Assembly: GCA_944389135.1 (NCBI GenBank)
Contig: CALXLG010000002.1
Location: 24,362-88,361 of the forward strand
Reading direction: 5' to 3'
DNA: 64,000 nt
DNA from: an uncultured Alphaproteobacteria bacterium
GTDB lineage: Bacteria > Pseudomonadota > Alphaproteobacteria > Rs-D84
Shown here: positions 1 through 64,000 of the stretch, piece by piece
Layout: each line of letters begins with the position of its first letter
How positions within the stretch are numbered: the first letter of the stretch is position 1
Program-made: the position numbers and the translations under genes
The notes under the pieces: model-generated
Seen by the model: the letters and a program-made list of their open reading frames with translations, nothing else
The model's database searches: none
What the model was told of the DNA's origin: nothing

Positions 1-20
1 GGCAAATGCCGGTATTTTTT

Positions 21-311
21 TTATTTTTTATCAGCAACACGTTTTCTAAACTCGCTGCTGGGGCGGAAAGAAGCAACCTTGCGTGCAGAAATTATCGCAG
101 GTGCACCAGTTTTAGGGTTCCTTCCCATTCTTTCAGATTTAGTAAGAATCTTGAAGCTACCAAAACCTGCAAACTTTACTTCTTCGCCATTTATCAAAGA
201 TTCTCTAATTTCTTCAAATACTATATCCACCAATTTATACGAATCGGCAGTTGTTAAACCAAAACGTTCACGTAAACGATTTGCTAAATCACTTCTTGTT
301 ATTGTCGCCAT
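21..311 (-). CDS. ihfA: Integration host factor alpha-like (HU/IHF family) DNA-binding protein
   Basis: 96 aa. The GFGSF motif and 'RMGRNPKTG...ARKVASFRPS' are typical of IHF alpha/HU. It sits 4 nt downstream of fabH, as in the alphaproteobacterial plsX-fabH-ihfA operon. Confidence 0.8.
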   Translation of the reverse strand: MATITRSDLANRLRERFGLTTADSYKLVDIVFEEIRESLINGEEVKFAGFGSFKILTKSERMGRNPKTGAPAIISARKVASFRPSSEFRKRVADKK

Positions 312-314
312 TTT

Positions 315-1253
315 TTACACCCTAATTAAAGCAGCACCCCACGTTAAACCACTGCCAAACGCAGGATACAATATTAATTGTCCTTTCTTTATAATACCAT
401 TATCAAACGCATGCGCCAAAGCCAAAACACCTGATGCCCCACTAGTATTTGCATGCTTATCAACTGTTATTAATATCTTTTCTAGTGGGAAACCCAACCT
501 TTCGGCACCACTTTTTATAATGCGTAAATTTGCTTGATGTGGAATAATCCAATCAACATTATCTGCTGTAATTCCAGCATGTTCCATAATATAATTCGCC
601 GCCTCTGGCATCAAGGTTACTGCTTTTTTATAAGTTTCTGGACCATTCATTATTATTCTATGGTCTAATGACCCATGCAGCATATCAAACTCTTTACCGT
701 CAGACATTACAACAGTATCTATTATTCCAGAATAGCTTGATGTAGAATGCTCAAATATCAAAGCACCCGCCCCATCACCGAACAAAACAGCAGTACTGCG
801 GTCCGTCCAATCAATAAAACGAGTCATTTTTTCAGCACCAATCAGCATAATACGATTATGAATACCAGCTGTAAAAAACGCACGTGCACAATGAAGCGCA
901 TAAATATACCCAGTACAAGCACCACGAACATCGAATGCCGGAGCATTGCTTGTTGCACCAAGACGTCCTAAAACCTGCACACCAACAGATGGGAAATCCA
1001 ATTCTGGTGTTGTAGTTGCAACAATAACCATATCAATATCATTTATGGTTAACCCCGCATTATCTAATGCCCGTTGTGCAGCAATTGTTGCCATATCAAC
1101 AACGGTTTCATCGTCACGCGCAAAATGACGTTCACGCATTCCTGTACGTTGAACAATCCATTCGTCCGAAGTATCCATAATTTTTTCAAAATCTTGATTG
1201 GTCATTACCCGTTCCGGTAAATATGAACCATATCCAATCAATCTACTTCCCAT
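315..1253 (-). CDS. fabH: 3-oxoacyl-ACP synthase III (FabH)
   Basis: Full-length FabH-like sequence ('FEKIMDTSDEWIVQRTGMRERHFA', 'NAPAFDVRGACTGYIYAL', 'IPHQANLRII'). I trimmed the start to the ATG at 1253, which has a GGAAGGA RBS. Confidence 0.9.
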   Translation of the reverse strand: MGSRLIGYGSYLPERVMTNQDFEKIMDTSDEWIVQRTGMRERHFARDDETVVDMATIAAQRALDNAGLTINDIDMVIVATTTPELDFPSVGVQVLGRLGATSNAPAFDVRGACTGYIYALHCARAFFTAGIHNRIMLIGAEKMTRFIDWTDRSTAVLFGDGAGALIFEHSTSSYSGIIDTVVMSDGKEFDMLHGSLDHRIIMNGPETYKKAVTLMPEAANYIMEHAGITADNVDWIIPHQANLRIIKSGAERLGFPLEKILITVDKHANTSGASGVLALAHAFDNGIIKKGQLILYPAFGSGLTWGAALIRV

Positions 1254-1336
1254 TATCCTTCCTTTTGTCCGGGGTATTATACAAGCCAAGATTACAACTT
1301 GCAATATTAAAATCTATGAATAAAATATAGTGCGTT

Positions 1337-1412
1337 GTCCCCATAGTTCAACTGGATAGAATAGAGGTTTCCTAAACCTTTGATACAGGTTCGATTCCTG
1401 TTGGGGATACCA
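1337..1412 (+). tRNA. tRNA-Arg (anticodon CCT)
   Basis: 76-nt cloverleaf: acceptor GTCCCCA/TGGGGAT, anticodon loop TTCCTAA, T-loop GGTTCGATTCC, encoded CCA. Confidence 0.85.
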
Positions 1413-1510
1413 ACAGGAAGCGAACCTATGGCAAAGGTTCGAACCGCAGCAAAAAGGCGGACGGCAGTACGCCGGTTGCACGACCGTGCAATTTTGCCAG
1501 GTGGCGCAGC

Positions 1511-1529
1511 ATTCCTGTTGGGGATACCA
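1511..1529 (+). repeat. Direct repeat of the tRNA-Arg 3' end (attachment-site-like scar)
   Basis: The 19 nt 'attcctgttggggatacca' at 1394-1412 (tRNA 3' end) recurs exactly at 1511-1529. Confidence 0.7.
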
Positions 1530-1550
1530 AGCTTTTCAAAGGATTTTTAT

Positions 1551-1880
1551 ATGAAAAATAAAGCGATAAAACTAGGAATTATTGCAAGTATTTTGCCACA
1601 CTTATTTTGCTGCGTATTGCCAATTGTGTTGTCAGTTATATCTTTATTTGCACCGGAAGTTGCGCATGCAGAATTTATCCCTCATTGGTTCGAACCATGG
1701 TTATTTGTTTTTTCTGCCGTTATGCTTGTTGTGTCTTGGTACCTAGTCTTACGAGATTGTAAATGTGAATGTGAACATTGTCATGAAAAAGGTGGTCATA
1801 AAACACAAAAAATCATTCTTGGCATAATAACTATTATCTTTATAGTCAGCCTGATTTTACATTTATTAGCCCACCATTAA
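1551..1880 (+). CDS. MerT-like small metal-transport membrane protein (3 TM segments, CC pair in TM1, Cys/His-rich cytoplasmic loop)
   Basis: 109 aa. TM1 contains 'LFCCVLP'. The loop between TM2 and TM3 reads 'CKCECEHCHEKGGH'. This topology resembles MerT. I trimmed the six-frame ORF to the ATG at 1551 because its N-terminus overlaps the tRNA. Confidence 0.5.
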   Translation: MKNKAIKLGIIASILPHLFCCVLPIVLSVISLFAPEVAHAEFIPHWFEPWLFVFSAVMLVVSWYLVLRDCKCECEHCHEKGGHKTQKIILGIITIIFIVSLILHLLAHH

Positions 1881-1891
1881 AAAATATTAAA

Positions 1892-3478
1892 TCACACAAA
1901 CTTTTCTGGTACCAGATTTGTAATATTTTTCCAAATGCGTCTGAATATCGTTGTGTCTGGCGATTTATGATATACACGCGGTTTTTTATCACCTGGTCGA
2001 CTACCCGTCCAAACAGTTTTCCCATCTTCCATAGTAACACGCCACGATGTTTTTGTATCTCTGATAATCATTTCACGCAACTTATTTGCAAATTCTTTAC
2101 TTTCAAAAATTGCAACATTTTCTGTATTATAATATGCACTGCGTGGGTCCAAATTAAAACTGCCTATCCATGAAATATCATCATCAAAAACTATCGTTTT
2201 ACTGTGTAATACAGAAAAACTTGACTGCTTTCTTTCGCGATCGTGTTCCTGCCCACGTAAATTTTCTGCAGACAGCATAAACTCATACACGTCTGCCCCA
2301 GATTCTATCAACCGCTTACGATATTTTTCCCATTTTGCATAAACTGTCGGCGCATTTGTAGACGCCAAAGAATTCGTCACAATTGTCATATGAACACCAG
2401 AATCTTCTTCATGCAACATATGTTCCAATCCCCCTTGCCCCGGGACAAAATAAGCTGCAGATAAATATACCGAATCTTTAGTTTGTCCCCACAAATGTTG
2501 CAATGCTTTGATTATATCCCCACGGTATTCTTCTTTTTCACGCATTGACATTTCTACTTTGGATGGTGGGTCTGCCAAGAATTTGCCACGCCCCCAGCTA
2601 AAATCAAATTTTTTGTTTTTATATTCTGATTGTGCCAAAGATATTATCTTATTGTATTGTTCTATATCTTCTGCACTTTTCTTTTCAATTTCTTCAAATT
2701 TCTTTTCAAGCTTTCTCAAAGCCTTTTTAGACTTTGCCTTTGGAAATACTGACGCAGGTATAGACAAATGATAATTCCAATATTCATCAAAACTAGCAGT
2801 TGCATACTTTGTCATATCCCCGATAAATAAAACATCTGTATCAGAAAAGTTAGATGCAGTTTCTGGATAAAAATAATTACTGCCAACGTTTCTACCGCCT
2901 GTTATGTAAGCAATATTATCTACTATAAATAACTTATTATGCATTCTAGAATTTAAGCGATTAAAATCTAGCAAAAATTGTGGATAGTATAAAAACTTAG
3001 ACCTATTAGAGACAGTATTAAAGACCTTTACCTCTATATTAGGGTGCTGATTTAACAACATAACATCTGCAATATCAGATTTAGTACCGTAATCGTCTAT
3101 TAAAATACGAACCTTTACCCCCCTGTCCGCTGCTTTTTTCAGCTCGCCAATTAACACCTTGGACGAAAAATCATTACTATAAATATAAGTTTGTAAGTCA
3201 ATAGTTTTAGTTGCCATACGTGCAAAAGCCGCCCTTATTACAAAAGCAGACAAACCGTCTTCTATTAACGTTGCACCGCTAATATCATCCGCACTACTTA
3301 GTTCTTTGGCATAGCACTGCGCAATTGGCGTTTGCATAGGGTCAAACCCATAATCAGCAACCGTTATTTTTGGTGCATAATCGTTCAAGCGCTTATCATC
3401 AATAGTTGTAGGAACCGTCGTACACCCAATAAGCGGCAATGTAAAAACAAACAAAGAAACTCTTTTAACCCAAAACAA
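1892..3478 (-). CDS. Phospholipase D / cardiolipin-synthase family lipoprotein (two HKD motifs)
   Basis: Lipobox 'LPLIGC'. HKD motifs 'HNKLFIVDN' and 'HSKTIVFDD'. The start codon is TTG, preceded by AAAGGTGA. Confidence 0.8.
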   Translation of the reverse strand: MFWVKRVSLFVFTLPLIGCTTVPTTIDDKRLNDYAPKITVADYGFDPMQTPIAQCYAKELSSADDISGATLIEDGLSAFVIRAAFARMATKTIDLQTYIYSNDFSSKVLIGELKKAADRGVKVRILIDDYGTKSDIADVMLLNQHPNIEVKVFNTVSNRSKFLYYPQFLLDFNRLNSRMHNKLFIVDNIAYITGGRNVGSNYFYPETASNFSDTDVLFIGDMTKYATASFDEYWNYHLSIPASVFPKAKSKKALRKLEKKFEEIEKKSAEDIEQYNKIISLAQSEYKNKKFDFSWGRGKFLADPPSKVEMSMREKEEYRGDIIKALQHLWGQTKDSVYLSAAYFVPGQGGLEHMLHEEDSGVHMTIVTNSLASTNAPTVYAKWEKYRKRLIESGADVYEFMLSAENLRGQEHDRERKQSSFSVLHSKTIVFDDDISWIGSFNLDPRSAYYNTENVAIFESKEFANKLREMIIRDTKTSWRVTMEDGKTVWTGSRPGDKKPRVYHKSPDTTIFRRIWKNITNLVPEKFV

Positions 3479-3678
3479 ATTTTCACCTTTTGGCGAAGAT
3501 TATAGTACACATTTAGCAAACTTTACAAGTCAAATTCATTAAAAAAATTAACAATCGGAAAATATGCTTAATAATAAAGCGCTTTTATAAAAAACAACAT
3601 AATAATATATTGTATTTTTTGTTTGCGCCATTTTTCATAATATGATAAAATCTGAATAATAGAAGGGAAGTTTTCGCT

Positions 3679-5964
3679 ATGAAAAGATTGATTGCAGTAC
3701 TTAGCAGTTTGTTGGTTTTACCTGCTTTTGCAGAGGTTGTGCCTGCTTATTATTACGAAGAAATGATGGAATATTCTGACGAATATGAAACACCACAAGC
3801 AGAAGAACAAACAAATGAGGCTGCAGAAGAAACCGAACAAAAAGTTAATACACCAGTTGTTCCAGCTGTTGTAAGCCCACGTAATTCAAATACACGTTCT
3901 GCAGCATCTAGGGCAGTAGCAACTTCTACAACTACTGGGCGTAATGTATCTACACGTACTTCAAATACTACACCAGCCAGATCGGTTACCGCCAGAACTG
4001 CAACAACAACTGTTGCACCAACGACCAACACTGTACGTACCACAACTAGTGCAACGACCCGTCCAACTACAACGGGGCGCACAACGACGGCATCACGTTC
4101 AACTGCGGCTGCAATACGTTCTGCGACCACACCGGGCGTAACCACACGTGCAAGTTCAAAAACAAATAATGTAAATACAGCACGCGCTTCTATTGTACAA
4201 ACAGATACCGCAAGCACACCTTTGTATATCAGCAATCGTGCAGGTGTCAGTACAACAGCTGCATCAGTTCGTGCCCGTATACCAACAGCACGTGCAGGGA
4301 CATCTTCTATAACCACAACTTCTACAGAATCTACTTCTTCTACTATTTCTATGGACGAATTGGCACAGGTAACAGATTTCTGTAAAGCGCAATATACTGC
4401 ATGTATGGATAATTTCTGTAATGTATTAGATGATAATCAAGGTCGTTGCAGTTGCAGTTCTAATTTGGATAACTATGCAGAAACAGAAGCGGCATTAAAA
4501 CAAGCAACCGAAGAATTACAAGATGTTGCGCAAAAGATTCAGTATATCGGTCTATCTGCAGAACAGGTTGAAACTTTGTTCACACAGACCGAAGCAGAAC
4601 TAGAAATGCAAACAACAACAGATAATACAAAACTAAAGAACGATTTGGATAAAATTAAAGACCTTATTGTTGATGTACAATCTGGCAAGGCGAGTTCTTC
4701 TAGCAGTGGTTTAAGTTTTGATTTATCTGGCTTGCTTGATTTTTCAATAGATAGTACAGGTTTTGATTTAAGCTCACTACTTGGCACCGGCAGCAATACA
4801 AACAGTATCAGCAACCAGCGTGGTGAACAATTGTACAAGACAGCTGCCGCACGTTGTAAGGCGTCTGTATTAAACAGCTGTCAAGCACAGGGTGTTGATA
4901 TTTCAATCATAACAAATGCCTATGATTTGGAAATAGATAAGCAATGTATAATTTATGAACGTACTTTGACAGAATCTAATGACCAGATGGCATCAACAGT
5001 TAGAAACGCTAAAAACGTCTTACAAAAGGCGCGATTATTAGTTGCACAACAAAAGAATGCATATAATTTGCGTGAATGTATAACAGAGCTTGATAACTGC
5101 ATGCAAGAAGACATCGTTTGTGGGGATGATTACGAAAACTGTCTTGATCCGACTGGCAAATACATCGTTAATGGCGAAGTTGTTGTCGGTAGTGAACCTG
5201 GCTCACCATCAAACCCAGAAGCATCGATATATTCTGCCATGTGGAAAAAAGGCGACGACAACCCTTGGGCAGATGAAGACTATACTCTTAGCAAATTCAT
5301 CGAAGATACTGTTACATCAACACCGGTAACTACTGCATCAACAAATATATCTGAATATTTACAGAATAAAATTGGTTGGCACGATGATTCTGACGGTAAA
5401 AATTATGGTATGTGCATATCTATATTAAATCAGTGTCAAGACATTACATATACTGGAACAGGTCAAAACCTGAAATATAACCCAGCAAACAATGTAATTA
5501 AAGAATTCTTGAACAGAACACTGGTTCAAATCAAGGCCGCACAAGATGAAATATTATCAGATTACGCTGAAGATTGCGTAACAGATGTAAAATCATGCTT
5601 GGTGCAAAATAATTACGACGCTTCAAAACCTTTAAGCACCAGCGTCGCTATTAACGCATGTGATTCAATAATAAAAACATGCATGTCAGTTACAGGAGAA
5701 ACAGATATAGAAGGAGGAAAAACTAACTGGATACAAAGCATAGTTCAGGGTTATAATTGCCCAGAAGGTGCAACTGGAACATATCCAAATTGTGACTGTG
5801 GTTGGAAATCTGGCACAAACACTTTAGGATATGATTTATCAAATAATGAATGCAAATCCTGTCCTAGTGATGCATTAAAAACGAGCCCTTATCCGTATTG
5901 TACATGTCCTAATGACAAAACATATGACCAGGCAACTAACACTTGTAAAACTAGCAGCCCATGA
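3679..5964 (+). CDS. Secreted protein with signal peptide, acidic stretch, ~250-aa Thr/Ser/Arg-rich low-complexity linker and a Cys-rich C-terminal domain
   Basis: Signal peptide 'MKRLIAVLSSLLVLPAFA' and RBS GAAGGGAAG. The 'TTTGRNVSTRTSNTTPARS...' region is mucin-like. The C-terminal domain has more than 45 Cys in CxxC-type spacing. Confidence 0.6.
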   Translation: MKRLIAVLSSLLVLPAFAEVVPAYYYEEMMEYSDEYETPQAEEQTNEAAEETEQKVNTPVVPAVVSPRNSNTRSAASRAVATSTTTGRNVSTRTSNTTPARSVTARTATTTVAPTTNTVRTTTSATTRPTTTGRTTTASRSTAAAIRSATTPGVTTRASSKTNNVNTARASIVQTDTASTPLYISNRAGVSTTAASVRARIPTARAGTSSITTTSTESTSSTISMDELAQVTDFCKAQYTACMDNFCNVLDDNQGRCSCSSNLDNYAETEAALKQATEELQDVAQKIQYIGLSAEQVETLFTQTEAELEMQTTTDNTKLKNDLDKIKDLIVDVQSGKASSSSSGLSFDLSGLLDFSIDSTGFDLSSLLGTGSNTNSISNQRGEQLYKTAAARCKASVLNSCQAQGVDISIITNAYDLEIDKQCIIYERTLTESNDQMASTVRNAKNVLQKARLLVAQQKNAYNLRECITELDNCMQEDIVCGDDYENCLDPTGKYIVNGEVVVGSEPGSPSNPEASIYSAMWKKGDDNPWADEDYTLSKFIEDTVTSTPVTTASTNISEYLQNKIGWHDDSDGKNYGMCISILNQCQDITYTGTGQNLKYNPANNVIKEFLNRTLVQIKAAQDEILSDYAEDCVTDVKSCLVQNNYDASKPLSTSVAINACDSIIKTCMSVTGETDIEGGKTNWIQSIVQGYNCPEGATGTYPNCDCGWKSGTNTLGYDLSNNECKSCPSDALKTSPYPYCTCPNDKTYDQATNTCKTSSP

Positions 5965-6089
5965 ACAGATACAGGGCAAGCAACGTTACAGGAATGTGGA
6001 GAAGGAACACATCTTGACCCAACAACAAGAACGTGCATTCCAGACAATTAACAATCCCCAATTTGGGGATTTTTTTAATCTTTATAAAA

Positions 6090-6536
6090 TTAATTAAGTG
6101 TTAAATTTGGACGAGTGGTACGCAAGTTATTCAATGATTTTTCCTGCGCTTTCTTAAACGCTTCTGGGTTCCATATCTGAAAACTGGTACCACGTCCAAC
6201 AAAAACAGCCTTGTCCGTTATACCAGCATGACGCAATAAATCTTCGGGGATAACAATTCTGCCTGTCACATCAAAAGTTAATGGACGCGCATCCGCAAAC
6301 AACATCGCAGACAAATCATCTAATTCGCTGTCAAAAACACCCATTTTATCGGTTGCATTTGCCAACTGTTCCATACGAGACATAGATAAACCTTCTATGC
6401 AATTATTCGTAAAAGAACGATATAAAACAACGCCTGCAAATCTTTCATTTGAAACCGAAGCCCGAAAAGAGGCCGGTACAGAAATACGCCCCTTGGTATC
6501 CAAACGATTTTCATAAGATGAGAGAAACAATGACAT
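6090..6536 (-). CDS. mraZ: Transcriptional regulator MraZ (orphan; not followed by rsmH or fts genes)
   Basis: 148 aa with two DxxxR motifs ('DTKGRISVP', 'DVTGRIVIP') and a typical MraZ N-terminus 'MSLFLSSYENRLD'. Confidence 0.85.
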   Translation of the reverse strand: MSLFLSSYENRLDTKGRISVPASFRASVSNERFAGVVLYRSFTNNCIEGLSMSRMEQLANATDKMGVFDSELDDLSAMLFADARPLTFDVTGRIVIPEDLLRHAGITDKAVFVGRGTSFQIWNPEAFKKAQEKSLNNLRTTRPNLTLN

Positions 6537-6611
6537 TTATTTAAGGTCCTTGTTTTTTGGGCTTCTGCCCGTTCCTCTTTCAGACTTCATACGAAACGTA
6601 GCACGTCTTTT

Positions 6612-6657
6612 TATGGTTGTCAATGACATTTTATAATTCTTTTATGGGATTTTATGG
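6612..6657. promoter_or_regulatory. Putative MraZ operator: three TATGG(G) direct repeats upstream of mraZ
   Basis: TATGG at 6612, 6643 and 6653 (the last two are 10 bp apart), in the AT-rich divergent promoter region. E. coli MraZ binds TGGGN direct repeats at 10-bp phasing. Confidence 0.35.
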
Positions 6658-6918
6658 TTTTATAAATAAAATGATAAAAATTTAAAATAAAATTAAAATA
6701 TTTGTATTTTCTTCTTGACCTGCGATTCGTTTTTGTTCTAAGATTCAGGTATAGACAAGGAGAAAACAATAAAAAAGCCCAGAAATCTAAGAAACTCCCA
6801 GATTTCCGGACAAAATATAAATCAACATAAAAAATAAATTAGTTTTTTTGTAAATACGTTGTGTATATACAGGACTAAGTTATTTTTTGCAAAACACCCA
6901 GAAAGGAGGGAACCGCGC

Positions 6919-7254
6919 ATGTCAAAAAATATAAAAGAAATTATGATTGCCCTGAATAAAGTTTTAACAACAACAGTTTGGGTTAATGAAGACCGCCAAA
7001 TTATATCTTTGTCAGACGAACTACAAATTGGCAAAAACAATGCGCCACGTTCAATCGAAGATTTACCACGTGCATCGTTGGTTGGTGCATATGTATCGCT
7101 ACAAATTCGTACAGATAATTTTGATGTAGCTGCCGAAAACTTAGAAACAAAAACTTTGGCACTACGCGTAAAAGAAATGGTGTTTGCAGAAGCGAAAAAG
7201 ATTATTGACGCTGCCGACGCAGAACAAACACAAAAAGTTGCAAAGGCTGCCTAA
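6919..7254 (+). CDS. Hypothetical small protein (111 aa)
   Basis: Strong RBS AAAGGAGGG 7 nt before the ATG at 6919. A hairpin terminator follows. Confidence 0.5.
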   Translation: MSKNIKEIMIALNKVLTTTVWVNEDRQIISLSDELQIGKNNAPRSIEDLPRASLVGAYVSLQIRTDNFDVAAENLETKTLALRVKEMVFAEAKKIIDAADAEQTQKVAKAA

Positions 7255-7321
7255 TTTTCCGCAATGCGCGGTTAAATAAGGGCATGCACAAAGTTTCTGG
7301 GAAACCAGAAGGAAGGGAGCA

Positions 7322-7356
7322 GCCGCCGACAAGTAATTGTCGGCGGTTCTGTTTTG
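7322..7356. terminator. Bidirectional rho-independent terminator
   Basis: 'gccgccgaca agtaat tgtcggcgg' followed by ttctgtttt. It lies between the convergent 111-aa ORF and the autotransporter. Confidence 0.6.
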
Positions 7357-7357
7357 C

Positions 7358-10075
7358 TTAAAACATCATACTGCCCTTTATACTGCCGGAATAATTATTA
7401 TATCCCTGGCGCATTGAAACATCTGCCCCGACTTGCACCTCATAAACACCGCCCCAACCTATTTTCAACTTCACGCCTCCGTTTGCTTGCCAGCGCGGCA
7501 ACCTTTCAGATTGTATATAATATTCAGCATCCCCTAACTTCACATTTAAATCGTCGACATCTGCATGCAAGTCATAAGACCCACCAAAATCTATAACAGG
7601 GGTTATACTAATGTTATTATCCAGCCAAAAGCTATGAGCAAATGAAACACCCGCATAAGTAGTTAAAAAGTTCAAATCTGCAGATGATATTTCTTGTCCG
7701 GCAGTATCTGTTGATGGATTTCTATGTATAAACGTATACCTAGTGCCAAATGTCGGTAACATTTCCCAATTATAAAAAGGCGTTTTATAACCTATCTCGG
7801 ACCATAGGCCAGTTGTATACAACCCCATACTATCAAACAACTGAATACCTGCCACGTTTTTAGTTTCATCCAAATCTGTATAGAAAGAACTGGCTGTTGT
7901 ATTCCATATAAAACCACCGTTTTCATATTTTGCATATATTCCACCACCATAAGTTGGTGCATGCATTGTTCTGGCCCAGCTTTTTAATCTGTCATATTGA
8001 TAAGTATATGCTATACCCAAATTCCAATTATCTAAATCGCATTCTGCACCAAGCCCAAAACCATAACCGTATATATCAAAGTTCGCATAATATTTATCTT
8101 CTTTAAGCCTGCCGCCACTGCCAATTGTAGCTGCCCACAAAGCGCCATTTTCTACTGAGTATTCTTGACGTCCTGCAGAATCAAGAGACAATAAATTATC
8201 AAATCTTTCCACATATGATGTACCTAATATCTGCATAAGTGGGGCCGTAGACGGCGCCAACGCCGTTAACGCGTGAACATACCCCATTGCATCTAATTGA
8301 ACAAGCTCATTTAGTCTTTCATATACTTCATCCGCACTTGTATTATCACTACTTGGAACTTCTTGCCACGCAATTGCCGTGTTTTCATTGTTCTGGGTTC
8401 CGCCTGCATCTCTTATAACATCCAAAAACGTACTTTCTGGGATAACTTCATACCAACCGTCCCCAATTTTTAAAAATGCATATATATTATTATTAATTTC
8501 TGGCATAAAATTATCATTTATTGTTTGAGAACTTCTTAACAATTGCAAACGCAAGCTATCTTGACCGTCCATTGCAGAAGAATTAAGAACTATACTTAAT
8601 CTGGAATTATCAGAAATTGAAAAATTATCTGCTGTTAAATAACCATAAGTATTCGCATCTTGCACACTTAGGCCCAACACCGCACCAGATGAAAATGTTG
8701 CCGAATTAACAGATGCATTACTAAGCCCCAAATTCAATGTTGCCCCAGCAACTGTTAAATCTGTCGCTGAAAAGAATTTCCCGCTATTCCCAACACTAAC
8801 CGTACCACCTTCAATGTCTACCCTACCAGAAAATCCTGTCATATCTTCATTCAATACAATTTCACCATCTGCCGGCATAGTGGCAGATTCTAACTGATAT
8901 GGTCTATTAACAACAATTGAACCAGAACCCGTTATTCTATCATCAAATATAATTTCATGACCCGAACCAGCATTTAAATGTAAAATTTCTGTTGTATAAA
9001 TCGCATTTGATACACCACTTGACGTATTACCGCTAAATTCTATATTTTTATTTTGAGCTATCAAAAATAACGCATTTAAATTAAATATTGCCCCGCCACC
9101 ATCTGTTGCACTGTTATTACTAAAATTACTATCTATGATATACATATCATCCCAGTTATAAACAGCACCGCCATAAGTTGCGCTATTTCCAACAAAATCT
9201 GAATTATTTATAACAGCATACAAACCGTCTCCTACTATTCCATAATTACCTATTGCCCCACCTGTTACACCTGTATTATCTTGAAATAATGAATTGCTTA
9301 AATCCATCATACCAGTAGTATAAACAGCCCCCACATCTTGACTGCCTGTATTTCCTATAAAATATACATTGCTAAGTTTAGTATTATTAGAACTATATAT
9401 TGCCGCCCCACTTTGTGCACTATTAGAACTAAAGACGCTATTTGTAATAGTTAAATCACCGTCATTAAAAATAACACCCCCATAACGACTTGCAGAATTT
9501 TCTTGAAAATAACTGCCATCTATGACAGCACTTGTTCCGTACTGATTATATATCACACCACCATTACTTCTGGTTGCTGTATTATTTTGAAACGCACTGT
9601 TTAAAATATTTAAACTGCCTGCACTTGTCTGATAAACAACACTGCCGCCATATGCAGACGAATTATTACTAAATGCCGAATTTTGTATATCTACGACACC
9701 GCCTAAATTTGCAAAAACCGCCCCTTGCCCCGATTGATAAAAGCCATTAACAGAATTTTCTACTGTTGCAGTTTGATTAGATACAGTAAAATTACCCCCA
9801 TTTGTTAATGAAACTGTATAACCATTTGAAACTGTGAAACCGTTATAATTTTCGCCATTAAAATTATACCCACCACCATTTATTGTTGTATTCTGCGCCC
9901 CAGGAACACTTAAAAGACGCGAGGCTATCATATCTGCTGTAATATTTATATCGTTTGATGTTGTTGCTGTTTTATATAAATTATAAAAAGAACTAAAATC
10001 GTTTACGTCTGTGGCATAAACTGGTGAACTACACATCAACATAATATAAAATGAAGTTTTTCCAATGATGCGCAT
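7358..10075 (-). CDS. Pmp-repeat autotransporter (type V secretion; beta-helical passenger plus C-terminal beta-barrel)
   Basis: Signal peptide. More than 8 repeats of the FxxN...GGA[IV] Chlamydia-Pmp type (for example 'NSDFVGNSATYGGAVYN', 'DSNFSNNSATDGGGAIFN'). The ~280-aa C-terminal region is rich in Gly/Tyr/aromatic residues and ends in a terminal Phe. Confidence 0.8.
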   Translation of the reverse strand: MRIIGKTSFYIMLMCSSPVYATDVNDFSSFYNLYKTATTSNDINITADMIASRLLSVPGAQNTTINGGGYNFNGENYNGFTVSNGYTVSLTNGGNFTVSNQTATVENSVNGFYQSGQGAVFANLGGVVDIQNSAFSNNSSAYGGSVVYQTSAGSLNILNSAFQNNTATRSNGGVIYNQYGTSAVIDGSYFQENSASRYGGVIFNDGDLTITNSVFSSNSAQSGAAIYSSNNTKLSNVYFIGNTGSQDVGAVYTTGMMDLSNSLFQDNTGVTGGAIGNYGIVGDGLYAVINNSDFVGNSATYGGAVYNWDDMYIIDSNFSNNSATDGGGAIFNLNALFLIAQNKNIEFSGNTSSGVSNAIYTTEILHLNAGSGHEIIFDDRITGSGSIVVNRPYQLESATMPADGEIVLNEDMTGFSGRVDIEGGTVSVGNSGKFFSATDLTVAGATLNLGLSNASVNSATFSSGAVLGLSVQDANTYGYLTADNFSISDNSRLSIVLNSSAMDGQDSLRLQLLRSSQTINDNFMPEINNNIYAFLKIGDGWYEVIPESTFLDVIRDAGGTQNNENTAIAWQEVPSSDNTSADEVYERLNELVQLDAMGYVHALTALAPSTAPLMQILGTSYVERFDNLLSLDSAGRQEYSVENGALWAATIGSGGRLKEDKYYANFDIYGYGFGLGAECDLDNWNLGIAYTYQYDRLKSWARTMHAPTYGGGIYAKYENGGFIWNTTASSFYTDLDETKNVAGIQLFDSMGLYTTGLWSEIGYKTPFYNWEMLPTFGTRYTFIHRNPSTDTAGQEISSADLNFLTTYAGVSFAHSFWLDNNISITPVIDFGGSYDLHADVDDLNVKLGDAEYYIQSERLPRWQANGGVKLKIGWGGVYEVQVGADVSMRQGYNNYSGSIKGSMMF

Positions 10076-10095
10076 TCTATCTCTCCCTTAGAAAA

Positions 10096-10130
10096 CACAT
10101 ATAAAAAAATCGCCGAAAAAATCGGCGATA
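10096..10130. terminator. Bidirectional terminator hairpin between plsX and the autotransporter
   Basis: 'aaaaaaatcgccgaaaaaatcggcgat', a GC stem flanked by A/T tracts. Confidence 0.55.
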
Positions 10131-10162
10131 TCAATATTAATGATTTCCTAAAAGGCAAGATT

Positions 10163-11230
10163 TTATTCTTCTGTTGCGTTTATTTCTTCACGAATTTTTT
10201 CAACAGCCTGCGCCCTTTCTTTTATCACACTATTCAAATCCGCCCCAGTTAAATCCGCAGCATACTTAATAGAATTTGCAAACGCCAGCGCATCACTATT
10301 CCCATGTGTTTTAACTGCGAACCCCTTTAAGCCTAAGAACGTTGCACCCGCATAAGAACGAGGGTCTATTTTATTTTTCAATCTTTTAAACACGTGTACC
10401 AAGAAAAAAGCACCAATAATTGCTAAAATAGATTTCTTTAAGTTATCCACCAAAACACGCTTTATAAGTTTTGCTGTTCCCTCGACAGTTTTTAACACGA
10501 TATTACCAGTAAAACCGTCTGTGACAACAACCTGCACATTTCCACCACCAATATCATTACCCTCTACAAAACCGATATATTCATATGGTAATTCATCTTT
10601 ATGCGCACTTAATAACTTATTAAGCTTTTGCAGTGTTTCGTTACCTTTTGTATCTTCTTCCCCAATATTTAACACACCAACCTTTGGGCGAGGCATTTTA
10701 CCAATAACTTCTGCATAAACACTGCCAAGAATTGCAAAATCGAACAGTTCACGTTCACCACACTGCACATTTGCCCCAAGGTCTAATACAACCACACGAG
10801 AATCACCACCACCAGACGGTAGCATTGTTGTTATCGCAGGTCTTGAAATTCCATCAATTGTTTTAAGCGCCAGTTTTGATAAAGACATTAATATTCCTGT
10901 ATTACCAGCACTAACAACAGCGGCAGAATTTCCTTCACGTACGTCTTTTATTGCCATATACATAGAAGTATCCTGAGCATGACGAATAACATCACGAACT
11001 TTGTCTGTACCTTTTATTGCATTAGGTGCATGGATAAGTTCACAATTACGGGCAACACGTGGATACTTAGAAAGCAACTTACGTAATTTTTTTTCATCCC
11101 CAAATAGGCGAAAAAATACTTTGTCTTCCCCGTTCTGATACAAGAATTGGTTCATGCCGCCCAAAACAGCGTTTGGACCTTTATCACCACCCATTGCATC
11201 AATTGATATGATTTTCTTTTCTGTTGGCAT
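10163..11230 (-). CDS. plsX: Phosphate acyltransferase PlsX
   Basis: 'ISIDAMGGDKGP' N-terminus. Full-length, 355 aa. Confidence 0.9.
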   Translation of the reverse strand: MPTEKKIISIDAMGGDKGPNAVLGGMNQFLYQNGEDKVFFRLFGDEKKLRKLLSKYPRVARNCELIHAPNAIKGTDKVRDVIRHAQDTSMYMAIKDVREGNSAAVVSAGNTGILMSLSKLALKTIDGISRPAITTMLPSGGGDSRVVVLDLGANVQCGERELFDFAILGSVYAEVIGKMPRPKVGVLNIGEEDTKGNETLQKLNKLLSAHKDELPYEYIGFVEGNDIGGGNVQVVVTDGFTGNIVLKTVEGTAKLIKRVLVDNLKKSILAIIGAFFLVHVFKRLKNKIDPRSYAGATFLGLKGFAVKTHGNSDALAFANSIKYAADLTGADLNSVIKERAQAVEKIREEINATEE

Positions 11231-11292
11231 AGTACACTAAAAAAGCAGAAAGGTACTTTCGTACCGATTTCTGCCCTTATATCTTTTAATAA

Positions 11293-11442
11293 TTATTTTG
11301 CACCACATGCAGGGCATACATGATGCGGACGTTTCTTTTCACCGCATGATTTACATACGCTGCAAGGCATTATTGACAAAGCGTCATGTGAACGACGTTG
11401 TGCTGTACGTGCTTTACTTGTTTTACTTTTTGGCGTTGCCAT
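11293..11442 (-). CDS. rpmF: 50S ribosomal protein L32
   Basis: Absent from the ORF track. I translated it manually as MATPKSKTSKARTAQRRSHDALSIMPCSVCKSCGEKKRPHHVCPACGAK (49 aa). It lies upstream of plsX, as in the conserved rpmF-plsX arrangement. Confidence 0.85.
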   Translation of the reverse strand: MATPKSKTSKARTAQRRSHDALSIMPCSVCKSCGEKKRPHHVCPACGAK

Positions 11443-11506
11443 TTTACTATCCTTTTATTTACAGTTTGATATTTTATTAAAATCTTATTGTTTTGCAAGA
11501 AAAACT

Positions 11507-11905
11507 TTAATCTGATATAACCTTTGCTACAAACATGCCATGATTATGCATTAACCCTATTACCGCACTGTGGTCATCAAGCCCCATATAGAACTTATAC
11601 CCCTGTTTTTCTAAATCAACTATTGTTGCCAATTTGAAATCTGCGGTCGTACCAGGATAATCATGCGCTTTACAAAATATCAGCTTTTTTATATCAGGCA
11701 GCAAAGCATTTATATGGTCTTCAACCTTTTTCTGCCCCATTGCCCAACGCCCTGTGATAAAAACAATTGTAAAATCTTTACCCAAAGTTTCCAAAACGCG
11801 TATCATGTTTTCATTTGGCTCACCAAATCTATCATAATTAGCAATTGCAAACTTTTTATTTACAACACCGTCTATATCACAAAAAATTGCTGGTATTTCT
11901 TTCAT
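11507..11905 (-). CDS. HAD-superfamily hydrolase (small, 132 aa)
   Basis: 'FCDIDGVV' DxDG motif I, and 'VFITGR' motif. Confidence 0.6.
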   Translation of the reverse strand: MKEIPAIFCDIDGVVNKKFAIANYDRFGEPNENMIRVLETLGKDFTIVFITGRWAMGQKKVEDHINALLPDIKKLIFCKAHDYPGTTADFKLATIVDLEKQGYKFYMGLDDHSAVIGLMHNHGMFVAKVISD

Positions 11906-11924
11906 ATTAGCGTTTAAAACGCCT

Positions 11925-11965
11925 GGTTAACCAGTCTTATACTAGCTTACCAGGCGTCTATTTTT
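11925..11965 (-). terminator. rpoC terminator
   Basis: Inverted repeat 'acgcctggttaa...ttaccaggcgt' followed by a T-tract on the minus strand. Confidence 0.5.
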
Positions 11966-11972
11966 ACCTAGT

Positions 11973-14900
11973 TTATATATCTAACAATTGTTGATGTGCA
12001 TTACCTTCACGTGCAAGCTTTTCTGCTTTTTCTTCTTCTTTCGCAATTTCACGAACACGACGAACATATGCACCTGTTCCAATTGGTATCAAACGACCAA
12101 CAATTAAGTTTTCATTAATACCAACCAACTTATCTGTTGCACCGCTAATTGCAGCATCTACTAATACTTTCGTAGTTTGCTGGAACGATGCGTTAGATAT
12201 AAATGAACGACTTGTCAAAGAAGCACGCGTCAAACCAACCAATACCTGAGAAGCAACAGCTGGTTTTCCACCATCATGCGCGACACGTGCATTTTCTTCT
12301 TCAAAATCAACACGATCAACAACCTGCCCCATCAAGAATCCAGTATCACCTGGGTTTGTGATTTCAACACGACGAGTCATTTCACGTATCAAAATTTCAA
12401 TATGCTTGTCGTTAATTACCACGCCTTGCAGACGATAAACTTGCTGTATTTGTTCTACCATAAATGTAGCCAACGCTTTTTGCCCCAATATACGCAAGAT
12501 ATCTTGTGGTACAGGATCACCGTCAACCAACTTATCTGCCTTTCTGACAACATCACCACTGCGAACCAACAAGTTTGTACCCTTTGGAACAGCATATTCA
12601 ACAGGTGCTGTGCCATCGTCAGGAACAATACGAACAAGAATCTTTGACTTTGCGTCTTCTAATTCAATCGTACCATCAATTTCAGCAAGCAATGCTGGGT
12701 TTGCAGGACGACGAACTTCTAACAATTCGTTAACGCGTGGCAAACCACCAGTAATATCGCTTGTACGTTTTGATTGAACAGGTATTCTTGCTAACACGTC
12801 GCCAGCAACAACTTTGTCGCCGTTGGCAACATTCAAGATAGAATACATTGGCAATAAGTATTCAGCAATCTTTTTACCACCCAAAGAAATTATTTCACCC
12901 TTTTCATTTACCAACGTAATTGCAGGATTCAATGCTTTCTTTGTATTTGTCTTCCAATTAATAACTTTACGTGAAACAATACCCGTCATAGAATCAACTT
13001 CTTCTTGATAAGATACGTTTTCAATCAAGTCATTAAATTGAACAATACCGTCTTTTTCCGCAATGATTGTATTTGAATATGGGTCCCATTCTGCAACCTT
13101 TGCGCCCTTTTCAACCTTATCACCATCGTTAACAATCAACATAGAAGCATATGGCAAATTACTTGAGAACAGCTTTTCACCTTTATCATCAACAACAGCC
13201 AATTCGCCGTTTCTTGATAATACAACTATACGACCAGCCGAGTTCTTAATTGTATTAACACCGGTCAATTTGATTGTACCTGAAACAGGAACTTCGATAA
13301 AGTGACTTTCTGCACCACCTGCCGCAACACCACCAATATGGAAGGTACGTAGCGTCAACTGAGTACCAGGTTCACCAATTGACTGACCTGCGATAACACC
13401 AACGGCTTCACCAACATGAACCAGCGCATTACGTGACAAGTCCATACCATAACATTTTGCACACAAACCGTCACTGCAACATGTAAGAACACTGCGAACA
13501 TCAACACTTGGCAACCCTGATTCATTTATCTTCTTTGCCGCAGTCTTTGTAATCAGTTCACCTGCAGGAACGATAACTTCTTTCGTTATTGGATGAATTA
13601 TATCATGTGCAGCTGTACGTCCTAAAACAACATCACCCAGCGCAACAGACAATGTACTGCCTTGATAAACAGGTTTCGCAGTAATGTATTCTGTTGTACC
13701 ACAATCATGTTCCGTAATAACTGTATTCTGAGCCAATTCAACCAAACGACGTGTCAAATAACCAGCGTCAGCAGTTTTCAAAGCCGTATCCGACATACCT
13801 TTACGTGCACCGTGGGTTGACGTAAAGTATTCAGACATGGTCAAACCTTCCTTAAAGTTCGATATAATTGGAACTTCAATAATTGAACCGTCTGGTTTCT
13901 GCATCATACCACGCATACCCGCCAACTGCTGAATCTGACGTTTGGAACCACGTGCACCAGATAACGCCATCATCAAAACTGAATTCCAGTTATCACCAGT
14001 TGTCTTACCAAGTGCCGCATAGGCTAAATCACCCAGTTTATCGGTTGTTTTCTGCCACAAGTCAATTAACTTATTGTGTCTTTCACCACCAGATAACAAA
14101 CCGTTCTGATACTGTTCTTCAATTTCTTCTGCCGCTTTTTCAGATTCTGCAATCAAATCTTTCTTTTCTTCTGGAATTACAATGTCGTCGAAACCAATTG
14201 AGATTCCACTGCGTGCAGCTTGTTCAAAACCAGTATCTTTCAAAGCGTCCGCCAAAAGAATTGTTGCTTTATCACCACAACGTTCATAAGTAGTTGCAAG
14301 CAAAGCTTTTATTTCTTTTACCGGCATTACTTTATTTACCAAATCAAATGGCATATCATCAGATTTTGGTAACAATTCACCCAAAATCATACGACCTGCT
14401 GTTGTCTTGTATATCTTGCCGTTAATACGCGCAAAAATTGGTGTATGTAAAGTAATTGTCTTGTTTTCCAAAGCCAACTTCACTTCGTCCATATTTGCAA
14501 AACGTGGTGATTTTTCTGTATGTTCGCCATTTATCAAAGATATATAGTAAACACCTAAAACCATGTCTTGTGATGGCACAATCATAGGTTCACCGTTTGC
14601 AGGTGACAGAACGTTATTAGAAGACAACATCAATGTACGTGCTTCTAATTGTGCTTCCAAGGAAATTGGAACGTGCACAGACATCTGGTCACCGTCAAAG
14701 TCAGCATTAAATCCTTTACATACCAACGGATGCAAACGAATAGCTTTACCTTCAATCAATACAGGTTCAAATGCCAACAAAGACAATCTATGCAATGAAG
14801 GTGCACGGTTTAACAATACAGGATGTTGGTAAATTACTTTTTCCAAGATTTCCCAAACAATGTCTTCACCGTTTTCAACCATCTTGCGGGCTGTCTTTAA

Positions 14901-16082
14901 AGTATTAGCATAATCACCTGCTAACAATCTTGCATAAACGAATGGTTTGAATAATTCCAAAGCCATTGTTTTCGGCAACCCAACCTGATGCAATTTTAAT
15001 GATGGTCCTGATACAATTACAGAACGTCCAGAATAATCAACACGTTTACCCAGCAAATTCATACGGAAACGTCCTGATTTTCCACTTAAAGAATCTGACA
15101 AAGACTTCAGCGGACGACGGTTCTGTGAAACCATTGGGCGCGCTTTGTGTCCATTATCAAACAATGAATCTACAGCTTCCTGTAACATACGTTTTTCATT
15201 ACGTACGATAATTTCAGGTGCATGCATTTCAATAAATCTTTTCAAACGGTTATTACGTATAATAACACGACGATACAAATCATTTAAGTCCGATGCCGCA
15301 ACATGTCCTGCATCTAATGTAACCAATGGACGCATATCCGGTGGTATTACAGGAATAATATCAGGCAACATCCACGCAGGTTCTGTCTTAGAATCTAAGA
15401 AAGCTTCAACTAACTTTAACTGTTTGATTAAAGCTTTACGTTTTGCATCTGATTTTGTTTCTGATATTTCAGCACGTAAACGTGTACGTTCATCACCCAT
15501 ATCCAAATTAGCAATTATGCTTCTGATTCCTTCTGCACCGATACCAACATGGAAAGCATCTGCACCAAATTCTTCAACTGCGTTTTGGTATTCATCTTCG
15601 CTGATTACATCATATTGTTTCAAGTTTGTTAAACCTGGTTCAATAACAATGTATGCATCATAAGAAATAACTTGTTCCAATTTCTTTTGTGGCAAGTTAT
15701 TTAACAAAGTTGCAATTTTACCTTCGCGCAAGAACCATGTATGTGCAACAGGCATAGCTAATTTAATATGCCCCATACGTTCACGACGAACAGTAGAAGA
15801 ACCAACTTCTACACCGCAACGTTCACAAACAACGCCACGGAATTTAATTCTTTTATATTTACCGCAAGCACATTCGTAATCTTTAACAGGCCCGAAGATT
15901 TGCTGACAGAACAATCCTTCTGGTTCTGGTTTCAAAGAGTGATAGTTAATAGTTTCTGGCTTTTTAACTTCGCCATGTGACCAAGAAAGAATTTCTTCTG
16001 GTGATGCAATAGTTATGCGCAATGCATCAAATTGTTCCTTGGTTTCAATTTGTCCGAATATCTTCTGCAACATATTGGTCAT
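11973..16082 (-). CDS. rpoC: DNA-directed RNA polymerase subunit beta' (RpoC)
   Basis: 1369 aa with the conserved 'NADFDGDQM' active site and zinc-binding Cys. Confidence 0.95.
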   Translation of the reverse strand: MTNMLQKIFGQIETKEQFDALRITIASPEEILSWSHGEVKKPETINYHSLKPEPEGLFCQQIFGPVKDYECACGKYKRIKFRGVVCERCGVEVGSSTVRRERMGHIKLAMPVAHTWFLREGKIATLLNNLPQKKLEQVISYDAYIVIEPGLTNLKQYDVISEDEYQNAVEEFGADAFHVGIGAEGIRSIIANLDMGDERTRLRAEISETKSDAKRKALIKQLKLVEAFLDSKTEPAWMLPDIIPVIPPDMRPLVTLDAGHVAASDLNDLYRRVIIRNNRLKRFIEMHAPEIIVRNEKRMLQEAVDSLFDNGHKARPMVSQNRRPLKSLSDSLSGKSGRFRMNLLGKRVDYSGRSVIVSGPSLKLHQVGLPKTMALELFKPFVYARLLAGDYANTLKTARKMVENGEDIVWEILEKVIYQHPVLLNRAPSLHRLSLLAFEPVLIEGKAIRLHPLVCKGFNADFDGDQMSVHVPISLEAQLEARTLMLSSNNVLSPANGEPMIVPSQDMVLGVYYISLINGEHTEKSPRFANMDEVKLALENKTITLHTPIFARINGKIYKTTAGRMILGELLPKSDDMPFDLVNKVMPVKEIKALLATTYERCGDKATILLADALKDTGFEQAARSGISIGFDDIVIPEEKKDLIAESEKAAEEIEEQYQNGLLSGGERHNKLIDLWQKTTDKLGDLAYAALGKTTGDNWNSVLMMALSGARGSKRQIQQLAGMRGMMQKPDGSIIEVPIISNFKEGLTMSEYFTSTHGARKGMSDTALKTADAGYLTRRLVELAQNTVITEHDCGTTEYITAKPVYQGSTLSVALGDVVLGRTAAHDIIHPITKEVIVPAGELITKTAAKKINESGLPSVDVRSVLTCCSDGLCAKCYGMDLSRNALVHVGEAVGVIAGQSIGEPGTQLTLRTFHIGGVAAGGAESHFIEVPVSGTIKLTGVNTIKNSAGRIVVLSRNGELAVVDDKGEKLFSSNLPYASMLIVNDGDKVEKGAKVAEWDPYSNTIIAEKDGIVQFNDLIENVSYQEEVDSMTGIVSRKVINWKTNTKKALNPAITLVNEKGEIISLGGKKIAEYLLPMYSILNVANGDKVVAGDVLARIPVQSKRTSDITGGLPRVNELLEVRRPANPALLAEIDGTIELEDAKSKILVRIVPDDGTAPVEYAVPKGTNLLVRSGDVVRKADKLVDGDPVPQDILRILGQKALATFMVEQIQQVYRLQGVVINDKHIEILIREMTRRVEITNPGDTGFLMGQVVDRVDFEEENARVAHDGGKPAVASQVLVGLTRASLTSRSFISNASFQQTTKVLVDAAISGATDKLVGINENLIVGRLIPIGTGAYVRRVREIAKEEEKAEKLAREGNAHQQLLDI

Positions 16083-16115
16083 GTATTTTGCTCCTTTCAG
16101 TCGCTAAAAGTACTG

Positions 16116-16160
16116 CGTGGCTGGGGCATTACCGTTTCCGGTAATGCACTGCCCCGCCAC
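16116..16160 (-). promoter_or_regulatory. Long hairpin in the rpoB-rpoC intergenic region
   Basis: 'gtggctggggcattaccg tttc cggtaatgcactgccccgccac', an ~18-bp imperfect stem immediately after the rpoB stop. Confidence 0.4.
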
Positions 16161-19100
16161 TTAATCTATTTTCTTTGGCGTCATTGCCAAGCCTAAACCA
16201 CGTAATTCGCGAACTAATACGTTAAAGGCTTCTGGTGTTCCCGTCTGGATATCATTACTACCCGATATAATTGATTCATACATTTTTGTACGACCTGTTA
16301 TATCGTCTGATTTTACAGTCAACATTTCGCGCAGTAAGTGGGCGGCACCATGTGCTTCTAATGCCCAAACTTCCATTTCACCCAAACGCTGACCACCCAT
16401 ATGAGCCTTACCAGACAACGGTTGCTGCGTTACCAAAGAATAATTACCAATTGAACGTGCGTGAATCTTTTCATCAACAAAGTGATGCAACTTCAGCATG
16501 TACATTACACCAACCGTAACAGGTCTTGCGAATTTCTCGCCTGTCATACCGTCGTACAACGTGAACTGACCTGATTCTGGCAATTTGGCCAATTTCAACA
16601 TAGAACGAATGTCTTCTGGTGTCGCACCGTCAAATGTTGGTGTTGCCATTGGTACACCGTCTTTCAACAATGCCGCTTCTGCACGAACATCCGTATCTGT
16701 CATCTTTTCTAACTTATCAGCAACTTCTTTGCCGTAAACTTTACCCATAATTGTACGCAAGTCATCTGTAACGGCGCGTTTCTGTTTTACTTCTTCCAGA
16801 ACTTCGCCAATCTGCTGACCTAACGTACGTGCCGCCATACCAAGGTGCGTTTCTAATATCTGACCGATATTCATACGACTTGGCACACCAAGCGGATTTA
16901 ATACGATATCTACAGGTGTACCATCTTCCATATATGGCATATCTTCAATTGGTACTACCTTAGAAACGATACCCTTGTTACCGTGACGTCCTGCCATCTT
17001 ATCACCAGGTTGCAGTTTCATCTTATGAGCAATGTAAACTTTTACTTCTTTCAAAACGCCCGCATTCAACGAATTGCTTTCTGTTACTTTTGCAACTTCT
17101 GCATCTGCTTTCTCATTCAAAAGCTTTAATTTAGCAACATGTTGTTCACGCAATTCATCAATCTTTGCCTGCGCTTCTTTGTTGCGTACAACCAGCTTCT
17201 TTACATCTGATGGTTTAATGCCTTCAAACACTTCTTCTGTCAGTTTCTTACCAACAAAAGGTTTCAAGCTGCCTGTGCCCGCATCAATAATTTGCCCTTC
17301 TGCAATCTGAAATACCTGATCAGCAAAACCTTTTTCAATGATAGAAGTTTCTTCTTCACGGTCTTTGTTAATCTTTTCAATCTTTTGCAGTTCTATCATC
17401 TGCGTACGTTCGTCTTTCTTTACGCCATGACGCGTCAGAACGTTAACGCCAATAACAGTACCTTCTTCGTTTGGTCCTACACGCAAAGAAGTATCTTTTA
17501 CGTTCAAAGCCTTTTCACCAAAGATATTACGTAAAAGTGCTTCTTCTGGTGTTAATAAAGTTTCTGATTTTGGTGAAACACGTCCTACCAAAATATCACC
17601 TTGTTTAACACGAGCCCCAACATATATGATACCTGATTCGTCCAAATTCTTTAACGCTTCTTCACTTACATTTGGAATATCGCGTGTAAAGCTTTCTGGC
17701 CCTAATTGTGTATCACGAACTTTGAATTCTTTCTCAACGATTTTAATAGATGTAAATACATCATCACGAGAAATACGTTCTGATATAACAATAGAGTCTT
17801 CGTAGTTATAACCACGCCATGGAACGAATGCAACTAGAACATTGCGACCCAAAGCCAATTCACCATAGTTCATCGCAGAACCGTCCGCAATTATATCACC
17901 TGCTGAAACACGATCCCCAACTTTTACCAATGGTTTTTGATGTATCAATGTTTCACTGTTACTACGTTCAAATTTTTCCAGATTGTAAATATCAACACCT
18001 GTCACAACATTACGGCTGTTCATACATTTTACAACGATACGGTTTGCATCAACAGATTCAACAACACCACTGTGCTTTGCAACCTTACCTGTTCTGGAAT
18101 CACGCGCAACCTCACGTTCAATACCAGTACCAACAAGTGGTGCCTGAACACGTAACAATGGAACTGCCTGACGTTGCATGTTTGAACCCATCAATGCACG
18201 GTTCGCGTCGTCATTTTCAACGAACGGTATCAAACCTGTTGCAATAGATACTACCTGACGTGGTTCAACGTCAATCAGGTCAATTTCTTCTTTTGGAACC
18301 ATTGTAAATTCACCGTCTACACGTGCCGTTACCATGTCTTCCGCCAATACACCTGTTGCTGTTGTAGGTGTATTTCCTTGGGCAATTTTATGTCCCAATT
18401 CTTCATCAGCAGTCAAGTATACCATTTTGTCAGTAATCTTGCTGTTTTCTACAACGTAATAAGGTGTTTCAATAAAGCCATATGGATTTACACGTGCGTA
18501 TGTCGCCAAGTGGTTAATCAAACCAATATTTGCACCTTCTGGTGTATGAATTGGGCAAAGTCTGCCATAGTGTGTTGGATGAACGTCTCGGACGTCAATA
18601 CCTGCACGATCACGATTCAAACCACCAGGACCCAACGCAGAAATCAAACGTTTATGTTCTACTTCTGTCAATGGGTTATAAGCTTCCATAAACTGAGATA
18701 ACTGAGATGTTCCCAAAAATTCTGAAATCAAAGACATTAATGGTTTTACATTGACAACATCTTGTGGTTGCATATTTGCAATGTTTGGTGAAGATAAGCT
18801 TTCACGAACCAAACGTTCAACACGCAACATACCTGTACGGAAATTCTGTTCTAATAATTCACCAACCGTACGTACACGACGATTAGATAAGTTATCAATA
18901 TCATCAACCGTATCTTTATGGTCTATGATATTTGTCAAAGTTTTCAAAACCGCCAAGAAATCAGACTTTGTTAACAAACGTTCGTCTTCTGGTTTTTTAC
19001 CAGAATCTATTTTCAAACGCTTGTTCATCTTAAAGCGACCAACTGCAGACAAATCATAATATGATGCATCAAAACCCTGACGCATAAATAAATTAATTGC

Positions 19101-20297
19101 AGCTTCTACTGTTGGACGTTCACCCGGTCTGATAACGTTATAAATTTCAATCAACGCTTCTTCACGATTTGTTGTCTTATCCGCCATCAAAGTATTACGC
19201 ATATGCGCAGTTATTGTTGCATTATCAATAGAAATTAATGAAATGTTTTTTACACCCATTTTTTCTAAATCAGCCAATACTTCTTCTGTTATTTCTGTAC
19301 CAGCTTGGAATACAACTTCATCACCGCTCATAATTGGGTCAAATAAGTACTCACCAACCAAAGATTCTGGCATAATACCATATGATTTTGACGCTGCCAT
19401 TATTTTGGACAAGCGCTTTGCATTCATACGGTCACCCTTATTCGCCAAAACCTTTTTATCTTTTGGGTTAATTAAATCGTAGTTCAAACGATATTTATCC
19501 AAACCCTCAAATACAGAAGTTTCACCTACCCATAATTTACCATCAAAAGATAAAGGCATACGCTTATAAAATGCGCCCAATATTTCTGTATCATCCATAC
19601 CACGAATTGTTGATTTACGTGGGTCTGCCAACCATTTCTTTTCATCTTCAGCAGCTGGTAAGCAACGCAATAAAACAGTTGCAGGTATTTTACGATGACG
19701 GTCTATGCGTACGTATATAACACCTTTGTATTCTTCAAAGTCAATCCAACTACCGTGTTCTGGAATAATACGTGCTGTATATGTAATTGGATTACCGGCA
19801 ATCTTAGCTTCTTTTGTAGTTGCAAAAACAACACCTTGTGCACGATGCATCTGAGAAACAATTACACGTTCTACACCTGATGCAATGAAACTACCGCGCT
19901 CTGTCATCAAAGGCACTTCGCCCATGAATATTTCTTGTTCCTTTATGTCACGAAGAGTTTTCTTACCATCTTCTGCGACATCCCACAAAATCAATCTCAG
20001 CTTCAGCTTCAGTTTGCTAGAATACGTCATATTACGCAACAAGCATTCTTTAACACCATAAACAGGTTCATCCAATGTATATTCTACAAATTCAAGTTCT
20101 GCAATTCCTGCATAATCTTTAATTGGGAACATTGATGAAAAGACGTTTTGTAACCCTATATTTTTTCTATTTTGTGGGGCAACGTCTGCCTGTAAGAAGT
20201 CTTTATATGAATTATATTGAATTTCAACTAAATCTGGAAGCGGAGTTTGCAAAAAACTTTTACCAAAAGATTTTCTAAATTTCTGGATAACTGCCAT
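16161..20297 (-). CDS. rpoB: DNA-directed RNA polymerase subunit beta (RpoB)
   Basis: About 1378 aa. I preferred the ATG at 20297 (AAGGA RBS) to the TTG at 20306. Confidence 0.95.
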   Translation of the reverse strand: MAVIQKFRKSFGKSFLQTPLPDLVEIQYNSYKDFLQADVAPQNRKNIGLQNVFSSMFPIKDYAGIAELEFVEYTLDEPVYGVKECLLRNMTYSSKLKLKLRLILWDVAEDGKKTLRDIKEQEIFMGEVPLMTERGSFIASGVERVIVSQMHRAQGVVFATTKEAKIAGNPITYTARIIPEHGSWIDFEEYKGVIYVRIDRHRKIPATVLLRCLPAAEDEKKWLADPRKSTIRGMDDTEILGAFYKRMPLSFDGKLWVGETSVFEGLDKYRLNYDLINPKDKKVLANKGDRMNAKRLSKIMAASKSYGIMPESLVGEYLFDPIMSGDEVVFQAGTEITEEVLADLEKMGVKNISLISIDNATITAHMRNTLMADKTTNREEALIEIYNVIRPGERPTVEAAINLFMRQGFDASYYDLSAVGRFKMNKRLKIDSGKKPEDERLLTKSDFLAVLKTLTNIIDHKDTVDDIDNLSNRRVRTVGELLEQNFRTGMLRVERLVRESLSSPNIANMQPQDVVNVKPLMSLISEFLGTSQLSQFMEAYNPLTEVEHKRLISALGPGGLNRDRAGIDVRDVHPTHYGRLCPIHTPEGANIGLINHLATYARVNPYGFIETPYYVVENSKITDKMVYLTADEELGHKIAQGNTPTTATGVLAEDMVTARVDGEFTMVPKEEIDLIDVEPRQVVSIATGLIPFVENDDANRALMGSNMQRQAVPLLRVQAPLVGTGIEREVARDSRTGKVAKHSGVVESVDANRIVVKCMNSRNVVTGVDIYNLEKFERSNSETLIHQKPLVKVGDRVSAGDIIADGSAMNYGELALGRNVLVAFVPWRGYNYEDSIVISERISRDDVFTSIKIVEKEFKVRDTQLGPESFTRDIPNVSEEALKNLDESGIIYVGARVKQGDILVGRVSPKSETLLTPEEALLRNIFGEKALNVKDTSLRVGPNEEGTVIGVNVLTRHGVKKDERTQMIELQKIEKINKDREEETSIIEKGFADQVFQIAEGQIIDAGTGSLKPFVGKKLTEEVFEGIKPSDVKKLVVRNKEAQAKIDELREQHVAKLKLLNEKADAEVAKVTESNSLNAGVLKEVKVYIAHKMKLQPGDKMAGRHGNKGIVSKVVPIEDMPYMEDGTPVDIVLNPLGVPSRMNIGQILETHLGMAARTLGQQIGEVLEEVKQKRAVTDDLRTIMGKVYGKEVADKLEKMTDTDVRAEAALLKDGVPMATPTFDGATPEDIRSMLKLAKLPESGQFTLYDGMTGEKFARPVTVGVMYMLKLHHFVDEKIHARSIGNYSLVTQQPLSGKAHMGGQRLGEMEVWALEAHGAAHLLREMLTVKSDDITGRTKMYESIISGSNDIQTGTPEAFNVLVRELRGLGLAMTPKKID

Positions 20298-20370
20298 GGG
20301 TATCAATCCTTTTTTGTTGTGCGTTTTGCAAACGAAAACGATAAAAAATCGTCATATATTTTTACGCCTT

Positions 20371-20410
20371 TGTGCCCACCTAGGGTTTTAACCCCAAGTG
20401 GGCGGCGTTT
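20371..20410 (-). promoter_or_regulatory. rplL-rpoB intergenic attenuator / processing hairpin
   Basis: Imperfect inverted repeat 'gcccacctagggtt...aaccccaagtgggc'. It is analogous to the partial terminator between rplL and rpoB in other bacteria. Confidence 0.3.
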
Positions 20411-20467
20411 TGTCGCAATCTATCGCGACTTATCTTTCCATGAGAACATTTCTGTTCCCCAGGTGAA

Positions 20468-20833
20468 TTATTTCAATTCAACCTTTGCACCAGCTGCTTC
20501 TAACGTGGCTTTCATTTTTTCAGCTTCGTCTTTTGCAACTGCTTCTTTTACTGCCTTTGGTGCAGATTCAACCAAAGCTTTCGCTTCGCCCAAACCTAAC
20601 CCAGTAATATCTTTAACAGCCTTGATAACTGCTAATTTGTTTGCACCAGCTTCTGCCAAGACAACATCAAATTCTGTCTTTTCTTCGGCAGCTGCAGCAG
20701 CAGGACCTGCTGCAACAGCAACTGCAGCAGCAGCGCTTACACCCCAAGTTTCTTCTAACGCTTTGGATAATTCAACAGCTTCCAAAACGCTTAATTTTGA
20801 CAATTCTTCAACTAATTTTTGAATATCTGCCAT
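20468..20833 (-). CDS. rplL: 50S ribosomal protein L7/L12
   Basis: 121 aa with a typical Ala-rich hinge. Confidence 0.95.
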
Positions 20834-20879
20834 TTTTTTGCTCCTATTTATATTCAGAACAACAATGTTCTAATATATT

Positions 20880-21356
20880 TTAATTCTTTTTTCCATACTC
20901 TGCAGAAACACGTGCTAAACGTGACGCTGGTTCTACCAATATGCGTGCAATTGTACCACGAATTTCCAACAGGGATGGCAGTTTGGATAATTGCACAATG
21001 TCGTCTGTACTTAGAACGTCTGCATCCATTTTACCACCAAGTATTGTCAAGTTTGGATGTTCTTCTGCAAACTTTGCCAAAACTTTGGTAACCGCCAAAC
21101 CATCTGTTGCAACCGCAACAGCCGTTGGGCGTTTCATCATTTCAGATACAGGTTCAAAGTCAGTGCCTTTCAGCGCTAACTTCATCAAACGGTTTTTAAC
21201 TACTTTAAAAACAGAAACTAATGGACGTAATTCATTACGCAATGTTTCCATTTCTTTAACAGTCAAACCATGATTTTCAATAACGAAAATCCCGTTTGCA
21301 TCTTTCAAGGACGACTGCAACGCTGAAATCAAATCTGATTTTTCTTCGCGTCTCAT
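20880..21356 (-). CDS. rplJ: 50S ribosomal protein L10
   Basis: 158 aa, in its conserved position. Confidence 0.9.
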   Translation of the reverse strand: MRREEKSDLISALQSSLKDANGIFVIENHGLTVKEMETLRNELRPLVSVFKVVKNRLMKLALKGTDFEPVSEMMKRPTAVAVATDGLAVTKVLAKFAEEHPNLTILGGKMDADVLSTDDIVQLSKLPSLLEIRGTIARILVEPASRLARVSAEYGKKN

Positions 21357-21571
21357 ATCTTTACCCTTACTTGCAAGATTTCAGAAACTTACTTCTAAAA
21401 TCCCCTGTTTTGTTAAACTTTCCAATCGGTTTCGTACCGAATGGGGCCTTCATTCTGCCCCAAAGAACCTTTTCTTTGTCTATGATGGAAATTAAGCCTT
21501 AATTGACACCATCAGTCTCGGACAGAAATCTTTGTTCGCGGCTGAGTAATTTCTTACCCAACCGCAATTTA
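21357..21571 (-). promoter_or_regulatory. rplJ leader (expected L10-L12 autoregulatory leader)
   Basis: 215-nt untranslated leader between rplA and rplJ. I assign it by position and did not fold the structure. Confidence 0.4.
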
Positions 21572-22246
21572 TTATTTTACTTCTACTTTCAGACCAGGAC
21601 CCTGAGTCGTAGCAACCGCTGCACTCAAGATATACTGACCTTTTACAGAAGCTGGTTTTACTTTCTTTAATTGTTCTACTAACGCATTTGCGTTTTCAAC
21701 CAATTTTTCTGTTGCAAAAGACATCTTACCAATACCTGCATGAATTATACCTTTCTTTTCAGCACGGTATTCAATCTGACCCGCCTTTGCAGTTGCAACA
21801 GCTTCTGCAACGTTATTTGTAACAGTACCTAATTTTGGATTCGGCATCAAGCCTTTTGGTCCCAAAATACGTGCAACCTTAGACATCTTTGGCATCATAT
21901 CTGGTGTTGCAATAACACGGTCAAAGTTTATTTCACCTGCTGCAACTTTTTCAATTAAATCTTCGCCACCAACAACATCTGCACCAGCTTTCTTCGCTTC
22001 GTCTGCACTATTTACAGTAAATACTGCAACACGAACCGTTTTACCAGTACCGTTTGGCAAAGATACCATACCACGAATGTTTTGGTCTGCCTTGGTTACA
22101 TCAACACCTAAACGAATTGCAATTTCTAAGCTTTCGTCAAATTTCTTAGAGCAATATGGACGCAATGCTTCAATAGCCTCAGCCAAAGTATAAACCTTGT
22201 CTGTATCCAACTGAGCCCAAGTTTTTTGTCTTTTTGTCAGTTTCAT
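21572..22246 (-). CDS. rplA: 50S ribosomal protein L1
   Basis: 224 aa. Confidence 0.95.
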   Translation of the reverse strand: MKLTKRQKTWAQLDTDKVYTLAEAIEALRPYCSKKFDESLEIAIRLGVDVTKADQNIRGMVSLPNGTGKTVRVAVFTVNSADEAKKAGADVVGGEDLIEKVAAGEINFDRVIATPDMMPKMSKVARILGPKGLMPNPKLGTVTNNVAEAVATAKAGQIEYRAEKKGIIHAGIGKMSFATEKLVENANALVEQLKKVKPASVKGQYILSAAVATTQGPGLKVEVK

Positions 22247-22249
22247 ATC

Positions 22250-22681
22250 TTATTCCTCCACCTTTACGCCCATAGAACGGCATTGACCCGCAACAATATT
22301 CATAGCAGATTCAATGGTAGAGCAATTTAAGTCTGGCATTTTATTTTCTGCAATTTCTTTAACCTGTGCTTTTGTTATTGTACCAACAAAATCACGACCT
22401 GGTTTATGAGAACCAATTTTCAGTTTCAATGCCTTTTTAATGTAATATGACACAGGTGGCAACTTCATTATAAATTCAAAGCTGCGGTCTGTATAAACAG
22501 TGATTATACAAGGAATTGGCATTCCTGGTTCTTTATCAGCTGTTTTGTCATTAAACTGTTTGCAGAATTCTGCAATATTTACACCGGCTGCACCCAACGC
22601 AGGTCCAATAGGAGGCGCAGGATTTGCCTGTTTTGCAGGGACTACTAATTTAACAATCCCCTTTACTTCTTTTTTTGCCAT
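22250..22681 (-). CDS. rplK: 50S ribosomal protein L11
   Basis: 143 aa, 'PPIGPALG' motif. Confidence 0.95.
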
Positions 22682-22944
22682 TTGTTCACTCCATTTTTCG
22701 TTGTGTTTGTGGTCCGATATGGCTATCTACCACAAGGATTTTTAATTGAAATACTCAACAAAAATCCTAAAACTCTATTTTTCTCGTGCTTTTATTTCTG
22801 CCAACAACCTGTCTATAAAAGCCCCTCTTTCTGCCGCAAGCTTCGCAAACATTTCTTTTGTTTCGGGTTTCTGACGCCACCTTTCTATATCTTCCTTTAT
22901 TTCACAAATCTTTAAATTACCCGTCGAGTTCCGATAAATCATAC

Positions 22945-23478
22945 TTACACTCTTTCTACTTGCGTAAAGTCCAGTTCTACACTTGTTTCACGACCAAACA
23001 CTAAAATTGTAACGGTCATTTTTTGCTTTAAATTATCAACCTCTGATACAACACCATTAAAGCCCGCAAAAGGTCCATCAATTACATGCACTTCTTGACC
23101 GACTTCATATTCAACTTCATCAGTCACAACACTACCTTCTTCAACCTGCTTTAACAAGCGTCTTGCTTCTTCTTCACTAACAGCAATAGGTTTATTTTTT
23201 GCACCCAAGAACATTACTACTTGCGGCATCAACTTTACCAAAGAGAATGTCTCATTATTCATAACCATTTGAACAACGATATAACCTGGGAAAAACTTTT
23301 TTTCAGATTTTACACGTTTACCCGCTTTTATTTCCGTAACTTCACGTGTCGGTACTAAAATTTCACCAAAATAAGCGTTCAAACGACGTTTATCAATTTG
23401 TTCGCGTAAACCACGAGCAACCTTATCCTCGCAGCCAGTGTGAACATTAACAACAAACCATTGCATTTTTTCTTCCAT
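22945..23478 (-). CDS. nusG: Transcription termination/antitermination factor NusG
   Basis: 'WFVVNVHTGCEDKV', with a C-terminal KOW domain. I trimmed the start to the ATG at 23478 (AAGGAAG RBS). Confidence 0.9.
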   Translation of the reverse strand: MEEKMQWFVVNVHTGCEDKVARGLREQIDKRRLNAYFGEILVPTREVTEIKAGKRVKSEKKFFPGYIVVQMVMNNETFSLVKLMPQVVMFLGAKNKPIAVSEEEARRLLKQVEEGSVVTDEVEYEVGQEVHVIDGPFAGFNGVVSEVDNLKQKMTVTILVFGRETSVELDFTQVERV

Positions 23479-23497
23479 AAGAACTTCCTTTGCCCGT

Positions 23498-23677
23498 TTA
23501 GAAAATCCAACCAACAATTGCGTTTAACACACTGTCCGTGATAAAGAAAAACAGCGCAGCTAAACCAGAAAACACCAGAATCATAATTGTTGCACGAATT
23601 ACACTATCACGTGATGGCCACACAATTTTGAACCATTCACTGCGAACTGATTTAATATATTCTAGTATTTTTTTCAT
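23498..23677 (-). CDS. secE: Preprotein translocase subunit SecE (short form)
   Basis: Absent from the ORF track. I translated it manually as MKKILEYIKSVRSEWFKIVWPSRDSVIRATIMILVFSGLAALFFFITDSVLNAIVGWIF (59 aa). It is in the conserved position upstream of nusG. Confidence 0.8.
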   Translation of the reverse strand: MKKILEYIKSVRSEWFKIVWPSRDSVIRATIMILVFSGLAALFFFITDSVLNAIVGWIF

Positions 23678-23719
23678 AAAATCTGCCTATATTTAGACTA
23701 TACAAAAAGCCCAGAAATC

Positions 23720-23744
23720 TGGCAGGGGCAGAAGGAAAGTTCGG
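23720..23744 (-). repeat. Partial duplicate of the tRNA-Trp 3' end
   Basis: The 17 nt 'tggcaggggcagaagga' is identical to 23901-23917. The copy lacks the 5' tRNA half. Confidence 0.6.
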
Positions 23745-23900
23745 TCTTCAACCTCACCACTCGTACGGATTTCGCTGCGCTATGCTTGCAAAATCCAACT
23801 CGTATGCGAACCCACCATTTTATGTATTCGGGTTCGATTCCCCGCCCACACCTTGACTTAAAATTCCCCAAAATATGGCAAGCATATTTTGGTGAATTTT

Positions 23901-23974
23901 TGGCAGGGGCAGAAGGAATCGAACCCTCATCCGCGGTTTTGGAGACCGATATTCTACCGTTGAACTATGCCCCT
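23901..23974 (-). tRNA. tRNA-Trp (anticodon CCA)
   Basis: The 74-nt reverse-complement cloverleaf reads AGGGGCA...CTCCAAA...GGTTCGATTCC...TGCCCCTGCCA. It is in the conserved position upstream of secE. Confidence 0.9.
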
Positions 23975-24204
23975 AAAACTACCTTATACACACCTGTTTT
24001 TTGTACCATCTGACCCCGATAGTCTGCGACAAGATAGCACACCTGTACAAAAAATCAAGTGGAAATATTATACGTTTTTAATCGCAATTGCGCAAGTAAA
24101 ATTTAAAAGTTTTTGTTAGTAATTTCTGATTTTAGTATACTTTTTACTTGCGTGCCCCTACTATTTTTTTCTACAATCATCTTAATGAAAGGGAGAGGAA
24201 CACA

Positions 24205-24885
24205 TTGCAAGACCGTGTAGAACCGCCAATTTTGCTGTCTAGAGTGATGACGTTCGTATTTGCCAGCGCAATTGTCGTGCTGGTCGCGTTGGTATTTACA
24301 CTGTACAATATGTTCCCGTTAAATCGCCCACAGGTATTCTTTTTAATGACTGCACCTAAGCAAAACTTGCAAGTAATTTTACGCGAAATGGTCCCGTCAG
24401 ACGAAAATTTAGAGAATTATAAAAAATCTTTCATATTAGAATATATCAAGGCACGAAATGAAATTGTACCAAACGCTGGTGTAATGCGTACAAAATGGAA
24501 CAATGGCACAGACGGTGTTGTTTATACTTGGTCAACACAGGATGTATATAACACATTTACTGAAACAAATATGTGGCAAGCATGGATGTCAGGGCTACCA
24601 GATTTTGAATTTTCATGCTCTGTTGAATTTGGTGCAAACGCATTTGAACCATATGCAGACGATACTTATATAGTAAAATTTTACTATTTCTGTGCAGATA
24701 GTAATAGACAGCTGGATAAAAAAGAGTATAAAATAAAAGTAAAATTAGATATGGAAGATAACGCCACTATCAAATGGTCAGACAGATTAGATAACCCGTT
24801 GGGTATTCGTGTGTCAGAATACGAAATAGAATCTGAAAATGGTGACCCGCTAAATACAGGTTATTTGGCAAACGGTGATATGTAA
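24205..24885 (+). CDS. virB8: VirB8/TrbF/DotI-like type IV secretion inner-membrane protein
   Basis: Short N-terminus, a single TM segment ('FVFASAIVVLVALVFTLY'), a ~190-aa periplasmic domain and an 'ILEYIKARNEI' YxxxR-type motif. It sits immediately upstream of the VirB9- and VirB10-like genes. The start is ambiguous: TTG at 24205 (GGGAGAGG RBS), TTG at 24148 or ATG at 24247. Confidence 0.55.
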   Translation: MQDRVEPPILLSRVMTFVFASAIVVLVALVFTLYNMFPLNRPQVFFLMTAPKQNLQVILREMVPSDENLENYKKSFILEYIKARNEIVPNAGVMRTKWNNGTDGVVYTWSTQDVYNTFTETNMWQAWMSGLPDFEFSCSVEFGANAFEPYADDTYIVKFYYFCADSNRQLDKKEYKIKVKLDMEDNATIKWSDRLDNPLGIRVSEYEIESENGDPLNTGYLANGDM

Positions 24886-24912
24886 AGAAATTAAGAAACG
24901 GAAGGAAATGGC

Positions 24913-26445
24913 ATGACGTTCTCAAAAACACTGAAGTTAAATATATCCATAATTTGCTTGATAGCATTGTGTAATTTCCCTGCACTGGCAACCAGTTATG
25001 GTGTTCAAGAAGCTTGGGATAATCCAACTGCAAATATGGCATCTGGCAGTGTAAAGCCTGGCTATGCCCAGCTTAGCTGGTCAAAAGGTAGTGTTTTACC
25101 TGTAAAACTTCGTAATGGTATGGTAACGATGATAACATTGCCCAATGGGGAACAAATTGCCGAAGCAGTTGTTGGTAATGAAAATTTATTCACTTTTGAT
25201 GCGGCACAGGGTGGAAACACGATATTAATTACCCCGTTACAAAGTAACCAAGGCTCAGATACTAATTTTATAGTAACTGGAAAATCTGGCAACCAATATA
25301 TATTCTATCTTCGTAGCGAACCAGCAAACTCTAGTGAAATTACATATTCTCAGGTTGACGTCGTTTTAGACGGTAATGCAACATTACCAAATGCAACATC
25401 TAATACTAGCGCCGCCACAGGTGGTTCTTCTTCCATTTTTAAAAAAGTTTCTAATGCGACAAGCACTGTTGGTGTTGACGGCGAAGACTATGGTTGGATA
25501 AAATCTATGAAGATTGACCCATCTGAATTTAGATTTGATTTAGATATCTTCGTACCAAACCCAGATGATTATGTAATCGCACCAGAACGCGTATGGCGCG
25601 ACCAGATATTTACTTATATCGACTTTGGTGACAAAGTTATATCAATGACACAAAGACCAGTTGTCTCTTTGCTGGTTGAAGGTGGGGAATCACCGGTTGG
25701 CTTCCGTACAGACGGTGAAGACGGCAGATTATTAATTGTAGAAGCCGTTGGTGATATGGTTTTGCGCAGTGGTCAACGAATTGTTTGCATAAAGAAACGT
25801 GAAAAACCATTCTTGATTGCAGATACAGCATCAGTTATGGCCTTGGCAGAAGCAAATGTTGCACAAAGTCTTATGTCTGGGCAATCATTGAATAACATTG
25901 CATACAATCAAGACTTGGCCGCAATGAGTGGTTCTGTTTCCAATTACACAACAACACCTATGTTTGTTGGTAACGCGTCTATGGGTGGTACAACTAGTGG
26001 TTATTATATGCCTGCAGGATATGGGTTGCCAACCGCAACTTATGGCAGCAGCAGTGCAAGTGGTGTAACAATGATACCAACAGAAAGAATAACGGCTGGT
26101 TCGTTCTTACCGCAATCTAACATTCCATTGATAACAACAAATCAATCTGGGGTGGCAGTTGAGTTAAAATCAGATACGTCTGTGAAAGCTTTGGATGATT
26201 ATTGGGCTAATTTGCTGGCGAAATTTAGTGGCGAAGACGGTCAAGGATTATTGGCACCTTATAAAGACATGGTATTCTTTGCTGTTGACGAACAAGGTGT
26301 TGGCGATTTAGGTGCTGAATCTTCTGCTGCACGTCTATACCGTTTACGCATTGGACCTTTGTCTGATATAGATACAGCACAAACGCTTTGTGATAAGCTT
26401 ACACGCTCGCAAGGAATTAGTTGCAGTGTTGTCAGAATTCAATAA
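24913..26445 (+). CDS. virB9: VirB9/TrbG/DotH-like T4SS outer-membrane core protein with a C-terminal SPOR domain
   Basis: Signal peptide. N-terminal domain 'GEQIAEAVVGNENLFTFDAAQGGNTILITPLQSNQGSDTNFIVTGKSGNQYIFYLRS' and C-terminal domain 'VSLLVEGGESPVGFRTDGEDGRLLIVEAVGDMVLRSGQRIVCI' are VirB9-like. The extra C-terminal ~70 aa ('LYRLRIGPLSDIDTAQTLCDKLTRSQGISCSVVRI') resembles a SPOR domain. Confidence 0.7.
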   Translation: MTFSKTLKLNISIICLIALCNFPALATSYGVQEAWDNPTANMASGSVKPGYAQLSWSKGSVLPVKLRNGMVTMITLPNGEQIAEAVVGNENLFTFDAAQGGNTILITPLQSNQGSDTNFIVTGKSGNQYIFYLRSEPANSSEITYSQVDVVLDGNATLPNATSNTSAATGGSSSIFKKVSNATSTVGVDGEDYGWIKSMKIDPSEFRFDLDIFVPNPDDYVIAPERVWRDQIFTYIDFGDKVISMTQRPVVSLLVEGGESPVGFRTDGEDGRLLIVEAVGDMVLRSGQRIVCIKKREKPFLIADTASVMALAEANVAQSLMSGQSLNNIAYNQDLAAMSGSVSNYTTTPMFVGNASMGGTTSGYYMPAGYGLPTATYGSSSASGVTMIPTERITAGSFLPQSNIPLITTNQSGVAVELKSDTSVKALDDYWANLLAKFSGEDGQGLLAPYKDMVFFAVDEQGVGDLGAESSAARLYRLRIGPLSDIDTAQTLCDKLTRSQGISCSVVRIQ

Positions 26446-26466
26446 TAAAATAACTGCGGATTTGTT

Positions 26467-28971
26467 ATGAACAGTATAAAAAAACAATTTTCAGATTTGC
26501 GCAAAAGTACGCCAAAGCATATCCAATGGTTGCTGTTGGCTGCGGCGTTCATTGTCGTTTTGATTTTACTGACATTATTGCTAACTAACAAAGAAGAAGA
26601 AAAAATAGAAAATGCTGATAATGTAATTGTAAAGCTTAGCTTTATGCCTGATTCAATCAATTGGGCAAATACGCTGGTTGGGGATACAGAAAAGCAAACA
26701 ATAAAAATATCAGCAAACACCCCAATAAAAATTATGGGTGTAAGATTTTCTAAGTCTATAAATGGCTTGCCTGCAGAACCAGTACAAACCTGTACCAGAA
26801 TGGGGCAAATAGACAAAGATAACGCTTGCACCATAGATTTGGAATATAAACCCAGCACTGCATTAAAAGCAGAAACCATTGATTTATATGTTGATTGGCG
26901 TCGTACAACAGAACCAGAAACGATAAAAAATACAGACCGTATGTTATTGGTTTTGGGTGCAACCGAACCAGAGCCAGAAAAACCAGTAGAGCCAATCGTT
27001 ACTGAAAAAGAGCCTGTAGATACGCCTGTTATAACAGAAACAGTTCAAGAGATTGCCGCGTCTGCCCCAATAAAAGAAGAAATCAAAAGCAGTGTTGAGT
27101 TAATCTCTCCGTCTAACGTTGTTCCAGATGAGAAAGCGTCCCCAGCTGTTGCACCAATTGCACAAGTCACAACAAGTGTTGTAGAAGAAGATGACTATGT
27201 ACCACCTGCAGAAACATGTTCTGACTTTGCTTTCCCAGGATACAATTTATCAGGTGTACAAAGTGGCTGGATAAGACCAGAAGCAGGGGCTTATTATTAC
27301 CATCCTTTCTCAGATAAAGAATGCAACAATCCAACCGGCAGATATAATCCTGATACGGGTATAATAACTGATATAAATGACAGTGGAAAAAAGATTGGAA
27401 CCGACGCAGAACATATTGGTTATACAGCGATAACAACAGGTGAAATGCCACAACTTTCAAATCCGCCAGAAAAAAAGGAAATTTGGAAAGCAACTCAACT
27501 TAGTCTGGATGAAATAGAGCAAGCACTTACACAACCTGTTCAACAAGTTGGGGTTGATGCAAACGGTAAAAAAATATTTCCTGGAGTAATTGTCGCCAAA
27601 GAAGAAACGTCTGATGTACTTATTGGTACCAGCAGTACAACCGCAGTTTATTCGTCAGACCCGTTTGATAGAAAATTTGTATTGCGTCAATATAAACCAA
27701 TTCCTGCAACAATCGTATCCGAAGTTCGTGCAGACCCTTCTTTGTATCAAACAGGACAATCTTTACCAGTAAGAGCAACCGTTGACAGAAACGTGTATTC
27801 TGATGACGGTCGTACCGTTGTAATACCAACTGGTACATTGCTGTTGGGATATGTAACAGGCGAATTACCAGGACCATATAAATCAATCGGTCGTATGCAA
27901 ATAAACTGGTATCAATTTATATTACCAAATGGTGTCGAGTTTAATTTTAATAAGGATGGCACCGCACCATTTTCTGGCGACTCACAAGGTCGTGCGGGCG
28001 TTCCAGGACATGGCAGCACAGACTATGTTGAACAAATCGTTATGCCTATGCTGACGGCAATTGTTCCGGCCGCGGTAAATATGATTGCACCAATCGCGGA
28101 TACGTTTGTTAATCAAATTGATTTGGATAACAATACGGTTGTTCAATCTGGTACAGTGCGTTCTTCTGAGCTAGCAAAGAACGAAATCATAACAGCATGG
28201 AATCAGGTTGCACAGAAATTACTGGTTGATGCAATGGATAATACAATACCACCATTTTCAATTGCAGCCGGCACACGTATAACAGTCTTTTCACCAACAG
28301 ATTTGGTAATTACATGTGGCAATGATAACACAAAAGAATGTTCAGTTGAAAACGTAACAAAGGCATCCAATACCGCAGACGAACGCAATCAGCGTTTTGA
28401 AGGATGGCGTTCAATAACACCAACTGTTGACTATACAGATGATTCTTGGGTTGGGCAGGTACGTTCGTTTAACTTAGAACAATTCTGTACAACTGATAAA
28501 GACGGAATTTGGGATATCAATGAATCAAAAACTGCTGAAATATCACAATCTGGTTATGATTACAGGACTGTTTTGGCATATTGTCAGTCGCTAAATTACC
28601 AAGCGATAAACAACGCAAAACAAGATGCTTTGTACCAAGATCAGCAAAAACAATTCAAAGCAAATTATGCAGGGACGACATCTTCTGGTTCTACTAATAC
28701 AATATCCGGTTTATCTGGAATAACAGGTAGCCAGGCTTATAACGAAGAAGTCCTTGGGTTAACTTACGAAGATGGTGTTATTCAAAACCCATTTGAAACA
28801 GTTGAAACTGTCCAAGAAACAGAAGCAACAACCAGCGCAATTACATGTCCAGATGGGACCGCACCTGACCAATATGGTTGTTGTACTGGTGAAATATATA
28901 CGGATATGGGCGAACAAGGATTTAACTGCTGTCCAGAAACTGGTGGTGATTGCTTCCCGCCGATAATGTAA
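26467..28971 (+). CDS. virB10: VirB10/TrbI/DotG-like T4SS protein with Pro-rich linker and a ~300-aa Cys-rich C-terminal extension
   Basis: N-terminal TM segment and an 'EPEPEKPVEPIVTEKEPVDTPV' linker. The VirB10 C-terminal domain signature is 'RATVDRNVYSDDGRTVVIPTGTLLLGYVTG...GRMQINWYQFILPNGVEFNF...AGVPGHGSTDYVEQIVMPMLTAI'. At 834 aa it is much longer than typical VirB10 (~400-480 aa). Confidence 0.75.
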   Translation: MNSIKKQFSDLRKSTPKHIQWLLLAAAFIVVLILLTLLLTNKEEEKIENADNVIVKLSFMPDSINWANTLVGDTEKQTIKISANTPIKIMGVRFSKSINGLPAEPVQTCTRMGQIDKDNACTIDLEYKPSTALKAETIDLYVDWRRTTEPETIKNTDRMLLVLGATEPEPEKPVEPIVTEKEPVDTPVITETVQEIAASAPIKEEIKSSVELISPSNVVPDEKASPAVAPIAQVTTSVVEEDDYVPPAETCSDFAFPGYNLSGVQSGWIRPEAGAYYYHPFSDKECNNPTGRYNPDTGIITDINDSGKKIGTDAEHIGYTAITTGEMPQLSNPPEKKEIWKATQLSLDEIEQALTQPVQQVGVDANGKKIFPGVIVAKEETSDVLIGTSSTTAVYSSDPFDRKFVLRQYKPIPATIVSEVRADPSLYQTGQSLPVRATVDRNVYSDDGRTVVIPTGTLLLGYVTGELPGPYKSIGRMQINWYQFILPNGVEFNFNKDGTAPFSGDSQGRAGVPGHGSTDYVEQIVMPMLTAIVPAAVNMIAPIADTFVNQIDLDNNTVVQSGTVRSSELAKNEIITAWNQVAQKLLVDAMDNTIPPFSIAAGTRITVFSPTDLVITCGNDNTKECSVENVTKASNTADERNQRFEGWRSITPTVDYTDDSWVGQVRSFNLEQFCTTDKDGIWDINESKTAEISQSGYDYRTVLAYCQSLNYQAINNAKQDALYQDQQKQFKANYAGTTSSGSTNTISGLSGITGSQAYNEEVLGLTYEDGVIQNPFETVETVQETEATTSAITCPDGTAPDQYGCCTGEIYTDMGEQGFNCCPETGGDCFPPIM

Positions 28972-28978
28972 ACAATTA

Positions 28979-29005
28979 CCCGCCAATTTGGCGGGTTTAT
29001 TTTTA
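28979..29005 (+). terminator. Rho-independent terminator after the VirB10-like gene
   Basis: 'cccgccaatttggcggg' followed by tttattttt. Confidence 0.6.
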
Positions 29006-29247
29006 ACTAATAAAAGGGGGATAAATGCTAAATAAATAAGCAAACACATATAATATATTTTTTTACGCGCATCATTGCGCGTTTTTTTATTTCTAAATAA
29101 AAACACGATTCGGATAACAGGAAAAAAATCTTATAAACGAATCAGAAATCCGATTCGATTTTCAACCTTTGGTTGTAATCTTTTACAGTTTTCACCTGTT
29201 GTTTTATATATCGTGGCATAACGTCATTAAAAAAGGAGGAAGATAAA

Positions 29248-29595
29248 ATGACAGTACAAAACACACAATATGCTTTATCAGCAGAAAAATTTCAAAACGC
29301 AGAACAACTATGGTTTTGGTTTTTATATTCAAAATCTGTGCAAAATGGTTTTATAAGAAATCATAACAGATGCACTAAACGTGTATGTGAATTGTTGGAT
29401 GTAGAAACGCTTATCACAAAATTATACCTTTCTGGGAAACTAACTGATGAACAGCTAGGCGTTATGAAAAAATTTGGTGACCGCAGGCGTGCACCACATC
29501 AATATATCTGGTCTGAAAATAAAGCAGCTGATTTATGGAGAAAAGCTATGCAAACTCTTGAAACCGCCGCTATGCAACGTGGTTGGATTGAATAA
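29248..29595 (+). CDS. Hypothetical protein (115 aa)
   Basis: Strong RBS AAAAGGAGGAAG 6 nt before the ATG. No recognisable motif. Confidence 0.5.
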   Translation: MTVQNTQYALSAEKFQNAEQLWFWFLYSKSVQNGFIRNHNRCTKRVCELLDVETLITKLYLSGKLTDEQLGVMKKFGDRRRAPHQYIWSENKAADLWRKAMQTLETAAMQRGWIE

Positions 29596-29628
29596 ATAAA
29601 TTTATGTCTGGTACAAAAAGGATACAAA

Positions 29629-29988
29629 ATGATTATTATCGGTTTTTCTACAAAAACATCTAAAATTTTACCGCGCATCTTATGCAAACATTTTAAGCAT
29701 TGTGCACCAATTATTAAAGTTGGTGAAAATTTTCTTATGTATCAATTCATAAAACATAATGATATAAAAGCGATTCCAATAACTTCTTATGGTCTAAAGT
29801 TATTAAAAGGCGCAGGCTGGAAATTTATAAAAACAAACCTAAAACCTGCCAAATATCCCAAACCATACAACGCTGTTACATGTGTTTGTTTTACAAAAAA
29901 ATTTATCGGAATACATGCACCTTTTATTCAAACTCCCGATGCTTTATACAGAAAATTAAAACGCCCAAAAGGGCGTTTTATTACTTAA
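29629..29988 (+). CDS. Hypothetical protein (119 aa), basic
   Basis: RBS AAAGGA. A hairpin terminator 'acgcccaaaagggcgt' + TTTTATT overlaps its 3' end. Confidence 0.45.
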   Translation: MIIIGFSTKTSKILPRILCKHFKHCAPIIKVGENFLMYQFIKHNDIKAIPITSYGLKLLKGAGWKFIKTNLKPAKYPKPYNAVTCVCFTKKFIGIHAPFIQTPDALYRKLKRPKGRFIT

Positions 29989-31561
29989 CCATTTTTTTCT
30001 TTATATAGAACATTTGCCCGATACCAAACACATTTGATATTGTCCAATATAATACCAAACCTGCTGGCATCCATGCAAACATAACTGTAAAGATTAAAGG
30101 CATCCACTTCATAACTTTCTGTGTTTGCGCAACTGCATCATTCGCATTACCTGTATTACTGTTTGAGGCAGTCTGTAAATGCTGCTGTAACCACATAGTA
30201 AGCCCCATTAATATTGGCAAAATAAAATAAGGATCCATTGCCGCCAAATCAGATATCCATAAGAAATGTGCACTGCGCATTTGTACAGATACTAATAATG
30301 CTTTATATAATGCAAAGAATATTGGTATCTGAATTAACATAGGCAAGCACCCAGACATTGGCGACGTCTTATGTGTCTGATAAAGTTTCATCATTTCCAT
30401 TTGTAAACGAACTTTATCATTTGCATACAGCTTTTGTATACGCGCTAATTCTGGTTGCATTTTCTGCATCGCCATCATTGAAACATATGACTTTCTTGTT
30501 AGCGGCCACATTGCTAAACGCAAAAGTATTGTCAGAATTATTATTGCAACACCATAATTCATAACTATTGAATTTAACGCATTTAATGCCCACAACATTG
30601 GACGTGCCAAGAACCAAAACCAACCATAATCAACTGTTTCATCTATGCCGGCAATCTTATTGTTCGCCATATCTAAAACGTTTTGTTCACGTGGACCAAC
30701 AAATAAATTCGTTGTTAATGTCTTTGTTTCTCCTGCTGCAATAGATACAGGATTTGCTGCCGCATCTGCATGATACAAATTACCAACTTTTTTAATACGC
30801 AATGTTTGGTCCAAACTATCAACAGATACTATCGTTTCCCAATACTGATCTGTAAAGCCTACAAAACCGCTTGTCGTAGAATAAGCAAATGCTTTCTTAT
30901 CTAAACTATGCCAATCGTCATGTTCTATATCAGAATTCGCATATGCAATCGCCCCCGTATAAACGCCCGCCGAAGACGGCATATCATTTGCCCTGATAAT
31001 TCTGGCATATGGCGCAACCGAAATTTCTTTCCCTGATGCATTTTTAATTGCATCTTCTATCGTTATTACATATCCGTCTACAGTAATTGTACGACGATAT
31101 TCTATGCCATTTGAATTATTCCATACAAAAGCATCACCATCTTTCTTCCATACCGTTGTAGAAACAGGCGTTGTCGTTCCAGGCGCTAAGAAACCAACTT
31201 CTGCGAATGCCCCTTCCCCACTTAACAATGAAACAGGTACACCTGCATCTGTGTCAGAACCGTTTTTAGCGAACTTTAATAATTTCACATCGTATATGCG
31301 CAACCCTTGAACATTCGCAGCAATATCTTCTGTTTTTATCTCTGAAACAGGAACCGCAGATAAGTCTTCTATAATTGTCTTTTCTTCTACTGCTTGTGTT
31401 TCTGTTGGCTTTGGTGTCATCCAAAAACTTAACAACCACCAAGACGCCAAAAACAAAATAAACCACCACAAAAAGCCGCCCAATTTTGATTTTTTTGTGG
31501 CGGAATCTTTGTTCGCACTCCACTGTCTGAAACCAGAATTATTATCTAAATATTTTACCAT
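29981..31561 (-). CDS. yidC: Membrane protein insertase YidC
   Basis: Periplasmic domain plus conserved C-terminal TM core ('PLLIQIPIFFALY'). I trimmed the start to the ATG at 31561 (GGTGGA RBS). Confidence 0.9.
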   Translation of the reverse strand: MVKYLDNNSGFRQWSANKDSATKKSKLGGFLWWFILFLASWWLLSFWMTPKPTETQAVEEKTIIEDLSAVPVSEIKTEDIAANVQGLRIYDVKLLKFAKNGSDTDAGVPVSLLSGEGAFAEVGFLAPGTTTPVSTTVWKKDGDAFVWNNSNGIEYRRTITVDGYVITIEDAIKNASGKEISVAPYARIIRANDMPSSAGVYTGAIAYANSDIEHDDWHSLDKKAFAYSTTSGFVGFTDQYWETIVSVDSLDQTLRIKKVGNLYHADAAANPVSIAAGETKTLTTNLFVGPREQNVLDMANNKIAGIDETVDYGWFWFLARPMLWALNALNSIVMNYGVAIIILTILLRLAMWPLTRKSYVSMMAMQKMQPELARIQKLYANDKVRLQMEMMKLYQTHKTSPMSGCLPMLIQIPIFFALYKALLVSVQMRSAHFLWISDLAAMDPYFILPILMGLTMWLQQHLQTASNSNTGNANDAVAQTQKVMKWMPLIFTVMFAWMPAGLVLYWTISNVFGIGQMFYIKKKMVK

Positions 31562-31563
31562 GA

Positions 31564-32109
31564 TTATTTTCCACCTTTTTCTTCTACTGCCTTTAAACAA
31601 CGACGTCTGGCCAGATACCAATTTAATAAGAACAAACCAACGCCAACAACTATACACATATCGGCTACATTAAAAGCAGGCCAATGCCACCCACCAACAT
31701 GAAAATCTAAGAAATCAATAACCGCCCCAAACCGAATTCTATCTATCAAATTTCCTAATGCACCGCCTATTATCAAAGCCAGTGGCACACGTTCATAAGA
31801 CTTTGCACGTGCGAACAAATAATACCCGATGAACCCGATTATAAAACCGGTTATTACAATGATTATCATTGGTGCCGCTTCTCCAACTGCACGCAACATA
31901 GAAAACGAAGCACCTGGATTCCAAGTAAATACTATGTTAAAGAAATCACAAATTTGTGTCATTAAATATGGCACAGGCACAACTTCCCATGCAGCCCCAA
32001 AAGCAGGTACTGTACCCGTAATTAAGTACAATAAAATGCCTTTTGTTAACTGGTCCAACAATATAACGCCTATAATTATGGCTAAATATTTTAATATTTT
32101 ATTTCTCAT
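31564..32109 (-). CDS. lspA: Lipoprotein signal peptidase (signal peptidase II)
   Basis: 'NPGASFSML' and 'FNVADMCIVVG' motifs. I trimmed the start to the ATG at 32109 (GGGGA RBS). Confidence 0.85.
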   Translation of the reverse strand: MRNKILKYLAIIIGVILLDQLTKGILLYLITGTVPAFGAAWEVVPVPYLMTQICDFFNIVFTWNPGASFSMLRAVGEAAPMIIIVITGFIIGFIGYYLFARAKSYERVPLALIIGGALGNLIDRIRFGAVIDFLDFHVGGWHWPAFNVADMCIVVGVGLFLLNWYLARRRCLKAVEEKGGK

Positions 32110-32203
32110 ATTTTTCCCCGTTTTTGAAAATATAACAACACCAACGCATAAAATCAAATATAAAAAGAGCCCCCAAAGGGACTCTTTATCTTACATTTTT
32201 TAT

Positions 32204-33907
32204 TTACTGCGCATCTGATACAGGTGTGTCAATTAATGCATAGTTATCCGCACGCATTTCGTCCAATAAATTGTCTATTTTATTTTCTGAAATTCCAAGA
32301 TGAGTAAGCACACCATAACCTAAGAAGAAAGAAGATTCTATGGTTTCAGGTTGAGCCTCTGCCACGCCCAACTTTAATAAAGCCTTTGAATCCGCCAGAT
32401 TTCTTGCCCTTGCAAAAATCTTTACTTTCGGTGCAACACCACGAACAGTCAATACAGTATTACTTGCATTTGCGGCATTATCCAGTGCCACTACAACCGC
32501 ACGTGTACGACGTGTTAATCCCAAATCGCGTAAAACATCCGCATTTCTAGTATCACCATAAACAACGTTAAAACCACGTTCACGCCCCAGCATAACCGCA
32601 TTAACATCTAAATCTATCGCAACATAAGGTATGTTTTCTGATGTTAATAATTGTGCAACTATCTGACCAACACGTCCAAAACCACATATTATAACTTCTG
32701 GTTTTTGCTCGTCTTCTTTTGATTCGGGTTTTGATAAGGGTTGATTAGAAAACAACTTTCCAGATTTGCGCAACAAATCGAAAACAGCCAAAACAATAGG
32801 CGTTAACATTATTGATAATATAATTATCGCAGTTAGAATTTCTTGATGCATTTGTGGCAAAGCATCTATTCCGGACGTTTTCATTGTTTGCAACATTAAC
32901 AAACCAAACTCGCCCCCTTGCGCCAAGACAAGCGCAATTGTTGCCGCTTCTGGTGCAGGGACATTTCTTACGCGCGCGACCATAAATATCGCAATAAACT
33001 TTACAACTAATAACCCCAACACGCCCGCTAATATTATATACCAACTTTGACCCAAGAATGGTAAATTCAAGCTCATTCCCAAGGATATGAAAAAGAAAGC
33101 CAAAAACAGCATTGAATATGGTGAAATATCAGCACTTATCTGATGACGGTAAATCGTTTCAGACAACAACATACCCGCCAAGAAAGCCCCCAAACCAACA
33201 GGCAGACCAATTAAATCCATTACAATTGCCCATGCCGTAATATTTAACATTATCGCTAATAAGAAAGCTTCTTTTGATTTAAGTTTTGCAACCAACTTCA
33301 TTAGTGGATTCAAAATAAAGCGTCCAACAATAACTACACCTAAAATCAACGCGGCCGACAGAACAAAAATATCAATTGCGGTTGCACCCAAATTAAAGCT
33401 TTTACCAGCAAACACCGGCAACATAGCCAACAACGGGATAGAAAGCAAATCTTGAAATAATAATATTGAAAAAGTTTGACGTCCCATATTTGTGTTTAAC
33501 TGATTTCTATCTATTAATAATTGCATATCTTCCGATGTACTAGACATGGCCAATAATAAAGACACCATTATGCAACCCATAATCGTCCAAGAAGTAATTC
33601 CAAATAATATTGGGAATAACATTACTGCAACCATTAAAACTTGCGCTGCACCAAAACCGAATATGGTACGTCGCATATTCCATAAACGCTTCATATTGAT
33701 TTCAAGTCCCAACGTAAACCACAAAAATAGAATTCCTAAATCACCTAAAAAAGTCCATGTATCTGTTAACTGAAACAGATTTAAAACATATGGGCCAGAA
33801 ATAATACCAGCTAATAAAAACGCAACCAATGCCCCAATACGCGCAACACGCAACATACAAACGAACACAAAAACAACGGCAAAAAATATTAATAATGATA
33901 ATGACAT
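32204..33907 (-). CDS. Kef-type K+/H+ antiporter (CPA2) with C-terminal TrkA-N (Rossmann) domain
   Basis: Twelve-TM N-terminal domain. 'VIICGFGRVGQIVAQLL' is a GxGxxG NAD-binding motif. Confidence 0.85.
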   Translation of the reverse strand: MSLSLLIFFAVVFVFVCMLRVARIGALVAFLLAGIISGPYVLNLFQLTDTWTFLGDLGILFLWFTLGLEINMKRLWNMRRTIFGFGAAQVLMVAVMLFPILFGITSWTIMGCIMVSLLLAMSSTSEDMQLLIDRNQLNTNMGRQTFSILLFQDLLSIPLLAMLPVFAGKSFNLGATAIDIFVLSAALILGVVIVGRFILNPLMKLVAKLKSKEAFLLAIMLNITAWAIVMDLIGLPVGLGAFLAGMLLSETIYRHQISADISPYSMLFLAFFFISLGMSLNLPFLGQSWYIILAGVLGLLVVKFIAIFMVARVRNVPAPEAATIALVLAQGGEFGLLMLQTMKTSGIDALPQMHQEILTAIIILSIMLTPIVLAVFDLLRKSGKLFSNQPLSKPESKEDEQKPEVIICGFGRVGQIVAQLLTSENIPYVAIDLDVNAVMLGRERGFNVVYGDTRNADVLRDLGLTRRTRAVVVALDNAANASNTVLTVRGVAPKVKIFARARNLADSKALLKLGVAEAQPETIESSFFLGYGVLTHLGISENKIDNLLDEMRADNYALIDTPVSDAQ

Positions 33908-33936
33908 TTTATATTCTCTCTCTCAGACAAATTATA

Positions 33937-34764
33937 TTATACCAAATTTTTTGCAATTTGTGCAAAAGTTTCCGGCGATAATTCTTCTGCTCTTTCGGTT
34001 CCAGTTAAACCAAACACAGCCCAATTTATCCCAGGTATTATTCCACGTATCATCTTACGACGTTGCCCAAACAACTTTGCAGTAATTTGCCCCAAGGCTT
34101 TCACATCACCAAGATTTTTTATTTTATCCGCATTTGGTATAACTTGTACAACCGCGCTTTGAACTTTCGGACGCGGAACAAATGCGGTATTCGGGACATC
34201 AAATAAAATTTTGGCATCTGCTATCAAAGAAGTTAACACAGATAACCTGCCATATTGACTGTCTGATTGCTTGGCAACTATACGTTGTGCAACCTCGCGC
34301 TGGAACATAAGCGTCATAGACTTTATAGGTGCACCTGTCGCAATTTTTAACAACCAATTAATAAATAATTCTGTACCAACATTATAAGGCAAATTAGAAC
34401 ATATTGCATATTCTGAAATTCCAAACTTAGAAAAATCAACTTTTAGCGCATCTTCATATATTACCGTTAAACGCCCCTCTGATGCTTTAATAATTTCAGA
34501 TAAAATTGGTTCTGTTGTTTTATCTTTTTCAATTGCAAAAACCTTACGCGCACCAGCTAATAATAATGCACGTGTTAATCCACCTGGACCTGGACCAACT
34601 TCTACAACGTAGGCATTCGTTATATCAGGAACACTACGTGCAATCCGTCCTGTCAGATTTAAATCAAATAAAAAATTTTGACCAAATTGTTTCTTTGGCT
34701 CTAACCCTGCGTTACGCATCATTTCTGAAACTGGCGGTAAAGATTTTATACTCTCTATACTCAT
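33937..34764 (-). CDS. rsmA: 16S rRNA (adenine1518/1519-N6)-dimethyltransferase RsmA/KsgA
   Basis: 'FGQNFLFD' and 'VVEVGPGPGGLT' motifs. Confidence 0.9.
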   Translation of the reverse strand: MSIESIKSLPPVSEMMRNAGLEPKKQFGQNFLFDLNLTGRIARSVPDITNAYVVEVGPGPGGLTRALLLAGARKVFAIEKDKTTEPILSEIIKASEGRLTVIYEDALKVDFSKFGISEYAICSNLPYNVGTELFINWLLKIATGAPIKSMTLMFQREVAQRIVAKQSDSQYGRLSVLTSLIADAKILFDVPNTAFVPRPKVQSAVVQVIPNADKIKNLGDVKALGQITAKLFGQRRKMIRGIIPGINWAVFGLTGTERAEELSPETFAQIAKNLV

Positions 34765-35360
34765 AAAGTCTTTCTGCCTCCAAACGCAAGTGTTAAAGTA
34801 CCGTCATCTAAATAATCTAAATCACCACCAAGCGGAACACCTGATGCAAGCTCTGAAAACTTCACGCCGGAAACATCACCAATCATTGACATTATATAAT
34901 GTTGGGTCGTTTTGCCTTCTACTGTATTCGGCAACGCAAAAATAACTTCTGTAATACATTCTTTTTTCAAACGTTCTGATAAATTTGCAATATTTAAATC
35001 TTCTGGCATCATACCAGAAACGCCCGAAATTAACCCACCCAATATATGATATCTGCCATGGAAAACAGCCGATTTTTCCAAGGTCCAGACATCTGCCAAG
35101 TCACGCACAACGCATAATTGACCGTTTGCACGCGCCGCATCACGACACATTTCGCACATTCCTAATTCTATATCAGTTAACGTGCCACACACAGGACAAG
35201 GCTTTATAGTTTCAGCTGCGTCAATTAACGCATTTGCCAAACTTATCGCACGACCTGTTTTATCTTGTAACAAAGATAAAACTATACGCTGTGCCGCACG
35301 CGAACCAAGACGCGGTAATTTTGCAAACTGCTTAATAAGTTTTTCTATTTTCGGATTCAT
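34761..35360 (-). CDS. recR: Recombination protein RecR
   Basis: C4 zinc finger 'CPVCGTLTD...CEMC' and a Toprim domain. Confidence 0.9.
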   Translation of the reverse strand: MNPKIEKLIKQFAKLPRLGSRAAQRIVLSLLQDKTGRAISLANALIDAAETIKPCPVCGTLTDIELGMCEMCRDAARANGQLCVVRDLADVWTLEKSAVFHGRYHILGGLISGVSGMMPEDLNIANLSERLKKECITEVIFALPNTVEGKTTQHYIMSMIGDVSGVKFSELASGVPLGGDLDYLDDGTLTLAFGGRKTL

Positions 35361-35369
35361 TAATTATAC

Positions 35370-36551
35370 CTAGTGAAAAATATAACAATCTATTCCTGCA
35401 TTTACAGCTTTATTTTTTATGCTTTGTGCAGAACTTTCTGACAAACCATTCGCACGCACACGATATAAACCATTAGAAGTTTGTTCTATTTCCGCATTTA
35501 CACCTATTTTATTTTTAACATTATTTACCTGTGTCTGCGCCGCATTATAAGATGAAAAAGCACCAAACTGAACCCCAGCATTACCAGAAGAAACTGTCGT
35601 TGTACTATAACTGGTCTTGGCGCTTGCATTACTACCTGTTGTTGCGGCAACATATGCAGCCTTGAACGTGGGCGCAGTATTAGAAGAAGATTTTACATAA
35701 CTTTCCTGTTCTTGCCCTGGTGCATAATAAGTTTGATACATAGATGGCACTGCACCGTTTTTTACCATCTCAAACCCTTTATTCAACATTCTGGTAGAAA
35801 CATTTGCACGAATATCTTTGCTTTCTGCACCCAATACAACAGATATCAAATGATGACCATCTTGCTTTGCCGTTGCGACCAAAGAATAACGAGACTTATT
35901 AGTATAACCAGTCTTCATACCATCACAGCCAGGATACGTACCCAACAAACGATTTCCATTTGTATATGTCTTGCCGTTATAAGTCCACGTCTTAATTCCA
36001 AAATATTTCCAATATTGCGGGAAGTGTTTATATATCGCCATAGACAATAAAGCAATATCACGCGCCGTAGACAACTGGTCATCATTTGGCAGGCCTGATG
36101 AATTTTCAAAGTTTGTTCCCGACAACCCGATTTCATTTGCCACGCGCGTCATCAAATCTGCAAAATTACCTTCTTTCCCGCCCTTTAGATTTTCTGCCAA
36201 AACGCGAGCAACATCATTTGCACTTAATACAGTCAAAGCCTTAATCGCATCTTCTACTTTTATTTTACTACCAGCCGCCAGACCTAATTTTACAGGTGAT
36301 GCCCCAGCTGCAGATTGAGAAACAATTAAGTAATCATCCAAATGCAAACGTCCATGTTCCAGCGCATCAAATGTTAAATACAAAGTCATAATTTTTGTTA
36401 AGCTTGCAGGATAATTTTGGACATTAGCATTTTCTTGATAAAGAATTCTGCCACTATCCATATCAGCAACCAGCGCAGCCTTATATTGCGCACCAAACGC
36501 AGGAAAAGCCAGTACACAAAAAGCAAAAAGAAATCCACCTAACCTTTTCAT
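35370..36551 (-). CDS. D-alanyl-D-alanine carboxypeptidase (PBP5/6 family) with C-terminal SPOR domain
   Basis: 'ASLTKIMT' is an SxxK motif, with 'SGN' and 'KTG' motifs also present. The C-terminal 'GVQFGAFSSYNAAQ...LYRVRANGLSESSAQSI...AGIDCYIFH' is SPOR-like. Confidence 0.8.
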   Translation of the reverse strand: MKRLGGFLFAFCVLAFPAFGAQYKAALVADMDSGRILYQENANVQNYPASLTKIMTLYLTFDALEHGRLHLDDYLIVSQSAAGASPVKLGLAAGSKIKVEDAIKALTVLSANDVARVLAENLKGGKEGNFADLMTRVANEIGLSGTNFENSSGLPNDDQLSTARDIALLSMAIYKHFPQYWKYFGIKTWTYNGKTYTNGNRLLGTYPGCDGMKTGYTNKSRYSLVATAKQDGHHLISVVLGAESKDIRANVSTRMLNKGFEMVKNGAVPSMYQTYYAPGQEQESYVKSSSNTAPTFKAAYVAATTGSNASAKTSYSTTTVSSGNAGVQFGAFSSYNAAQTQVNNVKNKIGVNAEIEQTSNGLYRVRANGLSESSAQSIKNKAVNAGIDCYIFH

Positions 36552-36630
36552 TTCAATTATGATTTTAATAAAAAAGCACAGTGGCGGTCAACACTTTTCC
36601 CGCCACAGTCTTGTTTTATATTTATATTTT

Positions 36631-64000: not shown

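Follow-up and report, generated by a model that had tools for sequence, protein, structure and literature searches.

A 64-kb stretch of DNA from Candidatus Enterousia (order Rs-D84, Alphaproteobacteria), the whole of which we refer to as the window, holds a gene which raises the question of what a large, exported, Cys-rich protein does in a gut bacterium of this kind. Rs-D84/Enterousia have genomes of <1 Mb and are common gut inhabitants of humans, livestock, birds and termites, and Enterousia is predicted to be partner-dependent and to encode many uncharacterised envelope proteins (PMC12306168).

A Cys-rich protein family with a Sec signal in Rs-D84

The reading frame is uninterrupted over 761 aa (ORF listing and translation; Table 1) and the protein matches no metalloprotein or other family: searches of Pfam, NCBIfam (E ≤ 10) and PHROGs returned noise only, sequence searches of the PDB with two profiles gave no match, and the family is without a name. 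The N-terminus, MKRLIAVLSSLLVLPAFA followed by EV, is built like a Sec signal peptide, with a K/R n-region, a hydrophobic core and an A-x-A site but no lipobox Cys, and the motif AFAE(V/I)(A/V)P is present in 117 of 120 close homologues. This signal peptide and the lack of a domain match in Pfam and NCBIfam argue against a cytoplasmic Cys-rich metalloprotein (Fe-S, Zn). Cys residues total 26, not the ~45 first counted, every one within residues 235–756, and make up 4.8% of residues 225–761 against a background of 0.7%. The form of the signal and the composition thus bear out the original prediction of a secreted, Cys-rich protein with a low-complexity T/S-rich region. The acidic stretch it placed after the signal peptide is present too, residues 21–58 holding 12 D/E against one K/R.

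Relatives number at least 1,191 in 90% clusters and 217 representatives in 50% clusters (E ≤ 1e-30), and the family, which has at least three paralogous subfamilies, is present in 256 species genomes. All relatives come from Alphaproteobacteria, Enterousia or ‘Rickettsiales’ gut MAGs; a few are titled Bacteroides fragilis or Muribaculaceae, but their flanks share the synteny of the family and we therefore read these records as mis-binned contigs. A third homologue search, with mid-distance sequences, returned nine proteins only, low-complexity words having probably swamped the candidates. Going by sequence matches across genomes, the gene is a lineage-wide, near-universal core gene of Rs-D84, and the description of its architecture as unusual in bacteria needs qualifying accordingly; a sizeable family is added to the list of uncharacterised ones. 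Viral contigs yielded no relative, and a phage or mobile origin was rejected on that ground together with the absence of a PHROG match and the conserved chromosomal context.

The three subfamilies have in common a signal peptide, the basic T/S/R tract and module A, and the window protein shows the order that defines the family, with the T/S/R-rich basic tract between the signal peptide and the module A signature. One genome can contain several paralogues whose tails differ greatly in length; in the window a second paralogue is absent and the module A HMM matches this ORF only (E = 9e-55).

Table 1 Position of the features of the gene and its flanks in the window.
Feature	Residues	Position	Strand	Comment
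PLD-superfamily protein gene, divergently transcribed		1892..3478	-	Two PLD-like (PLDc_2) stretches, lipobox LIGC
PLD-side conserved intergenic elements		3499..3546	-	TATAAT at 3499-3504 (minus) and block AAGTCAAATTCATTAAAAAA at 3527-3546; putative function
Extended -10-like element TGATAAAAT		3643..3651	+	Invariant in 10 aligned species; putative promoter
Nearly invariant block TAATAGAAGGGAAG		3657..3670	+	Holds the Shine-Dalgarno
Complete ORF, 761 aa and TGA stop	1-761	3679..5964	+	Subfamily-1 member of an unnamed, Rs-D84-restricted secreted Cys-rich family
Signal peptide MKRLIAVLSSLLVLPAFA	1-18	3679..3732	+	Cleavage site placed by the A-x-A rule
Mature N-terminus EVAPxYY (conserved), then acidic, fast-evolving stretch	19-58	3733..3852	+
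Antisense ORF, 187 aa		3753..4316	-	Codon-composition by-product, not a gene
Basic T/S/A/R-rich tract	59-224	3853..4350	+	Predicted disordered
Module A	225-333	4351..4677	+	Signature, then helices
Conserved-sequence loop	334-375	4678..4803	+	Low model confidence; candidate docking motif
Module B, mostly helical	376-690	4804..5748	+	AlphaFold2 model and alignment
Hypervariable, indel-rich loop inside module B	511-560	5209..5358	+
Variable tail	691-761	5749..5961	+	Small predicted beta hairpins
Open frame past the TGA, 28 codons to TAA		5965..6051	+	Tentative
Hairpin AATCCCCAATTTGGGGATT		6053..6071		Structure scan

The basic N-terminal tract

The tract described at first as ~250 residues of T/S/R/A measures ~166 residues. 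In it T accounts for 29%, S for 16%, A for 15% and R for 11%, where the window-proteome backgrounds are 6.3, 6.5, 8.2 and 4.5%; 93% of its residues are T, S, R, A, N, V, P or G, and 19 K/R stand against two D/E. Residues 1–226 are predicted to be disordered (pLDDT <50, AlphaFold2 with a 20-sequence MSA). In being T/S/A-rich, predicted disordered and of a length that differs between species, via indels, the tract is like the Thr/Ser-rich (mucin-like, PT-type) linkers. However, it is strongly basic, several of its Arg positions are conserved, as are the motifs ARASIVQTDT..TPLY and RVPTIRVG, it precedes module A in three paralogous subfamilies, and at the DNA level its tandem repeats amount to two trivial arrays (score 30), all of which makes the label ‘mucin-like’ misleading. 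Phase variation driven by repeats, which had been suggested for the T-rich tract, was rejected: simple-sequence repeats are absent, and the alignment to a 97–98% identical strain contains zero indels.

The conserved Cys core

What had been described as a single Cys domain of ~450 aa is instead composed of module A, a flexible loop, module B and a variable tail. The module A signature, C-x6-C-MD-x-FC-x9-RC-x-C, comprises C235, C242, C247, C257 and C259, and within the core module A is the sole part in common with the third subfamily. Two FDL/LDF motifs, SFDLSGLLDF and GFDLSSLLG, are contained in the loop, and module B features a 50-residue helix (408–457), 13 invariant Cys and a conserved hairpin, YIVNGEVVVG. 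Across 107 sequences of subfamilies 1 and 2, with identity down to 33%, all 18 core Cys columns are ≥99% Cys. Seven C-x6-C pairs were observed where 1.2 ± 1.0 were expected, and none of 20,000 shuffles reached seven.

The AlphaFold2 model that we accepted, from a 107-sequence MSA, has an overall pLDDT of 76.3 and a mostly helical core; in module B the pLDDT is mostly 84–97, with much of the module >90, ~77 in the first ten residues and lower values in the 511–560 loop (an earlier, shallow MSA of 20 sequences had given a pLDDT of 49 and was unusable). Fold prediction, proposed from the start as a check on the Cys-rich part, therefore delivered a helical core but no relative: Foldseek searches of PDB and BFVD returned generic long-helix noise only, and the core fold, as predicted, is without a relative in either. 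Because the protein has a Sec signal, invariant Cys and even Cys counts, we infer that the core Cys would form about nine disulfides in the periplasm, locking a rigid scaffold. Paired Cys on one helix face, which suggest inter-helix disulfide staples, are also found in twin-Cx9C/Cx3C (CHCH) hairpins, but the window protein differs from these in its C-x6-C spacing, its bacterial origin, its Sec export and a core of ~460 aa, and there is no homology.

Variable loop and tail

Rates of change separate these regions: dN is 0.07–0.14 in core modules A/B1 but 0.39–0.76 in the tail, the loop and the acidic and T/S/R stretches. In the loop inside module B, dN is 0.57–0.76 against the more distant relatives and dN/dS is 0.55 against the closest strain. 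In the closest pair the tail has a dN/dS of 0.93 and the core one of ≤0.07, estimates which have few substitutions behind them. The fast evolution of the tail could mean relaxed constraint and not selection, as dN/dS is <1 throughout.

In the window protein the tail is formed of two units, C-P-x(5-9)-Y-P-x-C-x-C-x(6-10)-Y-x5-N-x-C, with four Cys per unit; in the family its length runs from 0 to ~1,670 aa, and it is missing from a 95%-identical strain. The search for disulfide-rich adhesin domains found no Pfam match in the window protein, the tail of which matches no known adhesion domain (EGF, EB and ephrin-receptor-like models included), and the majority of long tails elsewhere in the family are likewise without a Pfam match. 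Such modules are present only in the tails of some homologues: PF09479 (Listeria-Bacteroides) in seven, PF07699 (ephrin-receptor-like) in two and PF01683 (EB) in one. As sequence matches, these modules mark the tail as an extracellular-type region and lend support to the eukaryote-like part of the original prediction, its adhesin part staying a matter of interpretation.

The frame that stays open past the TGA encodes a peptide, TDTGQATLQECGEGTHLDPTTRTCIPDN, which may be the remnant of another tail unit. TGA recoding was considered for this frame and rejected: TGA closes 7 of 36 stop-free stretches of ≥200 codons in the six frames of the window, and rpoB and rpoC in the window read normally.

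Export, localisation and possible function

Neither the Pfam search nor the AlphaFold2 model revealed an outer-membrane route in the form of a beta-barrel, a TPS domain or a lipobox, a beta-barrel domain being absent from 32 long homologues also, and no T2SS was seen within the window; the protein could therefore remain periplasmic. Proteins of two-partner secretion (TpsA) provide no parallel, as an N-terminal TPS domain was not found (Pfam). In the Hop adhesins of Helicobacter pylori (BabA, SabA) the ectodomain is helical and has conserved disulfides, the parts that bind the ligand vary, and the protein terminates in an outer-membrane beta-barrel. The window protein would follow the same principle, a disulfide-held helical ectodomain with variable binding parts, but unlike Hop adhesins and type V autotransporters it has no C-terminal beta-barrel, and it has no PDB sequence or fold match.

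We tentatively favour a secreted scaffold, probably disulfide-stapled, that would display a variable binding tail. After Sec export and cleavage of the signal peptide, the protein would consist of a disordered N-terminal region, first acidic and then strongly basic and T/S/R-rich, a conserved core of mostly alpha-helical structure, in which many of the 18 invariant Cys are i/i+7 on the predicted helices, and a fast-evolving C-terminal tail, built from small 4-Cys units and open to loss, duplication or replacement. The N-terminal half (basic tract, module A and FDL/LDF loop) might anchor the protein on the envelope of the cell that makes it or on a conserved partner. The 511–560 loop and the tail would then form an exposed binding end in contact with a host, a partner cell or a substrate, an interface at which the divergent PLD-family lipoprotein may be active too. 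The family is near-universal in the lineage, exported and multi-copy, and the contrast between a strongly conserved half and a hypervariable one is what an attachment or recognition factor would be expected to show; the conserved helical core with its fast-changing Cys-rich tail is a candidate means of attachment for partner-dependent bacteria. The family is thereby a concrete target for study by antibodies, metaproteomics, structure determination and binding assays on recombinant protein. A broader version, speculative and to our minds doubtful, is that the three subfamilies constitute a cell-contact apparatus, in which a shared unit of novel fold, made up of the signal peptide, the basic tract rich in T/S/R, module A and the FDL/LDF loop, would serve for envelope anchoring or surface display without a known outer-membrane translocator; interchangeable, partly eukaryote-like Cys-rich heads would select the host or partner cell that a given Enterousia lineage exploits, and the PLD lipoprotein would work on the contacted membrane.

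The scaffold reading has to be weighed against a periplasmic or outer-membrane-associated structural protein, which we consider unlikely, that stiffens the envelope by intra- or intermolecular disulfides, with the basic tract binding peptidoglycan or LPS. Both polymers are made by the organism (MurG, FtsW, LpxD and PagL were found in related loci), export signals are limited to the Sec one, the search for a determinant of outer-membrane translocation having found none, and an envelope role would also suit the 18 invariant core Cys and a near-universal gene that sits among housekeeping genes with a strongly conserved promoter and Shine-Dalgarno. Yet a hypervariable tail with Listeria-Bacteroides, EB and ephrin-receptor-like modules, reaching from nothing to ~1,670 aa in length, would be unexpected in such a protein, as would the loss of that tail between strains 95% identical. 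Envelope stiffening of this sort is the role of chlamydial OmcB, which comes from a host-dependent bacterium with a reduced genome and is likewise Sec-exported and Cys-rich with a basic N-terminal segment before the Cys-rich part; OmcB is beta-rich, however, and to our knowledge has no hypervariable C-terminal extension, whereas the core of the window protein is predicted to be helical and its tail is hypervariable. No sequence match to OmcB/Chlam_OMP6 was obtained (Pfam, NCBIfam, E ≤ 10), and there is no homology to other known envelope proteins. In Brucella, Ala-Asp at the mature N-terminus serves for peptidoglycan linkage (PMC10787603). Such linkage is not supported here, the motif being absent from subfamily 1, which begins EV(A/V)P, and confined to ~30% of subfamily 2, where an A-x-A site followed by (A)D(G/D/N) occurs in 34 of 118 sequences.

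Less probable again is a released effector or toxin acting on partner or host membranes, possibly with the PLD-family lipoprotein, in which case lipid binding or membrane insertion could aid lipid scavenging; Rs-D84 is reported to be without lipid biosynthesis pathways (PMC12306168). The PLD-family gene, whose product scores under the cardiolipin-synthase cut-offs, lies directly upstream and divergent in 73 of 80 loci, far above the retention of other neighbours (mraZ, the neighbour on the opposite flank, adjoins the gene in only 26 of 80), and the helical core carries a conserved, fairly hydrophobic hairpin, YIVNGEVVVG. This adjacency may, however, be merely inherited gene order, and in the loci examined the copies of subfamilies 2 and 3 do not lie beside a PLD gene, with the exception of one locus (L054), in which a subfamily-3 copy lies just upstream of the PLD/subfamily-1 pair. 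Foldseek comparisons with the ClyA, Hbl, Nhe and Tc toxins gave noise, the best PDB match having E = 1.0 and TM ≤0.23, and for the helical bundle with a beta-tongue the Tc toxin matches had a probability ≤0.07 and TM ≤0.10; PHROGs gave no toxin or phage match, and some nine disulfides would be expected to hamper the large refolding required by alpha-helical pore formers. As for an S-layer-like coat, in which the protein would be an abundant, self-assembling subunit with the core as lattice and the variable parts outward, the highly conserved promoter and Shine-Dalgarno (suggesting strong constitutive expression), the near-universal gene and the limitation of variability to one loop and the tail are in keeping with it, but paralogues of very different tail length share one genome and no known S-layer protein is similar, so that we regard it as very improbable.

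Flanking signals and the overlapping frame

A conserved Shine-Dalgarno, AGAAGGGA, lies at 3661–3668, 5′ of the ATG. Downstream of the gene, the hairpin resembles an intrinsic terminator only when read on the plus strand, where it has a T-run (TTTTTAATCT); its palindromic stem is listed on the minus strand too, without the T-run. The T4SS genes virB8, virB9 and virB10 are also in the window.

The minus-strand ORF that overlaps the basic tract was rightly set aside as an artefact: the family search was without a match, and the ORF is not conserved, as the stop-free antisense stretch is anywhere between 70 and 237 aa long in 69 homologues. A bias towards ACA, GCA, CGT and ACT codons leaves one antisense frame almost free of stops.

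Reading frame, export signal and composition

The Cys-rich gene (3679-5964, plus strand) is intact, with 761 uninterrupted codons running to a TGA stop. A Shine-Dalgarno sequence (AGAAGGGA) at 3661-3668 backs its start, as does the N-terminus, which all homologues keep. This N-terminus (MKRLIAVLSSLLVLPAFA/EV, the slash separating signal peptide from mature protein) is built like a Sec signal peptide, and a lipobox Cys is absent from the signal region. The signal peptide and first mature residues (AFA/EVAPxYY; 3679-3760 and homologues) are unusually conserved, with the motif retained in 117 of 120 homologues and dN of 0.02-0.10, which hints at a specific recognition step.

Residues 59-224 form a tract of 29% T, 16% S, 15% A and 11% R with 19 K/R versus 2 D/E, a composition far off that of other window proteins. 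The earlier observation was confirmed in part: the low-complexity tract covers ~166 residues rather than ~250, and the protein contains 26 Cys rather than ~45. The Cys arrangement is non-random, since seven C-x6-C pairs occur versus 1.2 ± 1.0 in shuffles. The antisense ORF at 3753-4316 is indeed an artefact, a by-product of ACA/GCA/CGT/ACT codon bias that is not conserved. Phase variation through the length of the T-rich tract, also proposed, is unsupported because DNA repeats are lacking in the tract and no indel separates it from that of a 98%-identical strain; among species its length differs via indels.

Features of the Cys-rich protein, its paralogues and its neighbours (window coordinates unless a relative's locus, L, or residues are stated)
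Feature	Position	Strand	Description
Acidic block	residues 21-58		after signal peptide
Module A	residues 225-333		Cys-rich start, then four helices (model)
FDL/LDF loop	residues 334-375		conserved sequence, low model confidence, two FDL/LDF motifs
Module B	residues 376-690		long helices dominate, including 408-457 and 605-643; conserved hairpin YIVNGEVVVG
Tail	residues 691-761		small hairpins in model
PLD-superfamily gene	1892-3478	-	two PLD-like (PLDc_2) stretches, lipobox
TGATAAAAT	3643-3651		invariant; Cys-rich gene side of intergenic region
Terminator-like hairpin	6053-6071		downstream of Cys-rich gene
Pmp-like gene	7358-10075	-	905 aa; chlamydial Pmp-type repeats (PF02415, TIGR01376)
virB8	24148-24885		T4SS gene; set spans 24148-28971
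virB9/CagX	24913-26445		T4SS gene; C-terminal SPOR domain
virB10/TrbI	26467-28971		T4SS gene; product unusually long, 834 aa
Subfamily-3 genes	L083 4708-6768; L054 3648-5804		divergent; 686 aa, 28 Cys
Subfamily-1 tandem duplicates	L057, L066, L080; L085 8001-10307		two matches each in L057, L066, L080

An invariant core and a variable tail

Across 107 sequences drawn from both large subfamilies, eighteen core Cys (C235, 242, 247, 257, 259, 393, 401, 423, 467, 474, 481, 488, 579, 586, 633, 640, 661 and 668) are each at least 99% conserved, from which we infer about nine disulfides after Sec export. A structure model from a shallow MSA was unusable (pLDDT 49), with residues 1-226 below 50 and predicted to be disordered; the model from the 107-sequence MSA reached pLDDT 76.3 and pTM 0.60, exceeding pLDDT 90 across most of 460-680. 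Foldseek detected no relative of the model, the best match having E=1.0 in the PDB (TM at most 0.23) and E=0.28 in BFVD, and PDB sequence-profile searches found nothing.

Region by region, dN was 0.07-0.14 in modules A and B1 and 0.39-0.76 in the acidic block, T/S/R tract, loop 511-560 and tail; against the closest strain, the tail had a dN/dS of 0.93 and the loop one of 0.55, and the core did not exceed 0.07, estimates with few substitutions behind them. The tail comprises two four-Cys units (C-P-x(5-9)-Y-P-x-C-x-C-x(6-10)-Y-x5-N-x-C) and is missing from the homologue P0002 of a 95%-identical strain. Across the family, C-terminal extensions range from 0 to ~1,670 aa, some with Listeria-Bacteroides repeats, an EB module or ephrin-receptor-like repeats, most with no domain match. 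Past the TGA stop the same frame is open for 28 codons (5962-6051), ending in TAA just before the terminator hairpin, a length with a roughly estimated ~15% chance of arising by accident. The encoded peptide, TDTGQATLQECGEGTHLDPTTRTCIPDN, resembles half a tail unit (C...T-x-T-C) and may be what a nonsense mutation left of a longer tail; a 98%-identical strain (L001) has the same TGA.

An unnamed family in Rs-D84

With region 226-761 as query, at least 1,191 proteins were matched in 90% clusters, every one unnamed and none with a Pfam domain, and a profile run against 1.84 billion representatives of 50% clusters gave 659, 457 and 217 matches at E<=1e-3, 1e-10 and 1e-30, respectively. Relatives are encoded in 256 species genomes; none were found in viral contigs or PHROGs. 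Subfamily 2 (motif SCQEQYNECMDQFCAV..RCSCS) is ~36% identical to subfamily 1, which includes the window protein, is as large and is found in the same genomes. Subfamily 3 has only module A in common (hhalign probability 97.4%, E=1.2e-11), but its proteins are laid out alike, a signal peptide preceding a basic T/S/R/N tract and then the Cys-rich domain.

The window has a single family member. Tandem duplicates of the subfamily-1 gene occur in some Enterousia genomes, and the contig with locus L057 also encodes a subfamily-2 paralogue (P0354) ~85 kb off. In L054 the PLD and subfamily-1 pair has the subfamily-3 gene immediately upstream. In two distant genomes the subfamily-2 gene has, 3-6 kb away, a conserved run of three to four genes without Pfam match (L083 13074-18187, L085 16176-18307); their products measure 431, 478, 402 and at least 434 aa, one or more with a signal peptide and others with membrane segments.

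The species-representative genomes with a relative are MAGs named as Candidatus Enterousia, uncultured Alphaproteobacteria or Rickettsiales; the guts sampled were those of humans, chickens, ruminants, horses and termites. One record, 958,618 bp long, is a circular chromosome. Rs-D84 is the GTDB genus name of Enterousia (PMC8035907); the order has genomes of ~1 Mb or less, lacks respiration and many biosynthetic pathways, and is predicted to live as an obligate symbiont or parasite and to encode many uncharacterised envelope proteins (PMC12306168).

An adjacent PLD lipoprotein gene and a possible role

The PLD-superfamily lipoprotein gene lies divergently upstream at 73 of 80 loci, with mraZ directly downstream at only 26; the PLD product scores below cardiolipin-synthase cut-offs. 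The 200 bp between the two genes are strongly conserved on both sides, with the SD block on the Cys-rich gene side and TATAAT plus a conserved 20-mer on the PLD side. A small membrane-protein gene adjoining PLD (1380-1880, plus strand; weak MerT/MerC-like matches, CxCxxCxC motif CKCECEHC) is conserved there in many loci.

We tentatively read the Cys-rich protein as a displayed scaffold whose binding end can be exchanged, because it combines Sec export and an invariant Cys-rich helical core with a conserved N-terminal half common to paralogues and a modular, hypervariable tail, sometimes of extracellular-type domains. In a bacterium predicted to rely on other cells, this points to attachment or recognition. 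The interpretation first proposed is supported in part. The protein would be exposed at the surface, with disulfides in its core and with the FDL/LDF loop and basic tract as its anchor, and may cooperate with PLD; as all four points are presumptive, our confidence stays somewhat short of even. The strongest point against display is that no recognisable mechanism for outer-membrane crossing was found; a periplasmic disulfide-crosslinked envelope protein, which would keep the Cys-rich core inside the cell envelope, is the leading alternative, if an unlikely one. A released membrane-active effector acting with the neighbouring PLD is slightly less probable again, and a surface-coat subunit less probable still.

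OmcB, a Cys-rich envelope protein, has a basic N-terminus, and H. pylori Hop ectodomains are helical with disulfide clasps; the Cys-rich protein is alike in principle to both, and to modular surface proteins with Listeria-Bacteroides repeats. The membership tests run against these systems all placed it outside them, and a new family and predicted fold in a familiar kind of role is the most fitting description.

Genomic setting

Elsewhere the window is core chromosome, with rpoB/rpoC, plsX, fabH, ihf, mraZ, yidC, gyrA, leuS, comEC, the virB8, virB9 and virB10 T4SS genes and genes for an RND pump with TolC. plsX, fabH and ihfA, usually contiguous in Alphaproteobacteria, are split apart here (315-11230) by a block of the Pmp-like gene, orf6859, a solitary mraZ without the remaining dcw cluster, and the Cys-rich, PLD and membrane-protein genes; the spot is rearrangement-prone, since the fabH-ihf segment is inverted or relocated in related species. 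Two genes from the Cys-rich gene, in frequent but not constant synteny, the Pmp-like gene encodes a likely second surface protein, whose C-terminal sequence appears by eye beta-rich and autotransporter-like.

What the first reader, a model, noticed from the sequence alone, without database searches (positions are those of the whole stretch)
24148..28971. Stand-alone VirB8-VirB9-VirB10-like type IV secretion core module with a SPOR-domain VirB9 and an oversized Cys-rich VirB10, and no ATPase genes
Three co-oriented genes directly follow the tRNA-Trp/secE/nusG ribosomal cluster and encode homologues of the T4SS core trio. The arrangement is unusual in four ways. (1) A terminator and two small unrelated ORFs follow the VirB10-like gene instead of virB11/virD4. 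(2) The VirB9-like protein is 510 aa and ends in a SPOR-like peptidoglycan-binding domain. I am not aware of a SPOR-fused VirB9. The D-Ala-D-Ala carboxypeptidase at 35370-36551 carries a similar SPOR tail. (3) The VirB10-like protein is 834 aa, with a Pro/Glu-rich linker and a ~300-aa Cys-rich C-terminal extension beyond the VirB10 beta-barrel domain. (4) The same F-G-I / B8-B9-B10 / DotI-H-G gene order is shared by Trb, VirB and Dot/Icm systems, so the lineage is undetermined. This could be a divergent envelope-spanning channel anchored to peptidoglycan, or a remnant of a secretion system.
Basis: partly seen in the sequence, partly recalled or inferred. Interest (0 to 1): 0.75.

Follow-up and report, generated by a model that had tools for sequence, protein, structure and literature searches.

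The report
Detached type IV secretion core operon
Three adjacent genes in a tiny-genome gut bacterium (Candidatus Enterousia) encode the envelope-spanning core of a type IV secretion machine, one part carrying a cell-wall-binding domain; all three are strongly conserved across the genus but sit apart from the motor genes such machines normally need.

Summary
Window 24148-28971 carries a three-gene operon that ends in a clean terminator:
- VirB8-like (245 aa)
- VirB9-like with a C-terminal SPOR domain (510 aa)
- enlarged VirB10-like (834 aa)

There are no T4SS ATPase genes anywhere in the 64 kb window.

The genome is Candidatus Enterousia, a gut alphaproteobacterium of order Rs-D84 with a genome under 1 Mb. 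The operon sits at the same place in all 80 species loci fetched. It is under strong purifying selection (dN/dS about 0.05-0.2). It is therefore neither a remnant nor a mobile element.

The SPOR-VirB9 fusion is not unique to this genome. It marks a large uncharacterised T4SS family of gut and rumen Alphaproteobacteria. More distant members of that family have full loci in the order VirB4, VirB6-like, VirB8, VirB7-like lipoprotein, VirB8, VirB9-SPOR, giant VirB10, VirB11. That order matches the Rickettsiales rvh islet C.

My best reading is that this operon is one islet of a split rvh/VirB-type T4SS whose ATPases lie elsewhere in the genome. I could not scan the rest of the genome, so a truly ATPase-less conduit remains possible, at roughly 15-20%.

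I class it as a new variant of a known kind, of moderate interest.

The parts
24148..24885 (+). VirB8-like bitopic inner-membrane protein. It has a transmembrane helix at about residues 34-56 and a periplasmic NTF2-like domain. The probable true start is the TTG at 24205.
   Evidence: Pfam PF04335 3.2e-12, 47.2 bits, above the gathering cut-off. Shine-Dalgarno GGGAGAGGA lies 5 nt before the TTG at 24205. Cys157 and Cys182 are 100% conserved in 80 orthologues. dN/dS is 0.06-0.14.
24913..26445 (+). VirB9-like protein with a Sec signal peptide (residues 1-26), an N-terminal domain, a C-terminal domain, a flexible linker and a SPOR domain.
   Evidence: Pfam CagX 5.4e-22 plus SPOR 4.4e-6. Foldseek matches Xanthomonas VirB9 6gyb_B at 1.9e-11 and R388 TrwF 7o3t_B with TM 0.78. 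Mean identity across 80 species is 78%. dN/dS is 0.04-0.07.
25048..25368 (+). VirB9 N-terminal beta-sandwich domain (residues 46-152).
   Evidence: AF2 pLDDT is about 83. It superposes on the TrwF N-terminal domain at rmsd 1.9-2.5 A.
25495..25812 (+). VirB9 C-terminal domain (residues about 195-300), including the invariant Cys292.
   Evidence: 95-100% identity across the genus. dN/dS is 0.007-0.024. Cys292 is nearly invariant in 90 distant relatives. The AF2 monomer model has low confidence here.
25873..26142 (+). Low-complexity Gly/Ser/Thr/Tyr-rich linker (residues 321-410).
   Evidence: pLDDT is below 50. Conservation is lowest here, at 0.53-0.70.
26149..26442 (+). SPOR-like peptidoglycan-binding domain (residues 413-510) with a conserved Cys493/Cys504 pair.
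   Evidence: Pfam PF05036 27.4 bits against a cut-off of 21, matching the second half of the model. The AF2 topology is beta-alpha-beta-beta-alpha-beta at pLDDT 73-84. The tail motif RLRIGP..C..L....C.VVR.Q is shared by about half of the distant relatives. dN/dS is 0.03-0.06.
26467..28971 (+). Enlarged VirB10-like protein (834 aa). It has a conserved cytoplasmic N-terminus and a transmembrane helix at residues 21-40.
   Evidence: Pfam TrbI 2e-16; NCBIfam T4SS_VirB10 4.7e-17. Foldseek matches CagY at 7.6e-7, TraF 3jqo at 4.7e-5, Xac VirB10 at 6.5e-5 and ComB10 at 2e-4. 11 of the first 20 residues are invariant in 68 sequences.
26635..26964 (+). Periplasmic Ig-like (ASH/PapD/MSP-type, 'choice-of-anchor D') domain of VirB10 (residues 57-166), with conserved Cys109/Cys121.
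   Evidence: NCBIfam NF012200 3.2e-4. AF2 pLDDT is about 80. Foldseek matches 6fvi at 1.1e-5. The domain is also present in the L085 and L086 homologues.
26965..27201 (+). Pro/Glu-rich variable linker (residues 167-245).
   Evidence: Seen directly in the sequence. Identity is 0.10-0.40 with many gaps.
27202..27471 (+). Conserved module of unknown fold (residues 246-335) with invariant Cys251/Cys286.
   Evidence: 73-78% identity. It is shared with the L085 and L086 homologues.
27652..28314 (+). VirB10 beta-barrel domain (residues 396-616). It includes two long, partly hydrophobic helices (residues 518-553 and 566-593) in the position of the outer-membrane 'antenna'.
   Evidence: Pfam, NCBIfam and PDB sequence hits. 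Secondary structure. 81-94% identity. dN/dS is 0.04-0.09. About 31% identity to plasmid VirB10 proteins.
28315..28968 (+). Cys-rich C-terminal extension (residues 617-834, 10 Cys). Its terminal motif GCC.GEIYTDMGEQGFNCCPE.GGDCFPPI is nearly invariant. The extension is specific to Enterousia.
   Evidence: All Cys are at least 99% conserved. dN/dS is 0.14-0.22. The extension is absent from the L085 and L086 homologues. No fold could be assigned.
28978..29005 (+). Intrinsic terminator (ACCCGCCAATTTGGCGGGT followed by a T-run) that closes the operon.

Best explanation
The three genes form a vertically inherited chromosomal operon. It encodes the envelope-spanning scaffold of a VirB/rvh-type (type IVA) secretion system in Candidatus Enterousia.

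**How it most likely works**
- VirB8 and VirB10 are anchored in the inner membrane by N-terminal transmembrane helices.
- VirB10 stretches across the periplasm. Its C-terminal barrel and two antenna helices assemble with the VirB9 C-terminal domain into the outer-membrane ring.
- The VirB9 N-terminal domain forms the inner, periplasmic layer of the ring.
- The VirB9 SPOR domain sits on a flexible linker of about 90 residues and ties the ring to (denuded) peptidoglycan.

**What is shown**
- Domain identities, conservation, purifying selection and operon structure.
- Homology to complete T4SS loci in related lineages.

**What is inferred**
- That the ring actually assembles.
- That the SPOR domain binds peptidoglycan.
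- That the remaining components (at least a VirB4 ATPase, probably VirB6/VirB3/VirB2, and perhaps VirB7 and VirB11) are encoded at other sites of the roughly 0.9 Mb genome. This would mirror the 'archipelago' of vir islets in Rickettsiales.

**Likely biological role (inferred).** Contact-dependent transfer of macromolecules to or from the partner cells on which this metabolically dependent bacterium lives.
For: **Identity of the proteins**
- All three proteins pass Pfam gathering cut-offs for VirB8, VirB9 and VirB10.
- Fold matches to solved VirB9 and VirB10 structures.

**Conservation**
- The same operon lies at the same site in 80 Enterousia species: nusG-secE-tRNATrp, then B8-B9-B10-orfX-orfY, then yidC.
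- dN/dS is 0.04-0.25, and lowest in the VirB9 C-terminal domain and the VirB10 barrel.

**Relatives with full loci**
- Relatives at 35-47% identity carry VirB4, VirB6-like, VirB8, VirB7-like lipoprotein, VirB8, VirB9(SPOR), giant VirB10 and VirB11 in one locus.
- That order equals Rickettsia rvh islet C. Split 'archipelagos' of vir genes are the rule in Rickettsiales (PMC2653234).
- L088 and L089 show intermediate, partly split arrangements.

**Hints that unseen partners exist**
- The cytoplasmic N-terminus of VirB10 is nearly invariant: 11 of 20 residues in 68 sequences. This implies a conserved cytoplasmic or inner-membrane partner.
- VirB9 Cys292 is invariant across the whole family. From memory, the equivalent cysteine in A. 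tumefaciens VirB9 is disulfide-linked to VirB7, which would hint at a retained partner.

**Organism.** Enterousia lacks amino-acid, nucleotide and lipid biosynthesis and is thought to depend on partner cells (PMC12306168).
Against: - No VirB4, VirB11, VirD4, VirB6 or VirB7 gene was found in the 64 kb window or in 10 kb flanks of 80 species.
- Two more distant low-GC lineages (L085, L086/L087) also show only B8-B9-B10 or B9-B10 among housekeeping genes. No member of this clade has yet been seen with an ATPase.
- The only genomic description of the order does not mention any secretion system.
- The rest of the genome could not be scanned.
- The AF2 models of the VirB9 C-terminal domain and the VirB10 barrel have low confidence.
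Confidence: 0.62

Rival explanations
1. A truly ATPase-less derivative. In the Rs-D84 clade the T4SS has been reduced to VirB8-VirB9-VirB10 alone. These would form a peptidoglycan-anchored, envelope-spanning pore or tether used for passive or otherwise-energised exchange, or for adhesion to partner cells. No VirB4, VirB11 or VirD4 would exist anywhere in the genome.
For: - The trio or pair stands alone in three separate low-GC lineages, each in a different housekeeping context.
- The operon has its own terminator.
- There is no VirB7-like gene here, whereas relatives have one inside the cluster.
- Lineage-specific additions suggest remodelling: an Ig-like domain, a Cys-rich tail, and a smaller VirB10 than the 1300-2650 aa giants of relatives.
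- The genome paper reports no secretion system.
Against: - No functional T4SS-derived machine without VirB4 is known (established knowledge).
- The invariant cytoplasmic N-terminus of VirB10 implies a cytoplasmic or inner-membrane partner.
- Split vir loci are well documented in related reduced genomes.
- Absence was tested over only about 7% of the genome.
Confidence: 0.18
2. The core of a ComB-like DNA-uptake system. The trio would form the outer-membrane and periplasmic conduit that brings environmental DNA to ComEC, supplying nucleotides or genes to a bacterium that cannot make nucleotides.
For: - ComEC lies 11 kb downstream in the window.
- In relative L088 the virB7-B11 operon sits between comM and comEC.
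- The best PDB sequence hit of the clade's VirB10 profile is H. pylori ComB10, at 2.2e-8.
- In H. pylori, comB6-10 is also separate from comB2-4, and there is no VirD4 (established knowledge).
- No VirD4 lies next to the relatives' loci.
- Enterousia lacks nucleotide synthesis, and no type IV pili were reported for it.
- JGI names one homologue 'ComB9 competence protein'.
Against: - comM/comEC adjacency was seen in only 1 of 54 long relative loci.
- CagY scores almost the same as ComB10.
- NCBIfam scores VirB10 above ComB10, and both fall far below their cut-offs.
- ComB also needs ComB4, which was not found here.
Confidence: 0.15
3. A decaying remnant of a lost T4SS or of an integrated conjugative element.
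For: There are no neighbouring ATPase genes. Two small unannotated ORFs lie downstream.
Against: - The ORFs are intact in all 80 species loci fetched (the VirB10-like ORF is cut short at contig ends in a few), and 206 matches in all were found in the collection.
- dN/dS is 0.04-0.25 while synonymous sites are saturated.
- All 14 VirB10 cysteines are conserved.
- Synteny with ribosomal and yidC genes is fixed, and no integrase, relaxase or repeats are present.
- GC content does not differ from the flanks.
Confidence: 0.02

Closest known systems
Rickettsiales vir homologue (rvh) T4SS
   Same: - It is a chromosomal, vertically inherited VirB-type system in reduced-genome Alphaproteobacteria, with genes scattered in islets.
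- The full loci of this family's relatives have the order VirB8, VirB7, VirB8, VirB9, VirB10, VirB11, with large VirB6-like proteins. This matches rvh islets C and A.
   Different: - The Enterousia islet has one VirB8, no VirB7 and no VirB11 or VirD4.
- Its VirB9 carries a SPOR domain.
- Its VirB10 carries an Ig-like domain and a Cys-rich tail.
- Direct sequence relatedness to Rvh proteins was not tested.
VirB7/VirB9/VirB10 outer-membrane core complex of type IVA systems (A. tumefaciens VirB, pKM101 Tra, R388 Trw, X. citri)
   Same: - The domain families and folds match. The VirB9 N-terminal domain superposes on TrwF (TM 0.78), and the VirB10 barrel with two helices matches TraF and Xac VirB10.
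- The closest plasmid homologues are Rhizobiaceae VirB10 proteins, at about 31% identity.
   Different: - Scores are far below NCBIfam equivalog cut-offs: VirB9 54 bits against 218, VirB10 62 bits against 220.
- The VirB9 profile has no sequence-level hit in the PDB.
- There is no VirB7 and no adjacent ATPase genes.
- It has extra domains.
H. pylori ComB (comB6-10 and comB2-4) and the Cag system (giant CagY)
   Same: - The VirB8-9-10 genes lie in an operon apart from the VirB4 gene.
- The clade's VirB10 profile hits ComB10 and CagY best.
- Relatives have giant VirB10 proteins of 1300-2650 aa, like CagY.
   Different: - No ComB4 or ComB7 is seen here.
- The linkage to competence genes is weak.
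- It belongs to a different bacterial class.
SPOR-domain proteins (FtsN, DamX, RlpA, CwlC)
   Same: The C-terminal tail passes the Pfam SPOR cut-off and is predicted to fold as beta-alpha-beta-beta-alpha-beta. The weak best PDB hit of its profile is the CwlC SPOR domain.
   Different: - It is fused to a secretion-system ring protein rather than to a division or cell-wall enzyme.
- It has a conserved Cys pair.
- The match covers only half of the Pfam model.
- Similarity to the SPOR tail of this genome's own carboxypeptidase is only marginal: hhalign E = 0.069.

Membership tests
Type IVA (VirB-like) T4SS | VirB8: bitopic inner-membrane protein with a periplasmic NTF2-like domain | tested here: met
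   PF04335 47.2 bits against a cut-off of 23.2, full model coverage. A transmembrane segment lies at residues 34-56.
Type IVA (VirB-like) T4SS | VirB9: secreted two-domain ring protein | tested here: met
   PF03524 79 bits against a cut-off of 34.2. A signal peptide is present. Foldseek hits VirB9, TrwF, DotH and CagX. The C-terminal domain is modelled with low confidence.
Type IVA (VirB-like) T4SS | VirB10: N-terminal transmembrane helix, Pro-rich region, C-terminal barrel with antenna helices | tested here: met
   PF03743 60.8 bits against a cut-off of 35. A transmembrane helix lies at residues 21-40 and a Pro/Glu linker follows. Helices lie at 518-553 and 566-593. Foldseek hits CagY, TraF and Xac VirB10. 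The model has low confidence.
Type IVA (VirB-like) T4SS | VirB4 ATPase, the only component found in every T4SS | not testable with these tools
   It is absent from the 64 kb window and from 10 kb flanks in 80 species.
Type IVA (VirB-like) T4SS | VirB7 lipoprotein partner of VirB9 | tested here: not met
   No small lipobox ORF and no SPCAC-motif ORF occurs in the window. Relatives have one between their two VirB8 genes.
Type IVA (VirB-like) T4SS | VirB11 and/or VirD4 next to virB10 | tested here: not met
   A terminator follows virB10, then unrelated ORFs. Among relatives, VirB11 follows virB10 in 45 of 54 long loci.
Canonical VirB9/VirB10 equivalogs (NCBIfam TIGR02781, NF038091, NF038092 ComB10) | Score above the curated equivalog cut-off | tested here: not met
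   54.2 bits against 217.7; 62.2 against 220; 44.5 against 300. These are divergent family members, not equivalogs.
SPOR domain (PF05036) | Profile match above the gathering score, and an RNP-like beta-alpha-beta-beta-alpha-beta fold | tested here: met
   27.4 bits against a cut-off of 21, although only model positions 38-76 are matched. The predicted topology has pLDDT 73-84. The PDB profile hit to CwlC is only E = 0.97.
SPOR domain (PF05036) | Binding to denuded peptidoglycan glycan strands | not testable with these tools
   This needs biochemistry.
Rickettsiales rvh-type T4SS | Duplicated VirB8 flanking VirB7, multiple large VirB6-like proteins, and genes scattered in islets | tested here: inconclusive
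   The gene order is present in relatives and matches PMC2653234. The Enterousia locus itself has one VirB8 and no VirB7. No direct sequence comparison with Rvh proteins was made.
ComB DNA-uptake T4SS | The comB8-10 operon works with ComB4 and ComEC; there is no VirD4 | tested here: inconclusive
   ComEC lies 11 kb away. A comM/comEC-flanked operon was seen in only one relative. ComB10 is the best PDB profile hit, but only marginally ahead of CagY.

The most novel reading that the evidence does not exclude
In the Rs-D84 clade of obligately partner-dependent gut bacteria, a T4SS has been reduced to a peptidoglycan-anchored VirB8-VirB9(SPOR)-VirB10 conduit that works without any dedicated T4SS ATPase. 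It could act as a passive or ComEC/ComEA-driven channel for acquiring DNA or metabolites, or as an intercellular tether. In this reading the Enterousia-specific Cys-rich VirB10 tail takes over the role of the missing VirB7.
Probability: 0.17. Interest if true: 0.85.

Novelty: new variant of a known kind. Interest (0 to 1): 0.5.

Why it matters
- **A candidate interaction machine.** Enterousia and its relatives are widespread, uncultured gut bacteria with genomes under 1 Mb. They cannot make amino acids, nucleotides or lipids and are presumed to live off other cells. How they do so is unknown. A strongly conserved T4SS core is a concrete candidate for the machine that mediates this, and the published genome descriptions do not mention it.
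- **An undescribed domain architecture.** A SPOR domain fused to VirB9 is shared by hundreds of gut alphaproteobacterial lineages, and I found no description of it in the searchable literature. It suggests a direct way of fastening a T4SS ring to the cell wall, and possibly of targeting the ring to septal or polar denuded glycan.
- **What a genome scan could decide.** If whole-genome scans show no VirB4, this would be the first T4SS-derived apparatus without its universal ATPase.

Tried and rejected
1. **Looking for ATPases locally.** Pfam on about 35 window ORFs, and tblastn with VirB4 and VirB11 from relatives against the window and 80 loci, found nothing.
2. **Looking for VirB4 genome-wide.** This was not possible. 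Homology searches list only the best 120 hits, and closer lineages would fill that list.
3. **The competence link.** The comM and comEC flanking seen in L088 looked promising. It did not generalise to 54 long relative loci.
4. **Variable insertions between orfY and yidC in other Enterousia species.** I checked them for T4SS genes. They hold Stealth, GT2, dUTPase and unknown genes, and no T4SS genes.
5. **orfX and orfY.** Neither hits any family. orfX is conserved but has its own Shine-Dalgarno sequence and lies beyond two terminators, so I did not count it as part of the operon.
6. **Structure of the Cys-rich tail.** The AF2 model is too poor for any fold assignment (mean pLDDT 47.9).
8. **Recent duplication of the SPOR tail.** The idea that the VirB9 tail was copied recently from the carboxypeptidase tail is not supported (hhalign E = 0.069).
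9. **Literature.** Searches for SPOR with VirB9, and for Rs-D84 with T4SS, found nothing relevant. The 2023 Enterousia paper is not held.
10. **Short contigs.** The contigs for P0121 and P0127 were too short to show gene context.

Full report
**1. What is in the sequence**

Window 24148-28971 holds three co-oriented ORFs of 245, 510 and 834 aa, separated by 27 and 21 nt. A canonical intrinsic terminator follows at 28978-28996, made of an 8 bp stem with 6 G-C pairs and a T-run.

Upstream, on the other strand, lie tRNA-Trp (23901-23974), secE, nusG, rplK, rplA, rplJ and rpoB/C. Downstream are two small ORFs with no family hits, then yidC and lspA on the minus strand.

Pfam places the three proteins above its gathering cut-offs:
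- VirB8: 47.2 bits.
- CagX/VirB9: 79 bits, plus SPOR at 27.4 bits.
- TrbI/VirB10: 60.8 bits.

NCBIfam agrees on VirB9 and VirB10, but at scores far below its equivalog cut-offs. These are therefore divergent family members.

The VirB8 gene probably starts at the TTG at 24205. That codon follows a strong Shine-Dalgarno sequence, and the 19 codons before it are not conserved.

No T4SS ATPase is encoded anywhere in the 64 kb window. All other sizeable ORFs are housekeeping genes or have no family hit. tblastn with VirB4 and VirB11 from related loci finds nothing. The S11 carboxypeptidase at 35370-36551 does have a SPOR tail.

**2. Organism and conservation**

A scan of one genome per GTDB species found 206 loci that encode a close relative of the VirB9-like protein. 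The best 80 have 75-88% identity. They are MAGs named Candidatus Enterousia, 'uncultured Alphaproteobacteria' or 'uncultured Rickettsiales', and include a circular 958,618 bp genome.

In these 80 species the order rplJ-rplA-rplK-nusG-secE, then B8-B9-B10-orfX-orfY, then yidC-lspA-kefB is essentially invariant. Mean amino-acid identity to the window is:

| Protein | Identity |
|---|---|
| VirB9 | 78% |
| VirB8 | 60% |
| VirB10 | 57% |
| YidC | 67% |
| NusG | 89% |

Pairwise dN/dS against the four nearest species is 0.04-0.07 for VirB9, 0.06-0.14 for VirB8 and 0.14-0.25 for VirB10. Synonymous sites are saturated. The strongest constraint falls on the VirB9 C-terminal domain (0.007-0.024) and the VirB10 barrel (0.04-0.09).

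All 14 VirB10 cysteines, both VirB8 cysteines, and Cys292, Cys493 and Cys504 of VirB9 are at or near 100% conserved. GC content matches the flanks.

The operon is therefore a core, vertically inherited, functional unit. It is not a remnant or a mobile element.

According to PMC12306168, Enterousia (order Rs-D84) has a genome under 1 Mb. It lacks amino-acid, nucleotide and lipid biosynthesis, respiration and flagella, and is thought to depend on partner cells. That paper mentions no secretion system.

**3. Anatomy of the proteins**

*VirB9-like.* The domains, in order:
- A Sec signal peptide.
- An N-terminal beta-sandwich (residues 46-152, pLDDT about 83). It superposes on the TrwF/VirB9 N-terminal domain with TM 0.78.
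- A C-terminal domain (about residues 195-300). It is nearly invariant in sequence but poorly modelled as a monomer.
- A disordered Gly/Ser/Thr/Tyr linker of about 90 residues.
- A C-terminal domain (residues 413-510) predicted as beta-alpha-beta-beta-alpha-beta at pLDDT 73-84.

The SPOR assignment rests on two things: the Pfam hit, which is above the cut-off but matches only the second half of the model, and this predicted topology. A profile of the tail finds the CwlC SPOR domain only weakly (E = 0.97). It aligns only marginally with the SPOR tail of the genome's own carboxypeptidase (E = 0.069).

*VirB10-like.* The domains, in order:
- A short cytoplasmic N-terminus in which 11 of 20 residues are invariant across 68 sequences.
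- A transmembrane helix at residues 21-40.
- An Ig-like ASH/PapD-type domain at residues 57-166 (pLDDT about 80; Foldseek 6fvi at 1.1e-5; NCBIfam choice-of-anchor D at 3e-4).
- A variable Pro/Glu linker.
- A conserved two-Cys module at residues 246-335.
- The VirB10 barrel at residues 396-616, with two long helices (518-553 and 566-593) where the outer-membrane antenna lies in solved structures.
- A tail of 218 residues with ten conserved cysteines and a nearly invariant terminal motif.

The whole VirB10 model has low confidence (mean pLDDT 47.9), so the tail's fold is unknown. The tail is absent from the homologues in L085 and L086.

**4. The wider family**

Reading every one of 1.84 billion representative proteins with the VirB9-like query gave only 478 hits at E <= 1e-3. 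This is a compact, divergent family. All 90 long members scanned carry the CagX domain. About half end in the same tail motif, RLRIGP..C..L....C.VVR.Q, although Pfam calls SPOR in only 7 of them. The SPOR fusion is therefore a family trait, not a peculiarity of this genome.

Gene context differs by lineage.

*High-to-medium-GC gut and rumen lineages (35-47% identity).* These have full loci: VirB4, small genes, a 1100-1570 aa VirB6-like protein, VirB8, a 54-63 aa lipoprotein (lipobox plus SPCAC motif), VirB8, VirB9(SPOR), a giant VirB10 (1300-2650 aa, sometimes split) and VirB11.
- Among 54 long metagenomic loci, VirB11 follows VirB10 in 45.
- VirB4 is visible at the edge of the flank in 13.
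- Housekeeping genes, not VirD4, follow VirB11.

The order VirB8, VirB7, VirB8, VirB9, VirB10, VirB11, together with large VirB6-like proteins, is that of the Rickettsia rvh islets. The paper describing them states that 'archipelagos of vir islets' are characteristic of Rickettsiales (PMC2653234).

*Closest sequence relatives of the VirB10 barrel.*
- The barrel is about 31% identical to VirB10 of Rhizobiaceae plasmids.
- The clade's VirB10 profile best hits H. pylori ComB10 (2.2e-8) and CagY (4.1e-8), then TrwE and Xanthomonas VirB10.
- The lineage question is therefore largely settled: type IVA, VirB/rvh-like, not Trb or Dot/Icm.

*Lineages closest to Enterousia.* By VirB9 similarity these are L086/L087 (50% identity by HMMER over the matched stretches, 41% by tblastn; GC 0.35) and L085 (43% and 40% likewise; GC 0.36). 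They also show only VirB8-VirB9-VirB10, or VirB9-VirB10, embedded among housekeeping genes: after rpsB-tsf, and next to hpf. L089 is intermediate. It has VirB6-like, VirB8, VirB9, one extra gene and VirB10, with no VirB11.

**5. Interpretation**

*Best supported reading (confidence about 0.6).* The operon is one islet of a split VirB/rvh-type T4SS.
- It encodes the inner-membrane-to-outer-membrane scaffold.
- The SPOR domain on a long linker ties the periplasmic ring to peptidoglycan.
- VirB4, and probably other parts, are encoded elsewhere, as in Rickettsiales.
- The invariant cytoplasmic N-terminus of VirB10 and the family-wide invariant Cys292 of VirB9 both suggest conserved partners that are not in the operon. 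From memory, Cys292 corresponds to the VirB7-linked cysteine of A. tumefaciens VirB9.

*Main rival (about 0.17-0.18).* The clade has really lost the ATPases and keeps a peptidoglycan-anchored conduit or tether. In its favour, the stand-alone state recurs in three lineages, VirB7 is absent, and the VirB10 has been remodelled.

*A functional variant (about 0.15).* The system is ComB-like and takes up DNA together with ComEC. ComEC lies 11 kb downstream here, and in L088 the operon sits between comM and comEC. That adjacency occurs in only 1 of 54 relatives.

*Rejected.* The remnant and mobile-element readings are effectively refuted.

**6. Limits**

- The rest of the Enterousia genome could not be scanned, so 'no ATPase genes' is established only for 64 kb plus 10 kb flanks in 80 species.
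- The AF2 models are low in confidence outside the VirB9 N-terminal domain, the SPOR domain and the VirB10 Ig-like domain.
- Peptidoglycan binding, ring assembly and the transported substrate are all inferred.
- The affinity to rvh rests on gene order and content, not on a phylogeny.

**7. Verdict**

This is a divergent, strongly conserved VirB8-VirB9(SPOR)-VirB10 islet of an uncharacterised gut alphaproteobacterial T4SS family. It is a new variant of a known kind.

Interest is moderate (0.5). It would be high if whole-genome scans show that no VirB4 exists.

Noticed in passing
window 29248-29595 (+): orfX (115 aa) has no family hit. It is conserved at 72.5% identity across 72 Enterousia species with dN/dS of about 0.1, which is better conserved than VirB8 or VirB10. 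It has its own strong Shine-Dalgarno sequence and lies after two terminator-like hairpins. Its function is unknown. The neighbouring orfY (29629-29988) is much less conserved (46% identity).
   Followed up: partly
window 39930-41993 (+); L088 7164-21015: ComEC lies 11 kb downstream of the operon. In one relative (L088) the virB7-B8-B9-B10-B11 operon is flanked by comM and (after gltX) comEC. The adjacency did not recur in 53 other long relative loci.
   Followed up: yes
L084 9011-9190; L081 9050-9238; L088 9028-9219; L089 4026-4190: Relatives encode a 54-63 aa lipoprotein with a lipobox and a conserved SPCAC motif, in three of the four loci between two VirB8 genes. It is a VirB7-like component that current profiles do not annotate.
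   Followed up: partly
window 7358-10075 (-) and 3679-5964 (+): A 905 aa protein with Chlamydia PMP repeats looks like an autotransporter or adhesin. A 761 aa protein has no Pfam hit. Both are large surface-protein candidates in a genome under 1 Mb.
   Followed up: no
window 315-1304, 10163-11230, 60576-61307 (all -): FabH, PlsX and an acyl-ACP thioesterase are present, although the published description says the lineage lacks lipid biosynthesis. At least part of fatty-acid and phospholipid metabolism seems to be retained.
   Followed up: no
L020 (CAZJGX010000027.1) and L065 (CAVGNU010000001.1): Contigs carrying the Enterousia operon with full Enterousia synteny are deposited in bins labelled 'uncultured Muribaculaceae bacterium' and 'Bacteroides fragilis'. 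This is probably mis-binning in public assemblies.
   Followed up: no
L017 15073-17328; L035 15276-16265; L042 9279-10145; L048 10143-11132: The spot between orfY and yidC is a variable insertion site among Enterousia species. It carries Stealth-family and GT2 glycosyltransferase genes, dUTPase, or a 751 aa protein with no family hit.
   Followed up: partly
L040 and L044 (about 14.6-21 kb and 13.3-20 kb): In two Enterousia species the yidC-to-dacC block is missing from this site. There pyk-pyrG-comEC follow orfY directly, so the operon stays close to comEC despite the rearrangement.
   Followed up: no
window 46762-51716 (-): An AcrB-type RND pump and an outer-membrane factor (OEP/TolC-like) are retained in this reduced genome; between them lies a 198 aa ORF with no Pfam hit.
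   Followed up: no
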